Source: a virus | Taxonomy: Duplodnaviria > Heunggongvirae > Uroviricota > Caudoviricetes | Direction: 5' to 3' (one strand) | Length of the DNA stretch: 18,728 nucleotides | IMG/VR virus record: IMGVR_UViG_2654588181_000008 | Coordinates: 1 to 18,728 of that record | Part shown: piece by piece, positions 1 to 18,728 of the stretch | Layout: each line of letters begins with the position of its first letter | Position numbering within the stretch: position 1 is the stretch's first letter | The notes under the pieces: generated by a model | What the model was told of the DNA's origin: nothing | Seen by the model: the letters and a program-made list of their open reading frames with translations, nothing else | The model's database searches: none | Program-made: the position numbers and the translations under genes

Positions 1-1053
1 TTACGGGGTAATGCCAACCGCTGCCGCCACTTTGTCGCCACTTGGCAGCGTTGCCAGAGGATTGAAACGAAGCGCCGTTTCCAGATGATCCGGTGCCAGA
101 TGTGCGTAACGCATAGTCATTTTTATATCGTGGTGTCCGAGAATTTTTTGTAAGGCCAGAATGTTTCCACCCGACATCATGAAGTGCGCCGCAAACGTAT
201 GGCGCAGAACGTGTGTGAGTTGACCGCGAGGGAGCACGATAGACGTTTTTTCCATCACGGATAAAAATTGAAAATAACAGTCTGTGAAGAAATTGAACCC
301 ATCAAGCGCCATGATCTCTTCGTAAAGCTCTTTACTGATAGGGATGCTTCTGTTTTTCTTCCCCTTCGTTCTTACAAAGGTAATTCGGTATTTGGTCACC
401 TGTGAGCGGGTAAGATTTACGGCTTCACGCCAGCGTGCGCCAGTGCTTAAGCATATCTTAACTACCAGTGCCAGAATTGGGTCCTGACGTTTACAATCAG
501 CCAGCAATTCAACAATCTGCTCATGGGTAAGCCATGCCATCTCTTTTTCTGCGATGGTGAATTTTCGCATGTTCTCCAGTGGGTTCGGATACGACCATTC
601 GCCCAGGCGGGATAGTTCGCTAAAAACACTACTAAGATAGCTTTGCTCCAGGTTAATAGTGACTGGGCTTGCTCCTTTTTTCCATTTCTCGCTGAAGTAG
701 ATCTCACCCGTCAGGCGTTTATCTCGATAGTGGGCAAACATTTTAGATGTGAGATCGGTTGCAAGGGGATTGCCCAGAGCGTCAACCATCAACAGCAATT
801 TGTCATAGACATGCTGCCCAGCGGTTAGAGATTTACCATGTAGTTTGAACCATAGCTCAACTACGTCTTTCAGTGTTCGACGATCCACTGATTCACCCAG
901 CCAGGGCTTTGCTTCGGTTTCTTCCATCGTGTGGCGCTCAAAAGCCAGAGCTTCGCCTTTGGTGGCGAATTGTTTACGCACACGACGCCCACTACGTCCG
1001 GCGGGGTAACATTCGCAAAGCCATTTCCCTGTGGTGAGTTTTCGTACTGCCAT
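1..1053 (-). CDS. int: Tyrosine recombinase / integrase, P2-186 family
   Basis: C-terminal catalytic region with HVLRHTFA..., GHHDIKMTMRYAHL (R..H..R..Y type motifs). N-terminus MAVRKLTTGKW...RSGRRVRKQFATKGEALAFE resembles the P2 Int N-terminus as I recall it. ATG at 1053 is preceded by GGAGGG; the ORF track extends to 1209 but the upstream ATGs lack a Shine-Dalgarno. Stop codon at 1-3. Confidence 0.85.
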   Translation of the reverse strand: MAVRKLTTGKWLCECYPAGRSGRRVRKQFATKGEALAFERHTMEETEAKPWLGESVDRRTLKDVVELWFKLHGKSLTAGQHVYDKLLLMVDALGNPLATDLTSKMFAHYRDKRLTGEIYFSEKWKKGASPVTINLEQSYLSSVFSELSRLGEWSYPNPLENMRKFTIAEKEMAWLTHEQIVELLADCKRQDPILALVVKICLSTGARWREAVNLTRSQVTKYRITFVRTKGKKNRSIPISKELYEEIMALDGFNFFTDCYFQFLSVMEKTSIVLPRGQLTHVLRHTFAAHFMMSGGNILALQKILGHHDIKMTMRYAHLAPDHLETALRFNPLATLPSGDKVAAAVGITP

Positions 1054-1241
1054 AAAAAATGCCCTCCAGTAGAGAGCATTTTTACTGTATGTATAACCAG
1101 TGTCAATGTATGAAATCCTACGACCATACATCTCACTGAAGCCATAATGAAGTTGGCTATTCTTTTTGCTATGTGAGCATGTAACTTTTGCGGTTAACCT
1201 GCGGCTCATTTTTATTTTAGACGCAGATATAAAAGCAAAAG

Positions 1242-1433
1242 TTATCGTGAGTTTTTAGTACAGATTTTTTTGGATTTACTAATAGTTCCATCATTGCAAA
1301 CGAATTTGCCATCTGAGGTACAGTGAGAAACACCTCCCTTTTTCCCTGAGCAGGGATAATTTCTAGCATAGGTAGTTAGTGGGTTTAATAACAAAGAACA
1401 TGACAAAACCACAAAAAATACCTTACCAAGCAT
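1242..1433 (-). CDS. Small Cys-rich protein with N-terminal signal-peptide-like segment, unknown function
   Basis: ATG at 1433 preceded by a strong GGGAGGAAA Shine-Dalgarno 5 nt upstream. Hydrophobic N-terminus [23 protein letters not shown] followed by about 40 residues with four Cys. Lies between cI and int on the same strand, in an AT-rich stretch. Confidence 0.5.
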
Positions 1434-1448
1434 AGTTTCCTCCCGGTA

Positions 1449-2105
1449 CTATTTAACATACTTGACTGTTAAACTTATAATTTTACCAATTATTTCAATG
1501 TCTTCTATCTTGCATTCGAAGGCTCTGTTTCCACCCTCGACGAAGATTCTTCCACCGGGTAAACGAGTAATGTCACGGATCGTTATTTCGCCATCAATAC
1601 TTATTACCCATTTACCATCACGTATATCATCAAATTCTTTATCACAAATAAATTCAGAATTGTTATCTGTGATGACAAAAGGTTTTTTAAACGTAGAGGG
1701 TAGAAATTCCTTATCAAAAATATAAAAACCGTCTTTCTGCAATGCTCCATCAGACAATAAATATTTTTCTACTTCTATAGTATTTGTATTTGCTGATGCT
1801 TGCTTTGAACCATGCCCTGTTGTTAGCCAATTAAGCGAGGTGCCCGTTTCAAGGGCGCACTGGATTACCCAATCTGCTGGAAAAATATCACGCATATAGC
1901 GCGTTGCCATGGTGCTCTTAGAAACACCTAAATGATCACAGAGAGCCTGACGGGTACCGAACCCATATGCTTCAACTAAACGTTCTATGGCTTTCTTACC
2001 GCCGCTATTGAAATCCACAAGTCCTCCAAAGAAATCCAAAATTCGTTGACAGATTCCAAAAGCGATCTTAAAGTTGAACCAGAAGTGTTCTTTTGGAGCC
2101 TTCAC
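1449..2105 (-). CDS. cI: Immunity repressor, 186 CI-like
   Basis: Position and orientation (between int and apl, leftward) plus a helix-turn-helix-like segment GTRQALCDHLGVSKSTMATRYMRD. The ORF-track start at 2105 is GTG; the true start may lie further inside. Confidence 0.6.
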   Translation of the reverse strand: MKAPKEHFWFNFKIAFGICQRILDFFGGLVDFNSGGKKAIERLVEAYGFGTRQALCDHLGVSKSTMATRYMRDIFPADWVIQCALETGTSLNWLTTGHGSKQASANTNTIEVEKYLLSDGALQKDGFYIFDKEFLPSTFKKPFVITDNNSEFICDKEFDDIRDGKWVISIDGEITIRDITRLPGGRIFVEGGNRAFECKIEDIEIIGKIISLTVKYVK

Positions 2106-2163
2106 TACTAATCACGACAAACAACGGCTCGCCACAAGCCATATCTAGAAGGAATGTTGCCTT
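2106..2163. promoter_or_regulatory. Lysis-lysogeny switch region between cI and apl (promoters and operators expected here)
   Basis: 58-bp gap between the leftward cI and rightward apl/cII operon; in 186-type phages the lytic and lysogenic promoters sit at this junction. No individual promoter hexamers are assigned with confidence. Confidence 0.35.
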
Positions 2164-2367
2164 ATGACACCTAACATTTCAATTACTCTGAATACACCAC
2201 ATGTCACAATCGAACGTTATAGCGAACTGACTGGCCTTTCTATTGATACGATTAACGACATGTTGGCTGATGGCCGACTACCTCGTCATCGTCTTCGTAA
2301 AGACAAAAAACGTGAAAAGGTAATGATTAACCTGGCTGCTCTGACTGTTGATGCTTTGTCTGCTTAA
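2164..2367 (+). CDS. apl: Apl/Cox-like small DNA-binding excisionase/regulator
   Basis: 67-aa ORF, first gene of the rightward operon directly before cII; AAGGAA upstream of ATG 2164; basic C-terminus [15 protein letters not shown]. Confidence 0.55.
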
Positions 2368-2431
2368 TAGACGTCTATTTTCGCAATAAGACGCTGAGTT
2401 CGATTTTGCGATAAGTTCGGAGTTGAAAACC

Positions 2432-2941
2432 ATGTTTGATTACCAAGTTTCCAAACATCCACATTTTGATGAAGCCTGTCGTGCATTCGCACTGCGCCAC
2501 AATCTGGTGCAACTGGCAGAACGTGCGGGCATGAATGTGCAGATTCTGCGGAACAAGCTGAACCCAGCTCAACCTCATTTATTAACCGCACCAGAAATCT
2601 GGCTGCTTACCGATCTGACTGAAGATTCAACGTTGGTAGATGGTTTTCTGGCACAGATTCACTGCCTGCCATGCGTACCAATTAATGAGGTGGCAAAAGA
2701 GAAACTGCCACATTACGTCATGAGTGCAACCGCAGAGATCGGGCGTGTTGCTGCAGGTGCGGTATCTGGCGATGTAAAAACCAGTGCAGGTCGTCGTGAT
2801 GCTATCAGCAGCATTAACTCTGTAACACGACTGATGGCGTTGGCTGCTGTTTCATTGCAGGCCCGTTTACAGGCTAACCCTGCGATGGCGAGTGCAGTTG
2901 ATACCGTGACTGGCCTCGGTGCTTCATTCGGTTTGCTGTGA
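2432..2941 (+). CDS. cII: CII-like lysogeny establishment activator (186 CII family)
   Basis: 169-aa product starting [45 protein letters not shown]..., which matches phage 186 CII as I recall it, including its length. ATG 2432 with GGAG 9 nt upstream; the track start at 2423 is TTG. Confidence 0.8.
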
Positions 2942-2948
2942 GGTGCTT

Positions 2949-3245
2949 ATGCTGACGAAAGAACCATCATTTGCATCGCTGCTGGTAAAACAAAGCCCGG
3001 CAATGCACTACGGTCACGGCTGGATCACGGGTGAGGATGGAAAACGCTGGCATCCATGTCATTCACAAGATGAATTGCTGTCTGAATTGACCACGAGGAA
3101 ACGGAGAAAGTCCAAATGTATGCGGCAGAAAGTGAAGTGGTTTATCAGTTTCGTTACAGAGGGGAGAGTTATTCAGTACCTGAAGATGATTTGCTCTGTT
3201 GCTATCCGTCATTGTCGGGCGATGGCAGTTACTTTTTCGCGTTAA
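2949..3245 (+). CDS. Hypothetical early protein
   Basis: ATG 2949 with GAGGTG upstream; product MLTKEPSFASLLVKQSPAMHYGHGWITGEDGKRWHPC.... Overlaps the next ORF by 130 nt in another frame, so the end is uncertain. Confidence 0.4.
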   Translation: MLTKEPSFASLLVKQSPAMHYGHGWITGEDGKRWHPCHSQDELLSELTTRKRRKSKCMRQKVKWFISFVTEGRVIQYLKMICSVAIRHCRAMAVTFSR

Positions 3246-3340
3246 AGGATGGGACGTTTTTACGGGGAGAGCAGGTTAAAGAGACGATACGAAAAAATGT
3301 ATCTCCTCTTGAGCGTTACCGTAAGAACAAAGAACGATAG
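3116..3340 (+). CDS. Hypothetical early protein
   Basis: ATG 3116 with GGAGAAAG Shine-Dalgarno 6 nt upstream; 74 aa. Confidence 0.45.
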   Translation: MYAAESEVVYQFRYRGESYSVPEDDLLCCYPSLSGDGSYFFALKDGTFLRGEQVKETIRKNVSPLERYRKNKER

Positions 3341-3362
3341 CTGCGTTTGGGGGATATGAAGT

Positions 3363-3704
3363 ATGGCAATTAATGGCGCTGCAGCAACTGTTCCATTAAG
3401 CCCCGGTGAACGCCTGAATGGACTTAATCACATTGCGGAGTTAAGGGCGAAAGTATTTGGCCTGAATATTGAGTCAGAGCTTGAGCGGTTTATTAAAGAT
3501 ATGCGTGATCCACGGGATATCAATAACGAACAGAATAAACGAGCACTGGCTGCCATATTCTTTATGGCAAAAATTCCAGCTGAACGTCATAGCATCAGCA
3601 TTAATGAGCTGACCACTGACGAAAAGCGGGAGTTGATTAAAGCAATGAATCATTTTCGTGCAGTGGTGAGCTTATTTCCCAGACGGCTAACCATGCCGAA
3701 TTAA
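3363..3704 (+). CDS. Hypothetical early protein
   Basis: 113-aa ORF in the early operon, ATG 3363 preceded by a G-rich stretch. Confidence 0.55.
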   Translation: MAINGAAATVPLSPGERLNGLNHIAELRAKVFGLNIESELERFIKDMRDPRDINNEQNKRALAAIFFMAKIPAERHSISINELTTDEKRELIKAMNHFRAVVSLFPRRLTMPN

Positions 3705-3771
3705 CCAACTAATGAAATTAATGGCGTAAACCCGCCGGGTATCCCTTTATCTAAATTCAGGAGAATTGATT

Positions 3772-4005
3772 ATGCGTAATATTGAAACCCTCAAGACTAA
3801 AACCGGACCGGATGATGCAGGGCTTAATATTTTACTGACAGAGGCTCGTCTGGAAGAACGCCGGGCAAGGGCTGAAGCAATGGCAGCTCGCCTTGATAGC
3901 CTGGCGTGTCATATCACATCCCGCCAGCTAAACCACGTCGAAGCAGCAGAACTACTGCGTGTAACTGCTGAAGCAATCCAGAACGAAGCGCAGGAGATCC
4001 ACTAA
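3772..4005 (+). CDS. Hypothetical early protein
   Basis: ATG 3772 with AGGAG 8 nt upstream (track start 3766 is TTG); 77 aa; its stop overlaps the next start as TAATG. Confidence 0.55.
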   Translation: MRNIETLKTKTGPDDAGLNILLTEARLEERRARAEAMAARLDSLACHITSRQLNHVEAAELLRVTAEAIQNEAQEIH

Positions 4006-4232
4006 TGGCTGATGCAATGGATCTCGTACAGCAGCGCGTTGAAGAAGAACGCCAGCGCCATATCCGTGCTGCCCGTGCCAAAACGCCGGGCGTGTCCCGC
4101 GTGCTTTGCATTGAGTGTGAAGCGCCAATTCCGCCAGCACGCCGCCGCGCCATTCCAGGTGTGCAGCTTTGCATTACCTGTCAGGAAATCGCAGAGCTGA
4201 AAGGCAAACATTACAACGGAGGTGCTGTATGA
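4005..4232 (+). CDS. TraR/DksA-family C4 zinc-finger protein
   Basis: CIECEAPIP...CITCQE gives a CxxC-x17-CxxC arrangement typical of TraR/DksA-like phage proteins; ATG 4005 with AGGAG upstream. Confidence 0.65.
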   Translation: MADAMDLVQQRVEEERQRHIRAARAKTPGVSRVLCIECEAPIPPARRRAIPGVQLCITCQEIAELKGKHYNGGAV

Positions 4233-5086
4233 GCACCATCCTGAAATGGGCGGGAAATAAAACCGCCGTAATGTCCGAACTGAAAAAACATCTTCCAGCT
4301 GGCCCGCGACTGGTTGAACCTTTCGCGGGTTCCTGTGCTGTGATGATGGAGACGGATTATCCCAGCTATCTGGTTGCGGATATTAATCCTGATTTAATCA
4401 ACCTCTATAAAAAGGTTGCCGCTGATTGTGAATCGTTTATATCTCGCGCCAGAGTTTTATTTAAGGAAGCAAACAGGGAGGTGGCTTATTACAACATAAG
4501 GCAGGAGTTTAATTACTCAACTGAAATTACTGATTTCATGAAAGCGGTATATTTCCTGTATCTCAATCGTCACGGTTACCGTGGGTTATGTCGCTATAAC
4601 AAGAGCGGGCATTTCAACATTCCCTACGGTAATTATAAAAATCCGTATTTCCCTGAAAAAGAAATTCGCGCATTTGCAGAGAAAGCCCAACGAGCAACGT
4701 TTATCTGCGCCAGCTTTGATGAAACGCTGGCGATGTTGAAGGCGGGGGATGTGGTGTATTGCGATCCGCCGTATGACGGTACGTTTTCCAGCTATCACAC
4801 TGATGGTTTCACTGAAGATGACCAGTATCACCTGGCATCCGTTCTTGAACATCGGTCATCAGAAGGACATCCGGTCATTGTTTCTAACAGTGACACATCC
4901 CTGATCCGTTCGCTGTATCGCAATTTTACTCACCACTACATCAAGGCAAAACGCAGCATCGGCGTAGCAGCTGGTGAGAGTAAATCTGCAACAGAAATCA
5001 TCGCTGTTTCTGGGGCGCGCTGCTGGGTGGGATTTGATCCTTCGCGTGGCGTGGATAGTTCTGCCGTGTACGGAGTGCGTGCATGA
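4229..5086 (+). CDS. dam: DNA adenine methyltransferase, Dam (GATC) family
   Basis: [35 protein letters not shown] and VVYCDPPY motifs, near-colinear with E. coli Dam as I recall it. ATG 4229 with GGAGG upstream and ATGA overlap with the preceding ORF; the track start at 4169 is an upstream extension. Confidence 0.9.
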
Positions 5087-7497
5087 GCCATGCTGATATG
5101 AACAACTGCAGCGGCTTTAACGAGGCCGCCGCAGCATTCTCATGGAACAGCCCGAAAAAGGCGATTAACCCTTATCTGGACCCGGCGGAAGTTGCGCCGG
5201 TTTCTGCGCTTTCAAACCTGATCACTCTGTACGCTGCCGATAACAAGCAGGAACAACTGCGCCGCGAGGCACTGAGTGATCAGGTCTGGGAGCGTTATTT
5301 CTTTAATGAATCCCGTGATCCTGTCCAGCGCGAAATGGAGCAGGATAAGCTCATTAGCCGGGCAAAGCTGGTGCATGAGCAGCAGCGTTTTAATCCGGAC
5401 ATGGTCATACTGGCGGACGTTAACGCCCAGCCTTCCCATATCAGCAAGCCGCTGATGCAACGTATTGAATACTTCAGCAGCCTGGGCAGGCCAAAGGCTT
5501 ATTCCCGCTATTTGCGTGAGACGATTAAACCATGTCTGGAACGACTGGAGCATGTACGCGACAGCCAGCTATCTGCATCTTTTCGTTTTATGGCAAGCCA
5601 TGAAGGGCTGGACGGCCTGCTGATCTTGCCTGAAATGAGTCAGGATCAGGTGAAGCGCCTGTCTACCCTTGTTGCCGCGCATATGAGCATGTGCCTTGAT
5701 GCAGCTTGTGGTGATTTGTATGCCACCGATGACGTTAAGCCAGAAGAAATCCGCAAGACATGGGAAAGGGTGGCGGCGGAAACCCTGCGTCTGGATGTCA
5801 TCCCTCCTGCGTTTGAGCAACTCCGCCGGAAAAGAAACCGCCGTAAACCCGTACCCTATGAACTCATTCCGGGTTCGCTGGCGCGTATGTTGTGCGCCGA
5901 CTGGTGGTATCGGAAATTATGGAAGATGCGTTGCGAATGGCGGGAAGAGCAGTTGCGTGCTGTTTGCCTGGTCAGCAAAAAAGCATCTCCCTATGTCAGC
6001 TATGAAGCCGTGATGCATAAACGTGAGCAGCGCCGTAAGTCGCTGGAGTTTTTCCGTTCTCATGAACTGGTGAACGAAGACGGCGACACGCTGGATATGG
6101 AGGACGTGGTAAACGCCAGTAGTAGCAACCCGGCGCATCGCCGCAATGAGATGATGGCATGTGTTAAAGGTCTGGAGCTTATCGCGGAAATGCGCGGTGA
6201 CTGCGCCGTTTTCTACACCATCACCTGTCCGTCACGTTTCCATTCCACGCTAAATAACGGCAGGCCCAACCCGACTTGGACAAATGCGACGGTAAGACAA
6301 AGCAGTGATTATCTGGTCGGCATGTTTGCTGCATTTCGTAAGGCGATGTACAAAGCCGGATTGCGCTGGTATGGCGTGCGGGTGGCTGAGCCGCATCATG
6401 ACGGTACAGTTCACTGGCACCTGTTGTGTTTTATGCGCAAAAAAGATCGCCGCGCCATTACTGCTTTGTTGCGTAAGTTTGCCATTCGTGAAGACCGCGA
6501 GGAGCTGGGTAATAACACAGGACCACGCTTTAAGTCTGAGCTGATAAACCCGCGCAAAGGTACACCAACAAGCTACATCGCGAAATACATCAGTAAGAAC
6601 ATTGACGGGTGTGGTCTGGCTGGCGAGATCAGCAAGGAAACGGGTAAATCTCTGCGTGATAACGCTGAATACGTTAATGCCTGGGCGTCTCTGCATCGTG
6701 TTCAGCAATTCCGCTTCTTTGGCATTCCGGGGCGTCAGGCTTACCGTGAACTGCGATTGCTGGCTGGTCAGGCGGCAAGGCAACAGGGTGACAAAAAAGC
6801 AGGTGCGCCGGTACTGGATAACCCGCGCCTTGATGCCATTCTGGCTGCAGCTGATGCTGGTTGCTTTGCCACCTACATCATGAAGCAGGGCGGCGTACTG
6901 GTTCCCCGTAAATATCACCTCATCAGAACCGCTTATGAAATCAACGAAGAGCCGACCGCCTATGGCGATCACGGTATTCGTATTTATGGCATCTGGTCAC
7001 CCATTGCAGAGGGCAAGATCTGCACTCATGCAGTGAAGTGGAAAATGATCCGTAAAGCCGTTGACGTTCAGGAGGCGGCAGCCGACCAGGGCGCTTGCGC
7101 CCCTTGGACTCGTGGCAATAACTGTCCCCTTGCTGAAAATTTGAACCAACAAGGGAAAGACAAATCAGCTGATGGGGACTCCATAACGGATATTACCCGT
7201 ATGAATGACAAGGAGTTGCACGATTACCTGCACAGTATGAGCAAAAAAGAGCGCCGGGAACTGGCTGCAAGGTTACGCCAGGTGAAACCGAAACGGCGTA
7301 AAGACTACAAACAGCGAATTACAGACCATCAGCGACAGCAGCTCGTCTATGAGCTGAAGTCCAGGGGATTTGATGGCAGCGAGAAAGAAGTCGATTTGCT
7401 CCTTCGCGGCGGCAGTATTCCGTCAGGAGCAGGCCTGCGTATCTTCTATCGGAACCAGCGTCTGAAGGAAGATGATAAGTGGCGGAACCTGTATTAA
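5083..7497 (+). CDS. A: Replication initiation protein A (rolling-circle endonuclease, P2 gpA family)
   Basis: 804-aa ORF containing [17 protein letters not shown] and a catalytic-tyrosine region typical of P2 gpA-like proteins; ATGA overlap with dam at 5083-5086. Confidence 0.9.
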
Positions 7498-7566
7498 TTA
7501 CGCGGGTTAACAATTCGTGCTCTTAATAATGCCAGGCATATCAGGCCGATGAACGTAAAAAAACGT

Positions 7567-7609
7567 TTTACATCAGTAAGATTATTATATACTGTAAATA
7601 TAAACAGTA
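7567..7609 (+). promoter_or_regulatory. SOS-regulated promoter: sigma70-like -35 TTTACA (7567-7572) with a LexA box TACTGTAAATATAAACAGTA (7590-7609) over the -10 region
   Basis: Perfect CTGT-N8-ACAG dyad with an AT-rich spacer, 40 bp upstream of a strong AGGAGG ribosome-binding site and ATG 7650. Confidence 0.7.
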
Positions 7610-7649
7610 GTTATGCATACAGTATTGTTTTGGTGTCATAGGAGGAAAG

Positions 7650-7838
7650 ATGCAGGACTATTTTTTGGAGTCTTTGAAGCTCCAGCGCATTGATTTTTTT
7701 CTTAAGCTTGTAGCGGCTAGTGAGTGTAGTGATGAAGAGAAGGGGCTGGCTCTGCAGTGGGTTTCTGAACTGACAGATGAACTCATGGCAAAAATCAGAA
7801 GCCACGAATACAACCGCTCAATGGATGTCATCAGCTGA
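7650..7838 (+). CDS. SOS-controlled small protein, possibly the N-terminal part of a Tum-like antirepressor
   Basis: AGGAGG 4 nt upstream of ATG 7650; 62 aa; directly downstream of the LexA box and 10 nt before the DinI-like gene. Confidence 0.55.
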   Translation: MQDYFLESLKLQRIDFFLKLVAASECSDEEKGLALQWVSELTDELMAKIRSHEYNRSMDVIS

Positions 7839-7848
7839 GGTGACTTTT

Positions 7849-8082
7849 ATGCGCATTGAAATAATGATCGATAAAGAGCAGAAGATTAGCCAGTCTACCC
7901 TGGACGCCCTTGAATCCGAGCTTTACCGCAATCTGCGCCCCCTGTATCCCAAAACGGTAATTCGCATTCGCAAAGGTAGCTCTAACGGTGTGGAACTAAC
8001 CGGACTGCAACTGGATGAAGAAAGAAAACAAGTGATGAAAATTATGCAGAAGGTGTGGGAGGACGACAGCTGGCTGCATTAA
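7849..8082 (+). CDS. DinI-like protein (DinI/MsgA family)
   Basis: MRIEIMIDKEQKISQSTLDALESELYRNL...QKVWEDDSWLH aligns by eye with E. coli DinI (MRIEVTIAK...DALAGELSRR...QETWESADDW). GAGGTG upstream of ATG 7849. Confidence 0.8.
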   Translation: MRIEIMIDKEQKISQSTLDALESELYRNLRPLYPKTVIRIRKGSSNGVELTGLQLDEERKQVMKIMQKVWEDDSWLH

Positions 8083-8090
8083 GAAACGTT

Positions 8091-8126
8091 GCCCCCAGGA
8101 GGATTCATTCTGATGGGGGCTAGTTT
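8091..8126 (+). terminator. Putative hairpin terminator after the DinI-like gene
   Basis: GCCCCCA (8091-8097) and TGGGGGC (8114-8120) form a 7-bp GC stem with a 16-nt loop, followed by TAGTTT; the T tract is weak. Confidence 0.3.
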
Positions 8127-8488
8127 GGGTAACGAGTGAAACGAGGCGTAAGGTGGGCGGCCATTTTGATAAGTGATTGTACGATTTGTGTTGTGAGTTC
8201 AACGGGTCGATGCAACGCTATCCTTAATCAAGGGCACGTTGCTCATACCCATCGATGCAATGAAAATCCATACTCATGGGGAAGACCAGAATGTCCCTGC
8301 CTTTTTCATTTTGTTCAGCACATGCACTATGGCCATTGCCTTCCCAAGCTAGCTATCGTAATCACTCAGCGTCAGTAAACTACTGAAAAATTGTTTTACC
8401 TTGTATATCAATAATGCCAAATCATACCCAAAAAATAGAAAATAATTAGATCGACAGGCAGAAGGCAATGTGAATAATCTTAAAAACC

Positions 8489-8518
8489 TTGACTGCCAGT
8501 GAGGTTTGGTTCTATAAA
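8489..8518 (+). promoter_or_regulatory. Putative sigma70 promoter for darTG (TTGACT-N18-TATAAA)
   Basis: TTGACT at 8489-8494 and TATAAA at 8513-8518, about 30 nt upstream of the darT start. Confidence 0.4.
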
Positions 8519-8549
8519 TAGACTTACGACTTTGAAAGGATGAGTTGAA

Positions 8550-9131
8550 ATGAGCGAAAGGAAAAGAATTGAAGATCAGTATCTTCTCTATCATTTAACA
8601 TGTATGGATAATCTACCTAGTATTTTAGACACAGGATTAAGATCTCGTGCATCAGTAAAAGGTGAGTTTGTTGATGTGGCCGACGGTGAAATAATAACAG
8701 GACGCGAAGCATTAAATTTGCAAACAATGGTTCCTTTTCATTTCTTTACTAAGAATCCATTTGATGGAAGAGTCCTGAAAGATCATAAGGAAAAATCATT
8801 TTGTATTATTTCGGTTTGTCGGGCATTTGCCAAAGAAAATGGTTGGAAAGTTATCCCTAAACATCCATTATCCACCAGTTCTGTTATAGACCTCTTAGAT
8901 TATGAACAAGGAATGGCCCAAATTGACTGGGAGCTTATGAATATAAGGGATTATAAAAATGCAGAATGCAAATCTGTATGTATGGCTGAGTGTTTATCAA
9001 GTGTAACGGTCGAGCCGAAAAATTTCCATTGCATCTTTGTCAAAAATGATAACGAAAAAAAATATGTTGAAAGGTTGATAAAACAACAAGGATTAAGTAT
9101 ATTGATAACGATCAACACTTATATGTTCTAA
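8550..9131 (+). CDS. darT: DarT-like ssDNA ADP-ribosyltransferase toxin (DUF4433 family)
   Basis: N-terminal LLYHLTCMDNLPSILDTGLRS matches the DarT/DUF4433 signature (LYHxTh..NL.SIL..GL) as I recall it; a C-terminal AECL segment is a candidate for the catalytic glutamate. 193 aa, AT-rich, directly followed by a macrodomain gene. Confidence 0.8.
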   Translation: MSERKRIEDQYLLYHLTCMDNLPSILDTGLRSRASVKGEFVDVADGEIITGREALNLQTMVPFHFFTKNPFDGRVLKDHKEKSFCIISVCRAFAKENGWKVIPKHPLSTSSVIDLLDYEQGMAQIDWELMNIRDYKNAECKSVCMAECLSSVTVEPKNFHCIFVKNDNEKKYVERLIKQQGLSILITINTYMF

Positions 9132-9135
9132 TTCT

Positions 9136-10107
9136 ATGATTAAGTATGCAAGCGGAAATCTTCTAAACTCTACATCGCAAGCTCTTGTGAATGCTGTAAA
9201 CTGCCAAGGAGTCATGGGAAAGGGTATCGCTTTGGCTTTTAAAGAAACTTTTCCCTATAATTTCGAAGTTTATAAGAGAGCATGCGCCACTGGTACAATG
9301 AAAATTGGACAGGTTTTAATTGTAGAGGAAAAGGGAAAAATAATTGTAAACTTTCCCACTAAAGATAGTTGGAGAAAAAAATCAACATATGATTTCATCT
9401 CGCAAGGCCTTGAATCTTTAGCAAAAATTATAGACGAAAAAAAAATTACATCAATATCAATACCACCTTTAGGCTGTGGTAATGGGGGCCTCGATTGGAA
9501 TAAGGTTGAGGCTCTTATTTTAAAAACTTTTCAAAATTTAGATAATGTTGATGTGGTAATTTATCCGCCTGCAACTAACAATCAACTTTCAAAAAATAAA
9601 AATGTTATTAATGCTAAGCATCTTTTGGTTCACTACGCCTATGGAAAATTAAAAGTTAAGCAAAAATATTCCCTTTATACAGTTTTTTATATTTGCGAAT
9701 GTATTGAGAAAGCAAATCTTTTTTTATTCGATTTTAAACATGGTCGGCCATACTCTTCTGAGTTAGAAAATATTATGAAGGATATAGCAAACCTTAAAGT
9801 TGAGTTGCAAGGAGATTTTGATGCTTTTATTGAAGATTATATTAATACTCATCAATCCAAAGAGTTACAAACCGAGTTTGGTAAACTAATCTCAACTTTA
9901 AATCCAAGTATAAGTTTGCTCAATGCTCTTAAAAATAAGATTGATTATACAGATAGCGTATATGTGATTACGAGAATTGCTAAAGAAAAAGATCATGGCT
10001 TGCATATTGACAATTTCAAAGAATATGAAAATATTGTGCAGCATTTAATTAAAAATGGATTGGTAATCGAAGATATTTTTAACGAACTAAAAATAAAGGG
10101 AAGTTAG
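9136..10107 (+). CDS. darG: DarG-like antitoxin: N-terminal macrodomain (ADP-ribosyl hydrolase) plus C-terminal domain
   Basis: GNLLNSTSQALVNAVNCQGVMGKGIALAFKETFP and PPLGCGNGGLDW are classic macrodomain motifs; starts 4 nt after darT. 323 aa. Confidence 0.8.
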   Translation: MIKYASGNLLNSTSQALVNAVNCQGVMGKGIALAFKETFPYNFEVYKRACATGTMKIGQVLIVEEKGKIIVNFPTKDSWRKKSTYDFISQGLESLAKIIDEKKITSISIPPLGCGNGGLDWNKVEALILKTFQNLDNVDVVIYPPATNNQLSKNKNVINAKHLLVHYAYGKLKVKQKYSLYTVFYICECIEKANLFLFDFKHGRPYSSELENIMKDIANLKVELQGDFDAFIEDYINTHQSKELQTEFGKLISTLNPSISLLNALKNKIDYTDSVYVITRIAKEKDHGLHIDNFKEYENIVQHLIKNGLVIEDIFNELKIKGS

Positions 10108-10713
10108 TAGCGCTATTTTCAATTTTTTTGCTGAAATTGCGCATGCACACTCTCACGCATTATAGATGCGGCGTTAATCCCGCCAGGAGTGTTGTTTAAT
10201 AAATTGAACTATTTCTGCATTGAAGGATCAACTTACGCATTCGCTGACAACGCAGGCACTCTCCTGGCTAAGCAGAAATTCAGAGTAACCAACTGGCACT
10301 TTTACAACAATTTTATTATCAGTTGCGGCTCCATGACTTTCTGGTGGGATAACAAAGCAATTAAGGCGTGGTATTGTAAGTATCCCGCATAATCATGCTA
10401 GTAACATTTGTCCCCCATGTAACCTAATTAAGGCAACTTCCGCTCTTCGCTCACAGTGAACCTCCATGTTTGTAAACCCGTATATTTCGTTTTTTAAGTG
10501 GTCATTCAGATACGGATTTTCACTTCTCTTGGCTGTGCATGACTATGCTGCATGAAATTGCATGATCGTTTGAGGATCGTTTTTGCTGAGGCCCCCCAGA
10601 ACTGGCGGGCTTTCGCTTATGTCATGCAGGTGCATGAAAATCACTGCATAAAGCGGGCAGGCGTGGCGGGGATACGAGCGCGCGTTAAGCTTCTCACATC
10701 AAGTCCAAAGTTC

Positions 10714-10742
10714 TTGCAACCCAAAAAGCTTACCTTTATCTT
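10714..10742 (+). promoter_or_regulatory. Putative sigma70 promoter for the three-gene operon (TTGCAA-N17-TATCTT)
   Basis: Hexamers at 10714-10719 and 10737-10742, about 35 nt upstream of ATG 10778; the -10 match is imperfect. Confidence 0.3.
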
Positions 10743-10777
10743 TCAATGAGATTTGTCTGCAAAAGTAAGGAAATGAA

Positions 10778-11842
10778 ATGGCAGAGAATGGCCCTATTGA
10801 AGACTTAGCAAAACGCATTTCTAACGATCTTATGAGTCGTTTTAAGTGGCAACAGCATGGCCCCTGTGACCAAGATTTCTCTTGTGATAATGAAACAAAA
10901 CATAAGCCTGAAGGTAAAAAACAAAAGCACACACACCCAGTGGATGTGGTATTTAGTTATAAAGATCCATATTTAAATAAAATTATTTATTTAAATACTG
11001 ATTTGAAAAGTTATAAGGCTGGTTCTATTAATGCAACAAAGATAGAGTCTGCATTAGAGTCTTTAGCAAAAACAATTGATTGTGCTCGATATAGCCAGGA
11101 ATGGTCAGAAAAATATAACTTTTCTCAAATTGATTTCGAAGTTCGAGGTTTATTATTTGTTTTTAATCATGATAATCAATTGCAACATGATTTTTATGAT
11201 TTCTTTAATCCTCCTAAACCTACTAAAGGAAGGAGAGATAAGGCTGTAAACTTAGAAAAGATTCCGTTATGTGCTGGTCAGCAAATTCATATAATTGATC
11301 CATTTCTTATTAATTATATGTTGGCAGTAACGAATGATATGAATGACTTAATTGCAAAAAAAGAATTTCCAGATGAGGATTATGGATTCTATTATCCTCA
11401 ACTTATTTTCCATAAGGTTGCTGTAACTGAAAAATACCTTCCTGCAACTATTGAAGTTTTGTTATCACCATTTATGATTATTAAACATGGTCCTGTTTAT
11501 AAATTCAATAGGGCTAAAGGTATTGAGGAAATGGTTTATCCAGAGGGATTTGTTATATATTACAATAGAAAAGGTAATAGCGATAATGAATTCTTTTATT
11601 TGCTAGACTTGCTTTCTAATTATCAAATTTTAGATGGTATAAATAAAATTAGAATAAGATTGGCGTATCGTGAGAAAGATAATAGAGTTATGTCGCATTT
11701 TCAGCGTGGGATCGAAAAGTATGTTCATGAGTATGGACTGGATGAAGAGGCTAAAAAGAGACTTGAAGATCTGGATGTCAAAGTTGTCTCTACTGTAAAA
11801 GAATTCTTTTCTTCTGAGGTTATTTCTTGGGAGCCGAAATGA
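10778..11842 (+). CDS. Unknown protein A of three-gene cargo operon (354 aa); possible PD-(D/E)xK-type nuclease motif near the N-terminus
   Basis: ATG 10778 with AAGGAA Shine-Dalgarno. HPVDVVF...IIYLNTDLK fits the hhhD-x(n)-(D/E)xK pattern. No Walker A and no transmembrane segment. Stop overlaps the next start as ATGA. Confidence 0.8.
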   Translation: MAENGPIEDLAKRISNDLMSRFKWQQHGPCDQDFSCDNETKHKPEGKKQKHTHPVDVVFSYKDPYLNKIIYLNTDLKSYKAGSINATKIESALESLAKTIDCARYSQEWSEKYNFSQIDFEVRGLLFVFNHDNQLQHDFYDFFNPPKPTKGRRDKAVNLEKIPLCAGQQIHIIDPFLINYMLAVTNDMNDLIAKKEFPDEDYGFYYPQLIFHKVAVTEKYLPATIEVLLSPFMIIKHGPVYKFNRAKGIEEMVYPEGFVIYYNRKGNSDNEFFYLLDLLSNYQILDGINKIRIRLAYREKDNRVMSHFQRGIEKYVHEYGLDEEAKKRLEDLDVKVVSTVKEFFSSEVISWEPK

Positions 11843-12903
11843 AAAATATTCATAGTGTAACTGACAAGGCTTTATGTGATGCTTTGAATCAAAAGCAGAT
11901 TACATTAAATGAAATACAGGATCTTTTCTTGGAAAGAGGTACTATTATTTGTAAAAAAACCCCTAGAAAAGATCTAGCCAAAAACTACTCTCGGATGACT
12001 CATGATTATTATGAACATCAGAAGATAGCAACATTACTCGGAGGTCAGACAAGAGCTGAAAAAAATACATGTGTAAGAATTGAATCTAGTGTCACTAAGG
12101 ACGATATCATAGTGGCAGCAGAGAAGTTAAAAAAAGAAATAACTGCTCAGGATGATTATTGTAAAATTATTATTGATGGTTCTCGAGTTCTTATAGATAT
12201 AAGATATCTATCGACCAATTATAGTAAAAGCGATTTTAAGCAGGCTGTAAATAAAGAAGCTTTAATTGAAATCGAGCCTATTGATAAAGGTTATAGCATC
12301 CGTCGTCCCGATAACGAGAATCTCAAAGATTATGAAGATCTCCTCCTCGGGCATATAATTTCGATTCAGAGTGAACAAGATAATGACAGTAATCTTGATT
12401 TAAAATTAAACGAAATTACTCTTGCTCATAATAGCTCCGCAGATGTTAGGACACTGTTTTTCGATAAATTAATCCGTAGCCTAGATGGATATGAATTAGA
12501 CGATGTTACGGATGCTTATGTATATCATCCAAAACCTGAAACAATAGAAGCAGAAGAGGGAAATACTGAAACTGGAGTTCATGTGTCAAAAGCATCTCTG
12601 AAAGGAGAGGGAGTTCTTAAATCTGATGAACTTAGTGATCTTTATGATAGGGGCTTTTATATCTGGAAAATAAAATGGAAGGTTAAAGAGAAACTAGCAG
12701 ACCCAGATATTTATGAACTCGAAGCTCAATTCGGAGATCCACTAAACTGTACTAATTTTTCATATTTAGTAAAAGGAGTGAAAAAATATAAGTCTAACGG
12801 TCAATATTTCAGTAAACCTCAAAAGCTTTCAGCTAGAGAAACCGATAGATTTAATAAATTAATTGAAAATAGAGCTTATTCTATTATAATGGAAATTAGC
12901 TAA
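11839..12903 (+). CDS. Unknown protein B of three-gene cargo operon (354 aa)
   Basis: ATG 11839 with GGGAG 5 nt upstream, coupled to gene A by the ATGA overlap (track start 11827 is TTG). No recognisable motifs; acidic and soluble. Confidence 0.8.
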   Translation: MKNIHSVTDKALCDALNQKQITLNEIQDLFLERGTIICKKTPRKDLAKNYSRMTHDYYEHQKIATLLGGQTRAEKNTCVRIESSVTKDDIIVAAEKLKKEITAQDDYCKIIIDGSRVLIDIRYLSTNYSKSDFKQAVNKEALIEIEPIDKGYSIRRPDNENLKDYEDLLLGHIISIQSEQDNDSNLDLKLNEITLAHNSSADVRTLFFDKLIRSLDGYELDDVTDAYVYHPKPETIEAEEGNTETGVHVSKASLKGEGVLKSDELSDLYDRGFYIWKIKWKVKEKLADPDIYELEAQFGDPLNCTNFSYLVKGVKKYKSNGQYFSKPQKLSARETDRFNKLIENRAYSIIMEIS

Positions 12904-12922
12904 TTCATCATAAGGAGTGGAT

Positions 12923-13618
12923 ATGTCACAGTTAAGATTAAAGTGGATGAGATTAAAGATCAGAACCAGTTCTGAAGCGATCTTTGATTTTATCAAAAAC
13001 ACCCCTTATTCTGATGCTATTGGTGCTGGTTTTACTAAGTTTGAAACTATTCACAATGGAATATCTGCGACTTTTAATAAAAAAACTATAATGTTGGAGC
13101 CAGTTTCTGATCCATTTGGTGATATTTTAGAGTTCGAAAGGATTGTTTTTGAACAGATTGGTTTTTCTATCCAAACATTAAGTAATAAATTATGTTTGTT
13201 GACTTTTTATAATCCTCCAAAGACAGTTAAGTCTTTTATTGATTTCTTGTCAAAAGGTGAAGGGGTAAATGTTGCCTATGGAAACTTGACGGTAGATCTC
13301 AAGGCTTTTATGAAAATAATTAGGGAGGAGTTTGGAGTCAAAGTCTTCGCCATCTCAAAGGTGAAAGTTTCAAATGTTCCTGTTACTGATAAAACAAGGG
13401 CGTGTTTAGAGCTGAATTCTAGTGGAGATGCTCTAAATGATTTGAAAAAATTTGTTTTGGATAATGATTTTAAACTCGATAAAATAAAAGTTGGGGGGCT
13501 ATATCATGACTCTAAATTTAGCTTTGAACTAACTAGTGGAGCCTCGGCAATAATTCCTGAAGAACATGTGTCGGTCTTTAATGATGCTATTTCTTATATG
13601 GAGCTTGCTAAATTTTAA
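12923..13618 (+). CDS. Unknown protein C of three-gene cargo operon (231 aa)
   Basis: ATG 12923 with AAGGAG 7 nt upstream (track start 12917 is GTG); 19 nt after gene B; followed by a strong hairpin terminator. Confidence 0.8.
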   Translation: MSQLRLKWMRLKIRTSSEAIFDFIKNTPYSDAIGAGFTKFETIHNGISATFNKKTIMLEPVSDPFGDILEFERIVFEQIGFSIQTLSNKLCLLTFYNPPKTVKSFIDFLSKGEGVNVAYGNLTVDLKAFMKIIREEFGVKVFAISKVKVSNVPVTDKTRACLELNSSGDALNDLKKFVLDNDFKLDKIKVGGLYHDSKFSFELTSGASAIIPEEHVSVFNDAISYMELAKF

Positions 13619-13625
13619 AATGTAG

Positions 13626-13660
13626 AGGGTGCCATTGCTTAAATGATGGCACCCTATTTT
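13626..13660. terminator. Rho-independent hairpin terminator, likely bidirectional
   Basis: AGGGTGCCAT (13626-13635) pairs with ATGGCACCCT (13646-13655), a 10-bp stem with a 10-nt loop, followed by ATTTTT. It sits between the convergent three-gene operon and the portal remnant. Confidence 0.6.
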
Positions 13661-13665
13661 TAAAA

Positions 13666-14316
13666 TTAGTTTATATCGTCAAATGTATATTTCATAAATT
13701 GCATGACATGGTCGCCTATCCATTCGTTTAGTTCTTTAATTCTTTGTTGTAGAGGCGTTAACTCATTACGTACAAAGACACGGCTTGCCTTCTCCACATC
13801 CCCAAAACCCCCAACATTATTAGGCATTATCCCCATCATCTGTGGCGGAACGCGATGTGCTGCCATCATGTCATCGCGGCTGACATTTTTGATATTCAGA
13901 AACTCATCCTTCGCCGCAACTTCTGACAAAGGGATGATCTGAAGGCCGTCCTTTTTGCCGTTAGGCGAGTACATAAACAGGTTGCGGAAGTTGCCTGGAC
14001 CTTTGGCGCTTTTCATCGCGTTGCGGAGGTTGTTCACGTCCTCCTGGTTCTGCGCAGCGTCGGTCATGTACATGATGAAGCCAGCATGACTGCCGTTAAT
14101 GTAATACTTTCGACGGAACAGCGTGGCAGACTCATTGAGCAGGGCGGACGGAATGGCAGAAAGATAGCCGGGCAGGCCGTAGATCTCCTGGTTAATGTCC
14201 GGTTCCATCAGATGAAAAATGCTGCCTTTCGTGAACTGATACGGCTGGGTTGTCATACCGTATTGCACAAACCAGTAGGTATTGCCTTCTGGATCACTCG
14301 TAACCAGATGGCGCAA
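13666..14316 (-). pseudogene. Q: Portal protein (P2 gpQ-like) remnant, N-terminally truncated
   Basis: 216-aa minus-strand ORF; the portal assignment rests mainly on position and orientation (first late gene, leftward, as in P2), and intact P2 Q is about 340 aa. No ATG start: the first in-frame codon is TTG, and it abuts the lysB start with an 11-nt gap. Confidence 0.55.
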
Positions 14317-14327
14317 CAGGTAGCAGC

Positions 14328-14756
14328 ATGAACCGGTTGCTGCTGGTTGTGCTGGCGTTATTACTGGCGTCGCTGGGCTGGCAGACGTGGCGGCTGGCTG
14401 ATGCCAGCCAGACCATCAGCACGCAGGCAGACGAGCTGCGGAGCAAAAGTCAGGCACTGGCAAAGAGCAACAGCCAGCTTATCAGCCTGTCCATTCTGAC
14501 TGAAACCAATAACCGGGAGCAGGCGCGGCTCTATGCCGAAGCAGAACAGACCAGCGCGCTGCTGAGACAACGACAACATCGGATTGAGGAACTGAAACGT
14601 GAGAACGAGGATTTACGCCGCTGGGCTAATACTCCTTTGCCTGCTGACATTATCCGGCTGCGGGAACGTCCGGCACTCACCGGAGGTGCAGCTTACCGTC
14701 AGTGGTTGTCCGCGAGTGACGCCGTGTCAGCTGGATCAGGCAGCGCCACACAATAA
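14328..14756 (+). CDS. lysB: LysB-like i-spanin (Rz-like)
   Basis: N-terminal transmembrane segment LLLVVLALLLASLGW followed by charged coiled-coil-like sequence; an overlapping lipoprotein ORF is embedded in another frame. Confidence 0.7.
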   Translation: MNRLLLVVLALLLASLGWQTWRLADASQTISTQADELRSKSQALAKSNSQLISLSILTETNNREQARLYAEAEQTSALLRQRQHRIEELKRENEDLRRWANTPLPADIIRLRERPALTGGAAYRQWLSASDAVSAGSGSATQ

Positions 14757-14889
14757 CGGTGATCTGAACGCATTGCTGGATGAAACGGAGGCCGCCTGGG
14801 CGGTCTGTGCAGACAAAGTGGACATGATTATTGCGTGTCAGGAGCGAAACAGTGAACAAACCACAATCCCTGCGCCACGCCCTCAATAA
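14599..14889 (+). CDS. lysC: LysC-like o-spanin (Rz1-like outer-membrane lipoprotein)
   Basis: Signal peptide MRTRIYAAGLILLCLLTLSGC with lipobox LSGC; overlaps lysB out of frame, the typical Rz/Rz1 arrangement. The start is GTG, so the exact start is uncertain. Confidence 0.6.
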   Translation: MRTRIYAAGLILLCLLTLSGCGNVRHSPEVQLTVSGCPRVTPCQLDQAAPHNNGDLNALLDETEAAWAVCADKVDMIIACQERNSEQTTIPAPRPQ

Positions 14890-15199
14890 AGCGGTGCCTT
14901 ATGTCCGTAATAACCCGGACAAACTGCATCTGTTTGTGGATAACGGTTCGCTGGTTGCCACCGGGGCCAGCTCCATGTCATGGGAGTACCGCTACACCCT
15001 GAACGTGGTGATTGAAGATTTCAGCGGCGACCAGAATCTGCTGATGGCCCCGGTTTTGCTGTGGCTGCGGGATAACCAGCCTGATGCCATCAATAACCCG
15101 ACGTTACGGGAAAAGCTATTCACATTTGAGGTGGATATTCTGCGCAACGATGTCTGTGATATCAGCCTGAACCCGAGAAGAAAGAAAGCACCACGGTGA
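14852..15199 (+). pseudogene. R: Tail completion protein R (P2 gpR-like), C-terminally truncated
   Basis: NKPQSLRHALNKAVPYVRNNPDKLHLFVDNGS...LLWLRDNQPD resembles the P2 gpR N-terminal two-thirds as I recall it; ends early after about 115 aa with an unrelated basic tail. GTG start with AGGAG upstream. Confidence 0.5.
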
Positions 15200-15564
15200 A
15201 GCGTAAGCGCAGGACTAAGAAGCAGAAGAAAGAGCCGGAAGCGAAGCAGGGCGATTACCTGGTGGGTACGGATGAAAACGTGCTGGTACTTAATCGCACT
15301 TATGCCAACCGGAGCAACGCCGAACGAGCGGCGAAAATGCAGTGGGAACGCCTGCAACGCGGCGTTGCGTCATTCTCGCTACAACTGGCAGAAGGTCGGG
15401 CAGATCTCTACACGGAAATGCCTGTGAAGGTCAGTGGCTTTAAACAGCCGATAGATGATGCGGAATGGACCATTACCACCCTGACGCATACTGTCAGCCC
15501 GGATAACGGTTTTACGACCAGTCTGGAGCTTGAAGTGAAGATTGATGATTTCGAAATTGAATGA
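15196..15564 (+). pseudogene. D: C-terminal fragment of tail protein D (P2 gpD-like)
   Basis: ORF ending ...VKVSGFKQPIDDAEWTITTLTHTVSPDNGFTTSLELEVKIDDFEIE directly upstream of ogr, where the D C-terminus sits in P2. No ATG start (GTG overlapping the R-fragment stop). Only about 120 aa against roughly 390 for an intact D. Confidence 0.45.
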
Positions 15565-15654
15565 TTCTTCGCAATGGAGAACTTTTAAGTTTTCAAAATG
15601 GAATAATGCGGTATCATTATTGTGAATTTAGCAAAAATGGGGAGAACTCGAAAA

Positions 15655-15873
15655 ATGATGATTTGCCCACTGTGTGGAAGTGCCGCCCATACTCGCAGCA
15701 GTTTTCAGGTATCTTCATTGACCAAAGAGCGTTACAACCAGTGCCAGAACATTAACTGCAGCCATACTTTTGTTACCCATGAAACTTTTGTTCGTTCGAT
15801 TGCAACGCCAAAAGAGTCAAATCCGGTTCAGCCGCATCCAATGAAATCAGGACAGGTGGCGCTCTCTCTTTGA
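15655..15873 (+). CDS. ogr: Ogr/Delta-family zinc-finger late transcription activator
   Basis: 72-aa product MMICPLCGSAAHTRSSF...KERYNQCQNINCSHTF... with the CxxC-x22-CxxxxC pattern and strong resemblance to P2 Ogr as I recall it; ATG 15655 (track start 15622 is an upstream extension). Confidence 0.9.
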   Translation: MMICPLCGSAAHTRSSFQVSSLTKERYNQCQNINCSHTFVTHETFVRSIATPKESNPVQPHPMKSGQVALSL

Positions 15874-15950
15874 CTCTGCCGCCAATTTGTCGCCATCGTT
15901 AAAAAACACTGCTTCTAACATCATGATTTTAAAAGGCATAAATTTCAGGC

Positions 15951-15996
15951 AACAAAAAACCCATCAACCTTGAACCGAAATGGCGGGGTTGATGGG
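15951..15996 (-). terminator. Rho-independent terminator of ybjL
   Basis: CCCATCAACC (15960-15969) pairs with GGTTGATGGG (15987-15996); an A run on the plus strand at 15951-15959 gives a T run after the hairpin on the minus strand, downstream of ybjL. Confidence 0.5.
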
Positions 15997-16108
15997 CTCC
16001 ACAAAATGGGGACATCAAAGAAAAGCAGTGGCACTAATTAAGACTGATGCCCTGCGGAAAAGTTCTGCGGTTGTGCAAAAAAATTTCATTTTCAGGGCAA
16101 CTTCAGTT

Positions 16109-17794
16109 TTATCCTAATCCTGGCCATACCATGACGATGATTGTCCCTGCCAGCGTCAGCAGGACGTTGGCGATTGCATAGGTGCCCGCATAGCCCAGCG
16201 CCGGGATGTTACTGCGAGCTGTATCACTGATGATCTCCATTGCCGGCGCGCAGGTACGTGCGCCCATCATTGCGCCGAACAACAGTGCGCGGTTCATTCG
16301 CAATACATAAGCACCGAACAAGAAACAGATAACCACGGGCACCAGACTGACAATCAATCCGGCAATCAACATCTGACCGCCAATCGCGCCCAGGCCGTTA
16401 TTAATACCGCTACCGGCGCTCAGACCAACGCCTGCCATAAACACCATCAAGCCGAACTCTTTCACCATGCTTAATGCACCTTGCGGAATGTAACCGAAGG
16501 TCGGGTGGTTAGCACGCATAAAGCCCAGCATAATTCCGGCGAATAACAACCCGGCAGCGTTCCCCATGCCGAAACTGAATGTGCTGAACTGGAAGGTGAT
16601 CATCCCGATCATCAGCCCAATAACAAAGAAGGCGCAAAATGCCAGCAGGTCAGTGACCTGGCTGTGAATCGAGATAAAGCCGATGCGATCGGCGATGGTT
16701 TTTACGCGACGGGCATCACCGCTGACTTGTAAAACGTCACCTTTGTTAAGCACGACGTTGTCATCTATCGGCATCTCAATCTGGCTACGAATGACGCGGT
16801 TAAGGAAGCAACCGTGATCGGTCAACTTCAGTTGTGCGAGACGTTTACCTACAGCGTTATGGTTTTTAACGACCACTTCTTCAGTGACGATACGCATGTC
16901 GAGAAGGTCACGATCGAAAACTTCTTTACCGTTACGGAAGCTGGGATCGAGTCGGGCATGGGCGTCGGGATAGCCTACCAACGCTATTTCATCGCCCATT
17001 TGTAGCACGGCATCACCGTCTGGATTTGCCAGAATCCCGTTACGTCGAATACGTTCAATGTAGCAGCCGGTTTGTCGATAAATACCCAGTTCACGCAGAT
17101 TTTTGCCGTCGGTCCAGGCCACCAGCTCCGGGCCGACGCGATAGGCGCGGATCACCGGTAAATAAACCTTACGGTTGGCATCAGTGTCCAGGCCACGTTC
17201 GCGGGCGATTTGCTGGGCGCTGGTCTGTAAGTCCTGATGCTGCAATTTCGGCAAGTAACGCGCACCAACAATCAAACTCACCAGACCGATTAAATAGGTT
17301 AAGGCATACCCGAGGCTCAGATTATCCAGTGCCAGTGAGAGCTGCCTGCTTTCCATGCCGGAATGACGCAGTGTATCGCCAGCACCGACCAGAACCGGTG
17401 TCGACGTCATAGAGCCTGCTAACATACCGGCCGTCAGGCCAATATCCCAGCCAAACAGCTTACCTAACCCTAAGGCGATCACCAGCGCACTGCCAACCAT
17501 CACCAGTGCTAACATTAGGTAATTTTTCCCATCGCGAAAAAAAATGGAAAAAAAGTTCGGTCCGGCTTCGACCCCGACGCAGAAAATAAACAGCATAAAG
17601 CCAAGATTAAGCGCATCGGTGTTAATGCTGAAATGTTGTTGGCCTAATAACAGCGATACGACTAAAACGCCAATGGAATTACCCAGTTGGATCGAACCAA
17701 GTCGTAACTTTCCGAGACATAGCCCAAGCGCGAGGACCACAAATAATAACAGAATGTAATTCCCATTTAACAATTCGGCGACGTTTATATTCAC
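16109..17794 (-). CDS. ybjL: Putative transport protein YbjL (two-domain membrane transporter with central TrkA-C-like domains)
   Basis: 561-aa polytopic membrane protein beginning [29 protein letters not shown]..., recognised as E. coli YbjL; GTG start. Confidence 0.85.
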
Positions 17795-18063
17795 GGAGGC
17801 TAACTTCTTGTTTACTAGTAAGCTGTTGAAAGAAATGGTAATTTACGATAATGTTTTTTACCAGAATTCAGGGCGCAGATTCATTCAGCGCACCTAAACG
17901 ATAGTAAAGTAACAATATATTTTACTAGTGTAATCACATTAGGTATCAACGGCTATATGAATTGCGTTGGCCTATATTAGCATGGAATGCGAAGCGGCTT
18001 TATCTTACTGAACGCCACACTGGCGAAAAATGTGTTCGATAGACGCAGTGTCAGGAGGAACGA

Positions 18064-18441
18064 GTGAAACATAAACAACGTTGGGCGGGGGCAATCTGCT
18101 GTTTTGTCCTCTTCATTGTGGTGTGCCTTTTTCTGGCGACGCACATGAAAGGCGCTTTTCGGGCTGCCGGGCATCCTGAAATCGGCTTGCTATTTTTCAT
18201 TCTTCCTGGAGCAGTGGCCAGCTTCTTTTCACAGCGTAGAGAAGTCCTGAAACCTCTGTTTGGCGCAATGCTGGCGGCACCCTGTTCGATGCTCATTATG
18301 CGGCTGTTTTTTTCACCGACGCGCTCATTCTGGCAAGAGCTGGCATGGTTACTAAGCGCGGTGTTCTGGTGTGCGCTGGGGGCACTGTGTTTCTTATTTA
18401 TCAGTAGTTTGTTTAAACCACAGCACAGAAAAAATCAGTAA
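18064..18441 (+). CDS. ybjM: Inner membrane protein YbjM
   Basis: 125-aa hydrophobic protein MKHKQRWAGAICCFVLFIVVCLFLATH..., consistent with E. coli YbjM and the ybjL-ybjM-grxA gene order. Confidence 0.8.
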   Translation: MKHKQRWAGAICCFVLFIVVCLFLATHMKGAFRAAGHPEIGLLFFILPGAVASFFSQRREVLKPLFGAMLAAPCSMLIMRLFFSPTRSFWQELAWLLSAVFWCALGALCFLFISSLFKPQHRKNQ

Positions 18442-18460
18442 AGCCCTCAACGCGAGGGCT
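18442..18460. terminator. Hairpin between convergent ybjM and grxA, likely grxA terminator
   Basis: AGCCCTC (18442-18448) pairs with GAGGGCT (18454-18460) around a 5-nt loop; a T run follows on the minus strand (plus-strand A run 18430-18435). Confidence 0.5.
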
Positions 18461-18470
18461 TGTCAGACGA

Positions 18471-18728
18471 TCAGGCGTCCAGATTTTCTTTCACCCATGC
18501 AGCAAAATCGGTATAGCCGCCGATATGTTGCTGATCGACAAAAATCTGCGGCACGGTTTCTACGGGTTTACCTGCCTTTTGTTGTAGATCTTCTTTAGTG
18601 ATCCCTTCCGCACGAATATCTACATACTGATACTGAAAATCATCGCGTTCATTGCTCAATTTCTCAGCCAGATCTTTTGCACGCACACAGTAAGGGCAAC
18701 CCGAACGACCAAAAATAACGGTTTGCAT
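18471..18728 (-). CDS. grxA: Glutaredoxin 1
   Basis: 85-aa product MQTVIFGRSGCPYCVRAKDLAEKL... with the CPYC active site, recognised as E. coli GrxA; start codon is at the window edge (18726-18728). Confidence 0.9.
   Translation of the reverse strand: MQTVIFGRSGCPYCVRAKDLAEKLSNERDDFQYQYVDIRAEGITKEDLQQKAGKPVETVPQIFVDQQHIGGYTDFAAWVKENLDA

Follow-up and report, generated by a model that had tools for sequence, protein, structure and literature searches.

The SOS switches closest to the locus analysed here have been described in the P2-like phages 186, PSP3 and Fels-2 and in a prophage of E. coli HS. In coliphage 186 the switch is the p95 operon, composed of tum, t95a, orf97 and t95b. Its annotated promoter has the arrangement TTCACA-18-TACTGT, and a LexA box begins at the -10 hexamer. 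Tum of 186 is one polypeptide of 146 aa in which an antirepressor N-terminal region is followed by a DinI-like region, and internal starts also yield the DinI-like part alone. The basis cited in PMC3121763 for Tum binding the CI repressor and blocking operator binding is Shearwin et al. 1998. The same paper describes that tum is split by a stop codon in Fels-2 and PSP3, attributes the antirepressor activity of PSP3 to the upstream gene (personal communication), and cites Bunny et al. 2002 for the tie between Fels-2 and lexA-null lethality. In the annotation of PSP3 the two parts are named tumA (60 aa, 'similar to 5' end 186 tum; UV induction of prophage') and tumB (77 aa, 'similar to dinI and 3' end of 186 tum'), and STM2726.1 of Fels-2 is annotated as similar to 'TumB [PsP3]'.

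More recently, the 'Phollow' study of 2025 (PMC12055606) investigated DuoHS, the P2-like prophage of E. coli HS, and found that mitomycin C no longer caused lysis in a delta-tum or a lexA(Ind-) strain. Its supplementary table gives tum as ECHS_RS04495, which in the HS genome is a 62-aa 'hypothetical protein' 10 nt 5' of the DinI-like ECHS_RS04500. A more distant parallel is found in Gifsy-type prophages with GfoA/GftA (PMC3121763), where a LexA-repressed operon also encodes a DinI homologue together with a small antirepressor, and the repressor is likewise non-cleavable. There, however, dinI precedes the antirepressor gene, the phage is of the lambdoid type, and neither the antirepressor nor the repressor belongs to a related family.

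Results

Prophage setting of the locus

The window, by which we mean the whole analysed stretch of 18,728 nucleotides, is a P2/186-like prophage (Peduoviridae, Fels-2-like), and its features are collected in Table 1. The tum module lies directly 3' of gene A, the same position as in 186, PSP3 and Fels-2. The prophage also encodes a CI of the 186 type, presumably the protein on which TumA acts, with 33% identity to the CI of 186. Pfam detects no significant Peptidase_S24 autocleavage domain in it, the S24 match being below threshold. The CI of E. coli HS, against which a TumA identical to that of the window was tested, is only 87% identical to the window CI, and the differences are in the N-terminal part.

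The prophage is a deletion remnant when compared with intact relatives. About 6.7 kb are missing at ~14281, comprising the remainder of the portal gene and the terminase, capsid and lysis genes, and about 11.7 kb with the tail genes are missing at ~15171. With head, tail and lysis genes lost, the SOS output here would be early-gene expression only and no phage. Downstream of the tum module, darT-darG (8550-10107) is the first cargo of the gpA-to-Q hotspot and is on the same strand as the tum operon. The cargo consists of DarTG and three ORFs matching the PADLOC models Hp1, Hp2 and Hp3. Prophages with different cargo stay homologous to the window up to ~8200-8216, and the G+C content falls from ~48% to ~33% near 8300. 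An 80-aa ORF at 8136-8378 was treated as non-coding, as it has no family match and PGAP left it unannotated in an identical genome.

Table 1. Positions of the features discussed in the text, numbered from the first letter of the window.
Feature	Coordinates	Strand	Evidence and remarks
CI repressor, 186-type	1449-2018	minus	Pfam Phage_CI_repr and Phage_CI_C
Replication gene A (gpA)	5083-7497		Pfam Phage_GPA, 1.5e-126
p_tum promoter (predicted)	7567-7595	plus	-35 TTTACA (7567-72), 17-nt spacer, -10 TACTGT (7590-95)
LexA (SOS) box (predicted)	7590-7609		TACTGTAAATATAAACAGTA; overlaps the -10 hexamer; 18/20 to consensus TACTGTATATATATACAGTA
tumA, 62 aa	7650-7838	plus	Shine-Dalgarno AGGAGG (7640-45)
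tumB, 77 aa	7849-8082	plus	Shine-Dalgarno GAGGTG (7837-42), overlapping the tumA stop codon (7836-38)
RNA element (predicted)	8080-8152	plus	Stem-loop 8084-8126 followed by the 3' motif AACGAG-N-CGAGGCGTAAG; no U-tract
Promoter-like site 5' of darT	8451-8478	plus	TCGACA-16-AATAAT, 10/12, consensus match only
darT	8550-9131	plus	Pfam DarT; PADLOC DarT, 1.3e-36
darG	9136-10107	plus	Pfam Macro; PADLOC DarG, 1.6e-79

The LexA box and its promoter

The initial annotation had placed a perfect LexA box over a promoter at this site, and our results bear this out: the site, predicted from its sequence, has a perfect and unique core. The core CTGT-N8-ACAG (7592-7607) has a single copy in the 18.7-kb window, where 0.22 would be expected by chance, and sites with at most three mismatches to the LexA consensus were found in 0 of 200 shuffles. 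The promoter has the build of the annotated p95 of phage 186, in that the left arm of the LexA box doubles as its -10 hexamer, TACTGT. It matches the consensus at 8 of 12 positions and was therefore missed by a generic promoter scan with a threshold of 9/12.

The comparison with related loci shows which parts of this arrangement are kept. Of 43 loci, 27 have TTTACA upstream of TACTGT at a distance of exactly 17 nt, and 34 have TT[TC]ACA at a distance of 16-18 nt. Across more than 40 loci the -35 hexamer, its distance from the -10 and the arms of the box are kept, and the sequence of the 17-nt spacer is free to differ. This pattern is a clean phylogenetic footprint of a putative LexA-occluded promoter. 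Every TumA-like ORF examined in 8 phage records has a LexA box 5' of it, and in the survey described below the box is located 20-77 nt 5' of every TumA-like ORF. Of 34 species loci, 27 have a perfect LexA core, and in 33 the core deviates at no more than one position.

TumA and TumB

Behind the promoter, the initial annotation had seen a 62-aa ORF and, 10 nt on in another frame, a 77-aa DinI-like ORF. The coordinates and the Pfam DinI match confirm this pair: the gap between tumA and tumB is exactly 10 nt and tumB is in the +1 frame. It had also suggested an alignment of both ORFs with 186 Tum, which succeeds directly for the 77-aa ORF (41% identity to residues 71-145, E 3e-24), whereas the 62-aa ORF has no similarity to 186 Tum or PSP3 TumA by BLASTP and is connected to Tum by profiles.

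The 62-aa ORF belongs to phrog_698 (6e-38), a stand-alone PHROG of 63 positions, and neither Pfam nor NCBIfam has a family for it. It cross-matches phrog_8554 (1e-8), the family of a Yersinia 'tum protein', and reaches an E-value of 0.002 against phrog_1993, the PSP3 TumA family. Residues 1-70 of 186 Tum match the same three families (phrog_1993 at 1.5e-23, phrog_8554 at 3.4e-12 and phrog_698 at 5.9e-6), and its residues 6-44 align in register on positions 6-44 of phrog_698. An hhalign comparison of the ORF62 family with the N-termini of 186, ENT90 and PSP3 gives an E-value of 8.6e-6 and a probability of 83%, with residues 5-47 on 5-48. A joint TumA alignment forms a continuum via ESSI-2-like and Yersinia phages, with a shared core of R-I/V-D/E-hydrophobic..., a conserved Cys and then ...AL.W/L-I/V-S/A-E-L. 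AlphaFold2 predicts a two-helix hairpin (helices 2-23 and 28-61, pLDDT 90), the turn of which holds the conserved Cys; no solved structure was matched by sequence. Homology of the 62-aa ORF to the N-terminus of 186 Tum is thus supported at profile level only (E ~1e-5 to 1e-6), together with synteny.

The link to function is provided by E. coli HS. The 62-aa ORF is 100% identical to ECHS_RS04495 and 97% identical to the Fels-2 protein, and the deletion primers of PMC12055606 match the window at ~7633-7652 and ~7836-7858. As ECHS_RS04495 is the gene that was deleted as 'tum', the 62-aa ORF corresponds to an experimentally defined antirepressor gene that was already known.

TumB has clear matches to the DinI family (Pfam DinI 6.6e-23; DinI structure PDB 1GHH 2.7e-6) and is 78% identical to TumB of PSP3. 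Against the DinI equivalog model of NCBIfam, NF007893, it scores 42.7 bits, below the cut-off of 111, which makes it a member of the DinI family only. DinI is a protein that binds RecA filaments. TumB and the chromosomal DinI of E. coli (1GHH) have the fold family and SOS control in common, but TumB is phage-borne and coupled to an antirepressor.

The nearest relatives of the module are the Fels-2 pair STM2728/STM2726.1 and the HS pair, which have the promoter, the LexA box, the 62-aa ORF, the 10-nt gap and the 77-aa ORF in common with the window. They also lie directly after gene A, and their DNA is 96-97% identical. The same 0.6 kb is found at this level of identity in RE2010, many Klebsiella P2-like phages and several E. 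coli phages. PSP3 shares the split Tum, the LexA box and the position after gene A with the window, but its TumA belongs to phrog_1993 and its two ORFs are in frame and 3 nt apart. The module of 186 has in common with the window the LexA box as -10 region, the position after gene A, the 186-type CI, the order of the antirepressor and DinI-like regions and a downstream gene in the operon. A single polypeptide of about 146 aa as in 186 is not encoded here, as the stop codon at 7836-38 and the change of frame separate the two parts. What the window does have is the ORF layout of a split Tum, a LexA box on the promoter at sequence level and a site after gene A in company with a 186-type CI.

For the taxonomic distribution we surveyed 35 species-representative genomes from genera including Escherichia, Citrobacter, Enterobacter, Klebsiella, Raoultella, Pantoea, Erwinia, Tatumella and Serratia, in which the loci were found from a narrower TumA alignment. 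Nearly all of them encode an intact TumA of about 62 aa. In 20 of the 35 genomes tumA is followed after 8-12 nt by a DinI-like ORF, which is truncated in 4 of these 20; the other 15 lack it. ESSI-2, ENT90, YenM_324 and ESSI2_ev015 have a LexA box and a TumA-like ORF after gene A and no DinI-like gene. As judged from this distribution, TumA is the constant part of the module and TumB an accessory.

Two explanations for the separate ORFs compete with a naturally bipartite Tum. The initial annotation had considered a frameshifted tum, in which case the pair would be a broken pseudogene of the 146-aa gene of 186. The summed length of 62 and 77 aa does come close to 146 aa, an open stretch of 24 codons precedes the tumB ATG in the +1 frame, and the rest of the window prophage is degraded. 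Nevertheless, 1629 of 5426 complete E. coli genomes have the two-ORF layout, as do 56 phage records at a coverage of at least 80% and about 20 other species. Both ORFs come with a Shine-Dalgarno sequence of their own, the 62-aa family forms a PHROG by itself, the four phages named above have TumA-like ORFs lacking a DinI part, and the identical protein is functional in E. coli HS. We therefore reject the broken gene, the probability of which we consider negligible. A programmed frameshift or stop read-through could instead produce a TumA-TumB fusion as the active antirepressor. This reading can draw on PSP3, whose ORFs are in one frame and separated by the stop codon and one codon, on the +1 frame of the window, which is open across the junction, and on the HS deletion, which would remove any such fusion too. 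It is highly implausible all the same: there is no slippery motif at 7777-7838, the gap varies between 8 and 12 nt, and tumA stays intact where tumB is truncated (4 loci) or absent (15 of 35). Among the 20 species loci with both genes, the relative frames 0, 1 and 2 are used in 6, 5 and 9, and with all three in use no single recoding event could be conserved. The variable frame and the frequent absence of tumB effectively rule out both the broken gene and the programmed frameshift. The naturally bipartite Tum, the other option of the initial annotation, is supported by the conserved layout, the homology of TumB and TumA and the identity to HS 'tum', and it is already published.

A conserved RNA element behind tumB

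The initial annotation had noted a weak hairpin at 8091-8120 as a possible terminator. The hairpin itself stands, with a GC core of 7 bp in which GCCCCCA (8091-97) pairs with TGGGGGC (8114-20), but it is larger than described: the stem extends to 8084-8126, with a folding energy of -20.4 kcal/mol and a z-score of -2.3. Its interpretation as a terminator is not supported, since it has no U-tract and is crossed in relatives, as discussed below.

Most relatives have a long stem-loop directly 3' of the last stop codon of the tum operon, followed by GGTTGAACAACGAG-N5-6-CGAGGCGTTAG. In an alignment of 40 distinct copies, 93.6% of the cells of a 14-bp helix can pair, compared with 79% in shuffles, and 0 of 500 shuffles reached the observed value. 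Cells with changes on both sides of a pair number 94, where 24.7 are expected, and the covariation score is 0.57 compared with 0.08-0.17 in slid controls. G-U pairs outnumber A-C mismatches by 51 to 6, an excess which places the constraint on the plus-strand, tum-sense RNA. A covariance model scores the window copy (8080-8152) at 66.9 bits (E 2.7e-18) and detects the element in 24 of the 35 species loci, in 186 and twice in PSP3; with the same model it is absent from Fels-2 and HS. The window copy and the canonical copies have no match in Rfam. The hairpin is part of a conserved and covarying, apparently undescribed RNA element of about 74 nt on the sense strand. In 186, PSP3 and most Fels-2-like prophages this element forms the end of the tum SOS operon, and it lies at the upstream boundary of the gpA-to-Q defence hotspot. 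Fels-2 and HS differ from the window in this region, as they have a canonical terminator-like hairpin and then a 243-aa ORF where the window has the element and then darTG.

Two other roles were considered for the region and set aside. A sigma-70 promoter inside the element, with TTGAAC as -35, has no acceptable -10 at 16-18 nt. A single-strand replication origin is unlikely, as DuoHS is an inducible and infectious phage without the element.

An intrinsic terminator of the tum operon would suit a stable, G+C-rich stem directly after the last stop codon, and at a roughly equivalent place canonical terminator-like hairpins are present in Fels-2, E. coli HS and 186. The tail of the hairpin is, however, UAGUUUGGG in the window and GGUUGAAC in relatives, without a U-run in either, and the terminator scan, which found no canonical terminator-like site between 8083 and 8549, did not flag it. 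In about 30 related loci the GAGG at the 3' end of the element is the Shine-Dalgarno sequence of an 85-88-aa ORF (phrog_2100) beginning 8 nt further on, and it is only behind this translatable ORF that a strong canonical terminator is found. In 186 the element likewise lies after orf97 and before t95b, the annotated terminator of the p95 transcript. An ORF that can be expressed in relatives only by crossing the hairpin argues that the hairpin is no efficient terminator, and we regard the terminator reading as quite improbable. With no terminator-like site in 8083-8549, SOS transcripts may plausibly enter the spacer, and the initial annotation had raised the possibility of transcription directed toward darTG. 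Transcripts from the SOS promoter would then cross the hairpin, continue for about 470 nt into darT-darG and increase DarTG after damage. The missing U-tract, the crossing of the hairpin in the roughly 30 loci with a Shine-Dalgarno sequence inside the element, the position of the 186 element before t95b and the orientation of darT all point in this direction, as does the SOS operon of 186, which includes the cargo-like orf97 behind only a partial terminator. On the other hand, darT has a promoter-like site of its own (Table 1), and the 467-nt untranslated spacer contains a stretch with more C than G (8225-8450), so that a Rho site is possible and Rho-dependent termination favoured. Cargo elsewhere can face the opposite strand, as in strain C21, and term searches of two papers on the hotspot yielded no mention of tum, LexA or SOS. 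Expression of the cargo from the SOS promoter is plausible on this evidence, though less likely than not.

As to the function of the element, we would guess, with low confidence, that it serves the processing or stability of the SOS transcript. A wider scenario, in which the element serves processing or stability (e.g. as an RNase III site) or anti-termination, LexA-controlled transcripts enter the cargo, and DarTG-type defences are SOS-inducible, seems unlikely to us.

Discussion

We consider it very probable that 7567-8082 represents the naturally split version of the SOS operon carried by Fels-2/186-type P2-like prophages. In an undamaged cell LexA would occupy the box over the -10 hexamer and block the promoter. 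After DNA damage RecA would become active, LexA would cleave itself and the promoter would fire, giving one mRNA with two tightly coupled cistrons and hence TumA and TumB. TumA would then bind the non-cleavable 186-type CI and stop its binding to the operators, so that the early lytic operon would be derepressed. The need for both this gene, in a form identical to that of the window, and a cleavable LexA for mitomycin-C induction was described for E. coli HS (PMC12055606). We infer the direct binding of TumA to CI from the homology with 186 Tum. TumB would be an accessory modulator of the SOS signal and not the switch itself. It probably modulates RecA/SOS, by analogy with the annotation of the truncated DinI-like Tum forms of 186. 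The module is the already known and published SOS switch of Fels-2/186-type prophages, ordinary and nothing new in itself.

The identification does have a use for annotation. The unnamed 62-aa 'hypothetical protein' is the Tum antirepressor, and it could be so annotated in about 30% of complete E. coli genomes. For the window prophage, being defective, the tum module may be free of selection for induction. Since the switch is kept in a prophage that is incapable of making particles, DNA damage would derepress only early functions, beside two defence systems.

The switch borders the main P2 defence hotspot on its upstream side, and the only thing between it and the cargo is a conserved RNA hairpin that does not appear to be a terminator. 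This arrangement makes an SOS coupling of the defence genes directly testable. If SOS transcripts do enter the cargo, this would make hotspot defences such as DarTG SOS-inducible.

A conserved RNA element behind the tum operon

A conserved RNA element lies behind the tum operon. Further copies occur in coliphage 186 and twice in PSP3 (see table), and the element is also present in 24 of the 35 species-representative loci (L014-L048). It has a 14-bp stem with covariation, and its bias towards G-U over A-C indicates that the sense strand is the relevant one. The element lacks a U-tract, and no Rfam family was found for it. In many relatives it is followed by an ORF of 85-88 aa (MGSKDSNYQ...; phrog_2100), and 3' of this ORF we find a conserved region of GCATG repeats together with a strong terminator, GGCCCGCCAG-N4-CTGGCGGGCTTTT. 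The commonest variant has no such ORF, and the RNA element directly adjoins the GCATG region.

Features with their coordinates (window positions unless a locus is named)
Feature	Position	Strand	Remarks
Half LexA-like site ATACAGTAT	7616-7625		7 nt past the full LexA box
Small hairpin GTCATC-N6-GGTGAC, then TTTTAT	7827-7844		flagged as terminator-like by scan
RNA element, ~74 nt	8080-8152	tum sense	directly 3' of the last tum operon stop codon
RNA element, 186	L001 6340-6413		between orf97 and t95b, the annotated p95-transcript terminator
RNA element, PSP3	L003 5551-5624, 5956-6029		two copies
phrog_2100 ORF in relatives	L060 2489-2746; L074 1242-1508; L024 3508-3768; L033 3504-3761		examples; others too
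Hp1	10778-11842	+	PADLOC model match 1.2e-64
Hp2	11827-12903	+	PADLOC model match 1.6e-39
Hp3	12917-13618	+	PADLOC model match 1.1e-10
RybB sRNA	15951-16029	-	Rfam RF00110, 105 bits

Possible control, and decay, within the operon

The small hairpin at the tumA-tumB junction (-7.8 kcal/mol, z -2.0) takes in the stop codon of tumA as well as the Shine-Dalgarno sequence of tumB. Judged from this arrangement, translation of tumB could require ribosomes to complete tumA. In four species-representative loci (L017, L028, L030 and L046) premature stops cut tumB short, and yet tumA and its LexA box are intact in all four.

The half LexA-like site is kept in E. coli HS and Fels-2, and in the MAFFT alignment it falls under the right arm of the LexA boxes of 186 and PSP3. 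A hand count over the complete 20-mer containing it gives 7 mismatches, so that the site is probably a relic.

When the window is compared with E. coli HS, TumA is 100% identical, whereas CI, its presumed target (window 1449-2018, minus strand; HS locus L005 18703-19269), is 87% identical. The CI differences are confined to residues 1-120, with no change in 121-189.

The prophage remnant and its cargo

By its sequence the window prophage is a remnant left by deletions. The joint at ~14281 connects a portal fragment (13666-14316, minus strand) to the lysB/gpR region, and gpR is in turn fused to the 3' end of gpD at ~15171. Compared with prophage DuoHS of E. coli HS and with strain Br_178_kylling, ~6.7 kb are missing at the former joint and ~11.7 kb at the latter, and another 349 bp beside the 3' end of the integrase gene (42-44). 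RybB lies just beyond the right prophage end, beside a ybjL-type permease gene (16109-17794). In E. coli HS, too, the prophage is flanked by rcdA and ybjL.

The tumB-darT junction is found in ten E. coli genomes, including strain 2022CK-00450 (NZ_CP104681.1), in which the match is in two pieces and an IS1A transposase is among the features under it. The three ORFs 3' of darG have no match in Pfam. We take them to be, probably, the three-hypothetical-protein system (Rst_3HP) known from P2 hotspots. If this identity is true, they would represent a second defence system within the darTG island.

Follow-up and report, generated by a model that had tools for sequence, protein, structure and literature searches.

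Introduction

Two described groups of DarTG systems bear on the locus reported here. Canonical DarTG2 is represented by the modules of Thermus aquaticus/Thermus sp. 2.9, M. tuberculosis (Rv0059-Rv0060), and EPEC E2348/69, in which darT precedes darG in an operon, DarT has an ADP-ribosyltransferase (ART) fold with catalytic Arg, His, and Glu residues, and DarG joins an N-terminal macrodomain carrying a catalytic lysine (K80 in the Thermus macrodomain, 5m31) to a DarT-binding C-terminal domain. DarTG1 of E. coli C7 pairs the toxin DarT1 with a NADAR antitoxin and ADP-ribosylates guanosine. The two toxins differ at the residue that contacts the base, since H119 of DarT2 contacts the thymine carbonyl and DarT1 has an asparagine there. 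In the literature that we searched, DarTs form several groups, and E. coli anti-phage DarTs belong to different clades.

A DarTG2 module of E. coli has itself been studied (LeRoux et al. 2022, Nat Microbiol 7:1028; Johannesman et al. 2025; HIDEN-SEQ preprint). According to the later papers, its source is an environmental E. coli isolate, and it protects MG1655; T5 infection frees DarT and phage DNA is ADP-ribosylated. The same papers report that slow growth strengthens the defence, that mutations in the phage DNA polymerase let SECphi18 escape, and that T4 resists by means of the macrodomain protein AdfM. Johannesman, Carlson, and LeRoux published primers to "amplify darTG2 including promoter," and the resulting fragment served for darTG2 expression from the native promoter. 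P2-like phages have their main documented defence hotspot between gpA and the portal gene.

Here, we analysed a window of 18,728 nucleotides of viral DNA and find that it very likely carries a functional DarTG2-type toxin-antitoxin/abortive-infection module, part of the cargo that a defective P2/186-like E. coli prophage holds in its gpA-portal hotspot. For this reading, the sequence, domains, catalytic-residue conservation, folds, near-identity, and context come from our analysis, and toxicity, DNA modification, and defence come from the secondary literature.

Results

Two intact genes encode a DarT toxin and a macrodomain antitoxin

The module and its flanking sites comprise the following features.

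8432-8549, plus strand: upstream region with the presumed native darT promoter and ribosome-binding site (primer site and consensus matches)
8550-9131, plus strand: darT, ATG start, 193 aa, DNA ADP-ribosyltransferase toxin of a short DarT lineage
9136-10107, plus strand: darG, ATG start, 323 aa
9136-9579, plus strand: darG N-terminal macrodomain, aa 1-148, ADP-ribosyl glycohydrolase by similarity to solved DarG macrodomains
9580-10107, plus strand: darG C-terminal domain, aa 149-323 and the stop codon, presumed DarT-binding
10107-10134, minus strand: reverse primer site, marking the 3' end of the functional darTG2 fragment that was cloned (exact 28-nt match)

Both open reading frames (ORFs) are intact and point in the same direction across a 4-nt gap (junction TAA-TTCT-ATG), and relatives of the pair are arranged alike. 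An initial sequence-only reading had described a DUF4433-type darT followed after 4 nt by a macrodomain gene and had interpreted the two as DarTG. The coordinates held, and profile searches bore out the interpretation. The first product matched Pfam PF14487 (DarT, formerly DUF4433; E = 1.1e-21, 78 bits against a cutoff of 22.5, residues 14-192) and PADLOC DarT (E = 1.3e-36, 124 bits), while the second matched Pfam Macro (E = 6.5e-19, residues 18-127) and PADLOC DarG (E = 1.6e-79, residues 1-280). Since these scores are far above the chance level, we rejected a chance ORF pair.

The module was present in 10 of 5,426 complete E. coli genomes, always on the chromosome and with 99.3 to 100% DNA identity, and the RefSeq annotation of these 10 genomes calls both genes. 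A distant blastn search of E. coli genomes revealed no diverged alleles outside the same 10 genomes, and canonical E. coli darTG, that of EPEC included, was not detectable at the DNA level with the window as the query. Megablast against 50,697 phage records gave no match to the module; a protein search gave a single one, at 38% identity, in an unannotated faecal phage contig.

Two promoter-like elements precede darT, each by consensus match only: TCGACA-16-AATAAT at 8451-8478 and a second candidate identified by eye, TTGACT-18-TATAAA, at ~8489-8518. An AAGGA motif (8536-8540) lies 9 nt ahead of the darT ATG. Given the 4-nt gap and the lack of a strong ribosome-binding site ahead of darG, the arrangement fits translational coupling of the two genes. 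In two genomes, RefSeq gives darG the shorter start Met27 (297 aa), which follows an AAGGAG at 9205-9210; in strain S40 the annotation begins at Met1 (323 aa). Met1 is the correct start, since the first 26 residues are covered by the alignments to solved DarG macrodomains and contain the invariant N19 and N22. No meaningful repeats, terminators, or Rfam RNAs were found within 8000-10900.

The module is an allele of E. coli DarTG2

In addition to the exact reverse primer site at 10107-10134, the genome-annealing part of the published darTG2 forward primer matched 8432-8458 with one mismatch, and no such primer matches arose in 200 shuffles. Strain S40 contains the full 30-nt forward primer sequence without mismatch, and the only differences between its allele and that of the window are DarT R175G and DarG Y276H (the window having R175 and Y276). 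The three alleles compared differed by at most one residue per protein, and the intact prophage of strain Br_178_kylling encodes the same DarT and DarG protein sequences as the window. Since the published primer sites match and the S40 allele is one residue off in each protein, the window carries an allele of E. coli DarTG2. Judging from the clone sequence that the primers predict, the locus appears to be the E. coli DarTG2 of LeRoux et al. 2022. The darTG module is thus already known and not new. A literature search for its RefSeq protein accessions found no mention of them. Relative to the studied system, the window has the same operon, promoter fragment, and domains; it differs only allelically and sits in a deleted prophage beside a 3HP-type system.

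A defective P2/186-like prophage carries the module in its defence hotspot

The window represents a P2/186-like E. coli prophage inserted between rcdA and rybB/ybjL. Its genes run in the order integrase, CI repressor, CII, Dam methylase, gene A, DinI-like gene, darTG, three genes, and portal, and the following features delimit and fill the hotspot.

5083-7497, plus strand: P2-type replication gene A (Pfam Phage_GPA, 422 bits), which with the DinI-like gene forms the left border
7849-8082, plus strand: DinI-like gene (Pfam DinI, 80 bits; RefSeq annotation of the matching prophage)
10778-13618, plus strand: candidate defence system of 3HP type, with three genes, filling the second hotspot slot
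13666-14283, minus strand: truncated portal gene, right border (TIGR01540 positions 111-316 of 320 only)

With replication gene A on one side and portal gene Q on the other, the module occupies the gpA-portal interval of a P2-like prophage, and an intact version of this interval is found at three further loci (L001-L003). In the window, identity to the intact prophage L001 stops at ~14283. Most virion genes have been deleted, and the prophage is defective, with its early region and defence cargo intact. The remaining tail consists of a LysB-like gene (14328-14756), a gpR fragment (14831-15199), a gpD C-terminal fragment (15196-15564), and ogr (15622-15873), after which host genes begin. The RybB sRNA gene (15951-16029, minus strand; Rfam, 105 bits) lies just outside the ogr end, ahead of ybjL, which places the insertion between rcdA and rybB.

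In the three carriers examined, the sequence is common from gpA through window position 10684, differs in the next slot, and becomes similar again at the portal gene. The second slot holds the 3HP-type genes in the window and Br_178_kylling, three other hypothetical genes in S40, and an AIPR gene in 2018-18.25PC. The locus therefore provides an example of modular P2-hotspot cargo, with the same darTG beside three different neighbours and surviving in a prophage without virion genes. In the 670-bp spacer after darG, positions 10264-10371 match S40 DNA annotated as an incomplete IS5/IS1182 transposase; this transposase-like stretch may be a scar of cargo assembly.

The three genes of the second slot matched PADLOC Hp1 (E = 1.2e-64), Hp2 (E = 1.6e-39), and Hp3 (E = 1.1e-10), and we presume that they are the 3HP system of Rousset et al. 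The Hp1 gene also weakly matched NCBIfam GapS4a (E = 3.7e-10). Neither DarT nor 3HP is mentioned in the main text of Rousset 2022 or of the 2026 NAR paper on P2/P4 hotspots.

The toxin belongs to a short DarT lineage

Whereas canonical DarT2 toxins have ~210 to 220 aa, the window toxin has 193 aa. It scored 54.2 bits against NCBIfam toxin_DarT (NF048013), below the curated cutoff of 150 for a canonical ortholog, and sequence searches from it reached Thermus DarT2 weakly and over the N-terminal part only. Its AF2 model (pLDDT, 90.2) nevertheless has the DarT ART fold (TM ~0.8 to canonical DarTG2 toxins). The best PDB matches were Thermus DarT2 (TM 0.78 to 0.82) and the M. tuberculosis DarT in 7yk3, and further matches included a Thermosipho DarT-macro fusion (TM 0.72) and E. 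coli C7 DarT1 (TM 0.68; 8baq). Sequence identity was 16 to 23% throughout these structural matches and 16 to 19% to Thermus and M. tuberculosis DarT2.

In profile alignments, H15, R52, H64, H105, and E147 of the window toxin correspond to H13, R51, Y71, H119, and E160 of Thermus DarT. Counterparts of the NAD-binding His13, Arg51, the thymine-contacting His119, and Glu160 are accordingly all present, and the five window residues are conserved in 73 to 74 of the 74 members of the short-DarT lineage. The same alignments show two substitutions, Tyr71 to His64 and Met78 to Phe71, and the position of the nicotinamide-stacking Tyr71 is an invariant histidine in the short lineage. These data indicate that the window toxin belongs to a DarT lineage of ~190 aa and is not an ortholog of the canonical Thermus/Mtb-type DarT2.

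Since H105, the counterpart of H119, is conserved and the partner is a DarG-type macrodomain protein, the base modified by DarT is most probably thymidine in single-stranded DNA. The module has the DarT-fold toxin, the toxin-antitoxin logic, and phage defence in common with DarTG1, but its antitoxin is a macrodomain rather than a NADAR protein and its base-contacting residue is His rather than Asn. We rejected identity with DarTG1, as the antitoxin has a Macro domain and gave no NADAR match.

The C-terminal domain of DarG is a fast-evolving form of a known domain

The DarG macrodomain aligned from residue 1 with the solved macrodomains of M. tuberculosis (5m3i; 151.6 bits) and Thermus (5m31; 131.6 bits), being about half identical to that of M. 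tuberculosis DarG. Its FPTK lysine, K76, is conserved in at least 90% of aligned DarGs, so the antitoxin carries an N-terminal DarG-type macrodomain with the catalytic lysine. Full-length DarG scored 230.5 bits against NCBIfam antitoxin_DarG (NF048014), short of the curated cutoff of 250 for a canonical ortholog.

The C-terminal ~170 aa of DarG had been described from the sequence as featureless and possibly subtype defining. The first description stands as far as Pfam and NCBIfam are concerned, since the domain alone gave no NCBIfam match and its Pfam result (DUF4279, E = 0.0055) was at noise level. Single-sequence searches likewise recovered four relatives when word indexed and six by exhaustive phmmer against 1.84 billion representatives. 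At the profile and structure levels, however, the domain does have recognisable features, and three independent tests assign it to the C-terminal domain of DarG. The PADLOC DarG profile aligned co-linearly with the C-terminal part alone (E = 2.5e-4), and a profile of the C termini of the close clade matched a profile of canonical DarG C termini with 98.2% probability (E = 4.5e-14, 156 columns). The fold is that of the M. tuberculosis DarG domain present in the DarT complex structure. Given the few relatives on the one hand and the clear profile and fold matches on the other, single-sequence methods fail on this domain where profile and structure methods succeed.

By profile and fold, the antitoxin therefore has the C-terminal DarT-binding domain of DarTG2, and the domain would be expected to bind DarT. 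In comparison with canonical DarG, the window protein is ~30 aa shorter, with the missing ~30 residues in the C-terminal domain, where the W..RK segment is absent; this domain is ~8% identical to that of M. tuberculosis. The C-terminal half is thus a fast-evolving form of a known domain rather than a new domain.

Short DarTs usually accompany a canonical-type DarT

In Marinobacter, Yersinia ruckeri, and Pseudomonas alliivorans, the gene for a ~190-aa DarT relative (~50% identity) stands first in a row of three, ahead of another DarT gene and a Macro gene. The short DarTs of these three-gene operons are 45 to 53% identical to the window DarT and have the same invariant residues. The second DarT (~214 aa) scored 252 to 254 bits on toxin_DarT and the DarG (355 to 370 aa) scored 451 bits; based on these NCBIfam equivalog scores, the second DarT and DarG constitute the canonical pair.

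We surveyed 80 species-representative short-DarT loci, with ORFs classed by three HMMs, and found the short DarT beside a canonical-type DarT and one DarG in 70 of them. The 80 loci were arranged as follows.

64 loci: shortDarT - DarT - DarG, plain co-directional
3 loci: co-directional variants (a split short gene in one, an additional DarT fragment in another, a permuted order in the third)
3 loci: convergent version with a 201-aa DarT
10 loci: short DarT and DarG only

Among the co-resident canonical-type DarTs, the catalytic Arg, Tyr, His, and Glu are conserved in 59 to 60 of the 60 full-length proteins examined. In the convergent variant (L028, L046, and L073, from Psychromonas, Vibrio tapetis, and Shewanella), the short DarT faces DarG and a divergent 201-aa DarT on the opposite strand. 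[quoted passage not shown] Operons with two DarT genes were not described in the literature that we searched.

The 10 two-gene loci comprise a close Enterobacterales clade (Kluyvera, Rahnella, Proteus, and Serratia) together with Brevibacillus, Cohnella, two cyanobacteria, and one Vibrio, and the E. coli module of the window belongs to the Enterobacterales clade. In contrast to the three-gene operons of Pseudomonas, Marinobacter, Yersinia ruckeri, and many others, this clade is without the second toxin and its DarG is shortened. A neighbour-joining tree of short DarTs, built without support values, nested the Enterobacterales two-gene clade among three-gene lineages, which tentatively suggests that the second toxin was lost in this clade.

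Discussion

Proposed mechanism and alternative explanations

In the mechanism that we propose, DarT freed from DarG would use NAD+ to ADP-ribosylate single-stranded DNA, most probably at thymidine, and this modification would block replication of phage and host DNA alike. The DarG macrodomain would strip ADP-ribose from DNA while its C-terminal domain would bind and sequester DarT, and phage infection would upset the DarT/DarG balance and release the toxin. The module is presumably still active in the decayed prophage.

One alternative concerns the modified base: "thymidine" would be inherited from the class name, and the chemistry of the short lineage would differ in base, sequence motif, or nucleic acid. 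The low toxin_DarT score and the weak, N-terminal match to Thermus DarT2 are in keeping with such a difference, and the His64 and Phe71 substitutions favour it. Guanine- and cytidine-specific DarT relatives exist, and the coexistence of short and canonical-type DarTs in the surveyed loci would be sensible if their targets differed. We nonetheless consider a different chemistry unlikely: the partner macrodomain is highly similar to thymidine-ADPr hydrolases, the thymine-contacting His of DarT2 is invariant in the short lineage where DarT1 uses Asn, the DarT model is nearer to DarT2 than to DarT1, and E. coli DarTG2 is countered by the phage macrodomain protein AdfM and not by NADAR proteins.

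Two further alternatives concern the role of the module rather than its chemistry. It could act mainly in addiction, stabilising the prophage remnant, with phage defence incidental or absent; the loss of most late genes beside still-intact cargo would accord with this, and a stabilising role has been proposed in the literature for DarTG inserted in restriction-modification operons. Yet a near-identical module protects against phages when placed alone on a plasmid, and hotspot cargo consists mostly of defence systems, the neighbouring slot here also being of defence type, which makes a mainly stabilising role very unlikely. The notion that darTG is an inactive relic, its ORFs intact but expression or function lost, draws on the defective state of the host element and on the one-residue difference per protein from the exact-primer allele. 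Against it, neither ORF is truncated and every conserved catalytic residue is present, the same proteins occur in the intact Br_178_kylling prophage, and selection would act against a toxin whose antitoxin no longer worked, so that we give decay hardly any credence. A functional DarTG2-type defence module thus remains our preferred reading.

Relationship to the wider DarT family

As found, the locus matters little, being one more example of an already characterised defence system at an expected site. Potentially of broader consequence is the ancestry of the toxin: the DarT of the standard E. coli DarTG2 model is a member of a paralogous lineage, most of whose loci also encode a canonical DarT. 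This relationship raises testable questions of target specificity and of how one DarG controls two toxins. We offer as a speculation, and a doubtful one, that E. coli DarTG2 is a reduced form of a widespread and apparently undescribed three-gene system, in which two catalytically intact DarTs share one DarG. The short DarT would then recognise a base or motif of its own and be neutralised in its own way, and in the Enterobacterales two-gene clade the C-terminal domain of DarG would have been reshaped to bind it. If this were true, results on Thermus and M. tuberculosis DarT2 would not be simply transferable to the E. coli phage-defence model. The idea of an accessory paralog whose specificity and control are unlike those of canonical DarT2 bears on the wider family and not on the window locus.

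Close two-gene relatives were likewise located on mobile or defence DNA. In Proteus (L014 and L015), the DNA next to the pair is the ogr/gpD end of a P2-like prophage, and in Ewingella (L004), a restriction gene of Mrr type and a DUF2971 gene are nearby.

Follow-up and report, generated by a model that had tools for sequence, protein, structure and literature searches.

A tightly packed operon of three genes in a P2/186-like prophage is, judging from the homology of its proteins, a diverged copy of 3HP (Rst_3HP; Hp1-Hp2-Hp3), a catalogued defence system of P2-like prophages for which anti-phage activity has been tested in the homologue pFR109. The operon was analysed within a window of 18,728 nucleotides (i.e., the whole stretch of DNA considered here, positions 1 to 18,728 of IMG/VR virus record IMGVR_UViG_2654588181_000008), and all coordinates refer to this window (Table 1). 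That the operon belongs to the 3HP family of defence systems appears virtually certain. With regard to its mode of action, the best explanation overall is that this diverged 3HP member probably acts in the manner of GAPS4, to which it would be related, but with three subunits.

Assignment to 3HP is based on matches of all three proteins, in gene order, to the corresponding PADLOC models (Hp1, PDLC03004, 1.2e-64; Hp2, PDLC03005, 1.5e-39; Hp3, PDLC03006, 1.1e-10), as well as on BLASTP comparisons with the pFR109 proteins, which yielded near full-length alignments with 36% (1e-68), 30% (8e-42), and 23% (5e-12) identity for A, B, and C, respectively. These data bear out an earlier proposal, made in a first-pass annotation, that the three genes represent a defence operon in a P2 cargo hotspot. 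pFR109 is a three-gene system ("hp + hp + hp") of E. coli E1114 without predicted domains, which protects E. coli against P1 from its native promoter and was reported to be active against P1 only, of eight phages (Rousset et al. 2022, PMC9122126); DefenseFinder lists this system as Rst_3HP. Both operons comprise three co-directional genes of like order and sizes (333/359/227 aa in pFR109 vs 354/354/231 aa here), every protein pair is homologous over its full length, and both are located at the cos-proximal gpA-portal hotspot of P2-like prophages. By contrast, the limited identities place the operon described here in a separate subclade, and anti-phage activity has been demonstrated for pFR109, while the operon in the window is known from sequence alone. 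A literature search for the mechanism of 3HP retrieved catalogue-type mentions only, with no mechanistic paper found.

Table 1. Features of the 3HP operon and its surroundings in the window.
Feature	Position	Strand	Details
Replication endonuclease gpA	5083-7497		Flanks the operon locus
DarT	8550-9131		Confirmed
DarG	9136-10107		Confirmed
cos-like packaging-site region of P2/186-like prophage	10536-10685	.	Includes GGCGTGGCGGGGATACGAGCGCGCG; directly upstream of the operon
Weak promoter candidate	10714-10742	+	By eye, 8/12: TTGCAA 10714-10719, 17-nt spacer, TATCTT 10737-10742; below consensus-scan threshold
Shine-Dalgarno-like AAGGA	10767-10771		3' of the weak promoter candidate, 5' of A
Gene A (Hp1)	10778-11842	+	354 aa; ATG 10778, TGA 11840-11842; WP_073508629.1; predicted effector nuclease
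GapS4a-like PD-(D/E)xK nuclease domain of Hp1	10817-11404	+	Residues 14-209
Hp1 motif, H53-P54-x-D56	10934-10945
Hp1 motif, D75-L76-K77	11000-11008
A/B overlap	11839-11842		ATGA
Gene B (Hp2)	11839-12903	+	354 aa; ATG 11839, TAA 12901-12903; WP_073508628.1; predicted DNA-binding scaffold or sensor
Internal promoter-like site	12863-12890		Before C; near-consensus, 11/12 (consensus scan)
Ribosome-binding site of C	12912-12917	+	AAGGAG, 5 nt 5' of the C ATG (read from sequence)
Gene C (Hp3)	12923-13618	+	231 aa; ATG 12923; WP_073508627.1; smaller protein of predicted RdgC-like fold
Intrinsic terminator	13626-13665	+	12-bp stem at 13626-13655, 6 G-C pairs, 6-nt loop, then ATTTTTAAAA, with ATTTTT right after the stem; closes the operon
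Portal fragment	13666-14316	-	Flanks the operon locus

The layout of the operon agrees with the first-pass description of a packed three-gene unit, in which A and B overlap by ATGA, a gap of 19 nt separates the B stop from the C ATG, a ribosome-binding site precedes C, and a strong terminator follows it. Starts at TTG or GTG, which would lengthen the products slightly (358 and 233 aa), were also present in the open reading frame listing; it is the ATG starts that agree with the homologues. Chance open reading frames were ruled out by conservation, with hundreds of homologues for all three, and by conserved synteny. The GC contents of A, B, and C (0.320, 0.330, and 0.333) vs that of the backbone gene gpA (0.527) likewise conform to the suggested AT-rich cargo beside darTG, the operon having a GC content of ~0.32 against 0.53 in the backbone. 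None of the three proteins contains a Walker A motif, and their maximal 19-residue Kyte-Doolittle hydropathy does not exceed 1.0, indicating that they lack membrane segments, as had also been noted. By contrast, the upstream promoter that had been postulated was not recovered, as a consensus scan of the + strand upstream of A (10100-10777) found none and the candidate discerned by eye is weak.

The operon adjoins darTG at the gpA-portal cargo hotspot of the P2/186-like prophage and is intact although its carrier is a prophage remnant without head genes. When the cloned pFR109 fragment is read in reverse complement, its upstream part shares ~85% identity with the cos-like region, which is also related to the P2 cos segment GGCGAGGCGGGGA and probably contains the native promoter region. 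While the operon in the window lies on the portal side of cos, its counterparts in E1114 and Klebsiella phage ST437-OXA245phi4.1 are found on the gpA side and point the opposite way. In E. coli, where this subclade is present in 11 of 5426 complete genomes, the cassette is always located at the gpA-portal hotspot, with variable neighbours (i.e., darTG, ComF plus a hypothetical protein, or two hypothetical proteins). Across ~80 genome loci, most had none of the P2-like markers sought (portal, terminase, gpA, integrase, DinI) within ~6 kb, and the cassette is also carried by filamentous Pf-like phages.

Comparison of genome loci showed that the three genes are strictly co-conserved as a unit, always in A-B-C order, in ~80 genomes, in answer to a check proposed by the first-pass annotation. 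A, B, and C are adjacent in 76 of 82 sources, with C detected in 76 loci after one profile iteration, and the exceptions are on contigs that are short or that end there; wherever the contig permits, A and B lie side by side. B was found without C in only two loci, L038, whose contig stops directly behind B, and L018, a short contig of 2.9 kb with a truncated or split B. Mean pairwise identity across the same 73 loci declines from 0.43 for A to 0.33 for B and 0.21 for C, a gradient in line with A as effector, B as scaffold, and C as a sensing or gating subunit that evolves fast.

For Hp1, the PD-(D/E)xK-like pattern noticed initially was confirmed by conservation, as none of the 73 diverse loci deviates at H53, P54, D56, D75, K77, N130, or D132; D56, D75, and K77 appear to form, in all 73 loci, the D ... 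(D/E)-x-K triad by which the PD-(D/E)xK superfamily is recognised. The NCBIfam model for GapS4a (NF047933) matched Hp1 at 3.7e-10 over profile positions 15-196 of 302, with a score (39.5 bits) that falls far under the curated cut-off of 270 and with a match that spans the nuclease domain only. The same model matched 51 of 66 Hp1 family members (best, 8.5e-16), all under the cut-off, and no other family was matched. By sequence, Hp1 is thus a distant homologue of GapS4a rather than a member of this family. Precomputed annotations support this relationship, with PF26115 assigned to all homologues of A among the 120 matches listed and the UniRef name "GAPS4 PD-(D/E)XK nuclease domain-containing protein" given to five of the listed homologues; in one genome, PGAP named the Hp1 protein a "PD-(D/E)XK nuclease domain-containing protein". 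In PHROGs, A corresponds to phrog_7059, and all PHROGs matches were to families of unknown function. PD-(D/E)xK domains include some that cut RNA and others that just bind nucleic acid; we consider it likely that Hp1 is a catalytic nuclease effector. Another family to be mentioned here is PF08878, which we take to be the HamA/DUF1837 family. In a published HHpred table, Hp1 weakly matches this entry, printed as "Cap4_SAVED", with 83% probability (Rousset et al. 2022, PMC9122126).

With regard to Hp2, the GapS4b model (NF047934; family cut-off, 300 bits) did not match the protein encoded here, but it matched 19 of 75 Hp2 family members (best, 2.4e-9), colinearly from the N-terminus, and other NCBIfam families had at most two matches each among these 75 members. 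No GapS4b-matching member was found when NCBIfam was searched with the ten most divergent database homologues of B, whereas B proteins from genome loci did match. NCBIfam searches with 53 Hp3 proteins gave no match, and GAPS4 has no counterpart of Hp3. Hp3 is the fastest-evolving subunit. Searched by profile against 1.84 billion representatives, it proved to belong to a large family (461 clusters at 50% identity), and the 150 matches listed include neither longer nor fused forms that might point to a function.

Structure predictions indicate that Hp2 and Hp3 have an RdgC-like fold. In the Hp2 model, two alpha/beta modules placed as in RdgC occupy residues 76-353 and follow an N-terminal four-helix domain (residues 1-66); confidence in the Hp3 model is low, chiefly past residue 135. 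Hhalign detected no relationship between Hp2 and Hp3 and gave a probability of <1% for either protein against E. coli RdgC, Foldseek searches did not return RdgC among the matches listed (TM-scores of ~0.2), and Pfam searches at E values up to 1 found no domain in A, B, or C, including RdgC (PF04381), in a Pfam set that did not contain PF26115. Sequence-profile searches of the PDB with A, B, and C similarly yielded nothing below an E value of 0.6. The predicted likeness of Hp2 and Hp3 to RdgC is therefore at the fold level only, with sequence signal absent, and the TBP-like/KA1 module beneath the RdgC-like fold is a common fold. Proteins with RdgC-type folds form homo- or heterodimers that bind DNA, and RdgC itself surrounds DNA as a ring. 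Description of the three proteins as unrecognisable, as in the first-pass annotation, consequently needs revision, given the relation of A and of the B family to GapS4a and GapS4b and the predicted RdgC-like fold of B and C.

GAPS4, the parallel for Hp1 and Hp2, is an a2b2 complex with a ring built by its b subunits ("ring-like" in the wording of the preprint) and has been described as a non-selective DNase with a DNA-break trigger, an abortive outcome, and broad protection; GAPS4a carries the motif HGxD-SxK, in which D59A abolishes defence (Mahata et al., bioRxiv 10.1101/2025.09.07.674715). Hp1 resembles GAPS4a in its N-terminal non-canonical PD-(D/E)xK domain, with HPxD...DxK in place of HGxD...SxK, such that the spacing and the H, D, and K residues are kept while P stands in place of G and D in place of S. 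Among Hp2 family members, the matches to GapS4b are colinear and the lengths equal, the gene for the known or predicted nuclease precedes that for its partner in both systems, and GAPS4b is ring-forming while Hp2 is predicted to have the fold of a ring-former. The systems differ in that GAPS4 is encoded by two genes or a fused single gene whereas 3HP has an obligatory third gene, Hp3, and in that DNase activity, DNA-break trigger, and a2b2 stoichiometry were demonstrated for GAPS4, to which 3HP is likened from sequence.

Other systems offer more partial parallels. RdgC (PDB 2OWL), a recombination-associated and nucleoid-associated protein of E. coli, differs from Hp2 and Hp3 in that no sequence similarity between them was detected, in the additional N-terminal helical domain of Hp2, and in being a housekeeping homodimer without a nuclease partner. 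In lambda RexAB, a prophage exclusion system, RexA is the half that binds DNA and acts as sensor, but its partner, RexB, is a membrane effector and not a nuclease. In the kinetochore pair Iml3-Chl4 (cf. CENP-L-CENP-N), two distinct proteins of RdgC-type fold form a DNA-gripping heterodimer. Hachiman (HamA) and Shedu follow the same logic of a PD-(D/E)xK effector activated by DNA ends or aberrant DNA, a point made by the authors of the GAPS4 study (bioRxiv 10.1101/2025.09.07.674715); however, the Hachiman sensor is a helicase, Shedu is a self-contained tetramer, and the homology of both to Hp1 seen here extends as far as the nuclease superfamily.

These comparisons suggest a model in which Hp1 would be the effector, a GAPS4a-type PD-(D/E)xK DNase with D56, D75, and K77 as its catalytic residues, and Hp2 would be its GapS4b-like partner, with alpha/beta modules arranged as in RdgC, whose dimer rings DNA. 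The conserved N-terminal helical domain of Hp2 would probably dock Hp1, and Hp3 may close or gate the ring by pairing with Hp2, as in Iml3-Chl4 and CENP-L-CENP-N, or may tune what is sensed. Upon infection, the Hp2/Hp3 module would bind free DNA ends or other abnormal DNA and, once DNA-bound, would release Hp1 for sequence-nonspecific DNA cutting, so that phage replication would be halted, probably with loss of the infected cell. The analysis establishes family membership, coupling and strict co-conservation of the genes, the invariant nuclease motif, and the relationships in sequence and fold. For 3HP we infer that the proteins form a complex, sense DNA, respond to the proposed trigger, and cut DNA, with an abortive outcome; ring formation and any pairing of Hp2 with Hp3 are conjecture. 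The full GAPS4-like model, including an RdgC-like ring, strikes us as a serious candidate that falls slightly short of being probable. A more specific version, in which 3HP represents an elaborated GAPS4 that has exchanged the symmetric GAPS4b homodimer ring for an asymmetric ring or horseshoe of two distinct RdgC-fold proteins, Hp2 and Hp3, much like the Iml3-Chl4 heterodimer on centromeric DNA, with the very fast-evolving Hp3 as a gate selecting the DNA structure or phage counter-measure that opens the ring and fires Hp1, is speculative and rather doubtful.

An alternative reading also has Hp1 as the nuclease effector but proposes toxin-antitoxin-like control, in which Hp2 and/or Hp3 restrain Hp1 until a specific phage protein frees it and the RdgC-like fold serves as a scaffold only. 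A generic DNA-break sensor would be expected to act more broadly than the tested homologue, for which protection against one of eight phages was reported, considering the broad protection by GAPS4; the very fast evolution of Hp3 is a usual trait of subunits in contact with phage proteins, and exclusion by RexA has no strict need for DNA binding. Separate, antitoxin-like expression of Hp3 could be provided by the internal promoter-like site before C; however, this site is kept in close relatives only, and 11/12-type promoter matches occur at chance frequency in such AT-rich DNA. With Hp1 and Hp2 related to GAPS4a and GAPS4b, for which neither a protein trigger nor escape mutants were found (bioRxiv 10.1101/2025.09.07.674715), and with the RdgC-type fold family being DNA-binding, we regard a protein trigger as unlikely.

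It is far less probable that the operon serves the phage's own DNA metabolism, with RdgC-like proteins modulating RecA or recombination, a nuclease acting near cos, and exclusion as a side effect. While the operon abuts cos in both known arrangements and RdgC is a modulator of recombination and replication restart, the lack of the P2-like markers sought around most loci, carriage by filamentous Pf-like phages, in which DNA handling is entirely different, and use of the E. coli site as a variable cargo slot, swapped with other defence genes, all argue against such a function, as do retention of the operon in a remnant that lost its head genes and protection by a homologue cloned alone. The initial proposal of an undescribed anti-phage system of unrecognisable proteins has next to no chance of being correct. 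Lack of Pfam domains, the RefSeq label "hypothetical" for A, B, and C, and a 2024 survey that lists Rst_3HP without a known domain family are in its favour, but all three proteins are confidently homologous to a characterised system, through their matches to the PADLOC 3HP models and their full-length homology to the pFR109 proteins, and the Hp1 and Hp2 families are related to GAPS4a and GAPS4b. Standard tools such as PADLOC and DefenseFinder would label the operon as 3HP rather than as a new system.

What is new are the links of Hp1 to GAPS4a, of the Hp2 family to GAPS4b, and, at the level of predicted fold, of Hp2 and Hp3 to RdgC, which together offer a testable idea of how 3HP acts. These links also suggest a common larger family for 3HP and GAPS4, with cassettes carried by P2-like myophages and Pf-like filamentous phages. 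If the reading of 3HP as an elaborated GAPS4 were true, the RdgC-type DNA-ring fold would connect 3HP, GAPS4, and RexA and would be a means of sensing foreign or broken DNA that recurs in bacteria.

The three-gene operon was described in the first-pass annotation as a candidate undescribed anti-phage system of unrecognisable proteins. However, the PADLOC models Hp1, Hp2, and Hp3, which represent a three-hypothetical-protein system (3HP; named Rst_3HP in DefenseFinder), match proteins A, B, and C in this order (1.2e-64, 1.5e-39, and 1.1e-10, respectively). Rousset et al. (2022; PMC9122126) examined P2-like prophages at their gpA-gpQ hotspot, and Table S2A of that study contains the "hp + hp + hp" sequences from E. 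coli E1114 carried on plasmid pFR109; A, B, and C align with these counterparts over essentially their full length at 36%, 30%, and 23% identity (1e-68, 8e-42, and 5e-12), respectively. Together, these matches and alignments identify the operon, on sequence grounds, as a divergent representative of a defence system that is already catalogued and validated by experiment, and 3HP membership held on every point that could be tested. In the literature searched, 3HP is found in catalogue mentions only, and a 2024 survey could not assign Rst_3HP to any known domain family.

Features of the operon and of its surroundings in the window
Feature	Position	Strand	Remarks
Replication gene gpA	5083-7497
DarT	8550-9131		upstream of A-B-C
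DarG	9136-10107		upstream of A-B-C
Gene A (Hp1)	10778-11842	+	354 aa
Gene B (Hp2)	11839-12903	+	ATG start at 11839 overlaps the stop of A as ATGA; 354 aa
AAGGAG ahead of gene C	12912-12917	+
Gene C (Hp3)	12923-13618	+	ATG start, 19 nt past the stop of B; 231 aa
Hairpin and T-run 3' of gene C	13626-13665		12-bp G+C-rich stem
Portal fragment	13666-14316	minus	P2/186-like prophage
gpR fragment	14831-15199		after lysB junction
gpD C-terminal fragment	15196-15564
Ogr	15622-15873
Host permease gene	16109-17794	minus	beyond Ogr

The operon block lies between gpA and the portal fragment of a P2/186-like prophage. The three co-directional ORFs, their sizes, the overlap, the intergenic gap, and the AAGGAG site are exactly as originally annotated; the claimed terminator is present as a hairpin followed by a T-run, the AT-richness is borne out by a GC content of 0.32-0.33 in A, B, and C vs. 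0.53 in adjacent gpA, neither a Walker A motif nor a hydrophobic membrane segment was found in A, B, or C, and the cargo position beside darTG is supported by DarT and DarG upstream. An upstream promoter had also been claimed, but a consensus scan of the + strand from 10100 to 10777 found none; the best candidate by eye (TTGCAA-17-TATCTT, 10714-10742) matches only 8 of 12 positions. A near-consensus sigma-70 promoter-like site (12863-12890; TTGAAA, 16-nt spacer, TATAAT; 11/12) falls in the 3' end of gene B, just 5' of gene C; it is conserved in an E. coli relative (82% identity) but not in Buttiauxella or Xenorhabdus, and could either be chance in AT-rich DNA or provide separate expression of Hp3. 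With regard to DarG, a start at 9136, 5 nt past the DarT stop, is possible and yields 323 aa, and alignments of the PADLOC DarG profile and the Pfam Macro domain to this protein begin at residues 1 and 18, respectively; the RefSeq protein (WP_074568486.1) begins approx. 78 nt later (window ~9214), a start that would cut into the macro domain and looks too short.

A cos-like packaging site (GGCGTGGCGGGGATACGAGCGCGCG; 10536-10685) is located 93 nt upstream of gene A; cos thus separates the window operon, on its portal side, from darTG, on its gpA side. A cos-like region also precedes the first gene of the operon in pFR109, where the operon has the reverse orientation and occupies the gpA side, as is apparently also the case in Klebsiella phage ST437-OXA245phi4.1 (L086). 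A small ORF (10552-10749), labelled hypothetical or pseudogene in RefSeq, is probably spurious because it overlies the cos-like sequence. The window prophage is, as seen at 13666-15873, a deletion remnant in which darTG and 3HP are still intact; its portal gene is reduced to the C-terminal 216 codons, and at ~14280 the sequence jumps to lysB, so that ~6.7 kb carrying head and lysis genes is lost, which the intact prophage of NZ_CP182383 still has (L084 14583-21278).

The window variant of the cassette was found in 11 of 5426 complete E. coli genomes (five at at least 99% identity, six at 80-82%), always adjoining the portal gene of a P2/186-like prophage. The neighbouring cargo is darTG, a ComF-family protein with a hypothetical protein, or two small hypothetical proteins, and the cassette therefore behaves as an independent module. 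In a prophage of E. coli PEC178 with the same 3HP variant, a "SNIPE associated domain-containing protein" (L001 1839-3515) lies between the integrase and CI genes, a second cargo slot whose window equivalent (~1210-1448) has small ORFs only. When one genome per species was scanned with A, 149 relatives were found, from which 80 loci were kept. Most of these belong to Gamma- and Betaproteobacteria, while Acidobacteria, Verrucomicrobia, and a cyanobacterial MAG contribute a few; the ORFs of the 80 loci were searched with profiles. B is directly downstream of A in every locus where the contig permits, and C, counted after one profile iteration, is directly downstream of B in 76 sources, so the A-B-C order is kept, as the proposed co-occurrence check called for. 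B without C was seen only in L038, where the contig stops just past B, and in L018, a short 2.9-kb contig with B truncated or split. Most loci had no P2-like marker (portal, terminase, gpA, integrase, DinI) within ~6 kb. The triad is also found in Klebsiella Peduoviridae and in filamentous Pf-like Pseudomonas phages, and the module thus moves between completely unrelated phage types. The Pf-like carriers, including Pseudomonas phage 99-2 (L085 6992-9889, OR621024.1; Hp1 39% identity) and OR621021.1, are 13-kb filamentous phages (Tubulavirales) of P. aeruginosa with the cassette at the end, beside repressor and excisionase genes.

A PD-(D/E)xK-like pattern had been noted in protein A, and this hint proved well founded. 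Across 73 diverse loci, residues H53, P54, D56, D75, K77, N130, and D132 never vary, giving the motif HPxD...(18 residues)...DxK; the NCBIfam antiphage model GapS4a matches residues 14-209 of window Hp1 (3.7e-10) and 51 of 66 Hp1 family members (best 8.5e-16), which matched no other family. Among the matches listed, 120/120 Hp1 homologues carry Pfam PF26115, several are named "GAPS4 PD-(D/E)XK nuclease domain-containing protein" in UniRef, and in one genome PGAP labels the window protein itself a PD-(D/E)XK nuclease-domain protein. The GapS4a score of Hp1 is 39.5 bits vs. a curated cut-off of 270, which marks Hp1, as judged from profile scores, as a distant GapS4a homologue rather than a family member.

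Window Hp2 matched no family and did not itself reach GapS4b, the NCBIfam model of the GAPS4a partner; among 75 diverse Hp2 proteins, 19 matched GapS4b (best 2.4e-9; any other family, at most two), colinearly from the N-terminus (e.g., residues 13-234 vs. profile positions 2-237 of 355). An AlphaFold2 model from 68 sequences was confident (pLDDT 85, pTM 0.73) and predicts two alpha/beta modules preceded by an N-terminal domain of four helices. Its fold matches include CENP-L, Iml3, Chl4, and CENP-N, with Chl4 and CENP-N the top Foldseek hits (E 4e-4, probability 1.0, low TM-scores). For Hp3, no family library recognised the protein and the structure model is weak past residue 135; a word-index search returned close homologues only, and a full profile search returned 461 clusters at 50% identity. 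Obvious fragments aside, the matches listed are ~200-238 aa, with no longer, fused form among them. The family combines extreme diversity with near-constant length, keeping an N-P-P-(K/R) motif (N97-K100) and a few glycines. Over the 73 loci used for the Hp1 motif, pairwise identity averages 0.43 (A), 0.33 (B), and 0.21 (C), making Hp3 the fastest-evolving subunit. Sequence-profile comparisons of B with C, and of either with RdgC, gave no signal, and their relationship is, according to the models, at the fold level only.

The RexA structure paper assigns RdgC, RexA, Iml3, and Chl4 to one DNA-binding fold, which dimerizes via an extended beta-sheet, homo- or heterodimerically, and forms in RdgC a ring with a basic pore encircling DNA. 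Mahata et al. (bioRxiv 10.1101/2025.09.07.674715) reported that GAPS4a and GAPS4b co-purify as an a2b2 complex, modelled with two b subunits as a ring and the nucleases docked on the b helical domains; that DNA breaks (as shown by nalidixic acid sensitisation) trigger GAPS4, which degrades the DNA of both phage and host and has an abortive outcome; and that GAPS4a is defined by an N-terminal non-canonical motif, HGxD-SxK, in which mutation of the aspartate abolishes defence. Neither 3HP nor RdgC is mentioned in the GAPS4 papers. Putting these fold properties and findings together, we propose that 3HP may be a three-subunit relative of GAPS4, in which Hp2, with or without Hp3, would assemble into a ring or horseshoe resembling RdgC, detect DNA ends or aberrant DNA arising in infection, and thereby license the Hp1 DNase. 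Of the three subunits, Hp3 evolves fastest and lacks a GAPS4 counterpart; it is the strongest candidate for a role in gating or specificity. The Hp1 motif retains the H, D, and K residues of the GAPS4a motif, with P in place of G and D in place of S. At the sequence thresholds that define the GAPS4 and RdgC families the operon falls outside both, while the resemblance is informative.

The main rival explanation, which we consider unlikely, retains Hp1 as nuclease effector and makes Hp2 and Hp3 inhibitors that are released by a phage protein; two observations agree with this reading, namely that the homologue which was tested is reported to have a narrow spectrum (P1 only) and that Hp3 evolves rapidly. 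The GAPS4-like reading builds on the 3HP membership, gene coupling, co-conservation, invariant catalytic motif, and sequence and fold relationships observed for the operon, from which we infer complex formation, DNA binding, a trigger, DNase activity, and an abortive outcome for 3HP. While the 3HP system itself was already known, what is new here is a mechanistic hypothesis that would connect 3HP with both GAPS4 and the RdgC fold.

Follow-up and report, generated by a model that had tools for sequence, protein, structure and literature searches.

Among the described systems closest to the operon considered in this study is GAPS4, a two-gene system (GapS4a and GapS4b) reported in the GMT islands paper of Mahata et al. 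and in a later preprint (bioRxiv 10.1101/2025.09.07.674715). According to the preprint, the two proteins assemble as a2b2, with the b subunits arranged in a ring, and act as a DNase that degrades host and phage DNA in an abortive response set off by DNA breaks (from nalidixic acid or a T6SS DNase). Replacing one aspartate of GAPS4a with alanine (D59A in the MAVP-R protein, D49A in the RiKo protein) abolishes defence, and the same residue is needed for DNA degradation (10.1101/2025.09.07.674715). A second system, the three-gene ‘hp+hp+hp’ (3HP) of P2 hotspots, protects against P1 (Rousset et al. 2022, Cell Host Microbe, PMC9122126), the tested construct being pFR109 (‘hp + hp + hp’) from E. coli E1114 (Table S2, PMC9122126). 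3HP was validated in 2022, and the literature still describes its three proteins as lacking recognisable domains. The HHpred results in the supplement of the original study list, under ‘HP + HP + HP 1’, residues 4–94 of Hp1 against PF08878 (listed as Cap4_SAVED; 83%, E = 4.2), a match that the authors graded as no clear domain (PMC9122126), and a 2024 survey placed Rst_3HP among the systems not assignable to a known domain family. Our literature search returned neither a mechanistic paper on 3HP nor a biochemical or genetic test of the protein analysed below.

We analysed a window of 18,728 nucleotides, positions 1 to 18,728 of the Caudoviricetes record IMGVR_UViG_2654588181_000008 in IMG/VR, within which a first-pass annotation had flagged a possible PD-(D/E)xK nuclease core in protein A, the product of the first gene of a three-gene operon. 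The window is a P2-like prophage, repressor gene included, with a variable defence hotspot between the gpA/DinI genes and the portal gene (Table 1), and E. coli NZ_CP182383.1 has an annotated prophage that is almost identical. After gpA and a DinI-like gene, the G+C content falls from ~0.52 to ~0.30–0.35 at 8.5–13.5 kb, and this low-G+C stretch carries two cargo cassettes, first DarTG, a toxin-antitoxin defence pair, and then the three-gene operon, which we identify as 3HP. RefSeq places the start of DarG at 9214; the frame opening at the ATG at 9136, 4 nt past the DarT stop, aligns to the DarG profile from its first position and takes in the beginning of the macro domain (residues 18–127), so the longer form looks right. 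The two cassettes may have been joined by an insertion sequence event, since a transposase-like fragment lies between them and, in relatives that carry DarTG only, an IS5/IS1182 transposase adjoins DarG. DarTG and 3HP are adjacent, as here, in one of 5,426 complete E. coli genomes.

Table 1. Features of the prophage and of its 3HP operon, with coordinates in the 18,728-nucleotide window
Feature	Position	Strand	Basis or remark
Integrase	1-1209	-	
DNA adenine methylase	4169-5086		
Replication endonuclease gpA	5083-7497		
DarT	8550-9131		
DarG	9136-10107		
ORF fragment, 67 aa, transposase-like, between DarTG and 3HP	10189-10392		phrog_2262, E 5e-7
Small conserved ORF, 65 aa, directly 5′ of Hp1	10552-10749		phrog_28685, E 8e-37
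AAGGA ribosome-binding site, 6 nt 5′ of the protein A ATG	10767..10771	+	Read from the sequence
Hp1 (protein A), 354 aa; predicted N-terminal PD-(D/E)xK domain and C-terminal domain of unassigned fold	10778..11842	+	ORF; PADLOC Hp1, E 1.2e-64
Predicted nuclease domain of Hp1, residues ~1-135	10778..11182	+	alpha1 5-20, beta1 25-27, beta2 57-63, beta3 68-79, alpha2 86-103, beta4 120-130
H53-P54-V55-D56, first predicted active-site motif (HPxD; HGxD in GAPS4a)	10934..10945	+	H53 and D56 in 256/256; hhalign and MAFFT
D75-L76-K77, canonical (D/E)xK motif	11000..11008	+	255/256 and 256/256; model strand 68-79
N130-H131-D132, conserved extra motif at the end of strand 4 (N-N-D in GAPS4a)	11165..11173	+	Alignments
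Hp2 (protein B), 354 aa from ATG 11839, overlapping the stop of A as ATGA; predicted RdgC-like fold	11839..12903	+	PADLOC Hp2, E 1.6e-39
Hp3 (protein C), 231 aa, no recognisable domain	12923..13618	+	PADLOC Hp3, E 1.1e-10; phrog_5850
Intrinsic-terminator-like hairpin, 12-bp stem and T-rich tail ATTTTT, ending the 3HP operon	13626..13655	+	

The small ORF directly upstream of Hp1 accompanies 3HP in other P2-like prophages too, with matches beginning at ~10469–10535; in strain PEC178 it carries an internal stop and is annotated as a pseudogene. We name no promoter for the operon, because a scan returned 15 sites against 14.6 in shuffled sequences. At its other end, the strong terminator-like hairpin faces the convergent remnant of the portal gene. 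The prophage itself is defective (13666–15564; junction 14280–14282): ~6.7 kb are missing compared with an intact relative, including most of the portal gene and the genes for terminase, scaffold, capsid, head completion, holin and lysozyme. The deletion joins a 216-aa portal remnant to lysB, after which only fragments of tail and gpD genes are found until ybjL (16109–17794). The defence hotspot has outlived the particle-making ability of this prophage.

The PADLOC 3HP models (PDLC03004-6) match proteins A, B and C in order, as Hp1, Hp2 and Hp3 (Table 1). Hp1 of pFR109 is 36% identical to protein A (E = 1e-68) and keeps the signature THPSD...NTDLKSY, and the window Hp2 is ~29% identical to that of the pFR109 subtype; we therefore regard the window operon as a divergent subtype of the validated system. 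In both, three co-oriented genes coding for ~350, 355 and 230 aa occupy the P2 hotspot, flanked by the replication gene/DinI on one side and the portal gene on the other, whereas only the window operon sits beside a DarTG cassette and in a prophage without head genes. In a survey of 80 species-level loci found by their Hp1 motifs, and hence uninformative on motif conservation, 71 had enough downstream sequence and 64 of these encoded Hp1, Hp2 and Hp3 in this order in overlapping or abutting frames. Complete triads occur on an Enterobacteriaceae IncFIB plasmid (NZ_CP070546.1, 3995–6988; 28% identity) and in the filamentous (Tubulavirales) Pseudomonas phage 99-2 (OR621024.1, 3992–6889), and others in integrase-flanked islands and, in the opposite orientation within the hotspot, in a Klebsiella P2-like phage. 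3HP is thus not confined to P2-type hotspots, as its presence in filamentous phage and IncFIB plasmids demonstrates, and its recurrence across the surveyed loci, plasmid, phages and islands makes the three-gene arrangement a stable difference from GAPS4. The Hp1 of Pseudomonas phage 99-2 already bears the annotation ‘nuclease related protein’.

Assignment of protein A to the PD-(D/E)xK nucleases has precedents in public annotation. The protein matches phrog_7059 (E = 3e-149). RefSeq has the same sequence (100% identity) as WP_073508629.1, called ‘PD-(D/E)XK nuclease domain-containing protein’ in NZ_CM168017.1 and, in a second genome, ‘hypothetical protein’. The Pfam family PF26115 (PDDEXK_GAPS4) is precomputed on every relative of protein A, and in UniRef several bear the name ‘GAPS4 PD-(D/E)XK nuclease domain-containing protein’. 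Local Pfam-A scans of all three proteins, up to E <= 10, gave nothing relevant; annotated carriers of PF26115 were likewise without a match there, and the empty scan is no evidence against the domain because that model is probably absent from our copy. No meaningful match emerged from PDB sequence searches, whether the query was the single protein A sequence or a profile of A or of B. Since the exact protein is labelled in RefSeq, its family is in Pfam and the operon is catalogued, the PD-(D/E)xK call on protein A is not new.

Positions 10937–11008 of the window encode P54 to K77 of the 354-aa protein (the translation of the plus-strand ORF 10778–11842), and the motif quoted in the first-pass annotation starts one codon earlier, at H53 (10934–10936). 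The segment reads K50-H51-T52-H53-P54-V55-D56, continues as V57-V58-F59-S60-Y61-K62-D63 and P64-Y65-L66-N67, and closes with K68-I69-I70-Y71-L72-N73-T74-D75-L76-K77. The numbering originally given to the two aspartates and the lysine (D56, D75, K77) is exact, and the roughly 19 residues said to separate D56 from D75 are indeed 19. The accompanying caution that short motifs of this kind arise by chance was well placed: a strict pattern (hydrophobic-D-hydrophobic ... hydrophobic-x-[DE]-x-K) is present in 38% of shuffled versions of protein A and a loose D...[DE]xK pattern in 99%, so that the bare pattern is not significant. What lifts the motif above chance is its conservation together with the predicted structure.

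Searching ~5.8 billion proteins with protein A recovered 187 relatives, and a profile search of 1.84 billion cluster representatives recovered 502 at E <= 0.001. Among 256 aligned relatives of near full length (290 aa or more, 26–88% identity), H53, D56 and K77 are each present in 256 of 256 sequences and D75 in 255, the single exception being a glutamate. Just nine positions are at least 99% conserved among these 256 homologues (C36, H53, D56, D75, K77, S78, C102, F127 and N130), four of which (H53, D56, D75 and K77) fall in the flagged region. E3 is kept in 243 of the 244 sequences that have this position, and the extra motif at the end of strand 4 is also well preserved (N130 in 254, H131 in 239 and D132 in 248 of 256). 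Two cysteines, C36 (10883–10885; 255 of 256) and C102 (11081–11083; 256 of 256), are in addition invariant and co-aligned in GAPS4a; the two might, along with the conserved H42 and H53, make up a metal site or a disulphide. Were H53 a metal ligand, its role would be structural and not catalytic.

An AlphaFold2 model of protein A, computed from a 48-sequence alignment (pLDDT 87.9, pTM 0.85), folds the N-terminal part into an alpha-beta-beta-beta-alpha-beta arrangement, the core of PD-(D/E)xK enzymes (Table 1). D56 directly precedes the second strand and D75 and K77 lie within the third, the places that catalytic residues occupy in this superfamily. Structure prediction, proposed as a check when the motif was flagged, therefore places the motif residues inside an alpha-beta nuclease core, and the modelled core, the conservation and the profile homology to GAPS4a described below all bear out the suggested fit to a restriction-endonuclease-like fold. 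Together, sequence and model establish a predicted PD-(D/E)xK domain in the N-terminal ~135 residues, with D56 and D75-x-K77 as its predicted active site; the topology would bring the three side chains together, and the invariant H53 may assist them. E3 on helix 1 probably assists as well, although its role is uncertain because residues 1–3 have pLDDT < 50.

Structure comparison of the model returned the Upx restriction endonuclease (score 8.7), NucS (8.6), FokI (8.4) and Shedu SduA (8.1), followed by Hachiman HamA (7.3), the R2 retrotransposon protein (7.3), whose endonuclease is of restriction-enzyme type, and then Hjc, MGME1, Cas4 and McrC; the fold is the same in all, over 90–143 aligned residues. 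Foldseek found no match in the PDB at E <= 0.001, and its credible weak matches are PD-(D/E)xK enzymes (HamA, probability 0.80–0.87; MGME1, 0.90; also MspJI, EcoO109I and NucS). The C-terminal ~200 residues of Hp1 matched nothing in the structure comparison. If PF08878 is the HamA/DUF1837 nuclease family, the HHpred match listed for Hp1 in 2022 would be an early, faint trace of the nuclease domain. Resemblance to these enzymes is one of fold: the FokI cleavage domain, NucS and the minimal PD-(D/E)xK domains of the archaeal AF1548 type are 7–16% identical to Hp1, which has no DNA-recognition domain of the restriction-enzyme type. SduA and HamA, PD-(D/E)xK nucleases acting on DNA ends or aberrant DNA, have no sequence similarity to Hp1 and differ from it in their partners, which are the HamB helicase for HamA and its own N-terminal domain for SduA.

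At the level of sequence profiles, Hp1 resembles GAPS4a, a defence nuclease whose PD-(D/E)xK nature has experimental support. The NCBIfam model antiphage_GapS4a (NF047933) matches protein A at E = 3.7e-10 and 39 of 48 members of its family (best 1.9e-15); the 39.5 bits scored by protein A lie far below the curated cut-off of 270, which makes it a relative and not a member of the GapS4a subfamily. As controls, GAPS4a RiKo and GAPS4b, taken like the other GAPS4 sequences from the preprint supplements, scored 291 and 324 bits against the respective models. In hhalign, the Hp1 family and a set of seven GAPS4a sequences matched with a probability of 97.2 and E = 2.9e-11 over 242 columns, spanning residues 1–266 of Hp1 and 1–246 of GAPS4a; the match covers the nuclease domain and some of the C-terminal region. 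By these profile comparisons, Hp1 is a distant homologue of GAPS4a.

The residues invariant in both families and co-aligned by hhalign and MAFFT include G-E3, W24, C36, T-H53-x-x-D56, C102, S106 and G-x-L-F (LF126-127)...N-x-D. Both methods align THPVD56 of Hp1 with THGID49 of GAPS4a, whose aspartate is D59 in MAVP-R, and GLLFVFNHD with GVLFYLNND. The second motif differs, with DxK and its canonical acidic residue in Hp1 against SxK in GAPS4a, as does the first in its second residue (HPxD against HGxD). D75-L-K77 lies two residues out of register with S69-A-K71 of GAPS4a in both alignments, so the equivalence of K77 and K71 is only inferred; shifting the preceding gap by one residue would align DLK with SAK.

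The second and third genes show how far the resemblance to GAPS4 extends. Hp2 is predicted to have the fold of RdgC and lambda RexA, and is a probable DNA-binding ring or horseshoe subunit on the basis of that model; compared with RdgC it has an extra N-terminal helical region of ~70 residues. Its sequence matched neither RdgC nor any entry in Pfam, NCBIfam or the PDB, which leaves it outside the RdgC family by sequence. The second gene is of similar size in 3HP and GAPS4. The GapS4b HMM matches one of 56 Hp2 relatives (1.1e-5) and, nearly end to end, the Hp2 of the Klebsiella P2-like phage (E = 6.8e-6), a protein whose homology to Hp2 is clear (hhalign, E = 3.6e-45). Set directly against GAPS4b RiKo by hhalign, BLASTP and a 127-sequence Hp2 HMM, Hp2 gave no significant match, with collinear patches of marginal strength at best (E = 0.013 for a single target). 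Drawn from two faint GapS4b HMM matches and synteny, the evidence for a common origin of Hp2 and GapS4b is only suggestive.

GAPS4 consists of two genes, a and b (or their fusion), and has no counterpart of Hp3. We detected no relative of Hp3 outside the 3HP system and no match in Pfam or NCBIfam. Derivation of Hp3 from Hp1 or Hp2 by divergence, or its correspondence to a part of GAPS4b, was considered and rejected (hhalign probabilities <1%). Hp3 is the fastest-evolving of the three proteins, being 25–28% identical in loci where Hp1 is 39–45% identical, and a word-indexed search recovered 27 Hp3 relatives, all at least 60% identical, against 187 of Hp1 and 119 of Hp2. Divergence of this kind would be expected if Hp3 were under diversifying pressure, as a phage-facing sensor or an inhibitor target might be.

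With a non-enzymatic, DNA-binding RdgC-like fold predicted for Hp2 and no detectable domain in Hp3, the original proposal of protein A as the likely effector is the best reading of the operon, and we consider it likely that Hp1 is the catalytic PD-(D/E)xK nuclease of the 3HP system. Its fold might act on RNA, for example tRNA or mRNA, and not on DNA, in line with some members of the superfamily and with many defence effectors, which cleave RNA; we consider this improbable. It is about equally improbable, in our estimate, that Hp1 is a catalytically silent or purely DNA-binding sensor of PD-(D/E)xK fold with toxicity residing in Hp3 or in a host factor. Inactive PD-(D/E)xK domains do exist in the superfamily, and Hp3, having no assignable function, could hide an effector. 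A degenerate site would not, however, be expected to keep the full catalytic set of D, D-x-K and H invariant over 256 sequences, and the equivalent aspartate of the homologous GAPS4a is needed for defence and DNA degradation (10.1101/2025.09.07.674715). That the motif is a chance match in a protein without a nuclease fold would agree with its frequency in shuffled sequences and with the empty local Pfam and PDB sequence searches, but is contradicted by the AlphaFold2 model, the conservation, the fold matches and the hhalign alignment to GAPS4a, and we give it a negligible chance.

For Hp1 as the nuclease of 3HP, GAPS4 offers a template. By analogy, and as the likeliest mechanism, Hp1 would act in complex with Hp2, whose RdgC fold is expected to form a DNA-encircling or DNA-clasping dimer, and the complex would sense abnormal DNA, such as free ends or breaks arising during infection. 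Once activated, it would degrade DNA non-selectively, stopping the phage at the cell's cost. Hp3, absent from GAPS4, may speculatively be an extra regulatory or specificity subunit. We infer the trigger, the substrate (DNA or RNA) and the abortive outcome from the same analogy, and hold this full GAPS4-like clamp-and-cut model only tentatively. More broadly, and in an equally speculative vein, 3HP and GAPS4 could be two branches of one ancient module, in which an RdgC-fold clamp (Hp2/GapS4b) that loads only on free or abnormal DNA ends licenses a FokI-like PD-(D/E)xK nuclease (Hp1/GapS4a), with the fast-evolving Hp3 tuning or gating the response.

The value retained by this analysis lies in the explicit link between 3HP and GAPS4, in the RdgC-like fold of Hp2 and in a concrete, testable mechanism for 3HP. 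If the clamp-and-cut model is true, 3HP would join Shedu, Hachiman and GAPS4 as systems in which a sensor of DNA state is coupled to a PD-(D/E)xK nuclease, and it should share the liabilities of GAPS4, namely sensitisation to quinolones and DNase toxins. A two-branch module, if real, would give 3HP its first mechanism and would link the RdgC/RexA fold with the sensing of DNA ends across phage defence in general.

Follow-up and report, generated by a model that had tools for sequence, protein, structure and literature searches.

The junction at positions 14280-14282 of the 18,728-nt stretch of viral DNA analysed here (the window) is a deletion scar in a defective P2/186-like prophage of about 15.9 kb, which lies between rcdA and ybjL of E. 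coli. The scar very probably reflects a short-homology deletion in an ancestor like the intact prophage of E. coli strain Br_178_kylling, and as such an instance of ordinary prophage decay. The same portal position recurs as a breakpoint in other remnants, and the choice of that breakpoint was thus probably not random.

The prophage extends from the integrase stop codon (1-3) to about 15895 and is bounded by a 20-bp imperfect direct repeat, CTGCCGCCA[C/A]TTTGTCGCCA, as attL and attR, with a host flank (15900-18728) that matches E. coli ybjL-ybjM-grxA at 100%. Its 15.9 kb correspond to approximately half of a P2 genome or headful. Pfam assigns, in order, an integrase, the CI repressor, CII, a Dam methylase, gene A, DinI, DarT, a macro-domain protein, three proteins without Pfam domains, the portal fragment, LysC, GpR, GpD and Ogr; the family matches within this series follow one another as Int, Phage_CI_repr, Phage_CP76, Phage_GPA, Phage_portal, LysC, P2_Phage_GpR, Phage_GPD and Ogr_Delta. 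This is the P2/186-like (Peduoviridae) gene order, colinear with annotated P2-like prophages and phages. Retained intact are int, CI, CII, Dam, GpA, the cos-like site, ogr and both att cores. The features discussed below are, in window coordinates:

21..40, no strand: attL core CTGCCGCCACTTTGTCGCCA, overlapping the 3' end of the integrase gene (stop codon 1-3)
8550..10107, + strand: DarT-DarG cargo on the gene-A side of cos (Pfam DarT, Macro)
10628..10686, + strand: cos-like site, retained, with its core GGCGTGGCGGGGATACGAG at 10660-10678
10778..13618, + strand: three-gene cargo Hp1, Hp2, Hp3 between cos and the portal gene (PADLOC)
13626..13655, + strand: hairpin terminator (12-bp stem) that separates the portal stop codon from the last cargo gene
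13666..14282, - strand: 3' fragment of the portal gene (gpQ homologue), comprising part of codon 141, codons 142-345 and the stop
14280..14282, no strand: deletion junction 1, 3-bp microhomology TAT, present in both parents
14283..14331, + strand: 3' remnant of lysA (DNZ54_00345 family), last 16 codons and stop
14328..14756, + strand: lysB (Rz-like spanin), intact, 142 aa, identical to lysB of the Br_178_kylling prophage
14641..14889, + strand: lysC (Rz1-like spanin), intact (Pfam PF23793 LysC; annotation of the Br_178_kylling prophage)
14852..15173, + strand: 5' fragment of the tail completion gene R, 107 of 143 codons (Pfam PF06891, profile positions 2-106 of 133; alignment)
15169..15173, no strand: deletion junction 2, 5-bp microhomology GAACC, common to R and D
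15174..15564, + strand: 3' fragment of gene D, last ~129 of 366 codons (Pfam PF05954, profile positions 220-302 of 305)
15655..15873, + strand: ogr (late-gene activator), intact (Pfam PF04606; annotation of the Br_178_kylling prophage)
15876..15895, no strand: attR core CTGCCGCCAATTTGTCGCCA, 19 of 20 positions identical to attL, with ybjL next

A search of complete E. coli genomes returned a single strain, Br_178_kylling (NZ_CP182383.1), in which the same site and the same cargo are combined with full late genes. Its intact P2/186-like prophage at rcdA-ybjL, hereafter L003, aligns with the window in three blocks:

window 3363-14282, L003 17432-28351, 98.8% identity
window 14280-15173, L003 35046-35939, 100% identity
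window 15169-16026, L003 49082-49939, 99.9% identity

The two prophages share the att site, DarTG, cos and the three-gene cargo. All mismatches of the first block lie to the left of ~7100, and from there through the cargo, the portal fragment and the lysA'-R' arm the sequences are identical; the earlier view that the cargo island immediately upstream of the junction is intact is thereby borne out, with no mismatch to L003 from ~7100 to 14282. The differences are a 1-10% divergence of the early region, a small gene of 333 bp that lies between attL and int in L003 and is missing from the window, and the 6,697 bp and 13,147 bp that L003 keeps and the window has lost.

At junction 1, three-way alignments and BLAST place the end of the portal arm at 14282 and the beginning of the lysA arm at 14280, with TAT common to both. 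The parental sequences read GGTAT/CCAGG in the portal gene and CCGTTAT/TGCC in lysA, the slash marking the crossover, and the window tracks the portal gene to ...CAGTAGGTAT and then lysA from ...TGCCTTCTGG with no inserted bases relative to either L003 or a second intact prophage, L002. An intact colinear relative therefore holds the missing DNA, and the arms abut without foreign DNA; microhomology is found at both junctions (TAT and GAACC), and the joints resemble neither the att core, the invertase site nor the GpA nick site. The original prediction had proposed a comparison with intact genomes and a search for short direct repeats, and the alignments with two intact prophages and the 3-bp TAT supply both. 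Its central claim, a multi-kb deletion of the terminase-to-endolysin genes between Q and lysB, is supported by the absence of 6,697 bp relative to L003 (L003 28352-35048). The interval encompasses portal codons 1-140, the terminase ATPase (P), the scaffold (O), the major capsid protein (N), the terminase endonuclease subunit (M), head completion (L), tail protein X, the holin (Y), the lysozyme (K) and lysA codons 1-109, all of which are present between both breakpoints in L003, L002 and phage 500465-1; the genes listed at the outset are thus indeed lost, and lysA and X have to be added to them. The divergent late promoters P_P and P_O, positioned from the P2 annotation, went with the P-O intergenic DNA. 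The portal remnant does sit beside lysB as proposed, but the 11-nt gap originally put between them does not hold, as the junction lies within lysA, 45 nt upstream of the lysB ATG (14328).

The open reading frame originally singled out exists as a mechanical ORF on the - strand (13666..14316, 216 aa, TTG start). It matches the Pfam profile Phage_portal (PF04860) over profile positions 96-277 of 321, scoring 45.8 bits where the cut-off is 39.1, and its residues 12-216 correspond to residues 141-345 of the 345-aa L003 portal protein with 204 of 205 identical; at the nucleotide level the portal fragment and L003 agree at all 617 of 617 positions, and against residues 139-343 of P2 gpQ the identity is 59%. 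The frame is therefore a gpQ homologue without an ATG start, as anticipated, and the portal 3' fragment (residues 141-345) rather than a complete protein of a different family. Its C-terminus is complete. The N-terminal loss is likewise upheld, but its extent, estimated at about a third, comes to 140 of 345 codons, or 41%. Codons 1-11 of the ORF (14283-14316, its first 34 nt, including the TTG) are the antisense of the lysA 3' end, and the TTG is no genuine start; the first in-frame ATG of the portal fragment is at 14256, from which gene callers give a 196-aa product. In place of a full-length gene of ~345 aa with its native start and P_P, the DNA upstream is lysA, and the fragment is a pseudogene with neither a promoter nor a native start. 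We found no promoter-like sites above chance near junction 1. On the + strand, a chimeric 81-aa ORF (14086..14331) reads from antisense portal sequence in frame into the lysA tail; it is probably meaningless, and in-frame joins are to be expected often because TA dinucleotides lie mostly at codon position 3/1.

Downstream of the junction, the lysA stop codon overlaps the lysB ATG (ATGA), and lysB is now without its late promoter P_O, the O-operon start lying between P and O in the P2 annotation. Because P_P and P_O were lost with the deletion, the portal fragment is dead and lysB and lysC are promoterless. Junction 2 marks a further 13,147 bp missing from R to D (L003 35940-49086), which took S, V, W, J, I, H, G, the invertase, FI, FII, E, T, U and the N-terminus of D. 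The late promoters that ogr would target have all been deleted from the element. Throughout the interval from attL to attR there is no copy of P, O, N, M, L, X, Y or K, and S, V, W, J, I, H, G, FI, FII, E, T and U are absent as well, so the possibility raised at the outset that structural genes might be located elsewhere in the same element finds no match. The element lacks the full head, packaging, lysis and tail set of a functional phage and, judged by its gene content, would make no particles.

What the deletions spared includes two cargo modules on either side of a cos-like site. PADLOC matches DarT and DarG with E-values of 1e-36 and 2e-79, and Hp1, Hp2 and Hp3 with 1e-64, 2e-39 and 1e-10, respectively; the Hp1-3 model presumably corresponds, going by its naming, to the published three-gene anti-P1 system mentioned below. 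The cos-like site is near-identical to the annotated putative cos of phage Cartapus and lies within a noncoding block of ~150 nt conserved in 82 phage records. In the search for cos, BLAST with the P2 left end gave no match, and the P2 cos 19-mer is absent from the window at up to 3 mismatches. The position of the cargo between gene A and the portal gene, beside cos, together with the PADLOC defence models that it matches, points to a defence hotspot. For P2-like phages, Rousset et al. 2022 (PMC9122126) describe just such a cos-adjacent hotspot between gpA and gpQ, and the window cargo occupies exactly that locus, on both sides of cos; they also report protection against P1 by a system of three genes, none of which has a predicted domain. 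The same article appears not to treat truncated prophages or breakpoints, as a keyword search of it gave no 'remnant', 'defective' or 'degraded'.

Junction 1 itself was found in 0 of 5,426 complete E. coli genomes; although 1,206 of these match either arm, no match spans the joint. An exact 33-mer across it is absent from metagenome contigs and species-representative genomes, and a degenerate pattern (portal 18-mer plus ND) run against metagenome, genome and IMG/VR contigs recovered only synonymous variants of intact portal genes and chance matches. Both junctions are found in one NCBI assembly, GCA_900103855.1 (L008), where 6,591 of 6,591 nt are identical; this assembly probably represents the same lineage as the window and is not an independent confirmation. 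Given its absence from complete genomes, metagenomes and species representatives, the history of junction 1 rests on one lineage. Both deletions are recent, since the intact prophage still matches the two late-region arms at 100% and 99.9% identity.

Scars of the same general design are found at this site in other strains. Other rcdA-ybjL remnants are found in E. coli G4/9, SW071614, FDAARGOS_1250, 2017-03-3CC, 2017.11.01CC, E2, ACN001 and 13C1079T. Like the window, they have retained the early region, a cargo in the hotspot, the portal gene (as a 3' fragment or whole) and ogr, have lost head, lysis and tail genes, and are joined at 1-7 bp of microhomology; unlike the window, they carry other cargos, partners and alleles. 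Most of them derive from a single large deletion that runs from the portal gene to D; the window, by contrast, has undergone two and still contains lysB, lysC and R'. The remnant of SW071614 shares the portal breakpoint of the window, and that of 13C1079T is the closest in design, running from the portal gene (nt 936) to just upstream of lysA, with lysA intact. Decay of this kind is common, as other E. coli strains carry differently truncated remnants with different cargos. The cryptic P2 remnant of E. coli K-12 consists of a D' fragment and ogrK, and defective or 'grounded' prophages in general lose morphogenesis and lysis genes. As in the window, a few phage genes persist beside the att site in K-12; that remnant is, however, far more reduced, while the window keeps the whole early region and the defence cargo and has a parent that can be named.

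Remnants were collected through a lookup of the 196-aa portal product, from complete E. coli genomes and by a pattern scan of IMG/VR, and were mapped to L003. The product lookup returned contigs in which the same portal fragment is joined to other partners, and two portal positions proved to be used repeatedly. Site a (L003 28350-28353, corresponding to window 14280-14282; ...CCAGTAGGTA/) has at least seven different partners, and site b (L003 28439-28443; ...CTCCAGGTA/), 89 bp from a, has four:

site a to lysA 35046: window and L008
site a to D 48451: L010
site a to D 48721: L118 (strain SW071614)
site a to invertase 42160: L143
site a to tape measure 46979: L144
site a to D 49075: L147
site a to a partner absent from the L003 prophage: L146, a remnant next to smpB, possibly at a different att site
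site b to sheath 43593: L009 and L011
site b to D 48451: L117 (strain G4/9)
site b to D 48609: L119
site b to D 49075: L120

The remaining left breakpoints were seen once each (L003 28243, 28670, 28703, 28727, 29047, 29671, 30141, 30462, 30786 and 31402), and the partner sites 48451, 48721 and 49075 were each used twice. Instead of the scattered endpoints of illegitimate recombination, 11 of the approximately 22 distinct junction types begin at a or b; the sample is small, and four of the a-type examples come from a targeted IMG/VR scan. Among the eight remnant types from complete genomes, where the queries were not conditioned on a or b, one begins at a and three at b. Under a uniform model over the ~1.6-kb detectable zone, the probability of at least three of eight falling within 5 nt of b is roughly estimated at ~1e-6. 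The portal end of junction 1 is common to six other junction types, an observation that counts against purely random microhomology.

Sequence comparison suggests that these events are independent of one another. The portal arms of the remnants are 88-100% identical to L003. L010 and L117, which have a D breakpoint in common, differ at 57 of 1,485 positions, with D arms 96.2% identical, and L009 and L117, both joined at b, differ at 78 of 617 portal positions; L147 and L120, and likewise L118 and L006, carry different alleles. Mismatches between remnants come as close as 3-17 nt to the shared breakpoints. All mapped right-hand partners of a and b have TA at the crossover except that of L119 (A/AG), the L146 partner being unmapped, and every junction at a or b would fit a fixed left end ...AGGTA-3' that pairs via its terminal TA. 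Control scans of IMG/VR yielded no junction either at two neighbouring TA sites or at the portal gene's third AGGTA, versus four at a. No reciprocal junctions keeping the right side of a or b were found. On the present evidence of ~22 junction types, a small sample, we take the breakpoint hotspot to be real.

A range of local features was considered as the determinant of a and b. AGGTA itself was rejected, as the third AGGTA of the portal gene is without junctions and some alleles read AGATA at b, and an anchored alignment of nine sites revealed nothing beyond TA by way of an extended motif. No intron, homing-endonuclease gene, IS or other insertion occurs at a or b in 114 portal-bearing loci. 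The sequence folds no better than shuffled sequence (z = 0.09), which speaks against a hairpin or cruciform, and no Chi site is present. The rolling-circle nick site of P2 GpA, GCGCCTCG/GAGTCC, has its equivalent at ~7095-7110 and is unlike a and b as a pseudo-ori, and the att core is unrelated to either, which dismisses a secondary integrase site. The crossover site of the tail-fibre DNA invertase, TTCTCNNNNACC-TT-GGTTTGGGAGAA, has a TT centre and AAACC/GGTTT arms that a and b do not resemble; site a does have an AAACC half-site, 6 nt from its crossover. By inspection, CCAGG stands beside both sites as a candidate CCWGG (Dcm / Vsr / EcoRII) signal, but at differing offsets, and neither the PAM geometry of type I-E CRISPR, nor the DarT TNTC motif, nor the gyrase cleavage consensus fits both sites. 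Deletion hotspots at arrested forks (Ter) are reported, in work by Bierne, Ehrlich and Michel, to have one fixed end and a variable partner of short homology. The portal sites display the same pattern, with one fixed end, many partners and tiny homologies; we identified neither a Ter-like sequence nor any other arrest signal there.

For junction 1, the parental structure, the exact breakpoints, the microhomology, the lost gene content and the intact cargo were all read directly from the sequences. The account that we favour with high confidence builds on these: an ancestor essentially identical to the Br_178_kylling prophage would have lost 6,697 bp, from portal codon 141 to lysA codon 109, its ends being joined without filler at TAT (minimally TA), presumably by illegitimate recombination in the form of either end joining or template switching. 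Another such event, at GAACC from R to D, would have removed the tail genes. Loss of the lethal lytic genes may have been tolerated or favoured, with immunity, replication and defence cargo kept. This account could be refined, rather than displaced, by a nick, double-strand break or replication arrest that prefers the position after ...AGGTA (14281), the resulting TA-3' end joining a downstream TA. The use of a with seven partners and of b with four, the differing alleles and the TA crossovers all speak for such a break, as do the one of eight and three of eight unconditioned types at a and b and the empty control scans. Yet no candidate agent was found among insertions, hairpins, Chi, GpA, att, the invertase or a motif, reciprocal junctions are missing, and the a-type IMG/VR examples stem from a targeted scan within ~22 types; we therefore regard a site-preferring break as a serious candidate that falls slightly short of an even chance. 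Recurrence at a and b might alternatively arise from nested secondary deletions, in which older ...GTA/X joints slip back to AGGTA at a or b and to which the window would be unrelated. Joining b to the partner labelled e generates AGGTATC, a sequence that site a has too. Partners e and h have each been joined to a as well as to b, and partner f to a as well as to a terminase breakpoint whose end reads GTA. A b-e joint, for instance, could become an a-e joint via the 7-bp AGGTATC repeat, 88 bp apart. We consider this unlikely: the paired remnants (L010/L117, L147/L120 and L118/L006) differ in alleles on both arms, the window junction keeps lysB-R, which the others have lost, with both arms 100% identical to L003, and trimming would still require a and b as preferred end points.

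Two further explanations concern the element as a whole. With an integrase and a cos-like site but no structural genes, and with immunity, replication gene A, the Ogr activator and both att cores intact, it has the features of a satellite and could in principle be a helper-dependent element packaged by a co-resident P2-like phage. Pfam hits among the scanned ORFs are confined to early genes of the P2/186 family, the DarT/Macro cargo and fragments of late genes, with no helper-exploitation genes among them, and there is no sign of spread as a unit, since the junction types are singletons or small clones, junction 1 occurs in 0 of 5,426 genomes and any portal-to-D remnant in 15; moreover, 15.9 kb is about half a P2 headful, and the late arms, at 100% and 99.9% identity, indicate a very recent deletion. 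A satellite is accordingly a very improbable reading. Least credible of all is an assembly artefact, a collapsed or chimeric contig, which the restriction of the junction to one lineage and its absence from complete genomes might suggest: an identical 6.6-kb stretch over both junctions exists in a 200-kb NCBI contig seen in two samples, the arms are not repeats of each other and so give no cause for collapse, the sequence is coherent at the second deletion and in the intact host flank, and analogous scars stand in finished genomes.

Taken by itself, junction 1 adds one more defective prophage to those known, if with an unusually clean before-and-after pair, the intact twin occupying the same site. 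It also illustrates that two small-homology deletions suffice to reduce a 35-kb phage to a 16-kb block carrying immunity, replication and two defence systems. We tentatively propose, at somewhat less than even confidence, that the portal end of junction 1 is one of two nucleotide-precise hotspots at which a site-preferring event starts rightward deletions. If this is true, there would be a recurrent, quasi-programmed route by which P2-like phages turn into fixed defence islands in E. coli, the deletions stripping head, lysis and tail genes while the cos-linked defence cargo and the immunity/replication module stay. Were the breakpoints site-preferred in this way, prophage domestication would not be a random walk but would carry a mechanistic bias that spares the defence hotspot.

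In P2-like prophages, deletion ends recur with nucleotide precision at two positions of the portal gene, 89 bp apart and both directly following AG[G/A]TA. We mapped them on L003, the intact P2-like prophage that occupies the same rcdA-ybjL site, and list them here with the other features of the deleted region:

Window 14280-14282 (L003 28350-28353): portal breakpoint a.
L003 28439-28443: portal breakpoint b.
Window 15169-15173: deletion junction 2 (R to D), with the 5-bp microhomology GAACC.
Window 14086-14331, plus strand: chimeric 81-aa ORF, antisense portal sequence in frame with the final 16 lysA codons.

Breakpoint a is joined to at least seven different right-hand partners and breakpoint b to at least four, the remnants using them (loci L009, L010, L117-L120, L143, L144, L146 and L147) carry differing alleles, and the dinucleotide TA is the crossover in nearly all of these junctions. 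On the partner side, three sites in gene D are used repeatedly (L003 48451, 48721 and 49075). A cause of the recurrence at the portal breakpoints was sought in insertions, a fold, Chi, the GpA nick site, the att core and an invertase site, and none was found. The R-to-D junction has removed 13,147 bp, and its D-side end lies 7 nt from the D breakpoint at 49075 used by two other truncated remnants, L120 and L147.

The rcdA-ybjL site of complete E. coli genomes holds at least eight P2-like remnants (L006, L007 and L117-L122), each truncated differently and with its own hotspot cargo, including HIRAN, PIN, TIR, DUF262, AIPR and ComF-like genes, among others. Each remnant type is rare, the portal-to-D types being present in only 15 of 5,426 complete E. 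coli genomes. Within the window, the chimeric ORF created next to lysB is probably fortuitous; it ends in an ATGA that overlaps lysB, and could, if transcribed, couple translation into that gene.

In the intact relative (L003 14001-14394), an inserted segment of some 350 bp that holds a 270-bp hypothetical gene separates the integrase gene end from the att core, whereas in the window (1-44) the integrase reading frame continues directly into the att core. The replication origin region has been kept in the remnant, as the ori nick site of P2 has its counterpart inside gene A (window 7095-7115; GCGCCCCTTGGACTCGTGGCAATAAC versus GCCGCGCCTCGGAGTCCTGTCAATAAC in P2). Elsewhere, the boundary where the 5' end of the portal gene meets the terminase gene (L003 coordinates 28703-28817) is enlarged by 290-860 bp in several IMG/VR P2-like contigs (L051, L066, L073, L077, L086, L114 and L132), and may represent another small hotspot for insertions.

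The window contains two defence-type cargos, arranged around a cos-like site:

Window 8550-10107: DarT/DarG.
Window 10628-10686: cos-like site, central within the cargo island.
Window 10778-13618: Hp1-Hp2-Hp3, a three-gene PADLOC system.

Precomputed annotation assigns a PDDEXK_GAPS4 domain to the product of the first Hp1-Hp2-Hp3 gene, unlike our Pfam scan of the same product, which returned no match. A total of 82 phage records, from Klebsiella, Yersinia, Escherichia and Salmonella, share the conserved block of about 150 nt flanking the cos-like site (window 10535-10690). Because DarTG lies on the gene A side of the cos-like site and the three-gene system on the portal side, a packaged genome would carry the two systems at opposite ends.

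What the first reader, a model, noticed from the sequence alone, without database searches (positions are those of the whole stretch)
14852..15564. Deletion junction 2: R fragment abuts a D C-terminal fragment, whole tail gene block missing
The gpR-like ORF diverges from the expected sequence after about 110 residues and stops at 15199. An ORF without an ATG that ends like the C-terminus of tail protein D begins at 15196 and runs to just before ogr. In P2 the tail genes S, V, W, J, I, H, G, FI, FII, E, T, U and most of D lie between these points, so the element cannot make virions and is a domesticated remnant.
Basis: partly seen in the sequence, partly recalled or inferred. Interest (0 to 1): 0.45.

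Follow-up and report, generated by a model that had tools for sequence, protein, structure and literature searches.

The report
Tail-gene deletion scar in P2-like prophage
This is the scar of a 13-kb deletion that removed the whole tail-gene block from a P2-like prophage of E. coli, an ordinary kind of prophage decay, with one unexplained oddity: the same junction arose a second time in a separate lineage.

Summary
Window 14852-15199 encodes gpR residues 1-107 of 143, then eight out-of-frame residues and a stop. Window 15169-15564 is the last 131 codons of gpD (366 aa). The two pieces meet at a 5-bp microhomology, GAACC (15169-15173).

An intact prophage at the same chromosomal site (rcdA / rybB-ybjL) in E. 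coli Br_178_kylling is 100% identical to window 7051-15815, apart from two deletions of 6,697 bp and 13,147 bp. The second is this junction. It removes the end of R, S, V, W, J, I, H, the tail-fibre assembly genes, the invertase, FI, FII, E, T, U and D codons 1-235.

The element (16,038 bp between att sites) cannot make virions. "Domesticated" is not shown: there are no substitutions since the deletion, the junction is absent from 5,426 complete E. coli genomes, and this variant occurs in one assembly.

The same R'::'D junction occurs in 12 further draft contigs on flanks that differ by 3-4%. Each of those flanks is identical to an uninterrupted R or D gene elsewhere, so I read this as an independent recurrence. 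The D-side end is also shared by deletions with other left partners. The cause of this hotspot is unresolved. This is an ordinary kind of feature of modest interest.

The parts
14852..15199 (+). R' : truncated tail completion gene R. Codons 1-107 of 143 are native (to 15173). Eight out-of-frame codons (PRRKKAPR) and a TGA follow.
   Evidence: Pfam PF06891 E=3.2e-40, profile 2-106/133. Identical to residues 1-107 of the intact R of N18-04097. 894/894 nt identical to Br_178_kylling up to 15173.
15169..15173 (.). Junction 2: 5-bp microhomology GAACC, shared by the R-side and D-side parent sequences. The crossover lies within or beside it.
   Evidence: Three-way alignments with both parent sites. 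Random junctions reach 5 bp or more in 0.58% of cases.
15174..15564 (+). 'D : 3' fragment of tail/baseplate hub gene D. D codons 236-366 start inside the microhomology at 15169. The longest ORF with a start codon is GTG 15196-15564 (122 aa), and that GTG overlaps the R' stop (GTGA).
   Evidence: Pfam PF05954 profile 220-302/305. 395/396 nt identical to the 3' end of intact D in N18-04097 and 100% identical to Br_178_kylling over this stretch.
15590..15617 (+). Promoter-like site in the D-ogr spacer, at the position of the P2 ogr promoter.
   Evidence: Consensus scan. P2 annotation places the -35/-10 of ogr just after D. Inference only.
15655..15873 (+). ogr: intact late-gene activator, 72 aa.
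   Evidence: Pfam PF04606 E=6.7e-22. 51% identical to P2 Ogr over 72 aa. Called as a 72-aa gene in the source contig.
15938..15964 (.). attR core. Its partner, attL, lies about 100 bp left of the window start. The start-to-start spacing is 16,038 bp.
   Evidence: Direct repeat D2 in the source contig. Corresponds to the annotated attR of phage 4LV2017.
14283..14851 (+). The rest of the 894-bp island left between the two deletions: the last 49 nt of lysA, lysB (14328-14756) and lysC (14641-14889). It has no late promoter.
   Evidence: 100% identical to Br_178_kylling. Pfam LysC hit. Gene calls in the source contig. No promoter-like site on the + strand upstream.
14280..14282 (.). Junction 1: a portal (Q) 3' fragment on the minus strand (13666-14282) joined to the 3' end of lysA. 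Microhomology TAT. Deletes 6,697 bp.

Best explanation
Window 14852-15564 is the scar of one 13,147-bp deletion inside a P2-like (Peduoviridae, 186-type early region) prophage. The prophage is integrated at the 3' end of rybB, between rcdA and ybjL.

Shown: the deletion joined R codon 107 to D codon 236 at a 5-bp microhomology (GAACC). It removed the 3' end of R, then S, V, W, J, I, H, the tail-fibre assembly and invertible-segment genes, the invertase, FI, FII, E/E', T, U and D codons 1-235. The join is out of frame. R' ends after eight foreign codons, and 'D is left without its own start.

Inferred: all four Ogr-dependent late promoters lie inside this deletion or the neighbouring 6,697-bp one. 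The fragments are therefore most likely silent and functionless.

Inferred: the event was short-homology illegitimate recombination (template switching or end joining). It happened at a stretch of D, just upstream of a purine run, that breaks repeatedly in related prophages.

The deletion is recent. Together with junction 1 it leaves a 16-kb element that cannot form particles or lyse the cell. The element still carries att sites, integrase, repressor, replication genes, a cos-like site, DarTG, a 3HP-like defence system and ogr.
For: - Two-block homology with four intact relatives, meeting at 15169-15173.
- 100% identity to the Br_178_kylling prophage at the same chromosomal site across 7051-15815, apart from the two deletions.
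- Gene content of the deleted segment taken from that record's annotation and from P2.
- R' and 'D translations against the intact proteins. Pfam partial-profile matches.
- A microhomology of 5 bp is reached by 0.58% of random junctions.
- No promoter-like site lies upstream of lysB-R'-'D.
- The junction is present in two contigs of different length classes, both traced to sample GCA_900103855.1.
- The D end at this position is reused with other left partners: gpA, after FI, and after FII.
- Small 8-nt and 4-nt deletions occur in the adjacent purine run in other strains.
Against: - No reads were available, so the junction rests on assemblies.
- Simple microhomology does not explain the choice of partner. 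Four GAACCCG sites that would give 7 bp of homology lie in the deleted region and were not used. The same R site was used twice independently.
- That the fragments are silent is inferred from promoter positions, not measured.
- No significant single-strand structure at the break sites supports a stalling model.
Confidence: 0.85

Rival explanations
1. The deletion was made by the prophage's own Din-family serine invertase, encoded inside the deleted block. It would have acted on two directly oriented secondary ('quasi') crossover sites: TCAGCCTGAACC-TG in R and TACCCGCGAACC-CG in D. The 13-kb segment would have been excised as a circle. The same junction would then recur because the sites are conserved.
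For: - The natural crossover sites of these prophages are TTCTCCCAAACC AA GGTATGTGAGAA and TTCTCCCAAACC AA CGTTTAAGAAAA.
- In a weight matrix built from their half-sites, the D site ranks 49th and the R site 337th of 35,834 positions, in the register where the core follows AACC.
- Only 0.03-0.11% of all position pairs sharing a 5-mer score as well.
- Of the 33 GAACC sites to the left of D, the two seen as partners (R and downstream of FII) rank 4th and 5th, about 2% by chance.
- The junction recurs independently.
- Quasi-site recombination and localized conversion at unequal central dinucleotides by Cin are cited in PMC4134206, refs 50-51.
Against: - The hypothesis was formed after seeing the sequence, and the matrix comes from seven half-sites.
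- The right half-sites are poor, and the central dinucleotides differ (TG against CG).
- In L047 the crossover must lie to the left of the last C of AACC, which is incompatible with a fixed core after AACC. The gpA and FI partner sites rank about 7,500-8,000.
- The second hot end in D (TA(C)|ACGGGCG), junction 1, and the BL21 junction 7 nt away do not resemble invertase sites.
- From my own knowledge, wild-type invertases strongly favour inversion over deletion.
Confidence: 0.18
2. The remnant is kept because it is useful. Either it serves as a fixed defence island (DarTG plus 3HP-like), or it is a helper-dependent, satellite-like element. It keeps att sites, int, replication genes, a cos-like site and the Ogr activator, so a co-infecting P2-like phage could package it. 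On this reading the junction is part of a selected architecture.
For: - Defence genes are intact and 100% identical to those of an intact prophage.
- A cos-like 19-mer GGCGTGGCGGGGATACGAG at 10660-10678 aligns with the P2 cos region.
- Both att sites are present, 16,038 bp apart, which is about half a P2-type genome.
- ogr is intact.
- Defective P2-like elements with conserved defence genes are described in PMC13586616.
- The upstream ORFs R' and, in L045, gpA' both stop at the same TGA, which overlaps the GTG of 'D.
Against: - There are no substitutions since the deletion, so nothing shows selection.
- This variant is found in one assembly. The second lineage with the same junction has lost cos, the defence genes and half of gpA.
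- No capsid-size genes of the P4 type are present.
- Mobilisation and expression were not tested.
Confidence: 0.1
3. The junction is an assembly artefact, a false join of two contigs, and the strain carries an intact prophage.
For: Only assemblies were seen, with no reads. Both contigs carrying the exact R' protein trace to one sample.
Against: - A 5-bp overlap is far too short to mislead an assembler.
- The contig is 199,891 bp, and the junction also appears in a second contig of a different length class.
- The same junction is present in 12 further contigs from other assemblies.
- A second, independent junction lies 890 bp away in the same contig.
Confidence: 0.02
4. Both ORFs are complete genes of other families that merely resemble R and D.
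For: None found.
Against: Both are 100% identical at nucleotide level to parts of longer, uninterrupted R (143 aa) and D (366 aa) genes. The Pfam matches cover only part of each profile.
Confidence: 0

Closest known systems
Defective P2-like prophage of E. coli B (BL21/REL606 lineage), at the same rcdA-ybjL site
   Same: Same integration site and same phage type. It also lost FI-U and the 5' two-thirds of D in a deletion whose right end lies in the same short stretch of D (7 nt from this one). It also keeps 'D-ogr-attR and has a second deletion in the head/lysis region.
   Different: The left partner is the invertase gene rather than R, with 1-nt microhomology. R, S, V-I and the tail-fibre genes are still present. 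The hotspot cargo differs (retron RT).
Cryptic prophage PR-X of E. coli K-12 (yegZ 'D pseudogene plus ogrK, next to cyaR)
   Same: A P2-type remnant that keeps a 3' fragment of D, an intact ogr and the right attachment site, overlapping the 3' end of an sRNA gene.
   Different: Different chromosomal site (cyaR, not rybB). Only 629 bp remain and the D fragment is 219 nt. No integrase, replication or defence genes.
Incomplete P2-like prophages with conserved defence genes (PMC13586616, 2026; hotspot described in PMC9122126, 2022)
   Same: Structural or mobility genes are lost, while the defence genes in the cos-proximal hotspot between gpA and gpQ stay nearly identical to those of intact phages.
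   Different: Those papers describe the class statistically. They do not describe this junction or recurrent breakpoints in D. I found no mention of either in the passages I read.
Intact prophage of E. coli Br_178_kylling (NZ_CP182383.1) and relatives (genera Wadgaonvirus and Elveevirus in the phage records hit)
   Same: Same site, and 100% identical over window 7051-15815 outside the deletions. Same DarTG plus 3HP-like cargo.
   Different: Complete head, lysis and tail modules, about 19.8 kb more. The integrase and immunity region is only 89-93% identical, so it is a mosaic relative and not the direct parent.
Cin/Gin/Hin quasi-site recombination
   Same: A secondary site resembling the ...AAACC half-site lies next to the break, and the invertase gene was present in cis before the deletion.
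   Different: Poor right half-sites, unequal central dinucleotides, and deletion rather than inversion. Other junctions at the same D end do not fit.

Membership tests
P2-like prophage (Peduoviridae) | P2 gene order: int - repressor/early genes - A - cos-proximal hotspot - Q ... lysis - R ... D - ogr - att | tested here: met
   The retained segments are collinear with phage 4LV2017, N18-04097 and Br_178_kylling and with the P2 map.
P2-like prophage (Peduoviridae) | Bounded by attL/attR direct repeats, with a tyrosine integrase next to attL | tested here: met
   27-nt repeat, 16,038 bp apart. A 350-aa integrase carrying PF00589.
P2-like prophage (Peduoviridae) | Complete set of head, lysis and tail genes, i.e. 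an intact, plaque-forming prophage | tested here: not met
   6,697 bp and 13,147 bp are missing relative to the intact relative. Absent genes are P, O, N, M, L, X, holin, endolysin, S, V, W, J, I, H, G, FI, FII, E, T and U. Q, lysA, R and D are truncated.
gpR tail completion protein (PF06891) | Full-length domain (profile of 133 positions; intact protein 143 aa) | tested here: not met
   Only profile positions 2-106 are matched. Residues 108-143 are replaced by eight foreign residues.
gpD baseplate hub (PF05954) | Score above the curated cut-off and coverage of the 305-position profile | tested here: not met
   29.0 bits against a cut-off of 30.1. Profile positions 220-302 only. 131 of 366 codons remain.
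Domesticated (selected) defective prophage | Persistence across diverged lineages by vertical descent, with a signature of purifying selection | tested here: not met
   No substitutions against an intact phage. Absent from 5,426 complete genomes. This variant is in one assembly. The second lineage with the same junction has different flanks and different content.
P4-like satellite | cos site, Ogr/Delta-type activator and integrase | tested here: met
   The cos assignment rests on an 80% match over 45 nt to the P2 cos region.
P4-like satellite | P4 alpha primase-helicase and capsid-size or decoration genes (sid, psu) | tested here: not met
   Replication is by P2-type gpA (PF05840). No gene in the 16-kb element other than P2-type and defence genes was found. 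sid and psu were not searched for by profile.
Din-invertase quasi-site deletion | Both break sites resemble the 26-bp crossover site, with the crossover at the central dinucleotide | tested here: inconclusive
   The left half-sites score well, in the top 0.14% and 0.94%. The right halves are poor and the cores are TG against CG. Other junctions at the same D end are incompatible with that register.
Din-invertase quasi-site deletion | Dependence on the invertase | not testable with these tools
   Needs a genetic test in an intact lysogen.

The most novel reading that the evidence does not exclude
A short stretch of gene D, just upstream of the purine-rich linker, and to a lesser degree one site in R, is a sequence-specific deletion hotspot. 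Through it, P2-like prophages at the rybB site repeatedly lose their tail module with nucleotide-identical junctions. The driver would be a defined mechanism, either the phage's own tail-fibre invertase acting at quasi-sites or a site-specific replication arrest with template switching. If so, 'grounding' of these prophages would be predisposed by their own sequence and not random decay.
Probability: 0.3. Interest if true: 0.5.

Novelty: new member of a known kind. Interest (0 to 1): 0.25.

Why it matters
By itself the junction only tells an annotator three things. The two ORFs are pseudogene fragments. The 16-kb element is a defective P2-like prophage. The defence genes beside it (DarTG, 3HP-like) now sit in a non-lytic element.

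The wider point is that the deletion can be dated as very recent and reconstructed base by base from an intact twin at the same locus. The same junction, and the same D-side end with other partners, also turn up independently. If that recurrence reflects a defined mechanism, it would give a concrete, testable route by which temperate phages of this family become fixed, defence-carrying islands.

Tried and rejected
1. **The P2 cos 19-mer.** A search with up to 3 mismatches found nothing. The cos-like site was found only by aligning the P2 cos region.
2. **Collection scans for the junction.** Scans of IMG/VR and JGI metagenomes with two patterns found nothing.
3. **A pattern for junctions at the second D site.** It returned 22 hits, of which 21 were intact D genes with a synonymous GCT codon. 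Only L032 was a real junction.
4. **Single-strand DNA folding of the three break regions.** z-scores were +0.8, -0.2 and -1.3, so there is no structural explanation.
5. **Invertase-site matrix on the TA-type junction sites and junction 1.** The ranks looked random.
6. **Single origin of junction 2 spread by homologous recombination.** Rejected. The two lineages differ at SNPs 4 nt and 3 nt from the junction, and each matches its own intact relatives.
7. **P0002, a 109-aa R variant.** It is not a deletion junction, because S and the tail genes follow it in that contig. It looks like a frameshift in an otherwise intact prophage.
8. **Chi-site, Int-core and restriction-site explanations for the fixed ends.** I considered these by eye and dropped them for lack of any match. 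No tool test was run.
9. **Counts of genomes matching the 5' versus the 3' part of D** (1,114 versus 1,317). These are too confounded by sequence divergence and by K-12-type remnants to use.
10. **Literature search for rybB as a P2-type attachment site.** It found nothing specific.

Full report
**What is in the window.** The window is a P2-like prophage remnant with its right chromosomal flank.
- From the left: integrase, a 186-type CI repressor, early genes, a Dam-type methylase and gpA (5083-7497).
- Then DarT and DarG (8550-10107), a conserved 155-bp segment, and three genes matching the PADLOC models Hp1, Hp2 and Hp3 (10778-13618).
- Then a portal fragment on the minus strand (13666-14282), lysB, lysC, the R fragment, the D fragment and ogr.
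- The flank carries ybjL, ybjM and grxA.
- The flank is 100% identical to E. coli EC596.
- The source is contig FNIS01000007.1 of NCBI assembly GCA_900103855.1. Its R' protein, SDO10521.1, is labelled Shigella sonnei.

**The observation.**
- R' (GTG 14852 to TGA 15199) matches the gpR profile over positions 2-106 of 133 (E=3e-40).
- 'D (ORF 15196-15564) matches the last third of the gpD profile.
- ogr is complete.
- Against four intact relatives the window splits into two blocks that overlap by 5 bp at 15169-15173.
- The three-way alignment shows the left parent reading ...CAGCCTGAACC|TGCAGCTG and the right parent ...ACCCGCGAACC|CGAGAAGAAAG. The window reads ...CAGCCTGAACCCGAGAAGAAAG.
- R' is identical to residues 1-107 of the intact 143-aa protein. 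It then runs out of frame through D sequence for eight codons (PRRKKAPR) to a TGA.
- That TGA overlaps GTG 15196, which is D codon 245. D-derived sequence begins at D codon 236 of 366.
- Against P2 itself, R' aligns to R 1-107 (52% identity) and 'D to D 267-382 of 387 (56%).

**An intact copy at the same site.** E. coli Br_178_kylling (NZ_CP182383.1) carries a complete prophage between rcdA and ybjL with the same DarTG plus Hp1-3 cargo.
- Window 7051-15815 is identical to it base for base, except for two gaps.
- The first gap is 6,697 bp (microhomology TAT, window 14280-14282).
- The second gap is 13,147 bp (microhomology GAACC).
- By that record's annotation, the second gap holds the 3' end of R, S, V, W, J, I, the tail-fibre and assembly genes with their invertible segment, the invertase, sheath, tube, E, E', tape measure, U and D codons 1-235.
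- The first gap holds the 5' part of the portal gene, both terminase genes, scaffold, capsid, L, X, holin, lysozyme and most of lysA.
- The integrase and immunity region is only 89-93% identical, so this prophage is a mosaic relative, not the literal parent.
- Other complete or nearly complete prophages at the same site are in N18-04097, 2015C-3905 and MB20.

**What is left, and whether it works.**
- The element is 16,038 bp between 27-nt att repeats.
- In P2 the late promoters lie between P and O, upstream of V, and upstream of FI. All three intervals fall inside the two deletions.
- No promoter-like site lies upstream of lysB-lysC-R'-'D, and a strong terminator-like hairpin (13626-13655) follows the Hp3-like gene.
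- I therefore infer that R' and 'D are silent pseudogene fragments. This was not measured.
- The element cannot build heads or tails and has no holin or endolysin.

**Is it domesticated?** There is no evidence either way from sequence divergence, because there is none.
- Neither junction occurs in 5,426 complete E. coli genomes, in IMG/VR, or in JGI metagenomes.
- The exact R' protein occurs in two contigs, both traced to the one sample. The gpA look-up finds only the one contig.
- Defective P2-like elements that keep near-identical defence genes are a described class. Whether they are domesticated is left open by the authors themselves (PMC13586616).

**The unexpected part: the same junction again.**
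- A 115-aa protein that differs from R' by one residue and has the same PRRKKAPR tail occurs in 12 further contigs.
- In these (L011-L013) the element sits at the same site but is smaller. gpA is cut after about 434 codons and joined to the end of lysC, so the defence genes, cos and the portal fragment are gone. The R'::'D junction is at the same position.
- Their R' and 'D flanks differ from the window at 12 of 377 and 14 of 391 positions, including positions 15169 and 15176, which are 4 and 3 nt from the join.
- Their R' flank is 100% identical to an uninterrupted R gene in EC596.
- Their 'D flank is 100% identical to the 3' end of a full-length D in MB20 and two other genomes.
- The window's flanks are 100% identical to uninterrupted genes in Br_178_kylling.
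- Homologous exchange cannot swap alleles that close to a deletion joint, so I conclude the junction arose twice.

**Recurrent ends in D.** Look-ups of the two D' ORFs found more defective prophages at this locus.

| D-side end (intact-prophage coordinates) | Left partner | Where seen |
|---|---|---|
| 38643-38648, GAACC\|CGAGAAG | R | the window; independently L011-L013 |
| same | gpA | L045 |
| same | just after the FI stop codon | L047 |
| same | just after the FII terminator | L049 |
| 38607, TA(C)\|ACGGGCG (41 nt upstream) | the portal gene | L015, L017 |
| same | the O/N boundary | L018 |
| same | the invertase gene | L019, L032 |
| same | CII | L046 |

- The portal-side end of L015 and L017 is the same as that of the window's junction 1.
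- Small 8-nt and 4-nt deletions occur in the adjoining purine run in two other strains.
- These look-ups are biased toward ends near the ORF starts.
- A spread sample of complete genomes also shows D ends at about 38544, 38636/7, 38710 and 38908. The 38636/7 end belongs to the classic defective prophage of E. coli B (BL21), where the invertase gene is joined to D with 1-nt microhomology.
- So the two sites are recurrent but not exclusive.

**Mechanism of the deletion.**
- A 5-bp microhomology is non-random: 0.58% of random junctions reach it. Some short-homology process is therefore the base case.
- Homology length alone does not explain the partner. Of 33 GAACC sites to the left of D, four are GAACCCG and went unused.
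- I tested the idea that the prophage's own Din-type invertase used quasi-sites.
  - For: with a matrix built from the natural sites, the D site ranks 49th and the R site 337th of 35,834 positions. Only 0.03-0.11% of 5-mer-sharing pairs do as well. The two GAACC partners that were used rank 4th and 5th of 33.
  - Against: the right half-sites are poor and the central dinucleotides differ. The L047 crossover is in the wrong register. The gpA, FI, TA-type and BL21 junction sites do not resemble invertase sites.
  - I put this model at about 0.2.
- Single-strand folding gives no support for a hairpin-driven mechanism.
- The cause of the recurrent ends remains unexplained.

**Comparison with what is known, and verdict.**
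- The feature is a deletion scar in a defective P2-like prophage. This is a well-known kind of object: the K-12 PR-X remnant, the E. coli B prophage, and the class described in PMC13586616.
- It is a new instance, not a new kind.
- Interest is low to modest, and comes only from the independent recurrence of the junction and the reused D ends.

Noticed in passing
window 14280-14282 (portal fragment 13666-14282, minus strand): A second deletion junction. The 3' 617 nt of the portal gene are joined to the last 49 nt of lysA through the microhomology TAT. 6,697 bp are missing (terminases, scaffold, capsid, L, X, holin, lysozyme). The portal-side end is the same, to the base, as in two other remnants (L015, L017), where it is joined to D instead.
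   Followed up: yes
L011-L013 (NCBI drafts GCA_031541185.1, GCA_907172385.1, GCA_027551285.1), junction at about L011:10319-10325: The same R'::'D junction on flanks that differ from the window by 3-4%. Each flank is identical to an uninterrupted gene elsewhere, so this appears to be an independent recurrence. These elements have also lost gpA codons from about 435 onward, the defence genes, cos, the portal fragment and lysB.
   Followed up: yes
L015, L017, L018, L019, L032, L045, L046, L047, L049 (positions): Gene D has two reused deletion ends 41 nt apart: TA(C)|ACGGGCG and GAACC|CGAGAAG. Each is joined to four or more different left partners in different defective prophages at the rcdA/rybB-ybjL site. 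The mechanism is unexplained, and the sample is biased by how it was found.
   Followed up: partly
window 10660-10678, within the conserved segment 10535-10691: A cos-like 19-mer, GGCGTGGCGGGGATACGAG. It matches the P2 cos region at 36 of 45 nt and lies in a segment conserved in four related phages. It sits between the DarTG genes and the Hp1-3 genes, so defence cargo lies on both sides of cos, and the remnant still has a packaging site.
   Followed up: partly
window 8550-10107 and 10778-13618: Defence cargo in the gpA-gpQ hotspot. DarT (E=1e-36) and DarG (E=2e-79) are followed by three genes matching PADLOC Hp1, Hp2 and Hp3 (E=1e-64, 2e-39, 1e-10), which I take to be the '3HP' system. The first of the three carries a PD-(D/E)XK-type Pfam hit. 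All are 100% identical to the intact Br_178_kylling prophage.
   Followed up: partly
window 15951-16029 (minus strand) and attR 15938-15964: The sRNA gene rybB (Rfam RF00110, 105 bits, full length) overlaps the attR core by 14 nt. This phage type therefore integrates into the 3' end of rybB and rebuilds it, much as the K-12 PR-X remnant abuts cyaR.
   Followed up: partly
L010 (E. coli EC596, NZ_CP156718.1) and L053 (E. coli BL21, NZ_CP170101.1): Two further, independently decayed P2-like prophages at the same site. EC596 has gpA' joined to lysB/lysC, a 39-codon 'D, an integrase with an internal stop, and an AAA-ATPase/DUF4435 insert between S and V. BL21 has O' joined to a lysozyme fragment and the invertase joined to 'D. 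All keep ogr.
   Followed up: partly
L044 (E. coli JP538, AP025180.1) near 6001; L048 (SRR10254100) near 5828: Otherwise intact prophages in which D is split by an 8-nt or a 4-nt deletion inside or beside the GAGAAGAAAGAAAG run. This is the same spot as the window's D-side break, which suggests the run is prone to slippage.
   Followed up: no
protein P0012 (E. coli O7:K1 CE10, WP_001039940.1): A 170-aa R protein with a 27-residue tandem duplication. Its joint follows ...CDISLN, the same codon at which R is broken in the window. This was seen at protein level only.
   Followed up: no
L019:3381-3384 and L032 (IMG/VR UViG 3300029214_000257): In another remnant, a CII fragment is joined to sequence that starts 2 nt outside the natural 26-bp invertase crossover site (TTCTCCCAAACC AA CGTTTAAGAAAA).
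   Followed up: no
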